DNA from: Okamejei kenojei
Taxonomy: Eukaryota
Length of the DNA: 64,000 bases
Direction of reading: 5' to 3'
Assembly (NCBI GenBank): GCA_035221665.1
Contig: CM069135.1
Coordinates: 23,808,001-23,872,000 of the forward strand
Part shown: positions 1 to 64,000 of the stretch, in pieces
Layout of the letters: each line of letters opens with the position of its first letter
How positions within the stretch are numbered: the first letter of the stretch is position 1
Translations under genes and position numbers: made by a program
Notes under the pieces: model-generated
Told to the model about the DNA's origin: nothing
What the model saw: only the letters and a program-made list of their open reading frames with translations
Database searches by the model: none

Positions 1-621
1 ATTGGAAATTATCTGAGATTTTACTTTGGCTTTGGAAACTGCCTTTGGATTCAATTGTGCTCTTCCGTTTTAGGTTGCAATAATAATTAGACTTTGTGAC
101 TTGGAAAGAACATCCCGGTTAATTCACCTTAGCTGGACTATCTGAGATTAATTGGGATCCAAAAGGACAAGATTCCCAACAAAAGGAGATTCAGTAAGAT
201 GAGCAACATCTATATATCTGTTTTCTTCTCGATTGTCTTTTAGTTGATTAGACTAGAGGTCAAAAAACAAACTAAAAATATATAAAATTGAAATTAAAAA
301 AACAGCAATGGTAACGATTGAGAGAAGTCACCTGATGCACAGATGGATGAGAGCAAAGGCTGTAAATAAAAACTAAGAAAATGATGGTGTTTAAGAGAGT
401 GGGAGAGAAAGTGAAAGCGAAAAGGAAAAAAAATTAAACCTTTGAAATCCTCGGGATGTCCAAAGTGATTTAACGTGACCCATAATTAAACTTATGATCC
501 TGTCATTAACGAATGTTTGAAACATTTTATCAATATTATTGTAAGCAGCTTTAAAAATTGTTGGTGAATTTGGATGTCAGGTCAAATCTGCTTATCTCTG
601 AATCTGCACTAATCAACAGCT

Positions 622-1763
622 CAGGAAATAGTGGATGCATTAGTGATAATCTTTCAAAACTCTTTAGATTCTGGAGTAGTTCCTGAGGATTGGCGGGTAG
701 CAAATGTAACCCCTCTTTTTAATTACAGACCAGTTAGGGTAGTGGGGAAACTGCTAGAGTCAGTTATTAATGGGTAGCAGCACATTCATTGGACAAAGTC
801 AGCATGGAGGTAAGTCAGTGGAAAGATGTAACAGTAGCGTGGACAGTGGACTGGAGAAGGCTTTCGACAAGGTCCCACATAAGAGACATTAAAGTTTATT
901 AGGGGTTCAGTATTGATGTGGATAGAGAACTGGCTGGCAAACAGGAAGCAAAGAGTTGGGTCCTTTTCACAATGGCAAAACTAGTACCGCAGGGCTCAGT
1001 GCTGGGGACCCCACTATTTACATATGATCTGGATGAGGGAATTGAAGGCAATATCTCCAAGTTTGTGACACTAAGCTCAGTGTTTCGCTCTGCAAGGTGG
1101 GATAGGCCAAATGTTTGGCAGATGCAGTATAATGTGGATAGTGAGGTTATCACTTTGGTGGCAAAAACTAATTTAAATGGTAATTAGTGCAGCGAGACCT
1201 GGGTGTGTCACATGCAGGTGCAACAGCAGTGAAAAAATGGTATGTTAGCTATAGCAAAAGGATTTGAGTACAGGAGCACTACTTCAGTTGTACAGGGTCT
1301 TGGATACACCTGGAGTATTGCGTGCAGTTTTGGTCTCCAAATCTGAGGAAGGACATTATTGTAGAGGGAGTGCAGAGAAGGTTCCCACCAGACTGATTCC
1401 TGGGATGGACTGTCTTTAAAGAAAGGACTGGATGGGTTTATACTTCTGGAATCCTTACAAAATTCTTAAGGGGTTGGACAGGCTAAATGCAGGAAGATTG
1501 TTCCCGATGGGGGAACTCCAGGACAGGGGTGCTTAAGGGGGAAATCCTTTAAGACCGAGATGAGAAAGACTTTCTTCTGGTGTCTCTGGAACTCTCTGCC
1601 ACAGAGGGTAGTGAGGCCAGTTCATTGGCTATATTTAAGAGTGAGTTGGATGTGGCTTGTGGCTAAGGGATCAGAGGGTATGGAGAGGAAGGCAGATTTT
1701 TTTGGATTAGAATGGCTGAGGCGAAGGAATGGGCACCTAATTTCTATGTTTCTAGTTTCTATG
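622..1763 (+). mobile_element. CR1 LINE fragment, same family, with many short deletions
   Basis: Collinear with 28775-30306 (gaaatagtggatgcattagtg...tttctatg tail). Confidence 0.88.
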
Positions 1764-1959
1764 AAGCACTTATTAGAAAGATCAGATTCATCACTATTAA
1801 TAAAGTGCAGGTAATTAAATGCAGCAAAGAAGCACAAAGATTAGCGGAGACCGTTTCACTGACATGATAAATTACCAAAGAAATTGTAAAATATGAAATT
1901 GCAATAACCCTCTTGGCTCCCTGTCAAAATACTGATCAACGGAAAATTTAGAGGAAGTC

Positions 1960-2000
1960 TACCATGCTTTTTGTCCTGCCTCTTCTCTCTCCCAGTTTTC

Positions 2001-2043
<43 letters not shown>

Positions 2044-2170
2044 AATCAGTCTGAAGAAGGGTTTTGACTTGAAACATCACCTATACATGTTCTCCAAAGA
2101 GAACATATATAGCCTGATCTGCTGGGTTACTCTAGCACTTGATTTCCTTTTGGGTAAACCAGCATCTACT
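1960..2170 (+). repeat. Penelope terminal-repeat copy with poly-C and hammerhead-like core
   Basis: A C-tract at 2002-2040, then CTGAAGA AGGGTTTTGACTT GAAACATC at 2051-2078. Confidence 0.62.
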
Positions 2171-2634
2171 GGTTTCTACAAGAGAACATGCAAACTCTAC
2201 ACATACAGAATCTAACGTCAGGCTCAAACCCGGGCCCCAGACCTGTGAGGCAATTGTCCTAAATGTTTTTCCACTTGCCTCTGAGAGCTCAGAAAGTGGC
2301 TTAATATAAGGTTTCATCTGAGAGTTAGCTCCACTCTGAGAGTGCAGCTAACTTTCAGAATTGCAGTGTAGATTAAGCCTCGGGGTTCTGGATAGAGAAT
2401 ATAACAGAAATACAGGCAGAGTGCAATAAAGTGCAACATTGTCACTGAAGGCATTAAGAAGTAGGACGCAGTGAAGCCCCATCTGAACCCTAATCTTAAT
2501 ATGAAATACTATCCGTAATAAATTTATTACTGTAAAAAAGCCCACAAAAGAACTCTGACTATCTCAACTACCAACAATCCAAAGCAATGACATTTAGCTT
2601 CAAACTATATCCAAAGGACCAAAAATATACTCAC

Positions 2635-2713
2635 CAGCCAGTGTAGGGGTTGTAATATAATTTATTCTCATCTTTAGTGGTGAATTCCCTCCATAACAAG
2701 TGCAGGGTAATTT
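2635..2713 (-). CDS. SHPRH: SHPRH coding exon; gene continues beyond the left edge
   Basis: EITLHLLWREFTTKDENKLYYNPYTG(C), similar to human LHFLWREIVTSEGLKLYYNPYTGC. cag acceptor, gtgagt donor, 79 nt. Confidence 0.92.
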
Positions 2714-4150
2714 CTGCATGGAAACAATTGCATGTTTTTAATCCACATCATATACTGATAGAGCTGCATGGCAAAATACAAATACATTACAACCCATGGG
2801 TGTTCTCACTTCCACTATTATATCCAGAAATTCACAGATTCAACCTTTCCATATTAAGCTTGCAATACTGCACACACAGTTACTCAGGCAGGTGAATGTG
2901 CATCTTTTGCTCACTCGTTTACTGGTGTTGTATGTACTTTAAGTGCATTACAGAAAGGCAATAAGGTCAGTCACTAGAAGCTGACCATCCTTAACGCAAT
3001 TTAGTTCCTATTTGAGTGACAGACATTGAGGGCTTATTGAGCCCAGACGACAACATGCAGATTCTTGAGATCACCCATAGCCCTTTTACACCTTGGAATA
3101 ATTTTCTATCCCAATTCCAATGGTGCATACTCTGGTAGTATCAAAGACATATGGTAAGGTGTATTGCCTCGAGTCTGCCTTTGACTTTCTAGTACTCCAG
3201 TGAAGCGTAGTGCAAGCCTCAGGAAACTTCTGGGAAATGGTTGTTACGTCCACCTGGCCTGTCCTTCCTATTTCTAGTACTTTACCAGATTTACCACAGA
3301 CATCACAAATTTGCAGTTTCTCCATGGCACTTCACTGGTTGATGATCATTATAGCTCCGTTTGTCTTATGTCAAAATCACTTCATCCCTGTCATTACCTT
3401 CTGCTTTCCACTTAAGCAGTTTCAATGTGTGCACATGCACTCCCTTACCCTCCTTAATTTTATTGCTTTACAATTACCATTCAAATGTCTCAGACAAAAT
3501 ACAATCAAATTGAAACAGGCTGACACTCAATGAAGCTGATGGTGAGAAAGGCTGAACAAGTTGGGGTCTGCATTCTATGGAGCTCAGAAGAATGAGGAGG
3601 CATTAAAAAGCACGTTATCACAAGTCTGAAAGTGTTGGACGAGGGACCACATTTGCGAGATAAGGAGCCAGTAATTGAAATCAGAGAGGTGTACAAAGTT
3701 ATTTTCGCAAGGTTAATGAATCTCTGAAATTCCCTATTGGATTCTTGAAAATATTTAAATGGAGACAGATGAATTTTTGAAAGACTGCGAGGTATGGGCA
3801 ACTGGCACAGAAGATGAGTTGTGGCCAACATAAATCATACCTGATCATACTGAATTCTGGGCAGGCTTGAGGAATGTAGCTATTCCTGCTCCTATTTTCT
3901 TTTGTTCTTATGTGTTCTGCACAATAACAGTATAGTGATGTAGTGATGAGGAATGATCTATTATAGAAGATGTTTCCAATTGAGAGGAAGATTAAAAACT
4001 ACGGACCTTGTATTGGACATTAATAAATCTAGTATAAACTCCTTTCCTCAATCATTCAAATTTGGAATTCTACCACATTGAGTTTCCAGGTCAATAAGGT
4101 GGATTCATCTAGTCTTCATCAGTGTTGTGCAGCATCCATTTCAAACTTAC

Positions 4151-4366
4151 CATCAGAGGGAGGATTAACAAAGTAATATTCTTTCTGCAGCATCCAATTG
4201 ACAGCCTGACACTGATATGGTCTGAGTGTTGGAACAAGCAGGGTGTGCTGAACCTTCTCATTACAGAGAACTTCCTGCTGATGCGCATGACGTACAAAGT
4301 CATATAGCTCTTCTACATTCTCCCTTTCTAGCTCTTTATTAGCTTCTTCAACGAAGTTAGGTACAT
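4151..4366 (-). CDS. SHPRH: SHPRH coding exon (start of SNF2 domain, LRPYQ motif)
   Basis: Contains VEELYDFVRHAHQQE...VQHTLLVPTLRPYQCQAVNWMLQKE. cag acceptor, gtaagt donor, 216 nt, phase consistent. Confidence 0.93.
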
Positions 4367-4923
4367 CTGCATTAAAAGATACAGAAAAAAGATGAATTCA
4401 TGTTTAAGAATCATTAAGAAAATGTCTATCACAAAAAGAGGTGAACACAGATTTAACGGTTTATAAACCTACAGTGAATTTCAGATATTTTTCTTTTTAG
4501 TGAATAAAGTTCTTCATTTTCTTTCTTCAATGTTCCATTCTTTGCAATGACAATCTTTCTTAGTAAGCATACTTTTGGAATTAGGATAACGAACACTGAA
4601 GAGTAATCTAAATTAAACGTTTGCACATTGATGTAAACTAATAAATGAGCTCACTGTTGCTCCTTTGAAGAAGAGTGGGAGGAAAAACAGCAACAAAGAT
4701 CTGGAGTACACAGATAAAGGATTTTACAAAAAGAACTGGTTTTCCATCTAAGATGCATATAGAAGATCCTTTCACGCTCCTCAAGGAGCTAGTCTATAGA
4801 TTCCGGACAATATTTATCCACCAATAAACCACATTAAATTTGAAAAAAACAATACAGTGGATGGCTGAAATGGGAAATAAAACAGAAAATGCTAGTAATT
4901 CTCAGCACAGACAGCATCTATAA

Positions 4924-5374
4924 CAGGGGTCGGCAACCTTGTTCTGCATAGGGGCCGGGACGCATGTCTGTGAGCGGATGGCGGACCACATCTATCACGT
5001 GTACACATGGATCCTGCCCCGGATGGCAGGCATCAAATCAAGTGTTCAGTCTGAGTCTGAAGAAGGGTTTCCACCTGAGCCGCCACCTATTCCTTCGCTC
5101 CATAGATGCTGCCTCACCCGCTGAGTTTTGCCAGCAATTTTGTCTACCTTCAATTTTTCCAGCATCTGCAATCTTTCTTAAACGTGTTCACAGAACGTGC
5201 GCGGCCGTGCCGGCGGCTTTGCGCAGGATGCGGTACAGCCAGAGCCCGGCCGCTGCTTGGGGCACTGCTGCTCATGGCGCCCGGCCGCTACTCGGGGCAC
5301 CCGGCCGCTGCGGGCCGGCTGATTTCGGGTTACAGGCCGCATTCGGCCCGGGGGCCATAGGTTGCCCACCCCTG
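4924..5374. mobile_element. hAT (Charlie-like) MITE
   Basis: TIRs CAGGGGTCGGCAACCT / AGGTTGCCCACCCCTG. 8-bp TSD ATCTATAA (4916-4923) / ATCTATAG (5375-5382). Confidence 0.85.
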
Positions 5375-5652
5375 ATCTATAGAATGAATACAGAATTAAT
5401 GTTTCTTATCCATAACTGCATTGGAACTGGAGAAAATTAGATTAAATATGTTCCAAATTAATGAGAAAGGTCCGTTGATGGGGAAAGAATAAATTATGAT
5501 GTCAGTGATAACGTGAAAGGAAGGATCAAAAGACCTGCTGAGTATTTTCACAATTTCTGCTTATTTCAGATTTCTAGCAGCAGCAAATATTTTCTTTATA
5601 ATAGTTCTCAAGCTGCCTTAATTATATCTTCCTTTTACAATGAACATTGTAC

Positions 5653-5782
5653 CTGGAGCAGCTAAGTCATAAAAATATTCCATAAGTTTCTGAATCAACA
5701 TATTTGTCTTTTTCATTCTGCTGCTTCCTTCACTCAGGTCCACTGGTTTTCCTAAACCAGACTCAAGAAGATATACACCCAC
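5653..5782 (-). CDS. SHPRH: SHPRH coding exon
   Basis: VGVYLLESGLGKPVDLSEGSSRMKKTNMLIQKLMEYFYDLAAP, similar to human VGIYLLEAGLAKLDFLSDANSRMKKFNQLMKKVMEKLH. AG/GT flanks, 130 nt. Confidence 0.92.
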
Positions 5783-6695
5783 CTACAGTGTAAAACAAAC
5801 AAGTCAAGCTTAAATAGACAACTAGGACATTTGGCAAAAGAAAGGCAAAAGACAAACTCTAAACTCAGATCTTCACTAAATATTCAGGGGACTACACTAT
5901 CGCAAGATGTCAAGACCTTGCAACGGATGCAGACAAATTTACTAGAATGCTATAAAGGATAAGGGCTCCACTTCATAAAGTAACAAAAAAATCATGTTTG
6001 ATTTCCTTTGAGAAGAGATGAATAAGCAAAGCTTTGATGGAGACATTCAAAGCAAGAGACTTCATTCATTCTGCATGAAACCTTTTTTTTGCGCTTTCCA
6101 TTGCTAAACCCCATTTTTTGGGTTAAATTAAAACTACAATTTTACAAATAATCTTTTCCCTTCAAGTTGATTCCATGTCATTTGCCATTCCTCTATGGCA
6201 CTACATTAATAGGGCAAAATATATTACAACCATTATGACAGTGCCAGGAAATGGAGGTGTTCAGCAAGTAGGTTTCTAGCACTTTAGCCAAATGGGGAAA
6301 ATAAATAAACCCAATAGGTGGCAATATTACCCTCACGTTCAAGACAAGCAAGGGCAATGAAAGCACAGCACTATAGACATAGAGAGGGACTAGCTCACTC
6401 AAGCTGCTAAGGGAGGATTGTAAAAATGGAGTAATCACTTCAGCACTGCCGGCCAGAAGATTTAACAAATTACAGAATACACAAGCAATTTAACAAAATC
6501 CAGAATCATTTTGCAGTATGATAGGACATAATTTCCTCCGTTATTATTATGTAATTGGAGAGAAAACCTTTGCACAATATGATTACAGTGCAAGAAAAGC
6601 AGGAAGTAAACAACTGCAAAGGAGGAAAAAGAGACAGCGAGTCAGGAGGATTAATGGTTAAATCAAAGTTAACAATATATTGGAAAGATGAATAC

Positions 6696-7295
6696 CTTCA
6701 AAGTTTGACAATCTTCAATATTCTTTTGGAACAATCTGAGCACTTGCTTTCTTTGAAGCCACAATATATCCTCCAGTACTGTAAAAGGGAATGAGCTTCT
6801 CACAGAGCCAATCACTTCTTCATGACAATCACTCTCAGAGTCATCACTTTCCTTAGTGACTGAGATTTGCAACTGACTATCATTACTAGTCTTTGACAAA
6901 CAAAGAGAGAGGGACAAAATATTATCTGGAAATACTTGGCCTTCTGGAAGTTGGAGGATGAACTCATCTAGCTGCGCTCGCCATTCATTGTCCTGATGAC
7001 ATGGGGAGATGATGAGACTGGGATGGGCAGAGTTGCTTGACAGAAAAGATCCCTCTTCATCCTCAGTCACGCTGGAGACATTTGGTGATTCATTCAGTTT
7101 CAAACTGCTCACCAGGAGAGACCCTGCATCTCTATATTCTGAGAAACCTGAGCCTGTAGCCAATGGATTGTTGCTGCTATCCGTTACAGCAGGTGGTTGA
7201 AGCTGCTTCAAGTCATCACACATGTTCCAACTCAGCCTTTTCTTTGCCTCCTCGTCTACCCGCGAAGGGGGTGCACATTTTCTTCTGTTGCTCAT
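6696..7295 (-). CDS. SHPRH: SHPRH (SNF2 histone-linker PHD RING helicase, E3 ligase), first major coding exon
   Basis: Translates MSNRRKCAPPSRVDEEAKKRLSWNM...LEDILWLQRKQVLRLFQK..TLK, resembling human MSSRRKRAPPVRVDEEKRQQLHWNM...LEDLGWLQKKRRIKLYQK. AG acceptor at 7301-7300, GT donor at 6695-6694; 600 nt, phase 0. Confidence 0.93.
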
Positions 7296-10200
7296 TGTAC
7301 TGTAAATGTAGGGCAAGTTTGCAGCTGTAATGAAAAACATGAACAAATCTCTTAGTGAAAATCTTGTCTCGTTATTGCTTTCAATGCAGCAAAAGGAACA
7401 GACCATTCAGTCCCACAATCCATTCCACTGTTCAATTAGATCATGGCTGTTGAAATCTTGACCAACTTCGCTGCATTAGCCACACACCCCTTTCCTATCA
7501 AAAATCTAATAACTACTCCAAAATGGTAACATTCATTAACAAAAACACAGATCACCTGAAAAATTCCTTGAATTGCCAAACATTTTTTTTTTAATTACAA
7601 TGAAGAAACAAACCAGCTACCCCATTGGGTCTGTGCTTGCTGTGTGTCTTCCATGCCAATTATCTTGTATCTGGAGTATAATCCATCAGCATAACTTTCT
7701 TCTTATATATGTTTTTATCCATCTTTTTCCTCAAAGTAATTTTACCACATATATTGCTCAGACACATTTGATATTTCTGAAAACTAAAATCAAAATCTTA
7801 ATTCTTTATAATTGAAAATATGAACAAATCTTGAACTCCAATGGACTGTCAATTTTTGCTTTTGAAGGTAAGACCCAGGCTCAACACATAATTCCAAATG
7901 CAGTGTAATTAGGGTGTGGTACAGCTGTAGCAAAGCAGTTTAGTTTAGTTTATTGGCACGTGTCCCAAGGTACAGTGAAAAGATTTCTGTTGCATGCTAA
8001 CCATAGTCAGCGGAAAGACTATACATGACTACATCTACCACATCATGGACACAAGTAGACCATGCCAGAAACTCTGAGCAGATCAGGCAACATCTGAGGA
8101 GAAAGAACACTCAACATTTTATATCAATGACCCTTCACTTCATCTACCAGATCAGGATGGCCTCTGAATTTAAATAAAACAAAATGATCATTTTTGATGC
8201 AAAATTAATGACTTAGAATCATGCCATTGCTATATTTCTCTTTTGTTTGTAACTTTTTGCTCCAGTCTCCTACTTACTGCACCTTTGCCAATGGCAAACT
8301 TGGATTCACACCTCTCTATTATACTATCTTGTTCATCAATAATTCTAAATGGTGAGAGACGTGATAGTTGCATTCCTAAGAAATCCTGCATTATAGAAAA
8401 TCAGGTTATAATCGACAGAATTGTGTCAGTAAAAAATAGGGTTAGGGGGTAGAGTATTTTTCCAACAGGACTTTCAAAATAATGGTCTTTTCAATAGCTA
8501 TCAGTTAATTTTTGTTATTGCAAGCTGAAAATACAAAAGGCTGCATGCTACATTATTTAATAAAATATCATTGCACAATTGTCAATAGAAGCTACTGCTT
8601 GTCAGTTTCACTGGTTACCTACAGTGAAACTCACTGACTGTGTATTTAAGAAACAACAGTATCTGATAGTGCAGGGAAGTTACATGGAAGTAGATATTTT
8701 CCAAGACTTGTTTTTCTGCAAAGTATCTTTTATGTGACTTTCTACTTCCCGATCTGAAAATTACAGCAGAAAATAACATAATAAAAATGTGTTGCTCAAA
8801 TCAGCAAACACAATATGTCCAATTTGTGTTGCAGAAACACATGTTATAGAAAAATTACCTGCATGCAGGTTGCAAATAATTAGGAAAGTAACTCAGGCAG
8901 CATCTCTGGAGAACATGGACAGGTGACATTTCGAGTCAGGACCTGGTTTGGGCAGGTTGCCTTATCAGACAAGGTTGGGCAGACTACTGGAGTTTTGCAA
9001 AATGAGAGTGGACTTCATTAAAACATACACAATCCTTAGTAGTCCTAACAAAGTGGACCCAAGAGAATGATTAATCCTATTGGAGAATCTTGAATTGGGG
9101 ACGGGATTCATATTTAAAAACGTGGGTTTGTCCATTTAATACATGGACAAGACTCATTTTTTTCTCATAGATAGTTAGTTACAAGTTTTTGGAACTCACT
9201 TTTGCAAAGGTTGAAGAAAGCTAAGGTTTTCAGGATTTTCGAGGCAGAGATAAATAGTTAAATACTTGCTAAGCAGGCAAGTGTAGGATTATGGTGGGTA
9301 AATGGGATGTTGAGGTCATAATTAGATAAGCCATTATTATATGGAATGGCATTGAAGACTTGAGGGGCCAAAAGATCTCAGTCCCTAATTCATATGTTGA
9401 CAGTGAATAGCTGAAGCCGTAGCATTGATTCTTCGGCACTGGTTCTAATCGTCGTGTCTCTCTAGTGTTGATTAAACACCTCATATCGGTTTACACCTAT
9501 TAATTCAAAATTATCTCCTGCGCTGAAACAAAATAAATCTAATCAATTAAAATGCACAGTACAAAACATTGAAATGAAGAATAAGTGCCCAAAAGATATG
9601 ATTCTAACAAATTTTAACCTGGAGAATTTTACACATTAAATAATTTAAGAAACTATCTCTCTTAATCCTGTAAAATTAAGCAATTCGTAATAAATTCAGG
9701 AACAAATAACAACTTCAATAGTTTAAACTTACCTAATTAGAAACAAAATTGTTCTTTGCCTTATGTGGAAGCATGTTGGGAAAGCAAAGAAATTCAGTAA
9801 TCCGGTTCCATGATGAACACAGACATTGGTGTCCAATTGTAGTCCAACCCCTATTCACACATGTTCGAAAATCGCAGTTACAAGTGCAATGGGAATTCAA
9901 TGTCACCCTTCAATTAAGGAGAGAGATAGCTGTAACATAAGAAATTAAAATCATGCATAGATTTTTCTGCATCTTTTTAATACCTGCAGCTTAAAAACTT
10001 TATATTAATAAAGCAGGCATGGTGTAGAGGGTTTAAATCAAAGATTCTTGTAAATAAAGTTTTAACAAATTAGTTGGTTTATCTCCAATTATCTTTATTT
10101 TTATTTTATTTTATTCCTTATTTTATTAAATTTTAATTTCAAAATTCAAACAATAAAAATGCACGTCCAAAAGGAAAACTGACTTGCAAATATATATCTA

Positions 10201-11689
10201 TCAACAACAAAAAAATCAAAAACTTTGAGAAAAATCATCAGTTACTAATAAAAATGTGTACAAAAACAAATGGTATGGAAAATTGTCAATCCTCTCCTCA
10301 TTCCCTGAATTTGAAAATTATGCTTAAGAGAGTATTTGTAGTGCATTTTGTCAATGGTGCACAATGCAGCCACAGTGCAATAGTGATGGAGGGGATGAAA
10401 ATGGTGAAGGGTGGCTGATGGGATGTTTTGTTGTAGATGGTGTTGGTACTACACTCGTCCAAGCAAGTGGAGAGTATTCCATTACACTCATGAATTCAAA
10501 GTGATGCTGGAAATGGCTTGTGATATCAGGCAGTTGCCTGGCTTCTACCCTGCTCTAGCCATGCTATTTATGTGATTGGCACCAAATGCTCAATGGTGAC
10601 CACATCACCCCCTCCCCCACCCAGCCTCTCTGATGTTAATGATGAAGGACACACGATGACACATCGAGGGTGCGTGGTTAAACTCCTTCTTGTTAGAAGT
10701 AAAATGTTGATTGTTTAATACAGGAAAACAGAAATCATAGAATAATAGAAAACAATAGTCCGAGGACGGTCCCGACCTCACACATCATCTGTTTAATTCC
10801 CTCCACATATGCTGCTTGGCTTACTGAGTACCTCCAGCGTTATTTTTGCTCAATATCCCAGTATCTGCAGTCTCGAATGTCTCCAAACTATTATTCTGTC
10901 AGTTTAAAGGATATGCTCGGGTCAAGTTTTTTTAGACAGAGGGTGGTGGGTGCCTGGAACATACTGCCTGGGGTGGTGATGGTGCAGGCAGATATGACAG
11001 TGGTGTTTATGAGACTTTTAGATCAGATATATGGATAAATATGCAGGGAATGGAGGGGTAAGGATAATGTGCAGGCAGACGATATTTGTTTAGCTTGGCA
11101 TCGGGTTCAGCATAGACATTGTGGGCCAAAGGGCCTTTTCCTATGCTGTATTTAAATCAAAGAGCATTTTGATTTAACATCTTTGAAATTTCAGCATTAG
11201 ATTATATTTCAGTAAATTATTATATGCTCAAGTCTCTGTTACAGCCATTATCAACGAGCCATGGCTGATGCAAAACATTGTTAAATACAGGAATATTGCA
11301 TTCAACACGAATCACTCATTAATATAATCACGTTGGTACTTAAATACACAAAGGAAACTAAAAAATATGAGAAAGGTTTGTATTTTTGCAATAAATTTCT
11401 GGAACAGGAAGTTGTCCCAAGTCACTTTCAATTCAAGAGGAAGTTTTGTAGCGAGGGTACTGTTGCGGTGCATTGGTGTTGATGGAAGGCTAAACACTTG
11501 GCCGGCAGGCTAGGGATGCTGTGGCAACTTCTGAATGCATTTGAGAAGGAAGATGCGGCACAGATGAACACAGGGTTTGAAAGGCAACCCCTCGGACTGA
11601 GCAACAGTCTCCGTGTCGCTGAATATTGTGCTGGACACATCCTTTGAACGCAAAGGCAGTGCAATCACTCAAGGCCATCACTCGTGGAG

Positions 11690-12030
11690 GAAACCTGCTC
11701 GGACGATCGTTAAGGAGGTTACTTACAGCATGTTGGGACGTTTTCGGGGAGATATTCTGCCCAGTAACCATGGCGACTGCAGCCGGCGAGCCCTCCCGGA
11801 AGAGGCCGGCATCCTCCCGGAAGTCAGCGCTGCACGCAGTCATGTACGGCCGCTTCGTGTCTCAGAAGATCAGTCGCATCCGATGGCGGCCGGAGCCCGC
11901 CTCCGCGCTGCAGCCGCCGGAGAGTATCGCCACCGGCTCCTGGGACGCCGAGGTGCGTGCACTCCGCAAGCTTGGCTTGGGTCGGAAAGGAACCGTGGAG
12001 GCGGGACTGCGGGCGGTTGCGCAGAAAGCT
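11690..12030. promoter_or_regulatory. CpG island / bidirectional promoter of SHPRH and NUP43
   Basis: CpG-rich segment. RFX X-box-like GTAACCATGGCGAC at 11764-11777; two ETS/GABP-type CCGGAAG sites at 11796-11802 and 11817-11823. Minus-strand GTAAGT donor at 11726-11721 (putative SHPRH exon 1 end); NUP43 ATG at 11842. Confidence 0.75.
11842..11952 (+). CDS. NUP43: NUP43 (nucleoporin 43, WD40) exon 1
   Basis: MYGRFVSQKISRIRWRPEPASALQPPESIATGSWDAE, similar to human YAKFVSQKISKTRWRP...FATGSWDNE. Donor gtgcgt at 11953. Confidence 0.92.
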
Positions 12031-12199
12031 ATGCGAGGGAAGGGGCAAGATGAGGAAGGCGGGAGGAAGGGCAAAGGGACGGAGGAGAGGGGGGGGGGGG
12101 GGGGTGGGCAGGGGACATGTAGTAGTTGGGGGGAGAGGTGTAGGGACGTAAAGGAGTTGGGGTGCGGGGAGGGGAGGCGCGGGAGCATGGAGGAGTTGT

Positions 12200-12660
12200 G
12201 GGGAGGGGGGCAAGAGGAGTGTGGGGGGGGAGGGGGCAAGAGGAGTGTGGGGGGGGAGGGGGGGCAAGAGGAGTGTGGGAGGGGGCAAGAGGAGTGTGGG
12301 GGGAGTGGGGCAAGAGGAGTGTGGGGGAGGGGGCAAGAGGAGTGTGGGGGGAGTGGGGCAAGAGGAGTGTGGGGGGGGGGGCCAGTGGGGGGGGAGGGGG
12401 GCAAGTGAGGAGTGTGGGGGGGGGAAGGGGGGGGGGAGGGGGGCAAGAGGAGTGTGGGGGGAGGGGGCAAGAGGAGTGTGGGGGGAGGGGGCAAGAGGGG
12501 TGGGGGGAGGGGGCAAGAGGAGTGTGGGGGGGAGGGGGCAAGAGGAGTGTGGGGGGGGGGGCAAGGGGGTGGGGGCAAGAGGAGTGTGGGGGGGGGGAGG
12601 GGGCAAGAGGAGTGGGGGGGCAAGAGGAGTGGGGGGAGTGGGCAAGAGGAGGGGGCAAGA
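12200..12660 (+). repeat. G-rich minisatellite in NUP43 intron 1
   Basis: About 20 units with core GGGGCAAGAGGAGTGTGGGGG and variable G-runs. Confidence 0.92.
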
Positions 12661-13526
12661 TGTGGTGGCTTGGGGGGGTGGGGCAGAGGAGTGCAGGGAC
12701 AGAAAAGTGGGGACGCGGAGAGTGGGTCTAGCCTGGGACTGGTGGGGTAGAGGGATGAGTGGTGGATGTGGGCCATTGGAAGAGAAGACAGGACAGGGTG
12801 AGGGGTCTAGAGACAAATGGTGTCTTGGATCCAGTGGGGCAGATGGAAGTTTTGGGACTAGTGGAGGGAGGAGTGTCCCTGAGCCAGTGTGGACAGCCAG
12901 ATTGCCTAGGGGGTGAAAGGTGAGGGTTGGCGAGGCCTGGCAGGAGGGAAGGGCTGTCCAGGAGCGGAGGAGAGGATACCATTTTGATCACCTTAATAAA
13001 TCATAAATATGCCATAGAGGGATTGCAGTGAAGGTTCAGATTGAATCCTGGGAAGAGTGGATATTTTGTGGGAAGAGTGGATATTTTGTATGAAGAGAGA
13101 TAAGGTCAACTTAGTTCGTAATGTCTTGAGGTGATTAAATACAAACTACATACAAAATTCTGGCAATGGAAATGTCTATAACCAGCGATCATGGTCTCGC
13201 GTGAATGGCTATAGGGCCTGTCCCACAGGCGACTTTTTAGACGAGTGCAGGAAACTGCGCCTGCCACATGAGCGTCACATGTTTGCTGGTGATCTCTGGT
13301 GAGTCTCCTTCATGGTCACGAGGAGTTCCAGCATTCTGGGAACTAGTTGCTGCCTCAGTACGGTCGCAGCAAATCTTTCAACGTGGTGTCCCGTCAGTCC
13401 AGGGTCGCCCCGGACGTCTCTGGCCGCCCCGGGGGGATGGAACATGTGGGGGCAGTCAAGTGGCGGTTCGGCAGCACTTGCGGCGCCGGGGACCCGGATT
13501 CAATCCTGGCTGTGGATGAGCCGCGG

Positions 13527-13529
<3 letters not shown>

Positions 13530-13557
<28 letters not shown>
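13530..13557 (+). repeat. (TG)n microsatellite
   Basis: Direct reading. Confidence 0.9.
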
Positions 13558-13563
<6 letters not shown>

Positions 13564-14365
13564 GCAGCCGAGAATGTCTGTCCGCCGGTCCAGTGTCTCG
13601 AGAATGTCTCTCCCCCTGTTTCCCTCTCGCACCTGCCCCCTCTCTCTCGCTGTTACAGCCCCGTTCCTCAAATTCAATATATTTTTACACATAAATTATG
13701 AATAAAGATAAGATTTATACACAGTTTATACAGCAAGCGCTTTGTTCGCCTTTTCTTTATCGTGAATGACCTTTGCCAAATCCCATGATTCCTTGCGTTT
13801 TTCAGAATACTGAACTCGCTTATTCTTAATCACAGCAGCCAAATTGCTTAATTTCTAATGCCACAATGTATCAGGGTGTATGGGCGGACAGTGGAGATAT
13901 GGTGTTGGGGTAAAATATCAGCTATAATTGCATTAAATGGCGTACTCCTATTTTCTGGTTGTTTTTATTTCCTTGAGGAAGGGAATGGGGAGACATTTGA
14001 TCCTGTAAAAGAGGAAGGTATTATTGAATTCAACAATTTTACATAACTGTCCCTTTTACATACCTTTCTGGTTTGCAGTCATGTCATTCAATCTCTCCTG
14101 TTAAATGCCACAATATGGGACGGAGCATAGGTTTGTACAGATTGAACAACTTTTTAAAGTGCTGTCACTAGCATGATGGTGTTTCAGGCTACTTAGCTAT
14201 ATAATTCTTAGGTTCTCAACATTGTGTAGTTCGATGTGTTGTCTCGCTCAAAGGCCAGCAAATTTGTCATCATCATTCCACAGTCTGAGTAAATGAATTA
14301 ATATGTGCAATAGTAATTTTTCTTTATTGAAACCTCGCTAATGATGTTTTCCCCCCCCCAAGCAG

Positions 14366-14488
14366 CAGAACAAAGTATGCCTTTGGGAGGCATATGGCAG
14401 TGATAACACTGAAACAGAGCACTTGTTTGTGGAGGACCCTGAGCTCAAGTGTGAAATAAACCACGATGGTGATGTTATGGATTTACAG
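14366..14488 (+). CDS. NUP43: NUP43 exon 2
   Basis: QNKVCLWEAYGSDN...CEINHDGDVMDLQ. Tandem AAG-CAG-CAG acceptors make the start uncertain by 3 nt; donor gtaact. Confidence 0.88.
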
Positions 14489-14977
14489 GTAACTGCTAAG
14501 CAGTGGTCAAGTTTATAATAGATTTTGCTGCAAATCTAATTCTCCCAGCACTAGACTCCATTTGAAATATCTCCCAATTAAATGCAGATGGAAATAGCTA
14601 AATACTTGGAAGATTGAGGATTTGAAGATTATGGGGAACTAGCACAGACCACGAGCATAGATCAGTCATGATCATGTTGAAAGACAGGGCAGGCTTGAGG
14701 ACCTGGTGTGCTTCCCCTATTTTCCTGTGTCTTGATTCTCAATTTAAAAACTACCTATTTTTAAAAAGGGAATATTTGGGCTTGTGAATGACTGCTATCC
14801 CTCTAGGTTTTCAAAACAAGTGACCGTTGGGATTATATATTCAATTTTACATTTTGTGCATATTTGTTTCTATACAACACCTGATCCCCTTTGCTGCAGT
14901 AACTTTGTGCTAACTTTCTACTGTTATAACATCCTACTGTTAACATACAAAATTAGCAGTTTGCTTTCTTTTTGTAG

Positions 14978-15055
14978 TTTCTTGACCAGGAGAGGATTGT
15001 CACAGCTTCGTCTACAGGAAGTGTGAATATATTCCAACATCATCCCAACAGCGAG
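14978..15055 (+). CDS. NUP43: NUP43 exon 3
   Basis: FLDQERIVTASSTGSVNIFQHHPNSE. tag acceptor, gtaat donor, 78 nt. Confidence 0.93.
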
Positions 15056-15113
15056 GTAATAACGCTTAAATTATGACATTTCCACAGTGCTTCCATATTT
15101 TGTTTTTATAATG

Positions 15114-15412
15114 TTTAGTTTAGAGACACAGCACAGAAACGGGCCCTTTGGCGCACCGGGTCCGCACCGACCGGCGATCCCCGTACTCTAACGCAATCCT
15201 TCACACACTGGGCACAATTGACAATTGTACCAAGCCAATTAACCTACAGACCTGTACGTCTTTGGAATGTGGGAGAAAACTGAAGGTCTCGGAGAAAACC
15301 CACGCGGTCACGGGGAGAATGTGCAAACTCCGTACAGACAACACCCGTAGTCTGGATCGAAGCCGGGTCTCTGGCGCTGTAAGGCAGCAACTCTACCACT
15401 GCGCCACCGTGC
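15114..15412 (-). mobile_element. tRNA-derived V-SINE (HE1-like)
   Basis: Minus strand reads ggtggcgcagtggtagag (A box)...ggcttcgatcc (B box), then the V-domain ggagtttgcacattctccccgtgaccgcgtgggttttctcc and a CR1-like tail ending (taaac)n. Confidence 0.85.
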
Positions 15413-15503
15413 CGTCCAGTTATTGTTTCCGCTGTCAATGTTGTGCTTGTTTCAGATATCCTGATCCAGTTCCTATTTTGTTTTCTCTTTGCCTCTCCTG
15501 CAG

Positions 15504-15666
15504 ACTCTTACTCATTCCCGGCGCTGGGACCATATCCACTATCATTTGAACACCAGCGCCCCCTGCACCAGCCTGGTTTGTAGTTATCCTGACATTGTTA
15601 CCGTTGGGGAGGATGGACGAATCAATCATCTCCTAGCTGACTTAAACGAACCGGTGCGGACCATAG
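15504..15666 (+). CDS. NUP43: NUP43 exon 4
   Basis: TLTHSRRWDHIHYH...APCTSLVCSYPDIVTVGEDGRINHLLADLNEPVRTI. cag acceptor, gtgggt donor, 163 nt. Confidence 0.93.
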
Positions 15667-16029
15667 GTGGGTGAAGGAAAGTAAGGCTGAGTTTAATAAA
15701 GAACCATGCAGAGCAGGAAACATCAGATACCAGCGGACGTGTTTATCTATAATAGGCTTGCTCCTCCTCCATGGGTCACCACCTCTGTGGGAGGGGACTT
15801 CATACTCAATCACATAGCTTCCTCTTCCTTCATCTGAATTTATGATCATCCCCAAATTTAAATTGTTCCACCAATGGTGAATGGGTTTTCTCTATCAAAG
15901 CATCAAATATCTTTAATAGCTTAAAACAAAACAAATGAATGCTATCAGAAGAGAAACTGAGTAGATTTGGAAAGAGAACATAAAGGGTTGCATATAACTA
16001 AAGCAATTGGTATGTTGACATTTAATGAA

Positions 16030-16551
16030 TGAATTAATAAGTTTATTGGCCACGTATTCACATACAAGGAATTTGCTTTGGGGCTCCGCCCACGTGACAA
16101 CGTGACGTACAGTGACAGTTACGAATGACACATAAACTAAACATTAATAATAAAGCACCATTGATCAAACATGTGAACCAAACAAAATACCAGAGCAAAA
16201 GGAGGCTACAGATTTTTGGCTATTGAGCTGTTTTTATGTCTGGCTGTGGCAGCTTTGACAGTCCGGAGTCGCCTTCCAGAGGGAAGTCATTCAAAGAGTT
16301 TGTGGCCAGGGTGAGAGGGGTCAGAGATGATCTTACCCACTCGCTTCCTGGCCTTTGCAGTGTACAGTTCGTTAATAGAGGGAAGGTAGCAGCCAATAAC
16401 CTTCTCAGCTGATCGGACGATTCGCTGCAGCCTCCGGGTGTCATGCTTGGTGGCTGAGCCAAACCAGACCATGATGGAGAAGGTGAGGACTGACTACGAT
16501 GGCCGTATAGAATTGGACCATCATTGCCTGTGGCAGATTGTGCTTCCTCAG
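16030..16551 (-). mobile_element. Rex1/Babar-like LINE 3' fragment
   Basis: VWFGSATKHDTRRLQRIVRSAEKVIG..LPSINELY...IISDPSHPGHKLF; tail (ttca)n. Confidence 0.72.
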
Positions 16552-18007
16552 GGGATGAAAAGGGATGGAAAGTTAGAAAGTGTTATTGCAGTTGTATAGT
16601 GCCTTGATTAGACCAAACTTGGGAAAGTGTTGGTTATTTCCTCTGGCTTGAGGGATTACACACTAGATACAAGTCTGTGGAGATGATTCTCAAAAGAGCT
16701 ATGATCCAGTTGAATGGTACACCCAGTTCAAGAGACTAAGTATCTTTTTAATGCTTTTTAAATGATGTGGGATTATTTTTAAAGAATGTGTAGATATATC
16801 AACTTTAATGTAGTTAAAACATCCCAAGCTCTTTGCAATAATATAATCCAAATAAATTGTCACAGCACTAAAATCTGGCCTGGAGTTTAAGATTAGAACG
16901 TTCCCGTCCTGTTTATTGACATCTGTACATAGGTATTTTCTAGTCTGATTTTTGATCCAGGCTCTTCAAGGAATCTAGGCAGTTTGTAAAAATAGAGAAT
17001 ATTTTAACATTTTTTAAATATCTTCTTCACTTGCTGCACAATGAGATTCTGCATTTGCAGAACTAATTTTATGAATAATGTAAACTGTTAGCATTAATTT
17101 TTCACATTGCCCTTTTGAAAATGTATCTCCGCATTTTATGTTTGGTAACTAGTGAGAGCTACCTCAACTCATTATCTATGTAAATCTTTCAGTTTTGAAT
17201 CTCCTGCAGTGTAGTAATGTAACACTGATCTCTGCTTTCTGTTTTGTATTTAATATGCAGATATTGGATTGTGTTTTCTGATGTACTTTTTTTAATGATT
17301 TTGGCCTTCTAGGCTATTGGAGTTGAAGTCCATGGTTTTTGGTCAGTGGGGTAGTTTCCAAATGTCTAAAGCTAGGAAAGAGGTGCAGATATTCAGGGAA
17401 ATGAATTAATTTATAATATATTAACTGGAATTGTATTTTATAGCGGTGAAGAATTTGAATGACATGCCCAATATAACGGTCAATTGCAAAACTTCCAACT
17501 TGTTCAAGTTGACAGCTTGTAAATCCAGTAAAAATTGAGTTTATAGAACTACTGTTTCTAACATGGCAAGACAAACTTTTAGCAGTCACTTTCTATTTAA
17601 TGTGGCCTCGTGCACCATTAAGAAAATGCACAGTGAAAGTGTTGACAGAGGGATACCAGAGTGATTTATCTGTTTGCCTTTAAATAATGGCATTGTTTTG
17701 TTTGTCCCTGCCTGAGAGAACTTGGGAAGTGGCCTGCCTTCACCGTCATTTTTCGGGACTGCTGGGAGGATATGTGCTCAAGTCCTTGAAAACAAGTACA
17801 CCAGCCACTGCTGACTAAGACATGGCTGGTACATGATAAATTAATTAATGTTGCAAAGTGAGAACAGGGTTTTGCAATAGAGCTGCCTCACAAGACACTA
17901 ATCGTCGAACAGAAATCGCGTTGACAAGTTTTTCATCTGTTTGTTTGTTTGTTTGTTTGTTTGAAATTGGCTTCCAGATCTCATCTTCTTATTCCCTCTC
18001 TTTTCAG

Positions 18008-18143
18008 ATAATGCTGACAGCAGTTCACTCAATGCAATTACGTTTCTGCGAACTACAGAGATTTTGACAGTCAATTCTATTGGGCAGTTGAAAATCTGGG
18101 ACTTCAGACAACCAGGAGACAAACCATTGCAGATATTTTCTTT
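18008..18143 (+). CDS. NUP43: NUP43 exon 5
   Basis: DNADSSSLNAITFLRTTEILTVNSIGQLKIWDFRQPGDKPLQIFS. cag acceptor, gtaagt donor, 136 nt. Confidence 0.94.
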
Positions 18144-19631
18144 GTAAGTTGAACGATTATGTATTCACTTAAGCCTATACCTTATGCAGGAAGTATAATG
18201 GTAAAGTACAAGTGTGCAGCAGGTTTGGGCGTCTTGGATAATTATAATTGCGTAGGCAAGATCTGCATGGTTGAAACTTTAAAGTACTTTTATCTATAAT
18301 CCTAAAATAAATACTAATGGAACTGCACAACAGATTATACAAAGTTCCAAAAAGGATTTGAGTGGAAAGAATCCAGATCATTTTAAGAATCTGCCTCCAC
18401 CACTTTGCAGATGATACCTTTCAGATTCCAGCCATGTGCTGTTTTTAAAAAAAATCCACTGGTCAGTGGTAATTGTTTTCCCCTTATACCTATGAGCTCT
18501 AGTCCTTGGCCCCTCCACCAGTGGAGAGATACCGCACTATCCACTCTGTCCCCTCAACGTTTTATATACTTACAATAAATCCCTCATTCTCGTCCTTTAA
18601 ACAAAACGGCTCTAGCCCCTCTCGTCCATCCATGTAATTATAGTCCCTCAAGCAAGGGACCATTCTCAAATCTTTCCTGGGCCCTCTCTGATGCTTTCAC
18701 ATCTTTTCTATAATAAAGTTAAGTGAACATAGTCGTCCAATTGAGGTCAGACCACTGTTTTATAAAGATTTGACAACGCATTCCTATTTTCATACTCTAT
18801 GCCTCTAGTGATAAAATCCTCAGCATCCATGTCCAAATTCCAATTTTTTTCCTAAATACATTCCACTCCTCCGTATACTATCCTTTTACTATTTATATGG
18901 CTATATTTTTAGATTCTTATTTTGGGAGTTGCCAGTTATTCTTTTCTCATACACCTACTTTGTCTCGCATGTTTAGTTTCTCTTTCTCTTATGATCCTTT
19001 TGTAATCAGCCTGGTTCTCACTGGTATTTACACGCCTACGGGACATAAGCAGTCTTGATTTGCTTTATGTTTCCTTTGTACCTCTTTTGTCACTCGGGGA
19101 GCTTTGTATTTGTTAGTTCTCCCTACGTAAGTGTGTCTGAACTGCACCTGAATCATCTCTTCCATAAAGGCAATCAATAGTTCGAGTGCTCCTTATAAAC
19201 TTTGCGTTCCAATGTACTTGTGCCGAATCCACTTGCATCCCATTGAAATAACTTGTCAGCTCCTCTAAATCAAATAATAGTTGCATGCTTGTCTAATTTT
19301 CCCATGATGCCTTTTACACACTACTGCTAATAATTACAGGTTATGCATCCTTATGTTTAGGATGAAGGACTTCTGTATTTTCTATTGGATATTTGACTAT
19401 TGTATTTAATATATTTCCATCTGAACTTACAACAGGGATTAATTAATTTGTATTTTTGGTTCCTACCTCTGAACTTCCATGAATCAAAATGTTATTTCCA
19501 CACTACTGCCAAACCTTACATTATCTTAGAGCTCCAATGGCTGTGCAAATTTGCATTTAGAATTAAACTTATTTTAATTGTTTGCTTAGTTTTTTTTTTT
19601 TTCCTTTCCGGATGCTTCTCTTGGTTTTCAG

Positions 19632-19783
19632 CACAGATGAACGAGTGCCTCTGCACTGTGTAGACAGACATCCGAGCCAGCAGCATATAGTGGGAACAGG
19701 TGGCCAGGATGGGACACTATGTATCTGGGATATCAGGCAAGGAAGTGTTCCGATCTCCGTGTTGGATGCTCATTCTGCAGAAA
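19632..19783 (+). CDS. NUP43: NUP43 exon 6
   Basis: TDERVPLHCVDRHPSQQHIVGTGGQDGTLCIWDIRQGSVPISVLDAHSAE. cag acceptor, gtgagt donor, 152 nt. Confidence 0.94.
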
Positions 19784-20874
19784 GTGAGTTTGAATCTTCT
19801 CATCTGACTACGCCTCTGATAACTGAGCATTTGCACAACTAATTTGTGTTATTGATTAAATCTGTGCGTTTAAAGGTCATCTTATTTTCAGTGAGGGGGA
19901 AATTTAATCCAGATTTGAGACTTGCATTAAAGAGTAGGAGTGTGTTTGCATGTCATTCAATTATTTTCATGAGGAAAGCCTTCGGCTAGAGTGGGTAAAA
20001 TGTGGAACTCGGCACCACAACAAAAAACACAACTCGCCTAGATATGGTTAAGACAAGTTAAGGGTGAAAAGGAAAGGATATTCTGAAAAAAGTTAGATGA
20101 AGATGGGTTGGGGAATTCCGATAGCTTGTATTTACATGCAAGTTTTTAAGAATTTTTAGAATTGCATAGATGTCAATAGTACTGTCGAACTCTACCATTC
20201 TGCATCCCATTGTTCAGAATTCCTGATATGTTCAGCCTCTGGGTCACTTGTTAGTAAGCTAGGAGTCCAGAGTGTGAGAATGTGGAAACAAGATGCTGGT
20301 AAATACACAACAGCACACAAAGTCTGAAGGTTGTGACCCAAAACGTCACTTATCTGTTTTCATCAGAGATGCTACCTGACCTGCTGCGTTACTCCAGCAC
20401 TTTGTGTCCTGAGTGTGAGAGTGTTTGGAGCTGCAGTTGGAGTTGGGAGTATGGGTATATTTGTGACTGGAGCTGGAATTCAGAGTGCTAGTATACTATT
20501 GCCTTTAGATTCACCAGGTTCATTAGAAAAAACATACCGCAACTTGTTTTTAAAATAAGTGAAATAAAAGTGTTGTTATGACAATTTCTTCATTTTCCAA
20601 TGTCCAACTTTCCATTGCCATTACTACACAGGGAGGTAGGAGTGATCTTGTGCAGATTAAAGAAAAAAGATTTTCCAGTTGTTATTTCCAGTTAATTGAT
20701 TCTTTATTGTAGTTGTACAAACAAAGAGATGAACATACCAGATCCTACTTATTCTTTTACAAGTTGTAGCTTTCTGTTCTCTCGCTCTGGCGAGAACTGT
20801 GTTCTCTCCACCTTTCGTGCCTGATCTGGTCTGGTCACTCCCTGTCCAATATGATATTTGTAACGCCCTTCTAT

Positions 20875-21830
20875 TAGCAATGTTACAAAATTTTGAGATT
20901 TTAAAAATCGTCGGCAATTTATCTCACAAGATAAAGCATAAAAAGAAGTTTAATTTGACACCTGATTCACTTTCATATCTTCAGTATTAAAAAAGTTATG
21001 CCATTTTCATACTCGGAAATTAGCATCTTGTTCCCTATTGATTTTCCATTGACTTAACACAAAAGTTGTGATCGAGGACAGTCAAAAGCCCATAACTTTC
21101 TTAAAAATTAAGAGAACTGAAAGAAGTGTTCAGTTATTATAGATTGAAGCATTCTGAAACTAATATGAAACAATCTTACTTTGATGACCTGAAATTAAAG
21201 CATATAATTAGTTATCCAATTGTAGCTAATTACAAAATTCAATTACTAGATCTAAACATCTATCCATTTCTTAAGAAAATATTAACATTTTTTTAAAAGC
21301 CTAAGTGTCCAAATAACATTCACACAAGAATTCACAATATAACATGATTTTAAAATCTCATTGTTATGAATTTGTAGGCCAAATTGAAGGAATTTAGTGT
21401 TTAATGCCCGTAAATTAATGGGCATTTTAATCGGCTTGCGAGTGGAATTTTATGGAATGCAATGGATTGGAACGTTGCGGTTGCGGTGAATTTAAACCCA
21501 ATATCGGCAGGAAAAACACTGCCGGTTCATATGGGAAATAAATCACCGTTTCGCAACATGAAATATTGATTAAGGTCATCTAAACAAGCAAGTTTATATG
21601 AAAAAATAAACAGCTTTCACTTACCTGTCCCCTATGTAAAATCCGTCGGCGTTCACGGCATTAGGAGCTAATTTTTATTTTACTGTAGCGCTGAAATAGT
21701 CGGGCGATTTATTTTAAAATAAATAAATAAGTAAACACATACCGGTAGTCGGGACGAACCTTTAGCAAAAGCTCACACTCCGAGAAAATATAATTCCGGA
21801 TGGCAAGGGAAAAAACGCATTTTAACCCCG

Positions 21831-21863
<33 letters not shown>

Positions 21864-21939
21864 TTAAAGGCGCCAAAGTCACGCACACGACCAGTGACAG
21901 AACTGCAGCACCGCTAAAGGTAAGTTTTGTAACATACTT
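20875..21939 (+). mobile_element. Non-autonomous DNA transposon (about 1.06 kb, short TIRs)
   Basis: Ends TAGCAATGTTACAAAA ... TTTTGTAACATAC, with CTAT on both flanks. A second, inverted copy lies at 51171-52180. Confidence 0.75.
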
Positions 21940-22663
21940 CTATGCATCAAATGCATACTCCCCAGTGTTCAAAATAATACTGCTAGAAATATCTAGACAA
22001 AATAATATAATATGCAGTAGCTAGCCTAAACAAAATGGCTCCTACAAGTGTCTTTGGGTTTAATTAATGTTGACCTGCAACAATCTGGAAAATCTCCCTG
22101 TTCAGCAGTACTAAAGTCACTAGGACACTGGATTATCAGAGTTTTACTCGAATAGTTACATAATTGCTGTTGGCTGTATTTACCTAGCATTGAAAATCAT
22201 TAATGGCAATTTGTGCAGTTTGTGTTGCTTGTTTAAGAAATATTCCCCTCTCTCAAACTCATAACTGTATGTAGGATTCACTGAAACATCTGTGTGATTT
22301 TTTTTTTTTTTTTTTGTTTGTTTTAATCTCTCTGGTAAACCTGAGGAAAATAAATCATCCTGCAGATCCCTTTTAAGATATGACCTAATTATGGAAAAAA
22401 AGGCAATCCCATGCGACAAGGGCATGAGTATTTTCATCTCCAAACCCCTGAAGAAATGAACATCATTGCTCACTGGGTCTCTTTTTATCTATAATTCCAT
22501 TTGCCACCCTATCTCAGGCCCTTTGCATCGAATCTACTGATTCCTCCAACATTGAACAATATGTGTGTTCAGAGCTATCTATAGAAATTAACCTACTTTA
22601 GATGGCTAATTCCATAGTACCTTATTTTGGTGGTCAGTGCCCATGTCCCTCATCTGGTCATAT

Positions 22664-22752
22664 AAGAAGGGTCTCGACCCGAAATGTCGCCTATCTCCTT
22701 CGCTCCTTAGATGCTGCTGCACCCGCTGAGTTTCTCCAGCCTTTTGTGTACC
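22664..22752 (+). repeat. Penelope terminal-repeat copy, near-identical to 45692-45770
   Basis: aagaagggtctcgacccgaaatgtcgcctatctccttcgctccttagatgctgctgcacccgctgagtttctccagcc. Confidence 0.7.
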
Positions 22753-23828
22753 CTGGTCATATATCTTCATCCCTTGTACACCATGACTGAACCACAATTA
22801 CTTTGTTGCACCTTCCCTAACTAATGACCATCATTTTGGTGTGGGAAGCCCAGACATCTCTCCTCAACTTCCCCATCCTCCATCTGCTATATCTTGTTCT
22901 CATCAATGACAGAATACAACACTGGCCATACTGTTATCTTTGGGAAGCTCCAGTCCTGTCTGCTTTCATTGATGGGTATATAAGTCTCCATAGTGCTATT
23001 TGAACAGGAGAGTTTCTCTGTTGTAAAGAGTAATCCCTCAACTGACATCACTAATACAAATGTGTCATTGTCGTGTTGTATTTTGTCAGACCTCACTGGG
23101 TTGTATTACAAATCAAGTTATTTCCTCAATGATTTACGATGTTCATGTTTATTATTGTCATGTGTACTGAGGTACAGTGAAATGCTTTGTTTTGCATGCT
23201 ATCAAATCAGGTATACTATATGTAAATACAATCAAGTTAAGTACAGCAGGGGAAAATATATGGTGTGCAGAATATAGATCTCGGCATTGTAGCTCCATGG
23301 ACAATGTTCAATGTCTGTAATGGGGTAGAGGATATTTTGGTGATATGGGGCACACGGTAGAAATGCTTCCTTTTATCTAAAAAGATGAATGCAAATAAAA
23401 CTGATAGGATGTCTACTTTCTAATGCATATTTTGAATTAAGTCTGTGCACTATTGTCATTCAACTTCGTTTCCCTTAAAGACTATGCCATTTTGACTATG
23501 TTGAATGCAATGTCTTTTTTTTTTCTCATTAAAATCTGACATACGTTGACACAATTTCATAGTATTACTCATTTTTCTTAAAACTGTCCTTAGCTGGATT
23601 TGAGCATTGTCTTGCAAGTCAAGTAGATAACCTTACATTGGCATTTCCACAGTGGACAGAGTAGCCTCTGCTTTGCCTCTTCCAGGTCAATGATAATAAT
23701 GACTTAAATAAACTAGTAAGTGTTGTGCATTAGGAACCTTTTATCACACTGGACTGCAATTGCAACATTGCCCAGCGATTGAATGGCAAAGTATGAAGTT
23801 CTCATGGGTATACATTTTTTATTGACAG

Positions 23829-23948
23829 TGTGGGAAATTCATTTTCACCCTTCCAACCCTGATCATGTCTTTACCTGCTCTGAGGATGGGACTTTGTGGC
23901 ATTGGAATGCATCTGTTGTTAATTCTGAAAAAACTTCTTATCTTCAAG
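23829..23948 (+). CDS. NUP43: NUP43 exon 7
   Basis: MWEIHFHPSNPDHVFTCSEDGTLWHWNAS... cag acceptor, gtaagg donor, 120 nt. Confidence 0.94.
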
Positions 23949-24697
23949 GTAAGGACTGCTATACCTGTTCTATATTGCTTAAGTTAATATTAGCAATGGT
24001 TTAGAAAAAAAGATTAAATTAATTGAATAACCCTGGGGCAATTAATGCTTTTAAATGGAAATTTGTTTAACAAAAAACAAATGAGGGGTTCAAATCTCAA
24101 AATGCCTGAAGAGATAAATTTGTTCATTAGTTGTGTTGGTCATGGGAATGAGACTCCCCCCTCAATATGCGAAGGCCAGAGTTAGAGTGGGAACGGACAC
24201 AACCACATCTTTTAGCTCCCTGCTCTTCCATAATTTCTGACCTAATGATACCTAGGCTGCTACCTTTCACCCACTCCACTGTCTCAGTCTGGGTTTGTGA
24301 TCTTCGAATGTTACAATCACAAGCTGCATTGAGAGGTTAAAAAGCTATTTTACTACTTGTGCAATTGTGAAAAAATGCTAAGTTTAAAGCAGATCATACT
24401 GCTTTATGTTGTAATGGAAGCATAATTCAATTGCCAAGCAAAAATTGTAGGTGCTGGATATCTAAGCCAAAAATAGAAACATTTGAAAATAAATCAGGGG
24501 CTGACTGTTCTCCTGGGTATTTCTAGCTTTTCCTGTGTTCAAAGTGAACAATACAGTTTTTGCTTGGCAATTGAATTGTGTAAAACTGGTGGGTTCTGAA
24601 AATTGGATGCTAATTCAGCTGCACATGGATTAGGGAACAGGCATTCATTATAATTTAAAAATAAGTTATGACACTTACCTTTCTTGTGTTTTCCCAG

Positions 24698-24915
24698 GTA
24701 ACAGAAGCTTTGTGTTAAATAATTCCAAAGTTGACTTGAACCAGTCAGTGAGCAGTGCATGGGTCGCCAGTGATATTACAAAAGGAAAAGTCGATGCCAA
24801 AAATCTACTGTCGGATTATAGTTTATCGGTCAATAGTTTGGATGTCGTGGGAGAGCATTTAGTCTGTGGAACAGATGCAGAAGCTATTTACATTACCAGA
24901 AATCTGCAAGTCTGA
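24698..24915 (+). CDS. NUP43: NUP43 exon 8 (terminal)
   Basis: ...SVSSAWVASD...LSVNSLDVVGEHLVCGTDAEAIYITRNLQV*. The eight exons sum to 1101 nt, an intact frame of 366 aa. Confidence 0.94.
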
Positions 24916-25010
24916 AGAAGCAGATTCAAATGACTGAACATGAACTAATGCTCTAAAACCAAAAGCCTTGCCATTATGCTGAGCAGCGACAAGCATACTT
25001 GGATAACTTT

Positions 25011-25016
25011 AATAAA
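25011..25016 (+). terminator. Putative NUP43 polyadenylation signal
   Basis: AATAAA about 95 nt after the stop codon. Confidence 0.5.
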
Positions 25017-25204
25017 ACACCCCTTCAAAAGTGCCATGGTTGTCTGATTTTAAAACCTTATGCAGAAGACCAAATGAAGTTTAAATCAAGGCCACATCCT
25101 TGAGTTACAAATTTATTTTAAATCTCTAGCACCAACTTACTGTGATTTCTAACTGTTAAGTTGGGAATTTAAGAATCCTTATATATTGTATGACAATGCA
25201 CATA

Positions 25205-26175
25205 GTTTAGTTTATTATTGTCACGTGTACCGTGATACAGTGAAAAACTGTTTTTGTGCTATCCAGTTGGTGAAGACTATACATGATTACAATCAAGCCA
25301 TCCACCGTGTACAGATAGTGGTTAATAGGAATAACATTTAGTGCAAGGTAAAATCCGATTAAAGTTAGTTCGAAGGTCTCCAATGAGGTAGACGGTAGGT
25401 CAGGACCGCTCTCTAGTTGGCGAGAGGACTGATTTGTTGCCTGATAATAGCCGAGAAGAAACTACCTTTTGCCTGAGGGGAGAAGGAGTGACTGGGGTAA
25501 GACTGGTCTTTGATTATGCTGGTCTTGGATGGAGCTGCTCCCAAACCATATTGTGATGCATCTCGATAAAATGCTTTCCACGGTGAATCTGTAGATGTTG
25601 GAGAGGATTGTTGAGGACATAGAGAATTTCATGAGCCTTCTGAGGAAGTAGAGGCATCGATGTGCTTTCTTGGCCATTGCTTCGATTTGGCTAGTTCAGG
25701 ACAAATTGCTGGTGATATTACTAAAAACTTGAAGCTTCCAACCATCTCTACTTCGGTGGAATCAATGTATAAGGGGGTATGTGTACCACTTAACTTCCCG
25801 GATCGATCACGATCTCCTTTGTTTTTGACATTGAGGGGAAAAATGGTAGTCCCGGTACCAGTTTAGGAGGTTCTCAATCTCTTTCCTGTAGTCTGTCTCA
25901 TCAATGTTTTATATCTGACCCACTACAGTGGTACCGTCTGCAAATTTGTAAATTGAGTTGGATTGGTATTTGACTGCACAGTCATGGGTGTATAAGGAGT
26001 AAAGAAGGAAGCTGTAGTCTATGAATGGAATTGTAGATCTATGAATTGTAGTCATAGGTGGCACTCTTATCCAGGTGTTCCAGGGATGAGTGTAGCCAGG
26101 AAGATGGCATCACCCGTGGACCTGTTGTGGTGGTATGCAAATTGCAGTGGATCAAGGTTGCTTGGTAGGCTGAAT
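25205..26175 (-). mobile_element. Rex1/Babar-like LINE 3' fragment
   Basis: KKAHRCLYFLRRLMKF...YRFTVESILSRCITIWFG; tail (taaac)n. The same 3' UTR recurs at about 7940, 23150, 31408 and 36567. Confidence 0.72.
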
Positions 26176-27310
26176 TTAATATGAAGTAAGGATGAGCTGA
26201 ATTTTTGCTAAATTTAGCTGTTGGAACATTTTCTTGTATTGATCTTAAAGCAGAGGTGATGGACTTAAAGTCATGGCAATGGGTTTAGGCATAATCCTAG
26301 AAATGAATCTGACACTGTCTAAAGCAATTTGTATCTTTAACAACAAAAGTTCCAGTGCATCTCCAAATTGGAGAGAAAAAAATTACTTTGGGGAAAAATT
26401 AGCTTGGGGGAAAAAAGTTTTAGTCAAAGTTCAATGAGAACTGTGTGTGTGTGTGAGAGATATACAGATCCTCCCCAACCCATGAATGCCTGACATGTAC
26501 AGGCATTCCTGACATCGGAATTGAGCATTTGGGAGACTGGCAGCATGGATTTGTCAGCTGCTGCTGGACTGCAGGTATCTTTACCAGTGGGAACTCATTT
26601 TGCAGCCACATTTCTGACTTGCACGTTTTTCATAGGACTGGAACCCTGCTGGAACCTGGGGACCCTGTTCAGATTTAGGAAGTTCCAGAAATTGCTGCCC
26701 TGGCTCATGTGTGGGACAATTCCAATCAAATGGGAGTGCTGGTGCTCAAAGCCTGGGAAAGTAGAAAGAGAGATAAGAGACGGCAGATGCTAAAGTCTAG
26801 AGAGAAAAAAAAACTAACTGCTGGAGGATCTCGGCATCTGTGGAGGGAAATGGATAGATTACATTTTGGGTTGGGACCCTTCAAGAGTAAAATCGAGGGA
26901 AGATAGCTAGAAAGTTGAAGGCAAGGGTTGGGTCAAGAGCTGACTGTAATAGGTAGATCCAGGTGAGGAGTGGTTGATTAGCAGATGCATCAGGTGGGAG
27001 AGGGAGAAGGGTGAGGAAGGTCACAAAGGCTGGAGGTGAATTGGAGAAGACAGGACAAATGGTGGTATCTTATACAGAAAGGTGAGGAATGATGTAGAAC
27101 CAGTGGGAGGGGGTGGTGGGTCGATGGAAACAACTCGTTCACCCATTTCCACCTCTCCCCTCTTTTTTGTTCAATATTCCAGCATCTATAATATCTTATC
27201 TTCCTTTTTTTTGCTCAACATTTTGTCTATCATCTCAATTCCTAAAGTTATTCTGTTTTTAGACCATCAGTTTTGAAGAAAGGACCTGATCAAATTACCA
27301 TCTGCCCATT

Positions 27311-27603
27311 TAGAAACATAGAAATTAGGTGCAGGAGCAGGCCATTCGGCCCTTCGAGCCTGCACCGCCATTCAATATGATCATGGCTGATCATCCAACT
27401 CGGTATCCTGTACCTGCCTTCTCTCCATACTCTCTGATCCCTTCAGCCACAAGGGCCACATCCAACTCCCTCTTAAATATGGCCAACGAACTGGCCTCAA
27501 CTACCTTCTGTGGCAGAGAATTCCACAGATTCACCACTCTCTGTGTGAAAAACGATTTTCTCATCTCGGTCCTAAAAGACTTCCCCCTTATCCTTAAACT
27601 GTG
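27311..27603 (-). mobile_element. CR1 LINE 3' end
   Basis: Reverse complement of about 30011-30303, starting with tagaaacatagaaa. Confidence 0.88.
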
Positions 27604-28319
27604 AACTTCTCTCCACAGATCCTCCCAGACCCCATGAGTTCTTCCAACAGTTTTTTTTAAATGCCAGGACTGGTTGGTGTATTTGAAATCTGTAGAGGTT
27701 GCAGATCGGGAAAATTGTGGATGTGATTGTAAGGATAGGTAATTTGGGCTGGACCAGATACAGAGTGCAAAATAAATGAGCCTCAGAAGTATGAATTCCT
27801 CTTTGTTTACAATTATCTGAGCATATTGGAATAAGTTGGTAATTTTACATTGTTGGAGGTGTTATTGGGAAAACTGATGAGCCATGGTCTTCAGAGGAAT
27901 GAACTCTCCAACTGGCAGTGTGTACTTCCGGCTTTACCTTTGAATTGATAAAGGTGCTTTATTAATTGAAGTTTTTGTTGAGATGGAGCATACGATTCTA
28001 AAGACTTTCAAGGAGAGTTAAATGCAAAAATTCTCAGATATGCAGAATCAGCAACATGATACAAATACAAATTGCCTTTATTGTCATTCAAAGAGACAGA
28101 GATTTGAACGAAATTTCGTTCCCTGCAGTCAAAACAATAAAATAAACATAACACACAATTAGCACAGTTTCTCACACACATCCATCACAGTGAATCTCTA
28201 AACACCTCCTCACCGTGATGGACGGCAAAAGACTTATCTCTTCCCTGTTCTTTATTCTTCTCCCGCGTCGAGGCGATTGAAGCTCCTGATGTTAAAGCCC
28301 CCGGCGGGGGTTGGTAAAT

Positions 28320-30306
28320 CAGGGAAGGTAGTGCATCCGTGGATAACAAGGGAAATCAGGGATAGTATAAAAACAAAAGATGAAGCATACAAATTAGCCA
28401 GAAAAAGCAGCCTACCAGAGGACTGGGAGAAATTCAGAGTCCAGCAGAGGAGGACAAAGGGCTTAATTAGGAAAGGGAAATAGATTATGAAAGAAAACTG
28501 GCAGGGAACATAAAAACTGACTGCAAAAGTTTTTATAGATATGTGAAGAGAAAAAGATTAGTTAAAACAAATGTAGGTCCCTTGCAGTCAGAAACAGGTG
28601 AATTGATCATGGGGAACAAGGACATGGCAGACCAATTGAATAACTATTGAGATGGAGGAACTGAGTAAAATCCAGGTTAGCCGGGAAGTGGTGTTAGGTA
28701 AATTGAATGTATTAAAGGCCGATAAATCCCCAGGGCCAGATAGGCTGCATCCCAGAGTACTTAACGAAGTAGCCCCAGAAATAGTGGATGCATTAGTGAT
28801 AATATTTCAAAACTCTAAAGATTCTGGAGTAGTTCCTGAGGATTGGAGGGTAGCTAATGTAACCCCACTTTTTAAAAAAGGGAGGGGGACAGAAAACGGA
28901 GAATTATAGACCAGTTAGTCTAACATCGGTAGTGGGGAAACTGCTAGAGTCAGTTATTAAAGATGGGATAGCAGCACATTTGGAAAGTGGTGAAATCATT
29001 GGACAAAGTCAGCATGGATTTACGAAAGGTAAATCATGTGTGGCGAATCTTATAGAATTTTTCAAGGATGTAACTAGTAGAGTGGATAAGGGAGAACCAG
29101 TGGATGTGTTATATCTGGACTTTCAGAAGGTTTTCGACAAGGTCCCACATAAGAGATTAGTATACAAACTTAAAGCACACGGTATTGGGGGTTCAGTATT
29201 GATGTGGATAGAGAACAGGCTGGCAGACAGAAAGCAAAGAGTAGGAATAAACGGGTCCTTTTCAGAATGGCAGGCAGTGACTAGTGGGGTACCGCAAGGC
29301 TCTGTGCTGGGACCCCAGCTATTTACAATACATATTAATGATTTGGGTGAGGGAATTGAACGCAACATCTCCAAGTTTGCGAATGACACGAAGCTGGGGG
29401 GCAGTGTTAGCTGTGAGAAGAATGCTAGGAGGCTGCAAGGTGACTTGGATAGGCTGGGTGAGTGGGCAAATGCATGGCAGATGCAGTATAATGTGGATAA
29501 ATGTGAGGTTATCCACTTTGGTGGCAAAAACAGGAAAGCAGACTATTATCTGAATGGTGGCAAATTAGGAAAAGGGGAGATGCAACGAGACCTGGGTGTC
29601 ATGGTACACCAGTCATTGAAAGTAGGCATGCTGGTGCAGCAGGCAGTGAAGAAAGCGAATGGTATGTTATCATTCATAGCAAAAGGATTTGAGTATAGGA
29701 GTAGGGAGGTTCTACTGCAGTTGTACAGGGTCTTGGTGAAACCATACCTGGAGTATTGCGTACAGTTTTGGTCTCCAAATCTGAGGAAAGACATTCTTGC
29801 CATAGAGGGAGTACAGAGAAGGTTCACCAGACTGATTCCTGGGATGTCAGGACTTTCATATGAAGAAAGACTGGATAGACTCGGCTTGTACTTGCTAGAA
29901 TTTAGAAGATTGAGGGGGGATCTTATAGAAATTTACAAAACTCTTAAGGGGTTGGACAGGCTAGATGCAGGAAGATTGTTCCTGATGTTGGGGAAGTCCA
30001 GAACAAGGGATCACAGTTTAAGGATAAGGGGGGAATCTTTTAGGACTGACATGATAAAAACATTTTTCACACAGAGAGTGGTGAGTCTCTGGAATTCTCT
30101 GCCACAGAAGGTAGTTGAGGCCAGTTCATTGGCTATATTTAAGAGGGAGTTAGATGTGGCCCTTGTGGCTAGAGGGATCAGGGGATATGGAGAGAAGGCA
30201 GGTACGGGATACTGAGTTGGATGATCAGCCATGATCCTATTGAATGGCAGCGCAGGCTCGAAGGGCCGAATGGCCTGCTCCTGCACCTATTTTCTATGTT
30301 TCTATG
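28320..30306 (+). mobile_element. CR1-clade (HER1-like) LINE, 5'-truncated, young copy with ORF2 RT region
   Basis: ORF 28932-30215 has QHGF, YLDFQKVFDKVPH, GVPQGSVLGP and FAND (the catalytic FADD is mutated), plus the CR1 C-terminal domain. Upstream KSPGPD...HPRVL; 3' tail (TTTCTATG)2. Confidence 0.92.
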
Positions 30307-31013
30307 TAAGTCCCGCGGCCGATTAAGCCACACCGGGCGATGTAAGGCCCCGTGACGGGCCGATTCAAACCCCGTGATTTGGGGCGGGTGATGTTGCCGT
30401 TGCGGGCGCTCTTGGAAATGATCTCCCACCAGGGACCTGCGAGCTCCCGATTTTACCAACCACAGAGCCCGCGGTCGATGCCTCCGAAGCTCTGCAGTCG
30501 GGCCGCCGTGCCACCTCAGCCTCCACGTCAGCCAGCTCCGCGGTGGTAAGGCCTCCGATGTTCCGCAGTCGGGTCGCCGCGGCGGCACCACTTCAGCCTC
30601 CGAGTCAGCCAGCTCCGTGATGGTAGGTGAGCAGACCGCAGGCTCTGCGACTAGAGCCCTCAAGTCGATTCCGGTTGGAGGCCGCCAGCTCCATGATGTT
30701 ATGCCCCAGCAAAACAGACACAAAAAGTCGCGTCTCTGTCCAAGGAAGAGATTAAAAAGTTAAAGGTTTCCCCCGGTTCCCTCCACCACCCCCCCCCCCC
30801 CCCCCCCCCCCCCCCACCACATATACACAACTAAAAATAAACCAAAAACATACTCTGACAAGACGAAAAAAAAGACAGAAGGACTGCAGGTGAGCCACAG
30901 CCACAAGGCGCCGCCACACCGATCCTTCCACACTCCCTTAACTTGGTTATTGGAAATAAATGTTAGGTGCAGGGTAATTTTGCTGCTGCTGTTTGATTAG
31001 TTCCATTGGATCT

Positions 31014-31222
31014 TTACTTGTATGAGGTTGTAGTGTTTAATAGCCGAATGGCTGTAGGGAAGAAGCTGTTCCTGAACCTGGAAGTTACAGTTTTCAGGCT
31101 CTTGTACCTTCTTCCCGATGGCAGGGGTGAAATGAGTGTGTGGCCAGGGTGATGTGGGTTTCTGATTATGCTGGCTGCCTTTTTAAGGCAGTGATTCTGG
31201 TAAATCCCTGCCATGGTGGGGA
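31014..31222 (-). mobile_element. Rex1/Babar-like LINE fragment
   Basis: KKAASIIRNPHHPGHTLISPLPSGRRYKSLKTVTSRFRNSFFPTAIRLLN. Confidence 0.72.
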
Positions 31223-31582
31223 GCATCTCTGGATAGAAGGAATTGGTGACGTTTTGGGTCGAGACCCTTCTTCAGATTATTTCAGACCAGATTTCAAATC
31301 GACAAACCTTCCTAGCATAAAATACTCCATCATGTTGTGTCTATCTTCAGAGAAAACCACCTACACTGCGGCACCCTTTCATTAAAGCATTGAGCTGTAT
31401 CTAGCATTTAATTTAGTTTATTGTCACGTGTGCTGAGGTACAGTGAAAAGCTTGTGTTGCGTGCTAAACGGTCAACAGAAAGACAATACATGATTACAAT
31501 CGAGACATCCACAGTGTACAGATACATGATAAAGGGAATAGTGTTTAAGAAAGAACTGCAGATGCTGGAAAATCGAAGGTAC

Positions 31583-31928
31583 TCCCTTAATAAGATAACG
31601 GGAGACTCCTTCCACCCCTGCAACGGACTGTTCCAGCTGCTACGGTCAGGCAAATGCCTCCGTTGCCATGCTGTGAGAACGGAGAGGATGAGAAGGAGTT
31701 TCTTCCCAGAGGCCATTCGGACTGTAAACTCCTATCTCACCAGGTACTAACTTTACTAACTTTACTGTACCACAATACCGCCCACAATATTTAATATGAA
31801 AAAGAACATGTGATTCTGTTTGTAGTTGTTGGTTGTTTGTTTTTTTGCACAAAGTCCGCAGGCATTGCCACTTTTCATTTCACTGCACATCCCGTATGTG
31901 TATGTGACGAATAAACTTGACTTGACTT
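31583..31928 (+). mobile_element. Rex-like LINE 3' end with GGTAC target duplication
   Basis: DSFHPCNGLFQLLRSGK...RMRRSFFPEAIR, then aataaa(cttga)n. GGTAC at 31578-31582 and 31929-31933. Confidence 0.75.
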
Positions 31929-32199
31929 GGTACACAAAAATGCTGGAGAAACTCAGCGGGTGCAGCAGCATCGATGGAGCGAAGGAAATAGACAACGTTT
32001 CGGGGTGAAACGTTGTCTATTCTTCAGTATGTATAGTGCAAGATAAAGCCAGTACAATCCGATCACCGATAGTCTCCAATGAGGTAGATAGTCGTTCAGG
32101 ACTGCTCTCTAGATGGGGTAGGATGGTTAGCACAGATTTAACCAGCTACGTATTGGATAAATGTGCATCAAGACTTGAAGCAGAGTTTGGGATTGTTGG

Positions 32200-32770
32200 G
32201 ATAAACGAGTGAGTCCTCCTGGCCTGACGGGGGCGCCACAAGGTGGGCGAGCGCCGACAGCTCGTCCCGCTCCCCGCTCTCGCGAGCGGCCCGTCGGCTG
32301 CGGAGAGGAGCGGAGCGGCCATTGTGGAGGCAGTCGGGGTGAGGCTGAGTGGAAGCAGAGCCGCGGCAAAAGGAGGTAAAAGCAGGAGTTTGAGCCGCCG
32401 CCTCTCCCTCGCCGCCTATTACCCGGCTGGGGGGCAGTGCGGCGCCTGGCCGAGCCAGCGCAGGAGGTGCGTGGCGCGATGAGTTGGCAAGGGGAGCAGA
32501 GGCCAAAATGGCCGAGGCGGCTGGCTGGGTGGATGCGGGATCCATCCCGGGCAGGAGGGGGCGGGAGACCGCGGACGCTGCAGGCCTAGCGCCTAGCGCC
32601 ACAGGCCGCTTGCAGGCGAGGGTGTCAGCGAGCCAGTGCTCCTTTGTGAGCCATGTAAAGGGCAGCATCGGCTCCCTTGAATTGCCGAGCTGGTGCTGCT
32701 GCGCACTTGTCCTGAATCACGCCACTCGGCCCATTGTCTCTGTGTCGTCTCCGAAAGCTTCAAAATCAGT
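32200..32770 (+). promoter_or_regulatory. CpG island; LATS1 promoter and non-coding exon 1
   Basis: GC- and CpG-rich island 3 kb upstream of LATS1 exon 2. TCTCGCGAG(C) motif at 32278-32287; candidate donor AG|GTAAAA at 32375/32376. Confidence 0.7.
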
Positions 32771-32824
32771 TCCGCTCCCTCTTTCCACGTAATGGTCCAT
32801 TTCGGGTATTTATCCGGTTCACTT

Positions 32825-33063
32825 AGAAACATAGAAAATAGATGCAGGACTAGGCCATTCGGCACTTCGAGCCAGCGCTGCCATTCAATATGGTCATGGC
32901 TGATGTATCCTGTACCTGCCTTCTCTCCATACCCCCTGATCCCCTTAGCCACAAGGGCCACATCCAACTCCCTCTTATAGTCAATATATAAATATGGTCA
33001 ATTAACTGGCCTCAACTACCTTCTCTGGCAGATAATTCCAGAGATTCACCACTCTCTGTGTGA
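32825..33063 (-). mobile_element. CR1 LINE 3' end beside the LATS1 CpG island
   Basis: Same tail as 27311-27603. Confidence 0.85.
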
Positions 33064-35528
33064 AAGTGGTGATAGTTACTTTTGATAGTTACTCTAGCTA
33101 CCTGCTTCCTCTACCATTTGAAGCAGTGCATTCCATATCACAATTGGGTAATTCCATTTCTACTGCTACTAATTTGCCACTTACCTTAAGTTTGTATTCT
33201 CTTTATTTAAAATTATCTTGCTGTAACTATCATACTCTTTGATAACCATCTGTAATTATACACACTTCTATTACTTCTCCCCTTCATTTTGTCTTAAGTG
33301 TGAACTATCTCAGCTGCCCTACTGAACATGTAACCAAAGCTCTATGGTACTGAACCAATTTGGGCTGACTAATGTAATGTTAATCTTAAACCTTTTTTAA
33401 TTTATTTTCCAAATCTTTCCAATAAACATCTCAAGCAAGCATTTGTGCGGACTTTTCCCTCTGTTTCACATTGTCTGTTTAGTATTAAATAGTTTGTAAC
33501 ATTTTCTTAATTTCGATTTCTATTTCTCTCTTTTGACGCCCAGTTTGGTGTTAATCCACACCTTGCTAAATGGTATAAATGGGAATTTCAGATTCCTTGC
33601 GGTATTTTTTAAAACATTAAAGAAGTAAGGAACTGCAGATGTCAGTGTACAAAAAAAAAGACAAAGTGCTGGAGTAACTCAGCGGGTCAGGCAGCATCTC
33701 TGAGGAACATGGATAGGTAATGTTTCAGGTTGGGATCCTTCAGTCTGAGTATAATGCAAGTCAAGATCTTGATATTACTGAATGAGAGAAAACATAAAAA
33801 AGACCAGCTATGAGAATGAACTTTGTTGCCTGGGTAATTTAGAGAGCAATAGGGAAACATATTTTATGCTGCTGCACCCGCTGAGTTTCTCCAGCTTTTT
33901 GTGTACCCTCGATTCTCCAGCATCTGCAGTTCCTTCTTTAAAAAAAAAAAATATATATTTTATGTCATTGTGTTTTCGTGTGAATTTTCATTATATTCAG
34001 AATATTGCTCGAGTGAAGCTGATGAAACACATTTGTCTGGATAACATATAAAACAAAGTTCTTCACTGTATTTCAGTGTATGTGACTATGCTAAACCAAT
34101 TCCCTAAGCCCCTTCTTAAGCCTTTATTTACCATTAGTGGAGGACCTGATGAAGTGCTGGACAAAATGTGTGGAAATGAATCATATTACGAATTAATATT
34201 TATTCATTGTGTCGAGGCCTCCCTGTCAGAACATTCATTCATAATTGCCCTACTTAAAAGACATTCGAACATACAACAGTGCGGCACAGGAACACTCATT
34301 TTGGCCCACTATACCTATGCGCGCGCCATGATGCTAATTTAAATTGCACATCTGTTTATACATTGTTTATATCCCTCTATTCCCCACCTATTTACATTTG
34401 TCCATATGCTTCCCAAATGTCATTGTATCTGCTTCCATCACTTCCCATGGAAGAGTGCTCAAGCACTAGAATTTGGGAGGTTCTGTTGGAGTAGCTTGGA
34501 CTGCAACTTAGGTGCACTTAGTAGCTGCAGTATATACTATCTGCAAAGCGCTAGTGGTGAGGGGGGGGGGAGCGTTTAGGTTAGTGGATGTGGTACCGAT
34601 CAAGTGGGGTGCTTTGTCTTGATGGCATGATGTTGGAGCTGCACTCAATCACACAGTGGGGAATATTCTATCACACTCCTTACTTGTGGCTTGGAGGTAG
34701 TGGAAAGGGTTTAAGGTGTTAGGAATGAATCACTCGTTGGATATGTAGTGTCTAGTCAATCAGATACGACATTCTGATGAGTTCATGGTCACCATCTCAT
34801 ACTAGATCAAAATTCTCCATTCAATAATAATATATAAGGAATAATAATATACAATAGGAACAGGAATATGCTGTTTAAAATCTCACTCATCCAACCTTTA
34901 TGGCTGTACTCTGACATAAACTCCACGTAACTTCCTTTGTCCTACATCCCTTAACATCTTAATGTTTCATCTCCAATTTATAGTCAACAATTCACTTAAC
35001 ATCAATTACCGCAGTAACATTTCTATGATAAAATGCTACAAATAACGAGTTTTCTGGGATCAAACTTTTTTTGCTGGTCAAATATGGCCCTAGGTTGAAT
35101 CCCCTTGACCTCTTTCATTTAAGTTTATCTTGGAGAGAAGATGCAGGATGATAGTGTGAAACACAGATAACCTATTGACATATTTCCAAAGAGGAGGAAC
35201 TTTGTGAGAAAAATGAAGAATTTACTGGCATTTAAGAATCATTTATTAATCATAATAGGGTGCTTTGACTTCCAAATTTTCCATTATTAACCCTTTAGCT
35301 CAAATAGTTACTATATGATATGGTGAATCTTGTCTTGTTTTCATCATGGTAACACGTGTTTCTTTTAAATTCCAGATTACTGGTTTTTGTGATAACAGAT
35401 GAGCGGAACAATACTTGTGACTAATATTCTTGGATATCTAACACACATTGGCCTTATGTAACCTGCTAAAATTTAAGTTCATGTAAATGTAAATGAGCCA
35501 AGACTGCTTGGTTTTATCTGACGAGTTC

Positions 35529-35885
35529 ATGAAGAGGGGGGATAAGCTTGATGGACATAGACAAATGAGACCAAAAACATTCCCAGCCAGCAACTTTTCT
35601 GGGAGTAGCCGGCAGATGTTGCAAGAAATCCGGGAGAGTCTCAGACATTTGCATAAACCATCAGGAGATGTTGGAAGCACTGATCAAAATATGATGAAAT
35701 TGAGCACGGAAGATTCACGACAACAAGGACGGAATGCTCTTAAATTTGTGACTCACCAAAAAGCCTTGCAAGAGATCCGAAATTCTTTGCTGCCATTTTC
35801 AAATGAGTACAGTTCATCAGTTCGTGGATCTGCCGATGTAAACAAGCAGATGTTGCAGGATTTGGTGACTGCAGGATTTGATGAG
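35529..35885 (+). CDS. LATS1: LATS1 (Hippo pathway Ser/Thr kinase), first coding exon
   Basis: MKRGDKLDGHRQMRPKTFPASNFSGSSRQMLQEIRESLR..., similar to human MKRSEKPEGYRQMRPKTFPASN. Acceptor at 35374-35375, donor gtgaga. Confidence 0.95.
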
Positions 35886-38119
35886 GTGAGAGATATTTAA
35901 ATGAAACGTGGAGTTAGTCCTCTGATGCTTTGCAAACTGTATTACTATTATATATGGAAGCATTTTCCATTTTAAGCTGATATTATTTGGACAACCTGAT
36001 GGAAAATAATAGTCTGTTAACAATGCATGCAGTATTAACATACAAATTGAAAATATTTTGTTGCAGATAATCAATTATGAATCTTGCTGCTGGATTTCAC
36101 CTCTTGTTTTTAAGATAACATCTTGAATTTGTTGCCCTGTTGTAAAGGATTGGCTGGATTTGCAATTATTATTTATTATTAAATCGTTGAAAACATTAAC
36201 AACGTTTCTGACGGGCAATTAGGGCAGCAACAATTTTAAACCGTTCGATCTCATTTCCATATTTAGTAAATTATTTTTTAGACATTTTTTTAAAAATCGC
36301 ATTTTGTTTTACTCTTCTGCTTTTTAACATTCTCACTAAATTCAGTCTTTCCTTTTTTTAAAGACCTTTCTTTACCTGATTTGACTTTCACTCTCCATCA
36401 GCGGTGTATGGTCTTACTCTTCACTAGATTCCTAGATGCCCCATTGCCTGTTATTAACTCGCATTTTGCAGTGTGTTAAGCTGCAAAAAAATTCTGATTA
36501 TTTGAAGGAACTATTTAGACAAAATGGGCAAATGTGTTTTCAAGCAAAATTTGACCTCATAATAGATTTAGTTTTACTATTGTCACGTGTATCGCGATAC
36601 AGTGAAAAGCTTTTTTTATGCCATCCAAACAAATCCGATCTTCTTGCGTATGGCGTGCACAGCCTAAAGTTGTAGTTCAACTTGTTCTATTTCACCTTGT
36701 TTGTGCACGTCGGGTTGATTGCATTAGTCAAAACAGGGTGGACCTCGTGAAGGTTGCAATCCGATAATACTATGCATAAATAAATCAAGTCAACCTCAAG
36801 TACAGTAAGTAGAGCAAAGGGGGAGATACAGAGTGCAGAATATAGTTCTCAGCTTTGTAGCACATCACTTCCATTGGAATTAGTCCAATGTTCACAATGG
36901 GGTAGAAGTGAATTGGATAGACCTTAATTTATAGTCGGACCATTCTGATGCCTGATATCAGAGGGGAAGAAGTGGATCCTGAGTCTGGTGGTGTGCGCTT
37001 TCAAGATTCTTCGGGAGTGGGAGAAGAAGGAATGAAACGAGTCCTATTTACGATTTATAAATGCAGAGTTCAGCATGTGATAATCTGACGATGTATTAGC
37101 ATTAAGTAAACATCATTAATTGGCAATGGTATTTCTGGAAATAATTGAACTCTTATAGAAACCTTTCCGTGCCAGTCATGTTTCTGTTGATGTCAGATTT
37201 AAAGAAAAGCTGTGTACATTTTCCTATCTTAATTCCTATCTCAAGGGTCTGTTGGAACTCGAAGAAGTATTAAACAAAGTAAACTGAGTAAGCTTACTCT
37301 TAAATAACTTTCTCACATGGCCCTTCTTGACAAAGCGAAAATACCTTAATCCTGATTCAATTTTCTTGAATTTCGTTTCGAGTTCTGGGCCAGCACTGTG
37401 GAAATAATTTGGAGAGTAAGTGAAAGAAATTTACTAAAATTATGTCTGGTTTAGAGAGGTTTGCCTACATGTATAGACTGGAGAAGCTGAGGCTATTCTC
37501 TTTAGAGCAGACGTTTCAAAGATAAATAAATGTATTTAAAATTATGAAGGGTGCAGACAGATGCCGTTGTCATTGAAAGAACCAAGGGACATAGAATTAA
37601 AGTAATTGTCATAAAAAGGACAGAAAATATGGTTTTTGCAACCGGTAATTGAATTGTAGCATTAGGAAGGGAGCTGATAATTATTTGAGAGAAAAGAAGT
37701 GGCAACATTTTAGGAAGAGGGCAAAGGAGTGCAACTAGTAGACTGCCAGCTGGTATAGGCTCAACTGGCCATATGGTTTCCTTCCTAACTTGGCAGTTAG
37801 TGACATGTTTTCTGCTTACATAGGTGATTTAATGGTGTGGCTTGGTGAAATCCAGGTCTTAGAAAAGTAAAGTAAAAGTAGACTTTGCAATACTGCTTTT
37901 ATGAGGAGTTTGCAATGATACTTGTGCAAATTAAATTGATATGAATCCAGAGGCCTATGAAGGACTGCAGTCTCCAGGTGCTAAATAAGGATATTTAAGG
38001 AGTACCATTGGGTGCGTGTTTGGAAACTGGTAAACACTGCATAACACAAAATATAAGTTGTGCAATTTGAAGTGAAGAGAATGTCTATCATGAGCCGATA
38101 AATTTGTTTGTTCATATTT

Positions 38120-38692
38120 TACATGGGCATCAGCCAATCATCCTTGTCCCACCTGCAATTGGTCCAAAACGCCACAGCGAGACTCCTGACGGGCACCCGA
38201 AAAAGGGACCACATCACCCCGATTCTGGCCTCTCTCCACTGGCTCCCTGTGCGGTTCTGAATCAATTTCAAGCTCCTTCTTTATGTATACAAAGCCCCTA
38301 ACGGGCTTGTCCCCACCTACATCAAAAATCTGCTTACCCACCACACGACCTCCAGATCCCTCAGATCGGCCGACTTGGGGTTACTGACCATCCCGCGGTC
38401 TAGGCATAAGCTCAGGGGCGACCGCGCTTTTGTAGTTGTAGCTCCTAGATTATGGAACAGTATTCCTCTTCCCATCAGAACTGCCCTCCCCATTTTAAGT
38501 CTAGACTTAAAACTTATTTCTACTCTCAAGCTTTTCTTGAAGTCCTCTGAGGGAGCGCTGTGTGTATGTATCTCTGTATGTATTGTTGATCTATGTACCA
38601 CTGTTTGTAGCACGTTAGTACCTGCACCAATGTAAAGCACTTTGGTCAACGAGAGTTGTTTTTAAATGTGCTATAGAGATAAAATTGACTTG
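38120..38692 (+). mobile_element. L2-clade LINE 3' end
   Basis: HITPILASLHWLPV...RSLRSAD...GDRAFVVVAPRLWNSIP is typical of the L2 ORF2 C-terminus; tail ttgacttga. Confidence 0.8.
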
Positions 38693-41506
38693 ATATTTAT
38701 TATCTAATGTTGCAGTAGATTTTTGAATCACTTCCTAAACAGAGTGTTGACGCTGCTGGAGAGTTCAGAGGAATCTTAAAGACCCTTTGTGATTGTTGAG
38801 CTAGACAACATTGTTAGTTCAAAAATGATAATACTTAATAGAACATGGCTACCAATTACTTTCAAGTACAGGGATAGCATTCATCTTTGAGCTTTTTATA
38901 CCATTCAGTTAGAAGGAAACCTGTATCTTAATCCCTTTTACCTGGATTTAATGCTATTGCTGTTTCAGTCTTGAAAAAAAAAATTTCCGTTGAAAGAATG
39001 CTTCCAGTTTCCCTCCCAAATGGCCTAATTCTTAAGTTGTGCCCATTTTCAGAATCCTCAGCGGTGCTCTTCATTTTTTCTATCTTTTATCATTTTCCCA
39101 TCCGCAAAATTTGTAAGATTTTTTTCATTTATTTTTCCAGTGTTTCTTTAATTTCTGAATAAGCCAAGGACTTTTGCTGCAACACATTTTTTAAGGATTA
39201 TGTCTAATCTGTAACCTCAAGTTTCCATGGACTCATTTATTTCATTTCCCAGGCTATTTTTCCTTTCCTATCTTATTGATATAGTTATTTCTAGCATGTA
39301 ATTTTTTCCCCCAAATATTTTTTCTTTAATAATTGTTACTTTCAATACTTAATATTCATCCCCAGCAAAGATATTTTTGTATAGATATCCCAGAAACTAG
39401 TCTTCCTTTTCCCCTCAACCTGTAATAGCAGATTCCACACTTTCGCTACTTTATGAGTACTGAAGGTTTTATGAATAATTTTTGATTTCTTTATAATCAT
39501 GACAGTCACTAGTATTTCTCATCTCTGCACAAAGAAACACTTACTCTGTCTCGACTATGAAAAACTTACATGCTAACTTTAAAGAACTCTACCAGCCAGC
39601 CTCGGCTTTCTTTTTTCAATCCTTTGTATTTATGGCTCCAATCTTATGGATCGTTTTTGCACTTTCTCCAGTGGCTCTATGTCCTAGTTCCACTAATGGT
39701 GCAGAACCAAATTTCTGCAGAAACCAATTTTTTTTTTGGAACCATTTGAGGTTCAAATGTATTGATTTGTATTGTAGAGAGTTTTACACTGAAAGAGTGA
39801 TCTTATCAATAATCTATTGCTAGGCAGTAGAACTGATTGTTGTTGATTTAAAAGGTACTAACTTTGAAAGTACCTTCACATAAAATTCCCCTTTTTGATA
39901 ATCTGCATTGACATTCCTAAGTGGTGACAGAATTGGGAAGTTGGAATGTCCTATATTTTAAAAAATCATCTTCCAGAAACGTTTTCTTATTTCCACAAAT
40001 AATGGTTGCCACACAACCTCAGATTCCTTGGTGGAAAATAAGTGGTTCCGAAATTTGTTTCTGGGTTTCTCATCGGGCGAAATAGGCTGGATTGAGCAAC
40101 CCAAGTTGGTCAAAGTGACAGTTGCAGTGTTCAGAACCAGAGCAAGTGAGACTCAGTTCTGGGAAGAGAAAATATTCACATTTGAAAAAGATTCTCTGGA
40201 AAGTTTTTTAAGTTGCAAGAGACCTGGGAATGATGCTAAATTCAGCACAGACTTTGTATAGTCAAAACCAGAGCTGCAGTTAACTAATGAAAAAAACCCC
40301 TAAATTTACATAAGATTGCATGATCTTTGGAATGTATCAAAACACTTTCAGCATTCAATAGGATCTTGGGCATTATGTGGACAGAAATGTAAGGAATCAA
40401 ATTAAATTCTGAACTGCATTGCCAAATTGGTGGCATATACAGTTGTTCCTCGATTTGCAAAAATGATGTGTTCCTGGAAAACATGTCATCAAGAGAGTAT
40501 ATCTTATTTTATCAGTGTATTTCAATGGGCAGAGAATAGTATGTTACATAGTATAGCAAAAAAAATTGTGAATCAGAACACACACCTCCAAATATGCTAT
40601 TACAAAAGAATTGTAAATGAAACATTCATAACGTAGTTATACCAGTATCACACAACTGAGTTTATCAGATTTAATTCATTAGGCTGTTCAGGTTATAACT
40701 TACATTTATGTGTCCACTTCTGGTCACTGAAGCAGAAGAGAGAGATTTGAGAGCTCGAAAAAAATGCAGAGAAGGGCAGCGAAGTTGATCCATATTCCAA
40801 CAATTGGTTATGTGAAAAAGAAACATCAGCTTATATGAAGTATCTTTGTATATAGCTAATTTATTTGCATAGCATACTGAATGGAATAAAGAGGATTCAT
40901 CTTGAGCAATATTTCAAAGGCAAGAGGATCCAGATATAAGCTGGTAAAAGTTCCAGGCTGAACTCGAGAAGCAATTTTTAAACCGTGATATTACAAGGAA
41001 TGCTGTCAGGATAAGGAAGTGGCAAAAACATAAGGCATGAATGGTATTTTAGATTTTTATGAATGAGTAGGGTGGGTGCTCTTTTAATTTCAAAGCAAAG
41101 ATGATATATGTAAACTAATAGAGCTAGATAGGCATTGTAATTGGTTGTGATCTTCTGATAGTTTCACTTATAATGCACAAATAACAATTTTTGTAGCAAA
41201 ATGTGGTCATGTTGCTTTGGAGATACTGTGAGATTCTCTTTTGTTCCAATATATAATAAAGGATGGGAAGGCCAATTCCACTTGTGTATAAATGAAAACA
41301 AAATTATGCCTTGAGTGAGACCCCGAGTTGAATGTGACAGTCACTTTTGTGTACACATACTTATTATTTTTTCCGTGGAGCCTGCTGCTAAATGTGTTAA
41401 ATGTTAAAATAACTGATGTGAAAAATTGTGATTTTATGATTGTAGAAAATATGATGCTGCTTAAGATGAAGTATGTTTTTTAATATCTGCATTTGATCCT
41501 TTGTAG

Positions 41507-41657
41507 GACATGGTAGTGCGAGCTCTCAAGCAGACCAACAGTCGTAGTATAGAGGCTGCTATTGAATACATCAGTAAGATGAGTTACCAGGATACCAGGC
41601 GAGAGCAGATGGTCGCTGCAGCTGCAAGACCAGTGAATGCAAGCATGAAGGCATCAG
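41507..41657 (+). CDS. LATS1: LATS1 exon (UBA domain part)
   Basis: DMVVRALKQTNSRSIEAAIEYISKMSYQDTRREQMVAAAARPVNASMKAS. tag acceptor, gtatgc donor, 151 nt. Confidence 0.95.
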
Positions 41658-42291
41658 GTATGCATCGCTGAAGTCTTAGATGACCCCTAAGTGCTAAGAT
41701 ATCATTCAAGTCTCATTCTATTGTTCACAGTCTGGGCTGTTGTTTTTGTTGCAGCAACATAATCCATTTATATGTGTCTAGTTTTGGGTTAATTTAAGTG
41801 GTTGCTCTGATTAGGACTTGTTAAAATTTCTTTTCTGTTGTAGGGATATTTAATGCATTCCTGTTTTTTTAAAACAAAATCTTATTTAATCTCGCAGGCT
41901 ATTGTAGGAATGGTGCGTTTGTTTGGCTACAGATGTACGGATCACTGCAGCTTTGAGCAAATTGTCAGCTGTTCACTGTAGTTTACATAGTGCTACATAG
42001 TGTGCACAACAGCTAGTTATTTTTTAATCATTTAATATATTTGTGATATTCCTGTGCTTCAACTGCACATATACTACATGAACATCATATTATCAGAGAC
42101 CTGGAAAACGTATTATGAAGAGCAATCAATCTAGTTTAAAGAATGTTACTAGTATTCAGCTACTGAATCTGCTGGAACAGTCAAAGATATTTTCTGTCTT
42201 TTCAGTTAAATTGAGAAATAATAACAATTATTGCTATATCTAAATGACTGAAAGTACTATAGTTTTATGTTTCTGTCATATTTCCTAACAG

Positions 42292-43874
42292 GATCCAATG
42301 CCGTTCAGCAAACAGTAAATAGGAGACCAAGTTGGAAGGGTTCAAAAGAATCGTTGGTTGCACAGCGCCATGGTCCATCGTTGATGGAGGGCATGGGATA
42401 TCGTGCAGAAAGCCCTATCTCTCAGTTAGAAATGGGTCGGCCACTGTCTTCAAGTTCGGGAATGACTGCGTATACTCAGAATCATCCTGGGAATGGACAG
42501 GGGTCTTTGGGAGCAGTGAACTCTCAGAGAGCAAATCCCGCACCACTTCCAGTGAGAAGTGTAACTCCACCTCCACCTCCCCCTAGAGGGCAGACTCCTC
42601 CCCCACGTGGCACCACTCCTCCCCCAGCCTCATGGGAGGGGAGCCAGCAACCAAAACGGTTCTCTGGAAACATGGAGTACATGATCACGCGAATATCTCC
42701 AGTGCCGCAAGGAGCCTGGCAGGACGGATTCCCACCCTCCAACCATGGTGCTGCCTCTATGATGAATCCTCCACCCCAAGGCCAGCGAGGAATAAGTCCC
42801 ATTCCACTTGGTAGACAACCTATAATTATGCAAAACACCACCTCTACTAAATACAATTACCCTACAGGCAGAACGGGACATCAGAATGGATCTGCACAGG
42901 CAGATGGACCCATGGGTGGACACTTTGTGCCTCATCAAAATGTGATGGGTGGGAATCCAGTGAGTCGTCAGCCACCTCCTTACCCTCATTCTCAGGCTAG
43001 TCGGCAAAGCCCAAGTGCCTTACAAATGCAAGCAGGGGGGGCTGCTGCTTCCACCTACAGCAGTAACTTGAATGGGAATGTTTCGCAGTCTGTCATGGTG
43101 CCAAACAGAAACAGCCAGAACCTGGATCTTTATAACATCAGCGTGGCTGGGATGGCATCTTCTTGGCCACAGCCACCTCCAACTCAGCCCCAGTCTGTGG
43201 CTTGCACTCCAGAGACGACTATCTGGCATCCTCCACAAAATATGAATGCACCTGTAAGATCCAATTCGTTCAATAATCACCTTTTATCCAGCCGACAGGC
43301 TCATTCCAACTCACAACAATCTGCTACCACTGTTACTGCCATTACGCCTGCACCCATTCTGCAGCCTGTGAAAAGCACTCGTGTACAGAAACCTGAACTG
43401 CAGACTGCACTTGCCCCCACTCACCCTCCCTGGATGCAGCAGGCTGCTCCTGTTCCCGAGGTTTCTAGTTTGGGTGAAGCTCCAAGTTATCAGCCTCCAC
43501 CTCCACCATATCCAAAGCACTTGCTTCAGCAGAATCAGCCTGCACCACCTTATGATTCCATAGCTAAAGTCAGCAATGAGCAGACAGCAAAACCTTCCAC
43601 TTTATTTTCGCATAGTTTAGAAGAGGATGAGCCTGAGAAGGTCATTGAATATGGGGAACGGCTTGATGCTACAGAGAAGGAAAAGAAACAGATTACAACA
43701 TCGCCTGTCCCTGTGCGAAAAAACAAAAAGGATGAGGAGCGTAGAGAGTCACAAGTTCAGCTTTACTCCTCGCAGGCATTCAAATTCTTCATGGAACAAC
43801 ATGTGGAGAATGTGCTCAAGTCTCATCAGCAGAGGTTGCATCGCAAAAAACAACTCGAGAACGAAATGTCGAGG
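42292..43874 (+). CDS. LATS1: LATS1 large exon (proline stretch, PPxY motifs)
   Basis: Contains SWKGSKESL, RSVTPPPPPPRGQTPPPRGTTPPP, QPPPYP, PPPPYPKHLL and AFKFFMEQHVENVLKSHQQR. cag acceptor, gtaagc donor, 1583 nt. Confidence 0.97.
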
Positions 43875-45825
43875 GTAAGCAATGTACTCTTTCTGATGTC
43901 AGCATAAAACTTATTTCATTTGTTGCCAATGTCCTGGCAGGACATTGATTTGTAGCCAATGTCCTGGCAACCAACAGGGTCAATGGTGAAGCAGCTGTGT
44001 TGCTTACTCATTCATGTTATTTTTTTTCCAGCTTTTGTAAGGCATTGACCCAATCGCAAACATTGACCGATAAAAGCTAATTAGTCCCAGGTCTGAGAAA
44101 CTAGTAAGAAACTAAAATGTTTATACATATATGTTCCCCAGCAGAGATCTGAGGAGAGAATTCTAGCTGTCACCTTCTGATGGGTGGATCAATTGATTTG
44201 GTCTATGGTGGATCTAAACATTCCCCAGATACTGCTTGAAGAAGAACAGTGGATTTTATTCCTGGTGTTATGATATGAAATTGTAACGGGTTATCTGATT
44301 GCTATATAATTATTGCTTGTGGAATCTGATTATAATATTTTCTACAACAGTGACTACAAATTAATTTTGTGGCTGTAATATGCTTTGGGATATATCCTGA
44401 TGTTTTGTAAAATGCTTTGTAAACGTAGTTCATTCTTTTTATCATTTTATTTCACACGAAGGTGCAAGGGAGATAAAACTTGCCAGAGTATTAAATATAC
44501 ATGTTTTTCTTTTTGAAGTACATGACACACAAGGAAGGATATCTGTAACTATTAATCCATTCCTGTCTTCCTTTAATGGATTTGAACTCTAATGTGGAAT
44601 GTTAAACATTTCTCACTTATGTGATGAAACAATGGGGCTAACCGGAAAAGCTGTTTTTGCAGGAACTGGATCTCTGCATTCACAGTCACAGTTATTCACT
44701 ACCATGAGTCAGTTGTCGGGCTAGTAAACTGGAGATCTAGATTCTCACGTCAGTGATACAAATTCAGATTACACCATGGCTGCAGGGATATATAAATTGA
44801 GTTAATTAAATGATCTGAAATTATTTTTAAAAATCAAGCTATAGCAACATGATCCTGAAACTACAAAACTATTGTGAAACAAATAACATTTCATTAATAT
44901 CCTTCAAAGCGAAAATGTGCTTCTCCTACCTGTCCAGCCTTTATCTGACTCCAGACTGTAAAGAATGTACTTGACATTTGTTTTTCCTCTGAAGATAATG
45001 TTGTATTAAAACTACTATATTGGAACATAATGCAGACAAACCTGAATTGATCACCCTGCATCTTGGTGATCAATTGGTCCTGGATTTATTGCTCCCTGCA
45101 AACCTCAAAAATACATCAGCTGGTTTGACCCACCAGAGTTGTTGGCACAGTGACATATAGGTGGGCAGGACCGACCCTGGTAGTCTTCAAAATTGTAGTG
45201 TCAAAGAAGAGACCCGTTTCCTCCACCTCATGAACCAGTACTCCTCCAGGTTGAATGATGGTTGTGAGAAACACTGAGACTAGTAAGGATGTAAGTGGGA
45301 GAGAGATTTCAGTGCCCATCACAATGTCTCATGTCAGAGATTAGATAGTGCTTTGTTCTATCCATCTCTCCCCCACCTTCTCTGCAACTTAAAATTAAGT
45401 TGTTTTCTCTCTTCTCCAGTTTTGACAAAGGGTCTTCAACCGAAAGTATTAGCTTTTTCTCTTTCCACAGTTGCTGTCTGGCCTGCTGGTGTTTTCCAAG
45501 ATTATGTGTGGGGCCATAGGAAAACAACTTAAGCCTATATCCACTTTGCTATAAGATCAGAATGTATTTGCTTTCACAAGAAAAGAATCATTAATTTAGT
45601 TAAAGGAAATCAGGCAAATTATCTGGGATGTAATGAATTCTCAACAGTGCTACTCTGTTATGCACAGACTGAAAAAATGGTGGCAGTAAGTTCGACCCGA
45701 AACGTCGCCTATCTCCTTCGCTCCTTAGATGCTGCTGCACCCGCTGAGTTTCTCCAGCCTTTTGTGTACCCTCCTTAGTAACCTAAAAAGGATATACTTA
45801 TAAAAAGACAAACCTGCAAGGCGAG

Positions 45826-45920
45826 AACACAAAAAGCTAGAGTAACTCAGTGGGACAGGCAGCATCTCTGGAGAGAAGGAATGGGTGAAGTTTCAGGTCG
45901 AGACCCTTCTTCAGACTGAG
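45826..45920 (-). repeat. Penelope terminal-repeat copy with hammerhead-like core
   Basis: Minus strand 45914-45887 reads CTGAAGA AGGGTCTCGACCT GAAACTTC, followed by acccattccttctctccagagatgctgcctgtcccactgagttactc. Confidence 0.7.
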
Positions 45921-47126
45921 GAGCCAAGAGCAATGGATATTTTTTTCCCCGGGAAGTGTCAGCATAAACATGACCCTTCAAATTACAAAATCATGTGCTG
46001 TGAGGTTCATTGCAGTTAGCCTGAGCCTGAGAAGCAGGAGTAAGTCATCTAGCTCTTTGTGCCTACTCCACCATTCAATAAGACCAGGTCTGATCTTTTA
46101 TTTTAGTGCTAATTTCTTGAAGCATCTTGATATCCCTCGATTCCCTTAATATCTAAGAATTTATGAATCTCTGTCTTGATTACTCAATTATTCAGCTACC
46201 ATAACCCTCTGGGATAGAAAGTTACAAGAGGTCATTTGCCTGTGCTCATCTTATTCCTGAATGGTTGTCCCCTTATTTTAGTGATTCCTGGTTCTAGACA
46301 CCCTCTCCACAGGAAACATTCTGCATCTACCCTTTCAAATCTCACAAGAATATATGCTTCCTAGATGTACTATTTCTGTAAATACATATTGTTACTGGGT
46401 CTCCATTCTTATTCCATGTTCTGTGAAGTTTATTTTATTGGGTGGAGGATGTTGATTGACTATTTGGTATTTCCTGCCAAATCAAACGAAAATAATTGCA
46501 AAAAAACTTTGTCTGACCATAGTTAATAGTCCCATCTCTGGTTTATGCTCTAAAAGAGAACTTCTCAAGAAATGTAATCGTTAAGAAGTGTAGTTACATC
46601 ATTGTAAGAATTGCAGTTGTTCATGTACAAACAGAAAGCTTCCCCAGACAGCAGAGGGATTGTGATGTGTTGCGGGAAAGTTCCTGTAGATTAACATATG
46701 GACAAATATAAACTGTAAAAATAAGGACAAAATTAATGTTAAATTATGACTGAAATACATACATACACACTTCATCGTGTTACCACCCACACCCAATCTT
46801 ACTTGACTTAAAAGACTATTCTCAGTCGTGGCTTGATGTTTATAACACAGCACATTGTTAATCAGGAGATTTATTATTGCTTGTATGACTAGAAACACTC
46901 AGAACCTACAGAAGATCTCAGACCTGGAAAATTAACTTTTGTTTCTCATTCCACAAATGCTGAGTATTTACACCATTTCTGTTTTCATTACAGATCTACA
47001 TTTTTCTTGGTACATTTTCATTTAATATTGCTTTTCTGTCCTCATTATTCTCTGCAATCAGTGATTGCAACCAAAAGGTTTTGTTGTTAAAAAAAAAATG
47101 TCTGCCTTTGCTTTATTCAATTATAG

Positions 47127-47709
47127 GTTGGATTGTCAAAAGATGCCCAAGACCAGATGCGCAAGATGTTGTGCCAGAAAGAGTCTAATTATATTCGCTT
47201 AAAAAGGGCGAAGATGGATAAGTCTATGTTTGTAAAGATCAAGACCTTGGGGATAGGTGCGTTTGGAGAAGTCTGTCTAGCTCGGAAAGTAGATACCAAT
47301 GCGTTGTATGCCATGAAGACGCTGAGGAAGAAAGATGTGTTGCTGCGAAATCAAGTTGCTCATGTGAAAGCTGAGCGGGACATCTTGGCAGAAGCTGACA
47401 ATGAGTGGGTGGTTCGACTCTACTATTCATTCCAGGATCGAGACAACCTTTACTTTGTGATGGACTACATTCCAGGAGGAGACATGATGAGCCTCCTTAT
47501 AAGAATGGGCATTTTCCCAGAACCTTTAGCACAATTCTACATTGCTGAACTGACCTGTGCTGTGGAAAGTGTCCACAAAATGGGCTTCATTCACAGGGAC
47601 ATTAAGCCAGATAACATCCTGATTGATCGAGATGGCCACATAAAACTGACTGACTTTGGGCTGTGCACAGGTTTTCGATGGACCCATGATTCCAAATATT
47701 ACCAAAGCG
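47127..47709 (+). CDS. LATS1: LATS1 exon (MOB-binding region and kinase N-lobe)
   Basis: Contains LGIGAFGEV, HRDIKPDN and DFGLCTGFRWTHDSKYYQS. tag acceptor, gtaagt donor, 583 nt. Confidence 0.97.
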
Positions 47710-50700
47710 GTAAGTGATATTTATTTACGTGTTTAGGAAATTCTGCTGCAATTAGGAAAAGATAATCACTGATCTATTCAATCTGATTATAACTTGAAAA
47801 AACATGACAGTTGGAAATTTGTTAATCTAGATGACAAGTTACAGAATCTCTACCTCTTCATCACCAACAGTAGGCATTATAATGGAATTTTGCATAGTAG
47901 TAGAAATAGGTCAAACCAAAGTCTTCAGGAGAGATTCTTAATCTTGCCAGATTGAGTCATCTTTACGTGGGCACGAAGAATAATAGTATTCAATCAATGA
48001 CTTTCCCTTACCCCATTGTAATTAACTGGCTGCATGCCCAGATACAGTGAGATTAATGAATCCAGCAGTAATGGCCCAGTATGTGATCATTATAGGTGAC
48101 ACCCAGGAATATTGAAATAATGTCCAATGCTTTGATGGTGACATTTATTCCAATACTAACACTGTAATGATTCCCAGCATTTTTAGAATATACATAGTAG
48201 AGTTTATAATTTCTTATTAATAACCCCATTTGGCTATGAAAAACCAACAAATGAGTACAGAAATTTTTCTTTGTAACTTGTGTACATCTCCCCTTTTTTG
48301 TCTTTATCATGTACCTCCACTTTCGAGCTAATCTCCAATCTTCCTCCCTGTCCATTACTCGGTCATTTATCATCCTCCACAGGTCACAGCTAGAATCTTG
48401 CATGTTGTTTTGGTTGCAGAGTGTAGAGCGGATTTACTAGAATAATGCCTGGGGTGGAATGTTTTAAGTTATGAAGAGGGACTGGATTGGCTAGGTTTGT
48501 TTTACTTGGAGTAGAGGAGGCTGAGGGGGACCTGATGGAGGTGTGAAAATTTATGTGAGGTACAGACAAAAGTTGTTAAGTCTAAGTAGCTCTTTTGTGA
48601 CCAGCAGGTCCAGGGGTAATTTCACAATTCTCTCTTCATTTCCTACTCCGCTGCTCATCTTTTCTCCTCTACTGCTGGGAGGTAGTGCAGAGATTGGGGA
48701 ATGAGACTGGTGAAGCGTATAACCTTTGGGTGCTAGGCAGAGTAGTTATGTTGTTAAATGCAATATTCTCAGTGTTTAGTACTCAAGTCTATATGATCCC
48801 AAAATGAGACGTTTACGAAAAAATGGAACTGTGCACAAACTGTTCTGTTTAACTACTTCATGCTGAATTTATGCAGAACATGAGGCTCCTCCCACCTGAT
48901 TCATTTTAATCAAGGTAACCTAATCCTTGCCTTTGTTTCTTTAGCTACCCTCTAAATATTTAATAAGTAAATGTCTCAACTGCTATCCTTCATCCCTCCT
49001 CAATCCAACTGTGACCTACTGGTCCCTGTCTCGCCCCTTTACCAACCATCTTCCCTCTCCACTTTCAGTCATGGTGCAGGGTCTCGACCTAAAACGCGGC
49101 TGGTTTCTTTTCCCCGAACTGTTCCTTTAGCAGTTTGTTTTTTGCTTTAGATTCCGGAATCTGCAGTCTTGTATGAAATTGTGTAACATACATTTTTAAT
49201 ATGGAAACCTTTGTAGAGTACTTTATCTTCTGACCCATCATCGAGCAGTGCTTCATAATGGTGATCAAATGTTCCACAATTATCCAAAAGATTGCATGTA
49301 TCATGGTGTTATTGTCTTGGTGTTTGAAGACCGGTGACGAGAGCATGCTTCATCTTGTTGTCAACTTTATCTTTTCAACAGTGTTAGCCTGTTGGGTTTC
49401 TTTTAAATAGTTCTCGCAGGGGAAACGTGGGATTTTATTATGATAGTCATATACCAGATAATCAACCTCATTTTTATTCATAAACATTTAAGAATTAGAC
49501 CAATAGGCTTCCAAAAGGGATTTTATAAGTTGGTCAGAACTGGGCAGCATCAAATCTATCAATGTGTTGAATATCAAGGTATGGTGATTGACTAATGTTA
49601 CAATGCAAATCGGTTACGACAAGTGGAATCTTTGGCGAACAATATATAGGTGTATCAGTTCTGGAGTTTATAGAAACTGGAGTTAAGCACACGGGTCTCT
49701 GCCAGTGGGGGGGGAGTTGTCCTGAATAAAGCACCATGTCTGCGCTTTGCATACCTGTTGGGACAGAATGGATCACTGAGTTTGGATTGAACTGGAAAAG
49801 AATGAGTGGAGAGAATATAGAATGAGTCATGTGACTTGACATTGATCACTTGTCATAAACTGTGGCTCCTCTGACTAAGATGTAAAAGGAGTCTGAAGTC
49901 CTGAAAGTTAGTTTCTTTTTACAAATTTGTCTCTATAGCTGCTATGAGTCACTTCATTCTGAAAGCAGTAAATCATGTTCTTGCTGTCAAAAGTTCGAAC
50001 AACCACTAGTATAATCCAGGTGCCCATCATAAAAATGAGTTTATATATGAATCAACTGTTCCAACTTTAATTAGCTATAGTAAAATGCGTTGTACTGCAG
50101 TGGGAGCATTCACAGAAAATGCAATATTTTCTAAAGCTTAGAATTGGCTATCAGGTATGGTGTAATAGTTGCATGGGCACAATAGCATTCATACTTGCCT
50201 GCCAACTGGTTATAGGAACATTCCTAAGCTGTAATTAGGGACCACTGACCTTTTTTCTCCATTTGATTCTTGTTCTTTGGACACAGATCAACATATTGCA
50301 CCATCTTATTTTTTGGTAAAATTAACAGACAAGACAAGCCTCTCTTTCTGCATCTCCAGACATCTGTAGATGTCCTCCAGCAAACTGTAGGTTTCTCTGG
50401 AAAAGCTTTGACTTGCAATTTCTTTAAAGAAAAGCAAGAAATTGCAGTAGCTCAACTTCTTCATCACTACCTTTGATGTACTTATCCCAGCACATTTTCT
50501 GTTTCAATCTAGGAATTATTGTTATGACCTGAAACGTCGTCTGACCATTTGCCTCCATCAATGTTACCTCTCGCTGAGTTCCTCCTAATTTGTTTTTTTT
50601 GCTTATAGATGATAGTGTGATCACTTTCGATTTGAAAGAAAAGCTCCGTTTCCAGATCAAGGATGAGTGCTTAGTAATCATGTTAGAGTCATGCAGCATG

Positions 50701-50902
50701 GAAACAGGCCCTTCGGCCCAACTCACCCAAGGATGGGTATTCCCACTAGCTGTATGACTGAATGTCATAGATCATTCAGTATCTCTGAAATGGTGGAGTC
50801 AAAAGGGGGGTAATTTAGTGCTAGAATGTATTAGATCTCTTGTTCATTGCTGTCCTTGCAGATCCTTGTCTGATTTTTAAAGGGTTTCCTTAATATATCC
50901 AG

Positions 50903-51085
50903 GTGACCATCCTCGGCAGGACAGTATGGATTTCAGTAATGAATGGGGTGATCCCAAGAGCTGTAAGTGTGCAGAGAGACTAAAACCCCTGGAGCGAAGA
51001 GCAGCTCGGCAACATCAGCGGTGCTTGGCACATTCCTTGGTGGGCACACCAAATTACATTGCACCAGAAGTATTGCTCCGTACAG
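50903..51085 (+). CDS. LATS1: LATS1 exon (activation segment)
   Basis: GDHPRQDSMDFSNEWGD...RCLAHSLVGTPNYIAPEVLLRT; 183 nt. Confidence 0.96.
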
Positions 51086-51170
51086 GTAAAGTTAATAAGT
51101 TCTCTAAGTAAGCTTTGATTGCATTCATAGAGTAAGAATTTTATTTTCCTCACTATAGTAACCCTTTTAC

Positions 51171-52180
51171 TAGGTATGTTACAAAATTTACCTTTAGTGG
51201 CGCTGCAGTTCTGCCACTGCCCGTGTGCGCAACTTTGGCGCCTTTGAGAGGGGGGCGAGTTTAAAATGCCGTTTACTCCAGACCATTCAAATCGATTAAT
51301 CTGAGGGGATTTAGTTGCTGAAGAGAAATCGCTCCGACATTTGTTTTATGGGGATATTTTTAAACTGCGCTGAATAATTTAATTGCTAGAGTGAATTAAA
51401 AATCATCTTCTAAAGCCGTGAACGCCGACAACGGGACGGATCTTACGTAGGGGACAAAAGAAGGTACTCAGTTTATTTTTTACGTAAAAATGTGCTTCTT
51501 AGGAAGCCTTTAGTCAAAATTTCATGTTGCGAAAAAGTGACTTAAAAAATATACGAACCGGCAGTATTTTCCTGTCGACTGGGGGTTAAATTCACCGCAA
51601 ACCGCAACGTTCCAAACCATCGCGTTCCACAAAAACCCACTCGCGTTGATTTAAATGGCCATCAATTTACGGGAATTACACACTAAATTTCTTCAATTTG
51701 GCCTATAAATTCATGACAATGAGATTTAAAAATCATGATATATTGTGAATTATTGTGTGAATGTTATTTGGACACTTAGGCTTTTTAAAAATGTTAACCT
51801 TTTCTTAAGAAATGGATAGATGTTTAGATCTAGTAATTGAATTTTGTAATTAGCTACAATTAGGTAACTAACTAATTATATGCTTTAATTTCATGTCATC
51901 CAAGTAAGATTGTTTCATATTTGTTTCAGAATGCTTCAATCTATAATAACTGAAAATGTCATTCAGTTCTCTTAATTTTTAAGAAGGTTATGGGCTTTTG
52001 ACTGTCCTTGATCACAGCTTTTGTGTTACGTCAATGGAAAAGCAAGGGAACAAGATGCTAATTTCTGAGTATGAAAATGGCCATAGCTTTTTAATACTGA
52101 AGATATGAAAGTGAATTAGGTGTCAAATTGAACTTTTTATGCTTTATCTGATGGGATAAATTAGAAGGCTTGATTTTTTA
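51171..52180 (-). mobile_element. Second copy of the TIR element, inverted, one end truncated
   Basis: Starts TAGGTATGTTACAAAA. The body is the reverse complement of 20900-21935 (e.g. tagatctagtaattgaattttgtaattagctacaatt). Confidence 0.8.
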
Positions 52181-52396
52181 TGTTCAAATGCATGTTGTGA
52201 TATTTATAACTGAATAAAAATAAGATGTTATCAGTCTCTTAGCTTCCCAAGGTATCTCCATTATCCCTGCCAGTTTTGGTGTTTTGTTTGCAGCAATATT
52301 GCAGGTGAAGCTTGTACTGTTTTTCCAAGACTATGATTTGTGGCAAGGCTCATATTACTTTGAATTGGTTCCTTTCAGTTTTAGTTTGTTTCATTA

Positions 52397-53365
52397 GACA
52401 ATAGGTGCAGGAGTAGGCCATTCGAGCCAGCACTGACATTCAATGTGATCATGGCCGATCATCCCCATTCATGCCTTCTCCCCATATCCCCTGACTCCGC
52501 TATCTTTAAGAGCCCTATCTAGCTTGCTCTTGAATACAAGGGCTTTCATACAAAATCCCTTGTATTCCCTTAAGTAGCATTAGGTTTCATGTATATCAAA
52601 TGTTTCTGTTTTCTTCATGTCTCACATCCCTCCGTTGCATTTCCTTAACTGGCAAAACCTATAGAAGTAAATTAGATCTGCATCATGTGCAACTGAAATA
52701 ACAGGCTGAATATTTTAAATCCAAAAACTGAAAGATTGTTCATGTTTTCAATCATAGTTTATTTAGAATGGCCAACAAAATCTCTAAACAGTATAAACTA
52801 GGAATTAAGCCAAAGGAGTTCAGAATCAAGTGTTATAACTTAAAATTGTAACTAGTCTTTTAAGATGTGATTGTCAAAGATATTCTTAACCTCAAAAACA
52901 AAACCAGATTTTATGGGTCGGTAATGGAACTCTCATAAGGATAGGAGCAGAATTAGGCCATTTGGCCATTCAGGTCTACTCCGCCATTCAATCATGTCTG
53001 AACTATCTCTCCCTCTTAAGACCATTCTCCTGTTTTCTCCCCTTGACCCCTGACACCTATACTAATCAAGAATCCACCTATATCTGCCTTGAAAATATTA
53101 ATTGACGGCTTCCACAACTTTCTGTGGCAAAGAATTCCACAGATTCACCACCCTCTGACGAAACAAATTCCTCATCTCCTTCCTAACGAAAGGTCCTTTA
53201 ATTCTGAGGCGATGCCCTAGACTCTCCCACTGGTAGAAATATTCTCTCCACATCCACTCTATGCAAGCTTTTCACTATTCGGTATGTTTCAAAGTGGTTC
53301 CCCCTCATCCTTCTAAACTCCAGTGAGTCCAGGCCCAGTGCCTCCAAACGCTTAGCATATGTTAT
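52397..53365 (-). mobile_element. Two CR1 3' fragments (about 52397-52515 and 52935-53365) in a LATS1 intron
   Basis: ggccatt...cattcaat..catg and gaattccacagattcaccacc motifs shared with the other CR1 tails. Confidence 0.7.
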
Positions 53366-53391
53366 GAATAATAAATCTTGGTAACTGTTAA

Positions 53392-53613
<222 letters not shown>

Positions 53614-53826
53614 TAGAATAAATGTCAAAAATAATTGCAGGTGCTGGAATGGGAGGGCATTCAATGGATTTCTGAGCCATTTTAAAATTGCCATGATCTA
53701 AGTGAATGGTTGCATAGGCTGAACAGTGTTGAATATCTTTGTCCATTAGTAAAATGTATTTAAATGCAGGTTAATTTTTTTGGAATGTTAGTCTTATGGT
53801 TTTTATTATTGTCTATTGTCACAAAG

Positions 53827-54342
53827 GTCATAAATTGGCAGACAACACTTCACATCCCACAGCAGGCTAAACTTAGCCCAGAGGCATCTGATCTCATTAT
53901 TAAGCTCTGTCGAGGCCCTGAAGACAGGCTTGGAATGAACGGCACAGATGAAATAAAAGCCCATCCGTTTTTCAGGCAAATCAATTTCTCCAATGACATC
54001 CGGCATCAGTTAGCTCCGTACATTCCAAAGATAACTCACCCAACAGATACGTCCAATTTTGATCCTGTGGATCCTGACAAATTGTGGAGTGAAGATAATG
54101 ATGGAGAAAATGTTAATGACACGCTCAATGGCTGGTATCAGAATGGAAAGCATCCAGAACATGCCTTCTACGAATTTACATTCCGGAGATTTTTTGATGA
54201 TAATGGCTACCCTTACAGCTACCCTAAACCATTGCAGTGTGATTATCATAGTCTGGAAACGCATGAGCATCAGACAGAAAGTAACAACGAAAATGCTGCA
54301 TCAGCGAAGCGGAGCCAGAATCGAGAACTGGTCTATGTATGA
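53827..54342 (+). CDS. LATS1: LATS1 terminal exon (AGC C-tail, hydrophobic motif)
   Basis: VINWQTTLHIP...HAFYEFTFRRFFDDNG...RELVYV*. Exons sum to 3480 nt, giving 1159 aa. Confidence 0.96.
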   Translation, partial: VINWQTTLHIPQQAKLSPEASDLIIKLCRGPEDRLGMNGTDEIKAHPFFRQINFSNDIRHQLAPYIPKITHPTDTSNFDPVDPDKLWSEDNDGENVNDTLNGWYQNGKHPEHAFYEFTFRRFFDDNGYPYSYPKPLQCDYHSLETHEHQTESNNENAASAKRSQNRELVYV

Positions 54343-55604
54343 ATGAAAATCTATTTTTTGTAAGGGAAAACCCCTTTATTGTTTAATTCCCAGGGATGGA
54401 TTTTAGCTTTTACTTAATGCTTACATGTTTTGGTTCTCAAGAACTTACAGATAAATATATTTTGTAAGTATTAATTTATTTTAAATGTTGTCATTTGAAT
54501 CCTTCATGTGAATAAATAGAACATTGACTTTAGTACCTAACGCTAGAGTTAAAAATCAATTGGATCAGGTGATCAATATCCTATCAGTAATATGGGTCTT
54601 GTGCGTGACATCATTCTTCAGTGCACTGTCTTTATCATTATCATAAGTGCTCCTTTTTAGGAAAGGTGCCTTATGTTCTTTATTAAAAGATTTTAGGATC
54701 CACTATTTTCCCATGGCTCTATTCTCACTACAAAGTTTTGCTTGAAAAGAGTGTAGTTAAAGACTAATAGCATGGAAATTGCTATATGTTATGTTTCCAG
54801 CAGTGAGGCTGTTTACTGAGAATGGGAAAAGATGCACCAAGGTCCACGACTAAATCTGTGACCCATGTTTCTCTCCAGTCTAGACATCTGACACATTGGT
54901 ACTAGATTTAGGACTTTTAACACTATAAAGTACAATCCATGCTCACACTGTGGCTGCAGAGGGCTGTAATATTATACAATCTATTTTGTTCTCACAGGGG
55001 GTGTCGGGTAGACCTTTTATACATAGTGCCCTATCCTGTACCACACTGAGAAAGGGGAGATAACTGTACCATTGTGGGTCCCATATTTCTATCTAGTGAA
55101 GTGGCCCTATCAGTGATGGATGCTTGCTAAACGACCATGTCTGAAGCCTAGGAAATGGTCTTTAACAGTGTGACTTAAAACCTCCTGCTTAGCTTTGACC
55201 AAATATGAAGAAATCATTTTGGTGTAATTTACATGAAAATCTTTTAGAAGCATATAGTCTGCAGGTTATTAGCTTTCTATTTTTTTTCTAATTTATGCAT
55301 TGAATTATTTATAAATTATACATGTTGTATAAACATTTAATTTGTCAGTACTTTCATTGTCTCGTTTTATTTCCAATGACATTAAATCTAAGTTCGTTTT
55401 CAAACTTGATTATTGGCTGTTTTGTCTTAATACTTTATAGCAAATACCATTCAGTTTGACATTGTCACTGAATCAAAATCTTGGAATTTAATACTGCGAT
55501 TTGTTTACTTCAAAACACAGCATTTCCCGTCCTTGGCTTTCCTGAACACATTGTTATGGTAAATTAAGGCTCATGGTGTAGGTGGTGACATTGATGGAGG
55601 TTGA

Positions 55605-56585
55605 TAGACAATAGATGCAGGGGTAGGTCATTCTGCCCTTCGAACTAGCTCCGCCATTCAATGTGATCGTGACTGATCATCCCCAATCAGTACCCCATTC
55701 CTGCCTTCTCCCCATATCCCCTGACTCCGCTATCTTTAAGAGCCCTATCTAGCTCTCCTTCGAAAGTATCCCAAGAACCGGCCTCCACCACCTCTGAGAC
55801 AGAGAATTCCACAGACTCAACTCTGTGTGAAAAAGTGTTTCCTCATCGCCATTCCAAATGGCTTACCCCTTATTCTTAAAGTGACCCCTGGTTCTGGACT
55901 CCCCCAACATCGCGAACATGTTTCCTAGCTCTAACGTGTCCAAACCCTTAATAATCTTACGTTTCAATAATTTGGGAGGGGGGGGGGGGGGGCGCAAACT
56001 GGAAACAATTGACAAATTAGTTGTTTTCTGGTTGACATGAAGTAACACATGGTGCACCACAAGAATCCTTACAATTAATATAAATGACTTGGATGAAGGT
56101 ACTGATTGCTGTCTATTAGACAATAAATAGGCGCGGGAGTAGGCCATTTGAGCGAGCACCGCCATTCACTGTGATCATGGCTGATCATCCACAATCAGTA
56201 CCCCGTTCCTGCCTTCTCCCCGTATCCCCCGACTCCGCTATCATTAAGAGCTCTAACTCTCTTGCAAGCATCCAGAGAATTGGCCGCCACTGAGGCAGAG
56301 AATTCCACAGATTCACTGCCCTCTGTGAGAAAAAGGTTTTTCCTCATCTCTGTTCAAAATGGCTTGCCCCTTATTCTTAAACTGTGGCCTCTGATTCTGG
56401 ACTCCCCAAACATTGGGAACATGTTTCCTGCCTCTAGCATGTCCAAACCCTTAATAATCTTATGTTTCAATAATATCCCCTCTCATCCTTTTAAATTCCA
56501 GAGTATACAAGCCCAGCCGCTCCATTCTATCAACATATGATAGTCCCGCCATCCCAGGAATTAACCTCGTGAACCTACGCTGCAC
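55605..56585 (-). mobile_element. Two CR1 3' fragments (about 55605-55968 and 56117-56585) inserted into an older plus-strand CR1
   Basis: Each starts tagacaata...ggccatt.. and they share a near-identical body. The flanks (55530-55600, 56000-56115, 56590-57320) read as a degraded plus-strand CR1 RT region. Confidence 0.75.
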
Positions 56586-59292
56586 CATTGCCAAAGAAAG
56601 TTGTGATGCAAGTTACAATGGAATACAAATAGATTAAGTGCATGGACAAAGAATATAATATGGAAAAATATTTTGGCAAGAAAAATTAGAAAGCATATTA
56701 TTCAAATGGTGAAAGATTGCAGAGGGTTCAAGTAACCTAGTGCACAATTTGCAAAACACTTATACAAGTACAATGAATAATTATGAAAACTAATAAAATT
56801 CATTAATTACAGAAGTAGGAAGATTATGCTCAGACATTGACCACACATCTGGAGTATTGGACTCCTTAAGGAAGGATGTTAATGCATTGGAAGCATTTTA
56901 GTAAAGCTTTCCTTGACTAATACTCAATGCCTGTCTTATGAGAATTAATTGAACAAGCTAGATGTGTATTCCCTGCATTTAAGGGCAAGAATGATTTGAT
57001 TTAAACAAACATTCAGGGTCGTCAAAGGATAGATTAGATGTGAATGATATTTTTTGATGTGAAAAATCTCAAACTAGTGGTCACTTTAAAAAATGGTTTC
57101 CCATTTAAGACAAATGAGGCAAGTTTTGCATAGGAAAAGCCTTTGAAATTCTCAAAAGAAGAAGTGTCTTTTAATATATTTTTATGGCAGAAGTACAATA
57201 GTTCTTGATTAGGGGGCAAAGGTTGCCATAGGTGGACAGGAATGCATCAAAGCAGCCGTTATCTTATTAAATAGTGGTTCCAGTTTAAAGATGCAGCCTT
57301 CTGCTCCTAATCCCAGTGCTTGAATGGATTCTGAAGTTCTCATATTAAGGTTGGAGTGATTTTACACTTGTCAAAGTTTACAAATCTTGTCCTCTATGAA
57401 GAACTCAATTCTTGTTATTTATTAAACAGTGGTGAAGCGGTAGAATTTCTGCCTCAGTGTGCCAGCGACCCAGATTCAATCCTGACTACGGGTGTTGTTT
57501 GTACAGTTATTACGTTCAAAAGTCTTAAAACGTGTACTAGCTCCATGTGGAAATGATACATTGCAACGGGAAAAAAACTCAAGAATCCAAGGATTGCAAA
57601 TATCCCTGTTATTCAAAACCAAAGCATTACAATGCAAATAACATAGCACATTTAAATTAAAATGATTTATGGTGCTTAGAATAAGTTTTATCAAGTAGAA
57701 TTTAACAGGCAGCAGTCACTCACAAAACCAGGTTACATTTAAAATAAGTGTTTTGGATGCGAATTGGGCTCACAAACAACTATCCATAACAAAAATAGGA
57801 TGCAAGAGGCAAATTTGAAAATACAGAGGTTAAGATTTGAAATGGTTGCAAATGTAATTTGCGGATGACTTGGTATAAAGCTAGAAAAAAATTAAATGTT
57901 TCTGTGCAAAATGATTTTTATAAAATTAGTTTGATCAACGTCTATCAGACAAAACAGATGATGCAAGTAGATTGCTGATTTCGTTTATCCATGCAAACAT
58001 CTTCATTGACTTGTGCCAAGATCCAAATTATAATGCAAAACAGTCTGATATGGGGAAAGTATGAAGTGGATACCTTTTTGCTCTCAAGGGAAACTTGCTA
58101 CAACGAGTTGGACATGTCTATGTATTTTAGTTGTATTTACAGATGATAGACTGGAAATGGCAGTGAGTTTGGAGAAGACATTTGAAATTGTAACTGAAGT
58201 ACAAACAATAACTTTTTCATCCGAACTGACAAGTGCATTGAATTATGGGGGTAGGTTAGTGTGATGTAATTGAGGGGATTCAAATAATTGAGAAAATGAT
58301 AGTGAGAAACCATTTTCTCTTTTGCCTTTAAACACAAATGCATCTTTGAATAAGAATAAACTCCACTGGTCCATAAACCACAGATTTATTGCCAAGTAGC
58401 CTATTGTATTTGTGTCACTTTGCAAATGAATGCTTGGCCCTCCTTCTATGGTCCCAAGCATACTGATCCTATTTTAAAGGTTAAATGGCCTTGAGGACTT
58501 ATTATGGTAAAAGATTTACTGCAGTAAAACTATTACCTTGTTGTTTCCACAATTGAGGAAGAGGGGAACAAAGTACTTTTTTGTTTGTTTGGAATGGCCA
58601 TTCAGCCCTTCAAATCGGTTTCTGATTTTTCACCCTTAATCTAATACTCTTGTTAAATCCCGGAGAGATTACTAAGGTTGCATAAGTACTTGTATGTTGA
58701 GGAAAGGGATGCTGCTATGGCGACAGTAGTTTTCAAGTGCTCAAGTGTTCTCGCATTGAAAGACTTCTGTACTGTTGTACAGAGCAGCAATTACAAAAAC
58801 ATCGCAAAGTATACCAAATATATCCACTGAATATTTTGGAAATACAGTACCCAGTAAATACTTAACTCTGCATATACTGCACAATTTGAAATTGATAATT
58901 TTGCATAATGGCATAAAATCACCTTACACTGAGTTTTCTTTATTTTGGTTGTGCCTTTTGGAAACACACTTTTTCCATTTTTGCTTTCCAGGAAATGAGA
59001 TTGAAATTATTTCAAGAGTGTTTTTGCCATATCAATTGTGATCCATTTAATCTACTCCAGAATGCTGTACATCTGCTTTACATTTAAAATAATTTGATGT
59101 TAAATATATTGTTAAGGATTGATCCATTTGGCCAATGGAGTAACTGATGTGTTCTAAACACCAAGTACAAAATTATTAAAAATGTGAACGCCATTCCTGC
59201 ATGTTTTATTAACATTTTAAGAATTAAATTTAATTTGACCACAATGCACCAGAAACAGCTACCCATTTGCATTCCCCTCTGTTCAGCCATAC

Positions 59293-59526
59293 TCATTCCA
59301 TATTCTTAGGTCTTTTTGGACTTCTGCTCCTCCTCTCTTCTGTTTCTTCACGATATTTGGACTTCTTCTTACTCTTGCTGTGTTTGTGGTAGTCTCTCTC
59401 TTGGGACCCACTTCTGCTTCGACTCCTATAATGATCACGCTTCTTTTGATCCCTCTTTTTGTCCCTGCTGTATTCATCAATGACGTCGGTGCTTTTGTGT
59501 TGTTGGAGCTCGCTCTCAGCAGCCTC
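59293..59526 (-). CDS. PPIL4: PPIL4 terminal coding exon (RS/K-rich tail)
   Basis: EAAESELQQHKS...KKRDHYRSRSRSGSQERDYHKHSKSKKKSKYREETEERRSRSPKRPKNME*, resembling the PPIL4 C-terminus (RSRSRSRERD...KSKY...RSRSPKK). cag acceptor at 59528-59527. Confidence 0.75.
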   Translation of the reverse strand, partial: EAAESELQQHKSTDVIDEYSRDKKRDQKKRDHYRSRSRSGSQERDYHKHSKSKKKSKYREETEERRSRSPKRPKNME

Positions 59527-60814
59527 CTGTCAAGATAGATAAAAGCATTTTTCTGAAGATCCTATGGAGGTCTGTCCAGTCACTTCTATAAGGAAATATC
59601 AATCAAAATAAACTCACTGAACAAAGAACAAACCTTTATAAAAATACTATTTAAAGTAATGCAATCCTCTTCTAATTTCCAATAAATCTCATCCCAAAAT
59701 AACTACTGCTGTACAGTTAATTTTATTTCTTCATCAAATCCATACAAGCTACTGTGACCACAGATTTAAAAACTTCCTAAAGCTGTAGCACACTTTACCT
59801 AATTAGCACATCCTATCCACATTTCCATTTTCTGTGCAAATTTTATACCCTGAAAAATGCCTTTAGTATTTGCAATCCTTTGTTTTAGCTGTCACCATTA
59901 ACGATCAGTATTGTGTTCAAAAATTCTTATTCTGCTTGTTTCTAACATTTCTCTGCTCTGAATAGTAGCGTTCACACACAATTTTCACACTGGTTTAAAA
60001 AAAACTTCATTTTAATATTCATTTCCTTCACTTTTCTTATATGTGACCTAATGTTTGTTGCAACTGTGCTTTTAGATTGTTTTACAGTTATACCATACAG
60101 AAACAGTCCCTTTGACCCATCATATCCATGCTATTCATCGACGATACGATACTATAAAACTTTATACATCCCTGGAGGGAAATTGGTCTGCCGACAGTCA
60201 CAACACACAAGGTACACAAAAACTTGAAATTAAAAGAGAAAACAAAAAGAAAAAGACAAGCGATTGTTGGCTGCCGTGTGCACAGCGCCCTAACTGGAAC
60301 AAATGAACACAGACTTATCTCCTGGGCAGAGGATTCTAAACTAAAGTGCCCCCACACCGGGTCACCCTTTGTTCTCCCACTGACCCTAGCAGTGGTCCCC
60401 ACTTCCTTTCATTTCCCCCCCCCTCCACATCACGCTCATCGACTCAGAGGCCCCACCGAGGCTCCCATTGCCGCTGAGGCTCTTTTTTTTACCGCCATCA
60501 AAATCTTATACCATTCTCACCAGCACTTGTGGTTTGTAGGCTTTACATGTTGGCGATTCAAATACATGTCTACATACTGAACAGTTGTGAGCATATCTGC
60601 TTCCACAACCTACTCGGGCAGTTGTGTTCCAAATTATCCTCCGAGTCACAAAGTTCTTCCTCGAATCCTCTTACCAGTTATCCTACACTTCAGCTCTGAA
60701 AGGTTACCTACCAACTAGCCTATATATGCCCTTCATAAATTTGTGTACCGCCATTAGTCTCCCTCCCAAAGCCCACTCTGGCTCTTCCACTCCAATAAAA
60801 AAAATCCACTCTTC

Positions 60815-61119
60815 ATAGAAACAAAGGATTGCAGATATGCGTTGAATTTGGAGCAAATCAGTGGGTCAGGCAGCATCTGTGGAGGGAAATAAAAAACAAC
60901 ACATGGAAAGCATGGGGATTTTGGCAGGAAATGGCACCTGGTAGGTGGATCCAGGTTTAGAGAGGTGGATTAGTGGATGTGGTCAATCAGGAAGAGATTG
61001 AAGATAACAGAGACTGGGATGTGATAACAGAGACTGGGAGGTAATCAGGCTCTGCAGATGATGGAAAAGAAAGGTGGAGTAAGGAAAGAAAGGGAGGTAC
61101 AATGGGCAGATGAGAGCAT

Positions 61120-61153
<34 letters not shown>

Positions 61154-61860
61154 GAGGGGACCCAATTGGAGGGGTCTGTTGGTGATGGGCAGATGGAGTG
61201 GATAGGGAAAGATGTTTGTTGAGAGGGGTCAGGGTGTTGTGGGAAAGGAGGATATGAGTGGGAGGATTTTGGTGGCTTGAGGGACAGGGGAAAGAGTATG
61301 TTACCTGATGTTAGAGAAATGTATATTTATGCAGTTGGGTTGTGGACGACCAAGGCGAAATATGATGAGTTGTTGTTCGTACAGTCGTGTTCACACAGAC
61401 TGATGGGATGTTGTCTTATGAAGAAAGACTCTCGGTTTATACTCTCTGGAATTTAGGAGATTGATATTGGACAGGCTAGATGCAGGAAGATTGTTCCCGA
61501 TGCTGGGGAAGGCCAAGACAAGGGTCACAGCTTAAGGATAAGGGGGAAATCAAGGAGATGTGAGAGTGGTGAGTCTCTGGAAACTCTCTGCCACAGAGGC
61601 CAGTTCATTGGCTATATTTAAGAGTGAGTTGGATGTGGCCCTTGTGGCTAAGGGGATCAGAGGGTATGGAGAGAAGGCAGGTACGGGATACTGAGTTGGA
61701 TGATCAGCCATGATCATATTGAATGGCACTCGAAGGGCTGAATGGCCTACTCCTGCACCTTGTTTCCTGTTCCTCGTGCCTCACTGTGGAAATATGGAAG
61801 GCAGAGGACAGGGCAGTGTGTGAATGAGCCAGGATATCCAGTTTGCCGGTTCTTGCCAAC
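60815..61860 (-). mobile_element. Penelope-like element 3' remnant (GIY-YIG C-terminus plus terminal repeat), split by a CR1
   Basis: Minus strand 61378-61301 translates EQQLIIFRLGRPQPNCINIHFSNIR*, and 61772-61826 gives HSHT../VLCLPYFHSEAR. Both match the Penelope/Neptune endonuclease end (HSHxDLSVLGLLHC.SEA.RKLEEQHLIFRLG.LQP.GxN). It continues into the gatgctgcctgaccc repeat. Confidence 0.72.
61395..61770 (+). mobile_element. CR1 LINE 3' fragment inserted into a Penelope-like remnant
   Basis: Matches 29830-30295 with deletions. Confidence 0.85.
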
Positions 61861-62589
61861 CAAAACTCTTCCTTTGGTAAGCCAGTTCTGAATCCTTACG
61901 ACCAAATATTGTTACTCCTATGCATTTTAGTCTTCTAGCCTACCATGGGGGACTTCATCAAATGTCTTACTAAACTCCATGTCGACAACATCCACCCTTA
62001 AATTACAAGAATGATCTTTAAAGACAGTGAATTAAATTATAGGTTATAATAATCATCACAAACAATTAGGGAGTTCAATTCTCTAGCAAATAAGAGAAAG
62101 AGGGAAAATCTATAAATTGGACTTGGCCTTAAGAAAAGGTTCAACAGGGTGAGGAAGATATGGTGCAAAAATTAAAACTACACAGCATGGATACAATAAT
62201 TCAGCAAAAACGCACGAGGAACATCTTCCCCAGATCGGGGCAAGATTACTACCCAAAATTTGCTACCCAAATGAATTAGTTGAGACAACGAGCCTTGACC
62301 AATTAGGAGTGCTAAGCCAGTATTTGAGGGAGAAGGAACAGGAGAGATGAAGTCAGATGGGAGATTTATGTGGAGCATAAAATACCTGCCTAGAACACTT
62401 GGGTTCAATATCATGAAGCTATATGGTACACCTTTTGTATTATAGTAGGTGTTCACTTATGAAACTCCACGCTAGTGGTGCACATTCATAAGTACCAAGA
62501 CACTCAACATAAAGAGCAATATCATGTGCAATATGTGCACAAAAAGTCCTGACTGGGAAGTTAAATATATACATCTTAAATTTTGCTAC

Positions 62590-62725
62590 CTTGTTTTTTG
62601 TTGCCTTCCGCTTGTCACCTCCTTCTTCTGAATGTCGCCGATGCCGTTTTTCCTTGTGGTGTTTCTTGCCATGTCTGTGACTTCTACTGGCCTCACCCTC
62701 ATCCAACAACAGCTCATATTTGGAG
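62590..62725 (-). CDS. PPIL4: PPIL4 penultimate exon
   Basis: SKYELLLDEGEASRSHRHGKKHHKEKRHRRHSEE, similar to human KYDLILDEQAEDSKSSHSHTSKKHKKKTHHCSEE. cag acceptor, gtagca donor; ends in phase 0, matching the next exon. Confidence 0.78.
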
Positions 62726-64000
62726 CTGGGGTTTTTATGTTAAGGAACAATTGTTATAAGTGCTGCTATACATTTCTAAGGAAGAATTTAGTGTTTGATT
62801 GAAATCAGGCACTTGATGACGGGGGAAAATCTAGCCCATGCCCTCCAGATCTTCCCATCATGAATTTGCTTTGGTTTCATTCAAAAGTGCTAAATTAGTT
62901 TTGTCTGGTGATAATAAGTACATCAAACTTTAATATATATGATCTTTATTAAATCTATTTTTCCACATAATATTTGCAATATTAATCCATCCCTGGACTG
63001 TTTTACCATGATTTGATTATAACGAATGCTAAAACATCCCAAAGATCAGCTACCCAATGATGAGATCACTGGCCACACTCCACCAAATTCTTACTTCCTG
63101 TAACTGTGGCAAGATTGAAGTCTAGGAAATCGCTCAAAAACATGATTTTTTTAAAACATGATTTTCTAACCGAGAAGAACTGTGCATTTTATAAACTAAT
63201 GCGGGGTTAAGAGAAGTCCCATGTATAATGACTCGAGTATATGGGTATTTAATTTTTCATTATTTTTGATTACTTTGTGTGCATTAAAATAGGAATTGAG
63301 TGCATTTAAAATAGGAATACCGCAGCTGATCAGGTAAACAGGGGGAGTGGGGATACACATCCTAACAGGTAGCCCAGTGGTCAGGCTTTCCATTCAGCTT
63401 CTCAGCAAGGGGTGGGCTGGGAATCAGAGGCAGACTGAAACCAAATGCCCAGGACAGGAATCATAATTAAAATCAATGTACTGCAGATGGCAAGTCTGAA
63501 TTAAAAAAAACATTCTGTAAATACTGAGGTCAGCAGTTTCCATGAAAGAGAAAAACAGATCTGGCACATTAACTCTGATACTCTTTCCAAATATGCTGTC
63601 CTATTGAGTATTTTCCAATATGCAGGAGGGGCTGGTCCCATCCCCAATCTTTCCAAACAGACACATGGAAGGATTTTATTCAGATGAGATTATTTTTAAA
63701 CATAATAATCAATAAACAGAACCTATAATTCGTGAAATCCAGTATATCAGCAGGTGCAATACTGCACAAGCTTCAAATATTCCTTAAAAATAAATAATCT
63801 AAATTCTCATAATTTCCCCACATTTTTAATTATTATTTTTTTAAAAACTAAAACGTGGAAAAGTCTGAAACATCATGGGCCAATCTTTTGTTTAAGGTTT
63901 TTCCAGCACTTAACTGGGTGGAAATTCAGGATTCCTCAGTGCAACTTGCACTGCAGCTTGTCACACACGTTATGTGCCAGATCCAGGACACATGCACTGT

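Follow-up and report, generated by a model that had tools for sequence, protein, structure and literature searches.

Dispersed repeats around the skate LATS1 gene are 3' ends of a Penelope-like element with a minimal hammerhead motif

The repeat that recurs on both strands of the window (the whole 64-kb stretch of skate DNA analyzed here) is, by its physical linkage to coding sequence elsewhere in the same genome, the 3' end (pLTR/tail) of an EN+ Penelope-like element (PLE). In our preferred reading, to which we assign a probability of roughly 0.88, each copy is a 5'-truncated 3' end (a pseudo-LTR, or pLTR, with an optional ~32-bp tail) of a Neptune/Nematis-type element carrying a minimal type I hammerhead motif, and the copies in the window are damaged and likely inert by-products of insertion. 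Penelope pLTR stubs with the published minimal hammerhead motif are an expected PLE feature, and they have no detectable effect on host genes: The comparison of sense with antisense copies proposed in an earlier note on this DNA gives a negative answer.

A profile refined on genomic copies identifies 22 copies in the window, against 0 when the sequence is reversed, and a profile built from the window alone gives the same totals (22 and 0). All ten of the cores cited in the earlier note are present on the strands given there, at or no more than 1–2 nt from their reported positions, but the repeat is shorter than the 130–170 bp claimed for it, most window stubs measuring about 40–130 bp. The consensus proposed there is real, as its 30-nt version occurs exactly 39,727 times genome-wide in a pattern search (20,036 and 19,691 times by strand; control 0); if the gene spans discussed below are representative of the genome, extrapolation gives a total of about 1.2–1.3 million copies. 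As the note had also said, no single window copy matches the whole consensus, and the perfect 30-mer occurs 0 times in the window.

To place the copies relative to host genes we mapped coding exons. Seven coding exons of LATS1 lie on the plus strand at 35493..54339, and the first four coding exons of SHPRH lie on the minus strand at 2637..7295, with the gene running on to the left of the window (90% identity to thorny skate SHPRH). The right side of the window is likely, from an exon match to PPIL4 just outside it (in locus L096), the end of PPIL4 on the minus strand. The earlier placement of the copies inside gene introns holds for the 9 of 22 that fall in the mapped coding spans of SHPRH, LATS1, and PPIL4, and the other 13 are located in the stretch that separates the first coding exon of SHPRH from that of LATS1. 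Six of the nine are sense and three antisense, and none of the six sense copies carries an intact motif. The copies are as follows:

2044..2173, plus strand: stub with core boxes kept and palindrome broken (GAAACATC); antisense in an SHPRH intron
4853..4940, minus strand: weak remnant with no core; sense in an SHPRH intron (E 9.6e-5)
5052..5172, plus strand: stub with tail, GAAA box broken; antisense in an SHPRH intron
8063..8136, minus strand: decayed stub
8887..8944, minus strand: decayed stub, 5' box absent
10756..10872, plus strand: decayed stub
20321..20409, plus strand: stub with 5'-box deletion and G12>A
22664..22756, plus strand: young-family stub beginning inside CUGANGA; 97.8% identical to L082
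26776..26882, minus strand: decayed stub
27606..27655, plus strand: short body remnant with no core
31220..31278, minus strand: stub with the best match to the consensus in the window; one mismatch, the catalytic G12>A
31323..31362, plus strand: short remnant with no core (E 7e-4)
31547..31584, minus strand: tail-only remnant
31929..32028, minus strand: stub with broken stem II
33627..33749, minus strand: stub with tail and 5'-box deletion
33866..33943, plus strand: young-family 3' piece with tail and without the hammerhead part; 100% identical to L082 over 78 nt
45422..45510, plus strand: old decayed stub, core lost; sense in LATS1
45691..45773, plus strand: young-family stub; sense in LATS1; 98.8% identical to L082
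45826..45921, minus strand: the focal stub, from an older subfamily of the PLE; lies antisense within LATS1 intron 43878-47126 (nhmmer E 6.8e-32)
45887..45914, minus strand: hammerhead-motif remnant within the focal stub (CUGAAGA, bulged A, 4-bp stem II, GAAA, UC)
49065..49167, plus strand: decayed stub, both core boxes broken; sense in LATS1
50522..50585, plus strand: decayed stub, 5' box absent; sense in LATS1
60849..60889, minus strand: body remnant with no core; likely in a PPIL4 intron, sense

None of the 22 copies passes a minimal-hammerhead descriptor, and an Rfam scan of the window returns no hammerhead. The closest approach is the stub at 31220..31278, whose core at 31248-31275 (minus strand) departs from the consensus only at the catalytic G12. 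The young stub at 45691..45773 is 5'-truncated inside stem II and is without CUGANGA. A tblastn comparison of the PLE protein with the window yields no match, and thus the window holds no part of the open reading frame.

The parent element was found through the genome at large. Among 30 genomic loci retrieved with the focal copy, one (L023) has a GIY-YIG frame directly upstream of the repeat. Searching the genome with this endonuclease gave 161,659 first-look candidates, the best 150 of which were scored, and in 28 of 30 loci matching this older endonuclease the motif stands 70–361 bp downstream on the same strand. Two loci, L081:2161-5751 (minus strand) and L082:4279-7869 (plus strand), contain uninterrupted 1197-codon frames encoding a reverse transcriptase (RT) and a GIY-YIG endonuclease (EN); the two copies are 98.1% identical, with a unit of 3955 bp, and their frames are flanked by direct repeats (495 and 898 nt, 99.8% identical) that each end in the motif. 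Direct repeats of this kind, the pLTRs, were present in all four loci compared with themselves (99.4–99.8% identical, 495–1846 nt), the two further loci being tandem units with frameshifts. The three young-family stubs in the window are 97.8, 98.8, and 100% identical to the end of the intact L082 element, and the Penelope origin suggested in the earlier note is borne out by these matches together with the linkage at the endonuclease loci and the motif-terminated L081 and L082 copies. The focal stub, at 84% identity to the pLTR end of the young element, is by sequence a member of an older subfamily.

Pfam places RVT_1 (E 5e-6) and GIY-YIG (E 0.004) on the 1197-codon frame, both under the curated cut-off; the frame also has a YIDD motif in the RT and a CX4CX2C linker ahead of the endonuclease (proteins P0001 and P0002), and its 770 homologues, up to 54% identical over the RT-EN part, show the same Pfam set. 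It is the linker that points to a Neptune/Nematis-type element. In the portion of PMC8557442 available to us, EN+ PLEs of these two types share with the skate element the single ORF of RT plus C-terminal GIY-YIG, a CX2-5CxxC linker, partial-tandem pLTRs, strong 5' truncation, an inverted 5' copy, and a 30–40-bp tail. Peculiar to the skate frame by comparison is a proline-rich stretch of ~300 aa, which lengthens it to 1197 codons, the top homologues being mostly 660–1000 aa. The two intact, 98%-identical frames, and the many endonuclease matches with identical scores among the 150 scored, suggest that the family was recently active. We note in passing that L082 has a conserved ATG at 4203, after a pyrimidine tract and AG and out of frame with the main ORF, whose first in-frame ATG is at 4315; where the main ORF starts, AAG/GTATGC resembles a splice donor. 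An upstream ORF or splice signals are possible explanations.

In the intact element the motif reads CUGAAGA, a bulged A, GGGU-CUCG-ACCC, GAAA, a palindromic C-G, and UC. As the earlier note proposed, this is the anatomy of a minimal type I hammerhead: Shared with the metazoan PLE hammerheads described in PMC4209133 (in the part of that paper available to us, here and below) are CUGANGA, the extra base between positions 9 and 10.1, the G10.1-C11.1 pair, the palindromic 15.2/16.2 positions, the absence of a helix III loop, and the location in a pLTR. Differences are a helix II of 4–5 bp in the skate element and a helix I of 2 bp, compared with 4–5 bp in Schistosoma; a 2-bp helix I is reported there just for a D. 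virilis variant. The short stem I noted earlier (about 2 bp) is thus a property even of the intact young element, and at genomic scale the third helix I pair is A-C in 202 of 360 core-spanning copies; only 1 of the 360 combines an intact core with a helix I of at least 3 bp, and the stable helix I of most published cases (4–6 bp) is absent. The CUGANGA, GAAA, and UH letters of the core are retained in the intact element and in 123 of 360 copies, and the G10.1-C11.1 closure with the 15.2/16.2 palindrome in L082 and 52 of 360, but in no window copy.

Beyond this anatomy, the L082 monomer gives no hammerhead fold (z +0.66), and Rfam hammerhead models, to which the earlier note looked for confirmation, match neither the window nor the intact element's pLTR; the designation "ribozyme" therefore rests on motif and position. 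For covariation in stem II, a second check named there, the copies within this genome show no two-sided changes beyond CpG decay: The stem changes observed are one-sided (stem II U-A to U-G in 39 copies; stem I in 86) or reflect CpG decay. A link to recognized hammerheads comes from 16 metagenome loci whose RT-EN is 34–37% identical to that of the skate element, half of which end within ~150 nt of the match. Three of the 16 have a same-strand Rfam Hammerhead_1 match ~400 nt beyond the endonuclease; because these three are close relatives from a single data set, they do not count as independent cases:

L241:2644-2688, L244:2669-2713, and L245:2879-2923: Rfam-positive type I hammerheads of distant PLE relatives, all from one metagenome

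These have a 6-nt palindromic helix III insert and a helix I of 7–8 bp, with the same core as the skate motif and a different stem II. They support homology of the skate motif to PLE hammerheads by position and core, its activity being presumed; by PMC4209133, minimal hammerheads in PLE pLTRs show low activity even as dimers. Within the gene spans examined below, the motif of one subfamily has UUCG as its loop, U-G pairing at one position of stem II, and a cut site of GUU rather than GUC.

The focal copy illustrates what decay does to this motif. Its core reads ...GACCT GAAACTTC, in which C11.1>U and G16.2>U have turned the ACGU palindrome into ACUU and so broken it; stem II is closed by G-U instead of G-C, and C-U stands where the palindrome has C-G. 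The ACGU palindrome ascribed to the repeat in the earlier note therefore holds for the intact element and not for the focal copy. The CUGANGA, GAAA, and UH letters survive and the would-be cut falls between 45887 and 45886, next to a 2-bp stem I; the G10.1-C11.1 closure of helix II and the 15.2/16.2 palindrome are lost, and the monomer gives no hammerhead fold (z +1.28). Modeling predicts that the focal copy and the convergent stub at 45691..45773 would form a long hairpin in LATS1 pre-mRNA (−112 kcal/mol, z −11).

A potential consequence raised in the earlier note is that sense-oriented intronic copies cut host pre-mRNA. To assess this possibility at scale, we examined 1.4 Mb drawn from the spans of 22 genes of the myosin and spectrin families (L101-L240), taking the strand from collinear exon hits; the profile finds 666 copies there and none in the reversed control. 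Orientation is balanced (336 sense vs 330 antisense; 202 vs 196 without mirror pairs), as are core-spanning copies retaining the core letters (66 sense vs 57 antisense among the 123). Intact cores, which the note expected to be depleted in the sense orientation, show no depletion: core, stem II, palindrome, and 2-bp stem I are all kept in 44 of 360 copies, 20 sense vs 24 antisense. Preferential conservation of the core, likewise looked for, is not seen, because the core decays like the rest, with mismatches to the majority at 7.2% of non-CpG core positions (230/3195), 7.5% of body positions (733/9803), and 23.6% of CpG positions. That dead copies decay neutrally is compatible with a ribozyme in the active element, and so only the inference of a host effect falls.

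Cutting often enough to matter to the host is therefore, in our estimation, very unlikely, even granting that perfect motifs number 39,727 genome-wide and that perfect matches in the gene spans are skewed toward the antisense strand (30-mers, 6 sense vs 16 antisense, p=0.052; young 40-mers, 2 vs 11). Those skews are post hoc, and a pre-set replicate was too small to decide on them (1 vs 1 and 1 vs 0); the copies with one mismatch (13 sense vs 11 antisense) and two mismatches (28 vs 17) run in the reverse direction, and perfect motifs in the gene spans (22) are close to the 20.2 expected from the genome mean. We read the 6 vs 16 skew as noise. No sense/antisense difference appears in any of five age bins, and among young-family copies selected by the body alone, those with an intact motif number 5 of 10 in sense orientation and 8 of 15 in antisense. 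The replicate set itself, of 204 kb (120 kb new plus flanking genes), holds 50 sense and 53 antisense copies; in this small sample intact copies number 1 vs 2 and perfect motifs 1 vs 1. Dimers in cis appear rare, none being seen, since both motifs are intact in 0 of 48 pairs of same-strand neighbors within 300 bp, and the mirror pairs, which hold 268 of the 666 copies, would fold as hairpins. In the window itself 0 of 22 copies are intact and the focal copy is antisense with a broken palindrome; the window copies are likely harmless to host genes as well as damaged. Separately, 134 head-to-head pairs in 1.4 Mb, or about one per 10 kb, lead one to expect long pre-mRNA hairpins in either orientation, which are possible substrates for A-to-I editing or double-stranded RNA pathways.

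How such stubs would arise is suggested by where copies end. Among the 666 copies, profile ends peak at columns 107–111 and 133–137, ~30 columns apart, and among young copies some stop at the short end and others run on through the ~32-bp tail; these two peaks and the 134 head-to-head pairs match the inverted copy and 30–40-bp tail of PLEs in the accessible part of PMC8557442. Ends at the cleavage site are rare, with 5 of 666 copies starting at columns 37–39 and 3 of 666 ending at columns 36–38. We envisage that the element's GIY-YIG endonuclease would nick target DNA and that, by analogy to an anole PLE studied in vitro, reverse transcription would begin inside the RNA, at a point ~95 or 127 nt to the 3' side of the hammerhead core, and mostly halt before leaving the pLTR, in many cases just a few bases upstream of the core; now and then a strand switch would yield two copies placed head to head as mirror images. 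On tandem transcripts of the intact element the hammerhead would have weak activity, dependent on dimer formation or on assistance from protein, and it likely has no role in setting stub ends; once inserted, stubs would decay neutrally.

The 5' ends fall into several classes. Of the 360 core-spanning copies, 71 reach known upstream PLE sequence and 63 are fold-backs, 16 of these centered on the base just before C3; in the 226 that are neither, conservation fades from −3 and is near background by −6. With about 5 copy starts per column at columns 11–60, starts look concentrated just 5' of the core, an approximate figure given that the library of upstream sequence is incomplete. Target-site duplications were found in 22 of the 360 copies, with no fixed offset.

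One could instead regard the short copies as a non-autonomous, retrozyme- or SINE-like family replicating through ribozyme-cut RNA. Short copies far outnumber long ones, as the 71 of 360 reaching upstream PLE sequence attest, and animal non-LTR retrozymes, by the available part of bioRxiv 10.64898/2026.07.22.740005, likewise consist of short pLTR-derived repeats with type I hammerheads. However, retrozymes form tandem arrays of intact units, whereas the skate copies are dispersed solo or mirror-image stubs with no tandem array of intact motifs (the 0 of 48 neighbor pairs above); copy ends do not cluster at the cleavage site, 5' ends are variable, and the stubs are near-identical to the end of the autonomous element. 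We consider this explanation very unlikely, and return to stubs as truncated insertion products of the autonomous PLE.

The fall-off of conservation just upstream of the core admits another explanation, which we hold to be unlikely overall: that the motif is kept mainly as a core promoter (Inr, MTE/Bridge, DPE), the hammerhead being weak or vestigial and the stubs copies of RNA started there. In the proposed layout, MTE/Bridge coincides with stem II and DPE with the GUC, the Inr A+1 lying three bases 5' of the core. Scored with consensus and spacing from Table 1 of PMC4581360 (as far as that source was available), L082 has Inr 7/7, CGANC 5/5 at +18..22, MTE 9/12, and DPE 5/6 at +28..33; the combination of CGANC with a DPE of at least 5 at the published spacing is found at 0 of 15,142 and 4 of 15,271 control Inr sites, and within the element at 1 of 62, which is the site three bases before the core. 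RNA started at −3 would leave just 3 nt for helix I, the 226 copies with neither upstream sequence nor fold-back would fit such a start, and an internal promoter with Inr and DPE is described for the Penelope element of D. virilis (PMC2377424, in the part available). The motif-spacing test is post hoc, however, and of 152 matches that start with AGT, 116 share a C at −4, so that starts do not fall on a single base; our collection of upstream sequence is incomplete, the same fall-off also fits a 3' splice site at CAG or microhomology within TCAG-T-CTGA at fold-backs, and all hammerhead-specific features are kept. No GT..AG joints into the CAG 5' of the core, an arrangement also found in D. virilis, occurred among the joints listed (15 of 100; 15 of 61), which come from relatives' contigs, several of them probably DNA. 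Loose ends at L082 4149-4151 were left out of the truncation evidence because other subfamilies differ upstream of CAGT. A cap-derived G at −4 was considered and is not claimed: The excess in one set (16/36, p=0.028), with 5/8 (p=0.042) and 5/12 (p=0.27) in others, is confounded by fold-back junctions.

In its fullest form, which we entertain only as a doubtful proposal from sequence patterns, hammerhead and Pol II core promoter would be the same 35 bases, with transcription starting three bases before the core and reverse transcription starting ~100–130 nt downstream and running off the capped end, to leave stubs combining ribozyme and promoter, about a million in number and amounting to several percent of the genome, with many of them forming mirror-image intronic hairpins, from a family that is young and intact. 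Such an overlap, if real, would account both for a helix I of only 2 bp and for the surplus of short stubs, and would be relevant to the still open question of PLE hammerhead function; a literature search for Penelope hammerheads with initiator or core promoter found nothing.

The preferred reading, of 5'-truncated PLE ends, agrees with the behavior of known elements. In the part of PMC11167929 available to us, the tail ends of the anole Poseidon element PAc are internal RT start sites, its hammerhead is protein-assisted, and cleavage is not needed for insertion; PAc shares with the skate element two 3' end points bounding the tail and the lack of any sign that the ribozyme sets copy ends. Unlike PAc, whose ORF starts at stem II and whose RT starts lie 111–118 nt inside the ORF, the skate element has both its end points and its hammerhead upstream of the first in-frame ATG (L082 4315). 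The metazoan PLE copies of PMC4209133 are likewise mostly solo and truncated, with some close opposite-strand pairs, and the motif load in the skate is very high by comparison, at 39,727 perfect copies of one 30-mer vs ~4,000 motifs in coelacanth and ~9,000 in Xenopus; the available part of that paper makes no mention of cartilaginous fish. Literature listings for Penelope with hammerhead, skate, shark, or chondrichthyan contain no study of the skate element, which may be included in the supplements of PMC4209133 or of the bioRxiv preprint (one chondrichthyan sampled). An intact young vertebrate element of putative Neptune type has modest value as material for biochemistry, because the PLE proteins studied in the papers cited, as far as these were available, are of Penelope/Poseidon type.

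Several other features of the region deserve mention. The genes follow the order SHPRH (minus), LATS1 (plus), PPIL4 (minus), with 7295-35493 between the mapped coding exons of the first two and the PPIL4 side from 59296 onward; the neighbors of human LATS1 are NUP43 and KATNA1, so that local gene order probably differs here. SHPRH and LATS1 stand head to head, and their first coding exons flank a G-rich minisatellite (12058-12685, 23–25-bp unit); the GC-rich sequence near it may be the SHPRH/LATS1 promoter region. A LINE fragment at 28863-30215 (plus strand), presumably CR1-like, retains an RT frame of 450 codons (RVT_1 E 4.6e-28), and its 3' end forms a 294-nt inverted repeat with its neighbor (27311-27604 / 30011-30304). 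Two ~1-kb segments 30 kb apart (20943-21937 and 51174-52138), 74–93% complementary, belong to a different dispersed repeat, present here in both orientations. Immediately beyond the right end of the window, L096 ~540-2240 (plus strand) holds a 5'-truncated young PLE whose RT/EN pieces are frameshifted and whose motif looks intact; it lies antisense to PPIL4, in one of that gene's introns. Broken protease/RT-like frames at L096:6039-6506 and L084:9149-9805 (both plus strand) resemble LTR-retrotransposon pol.
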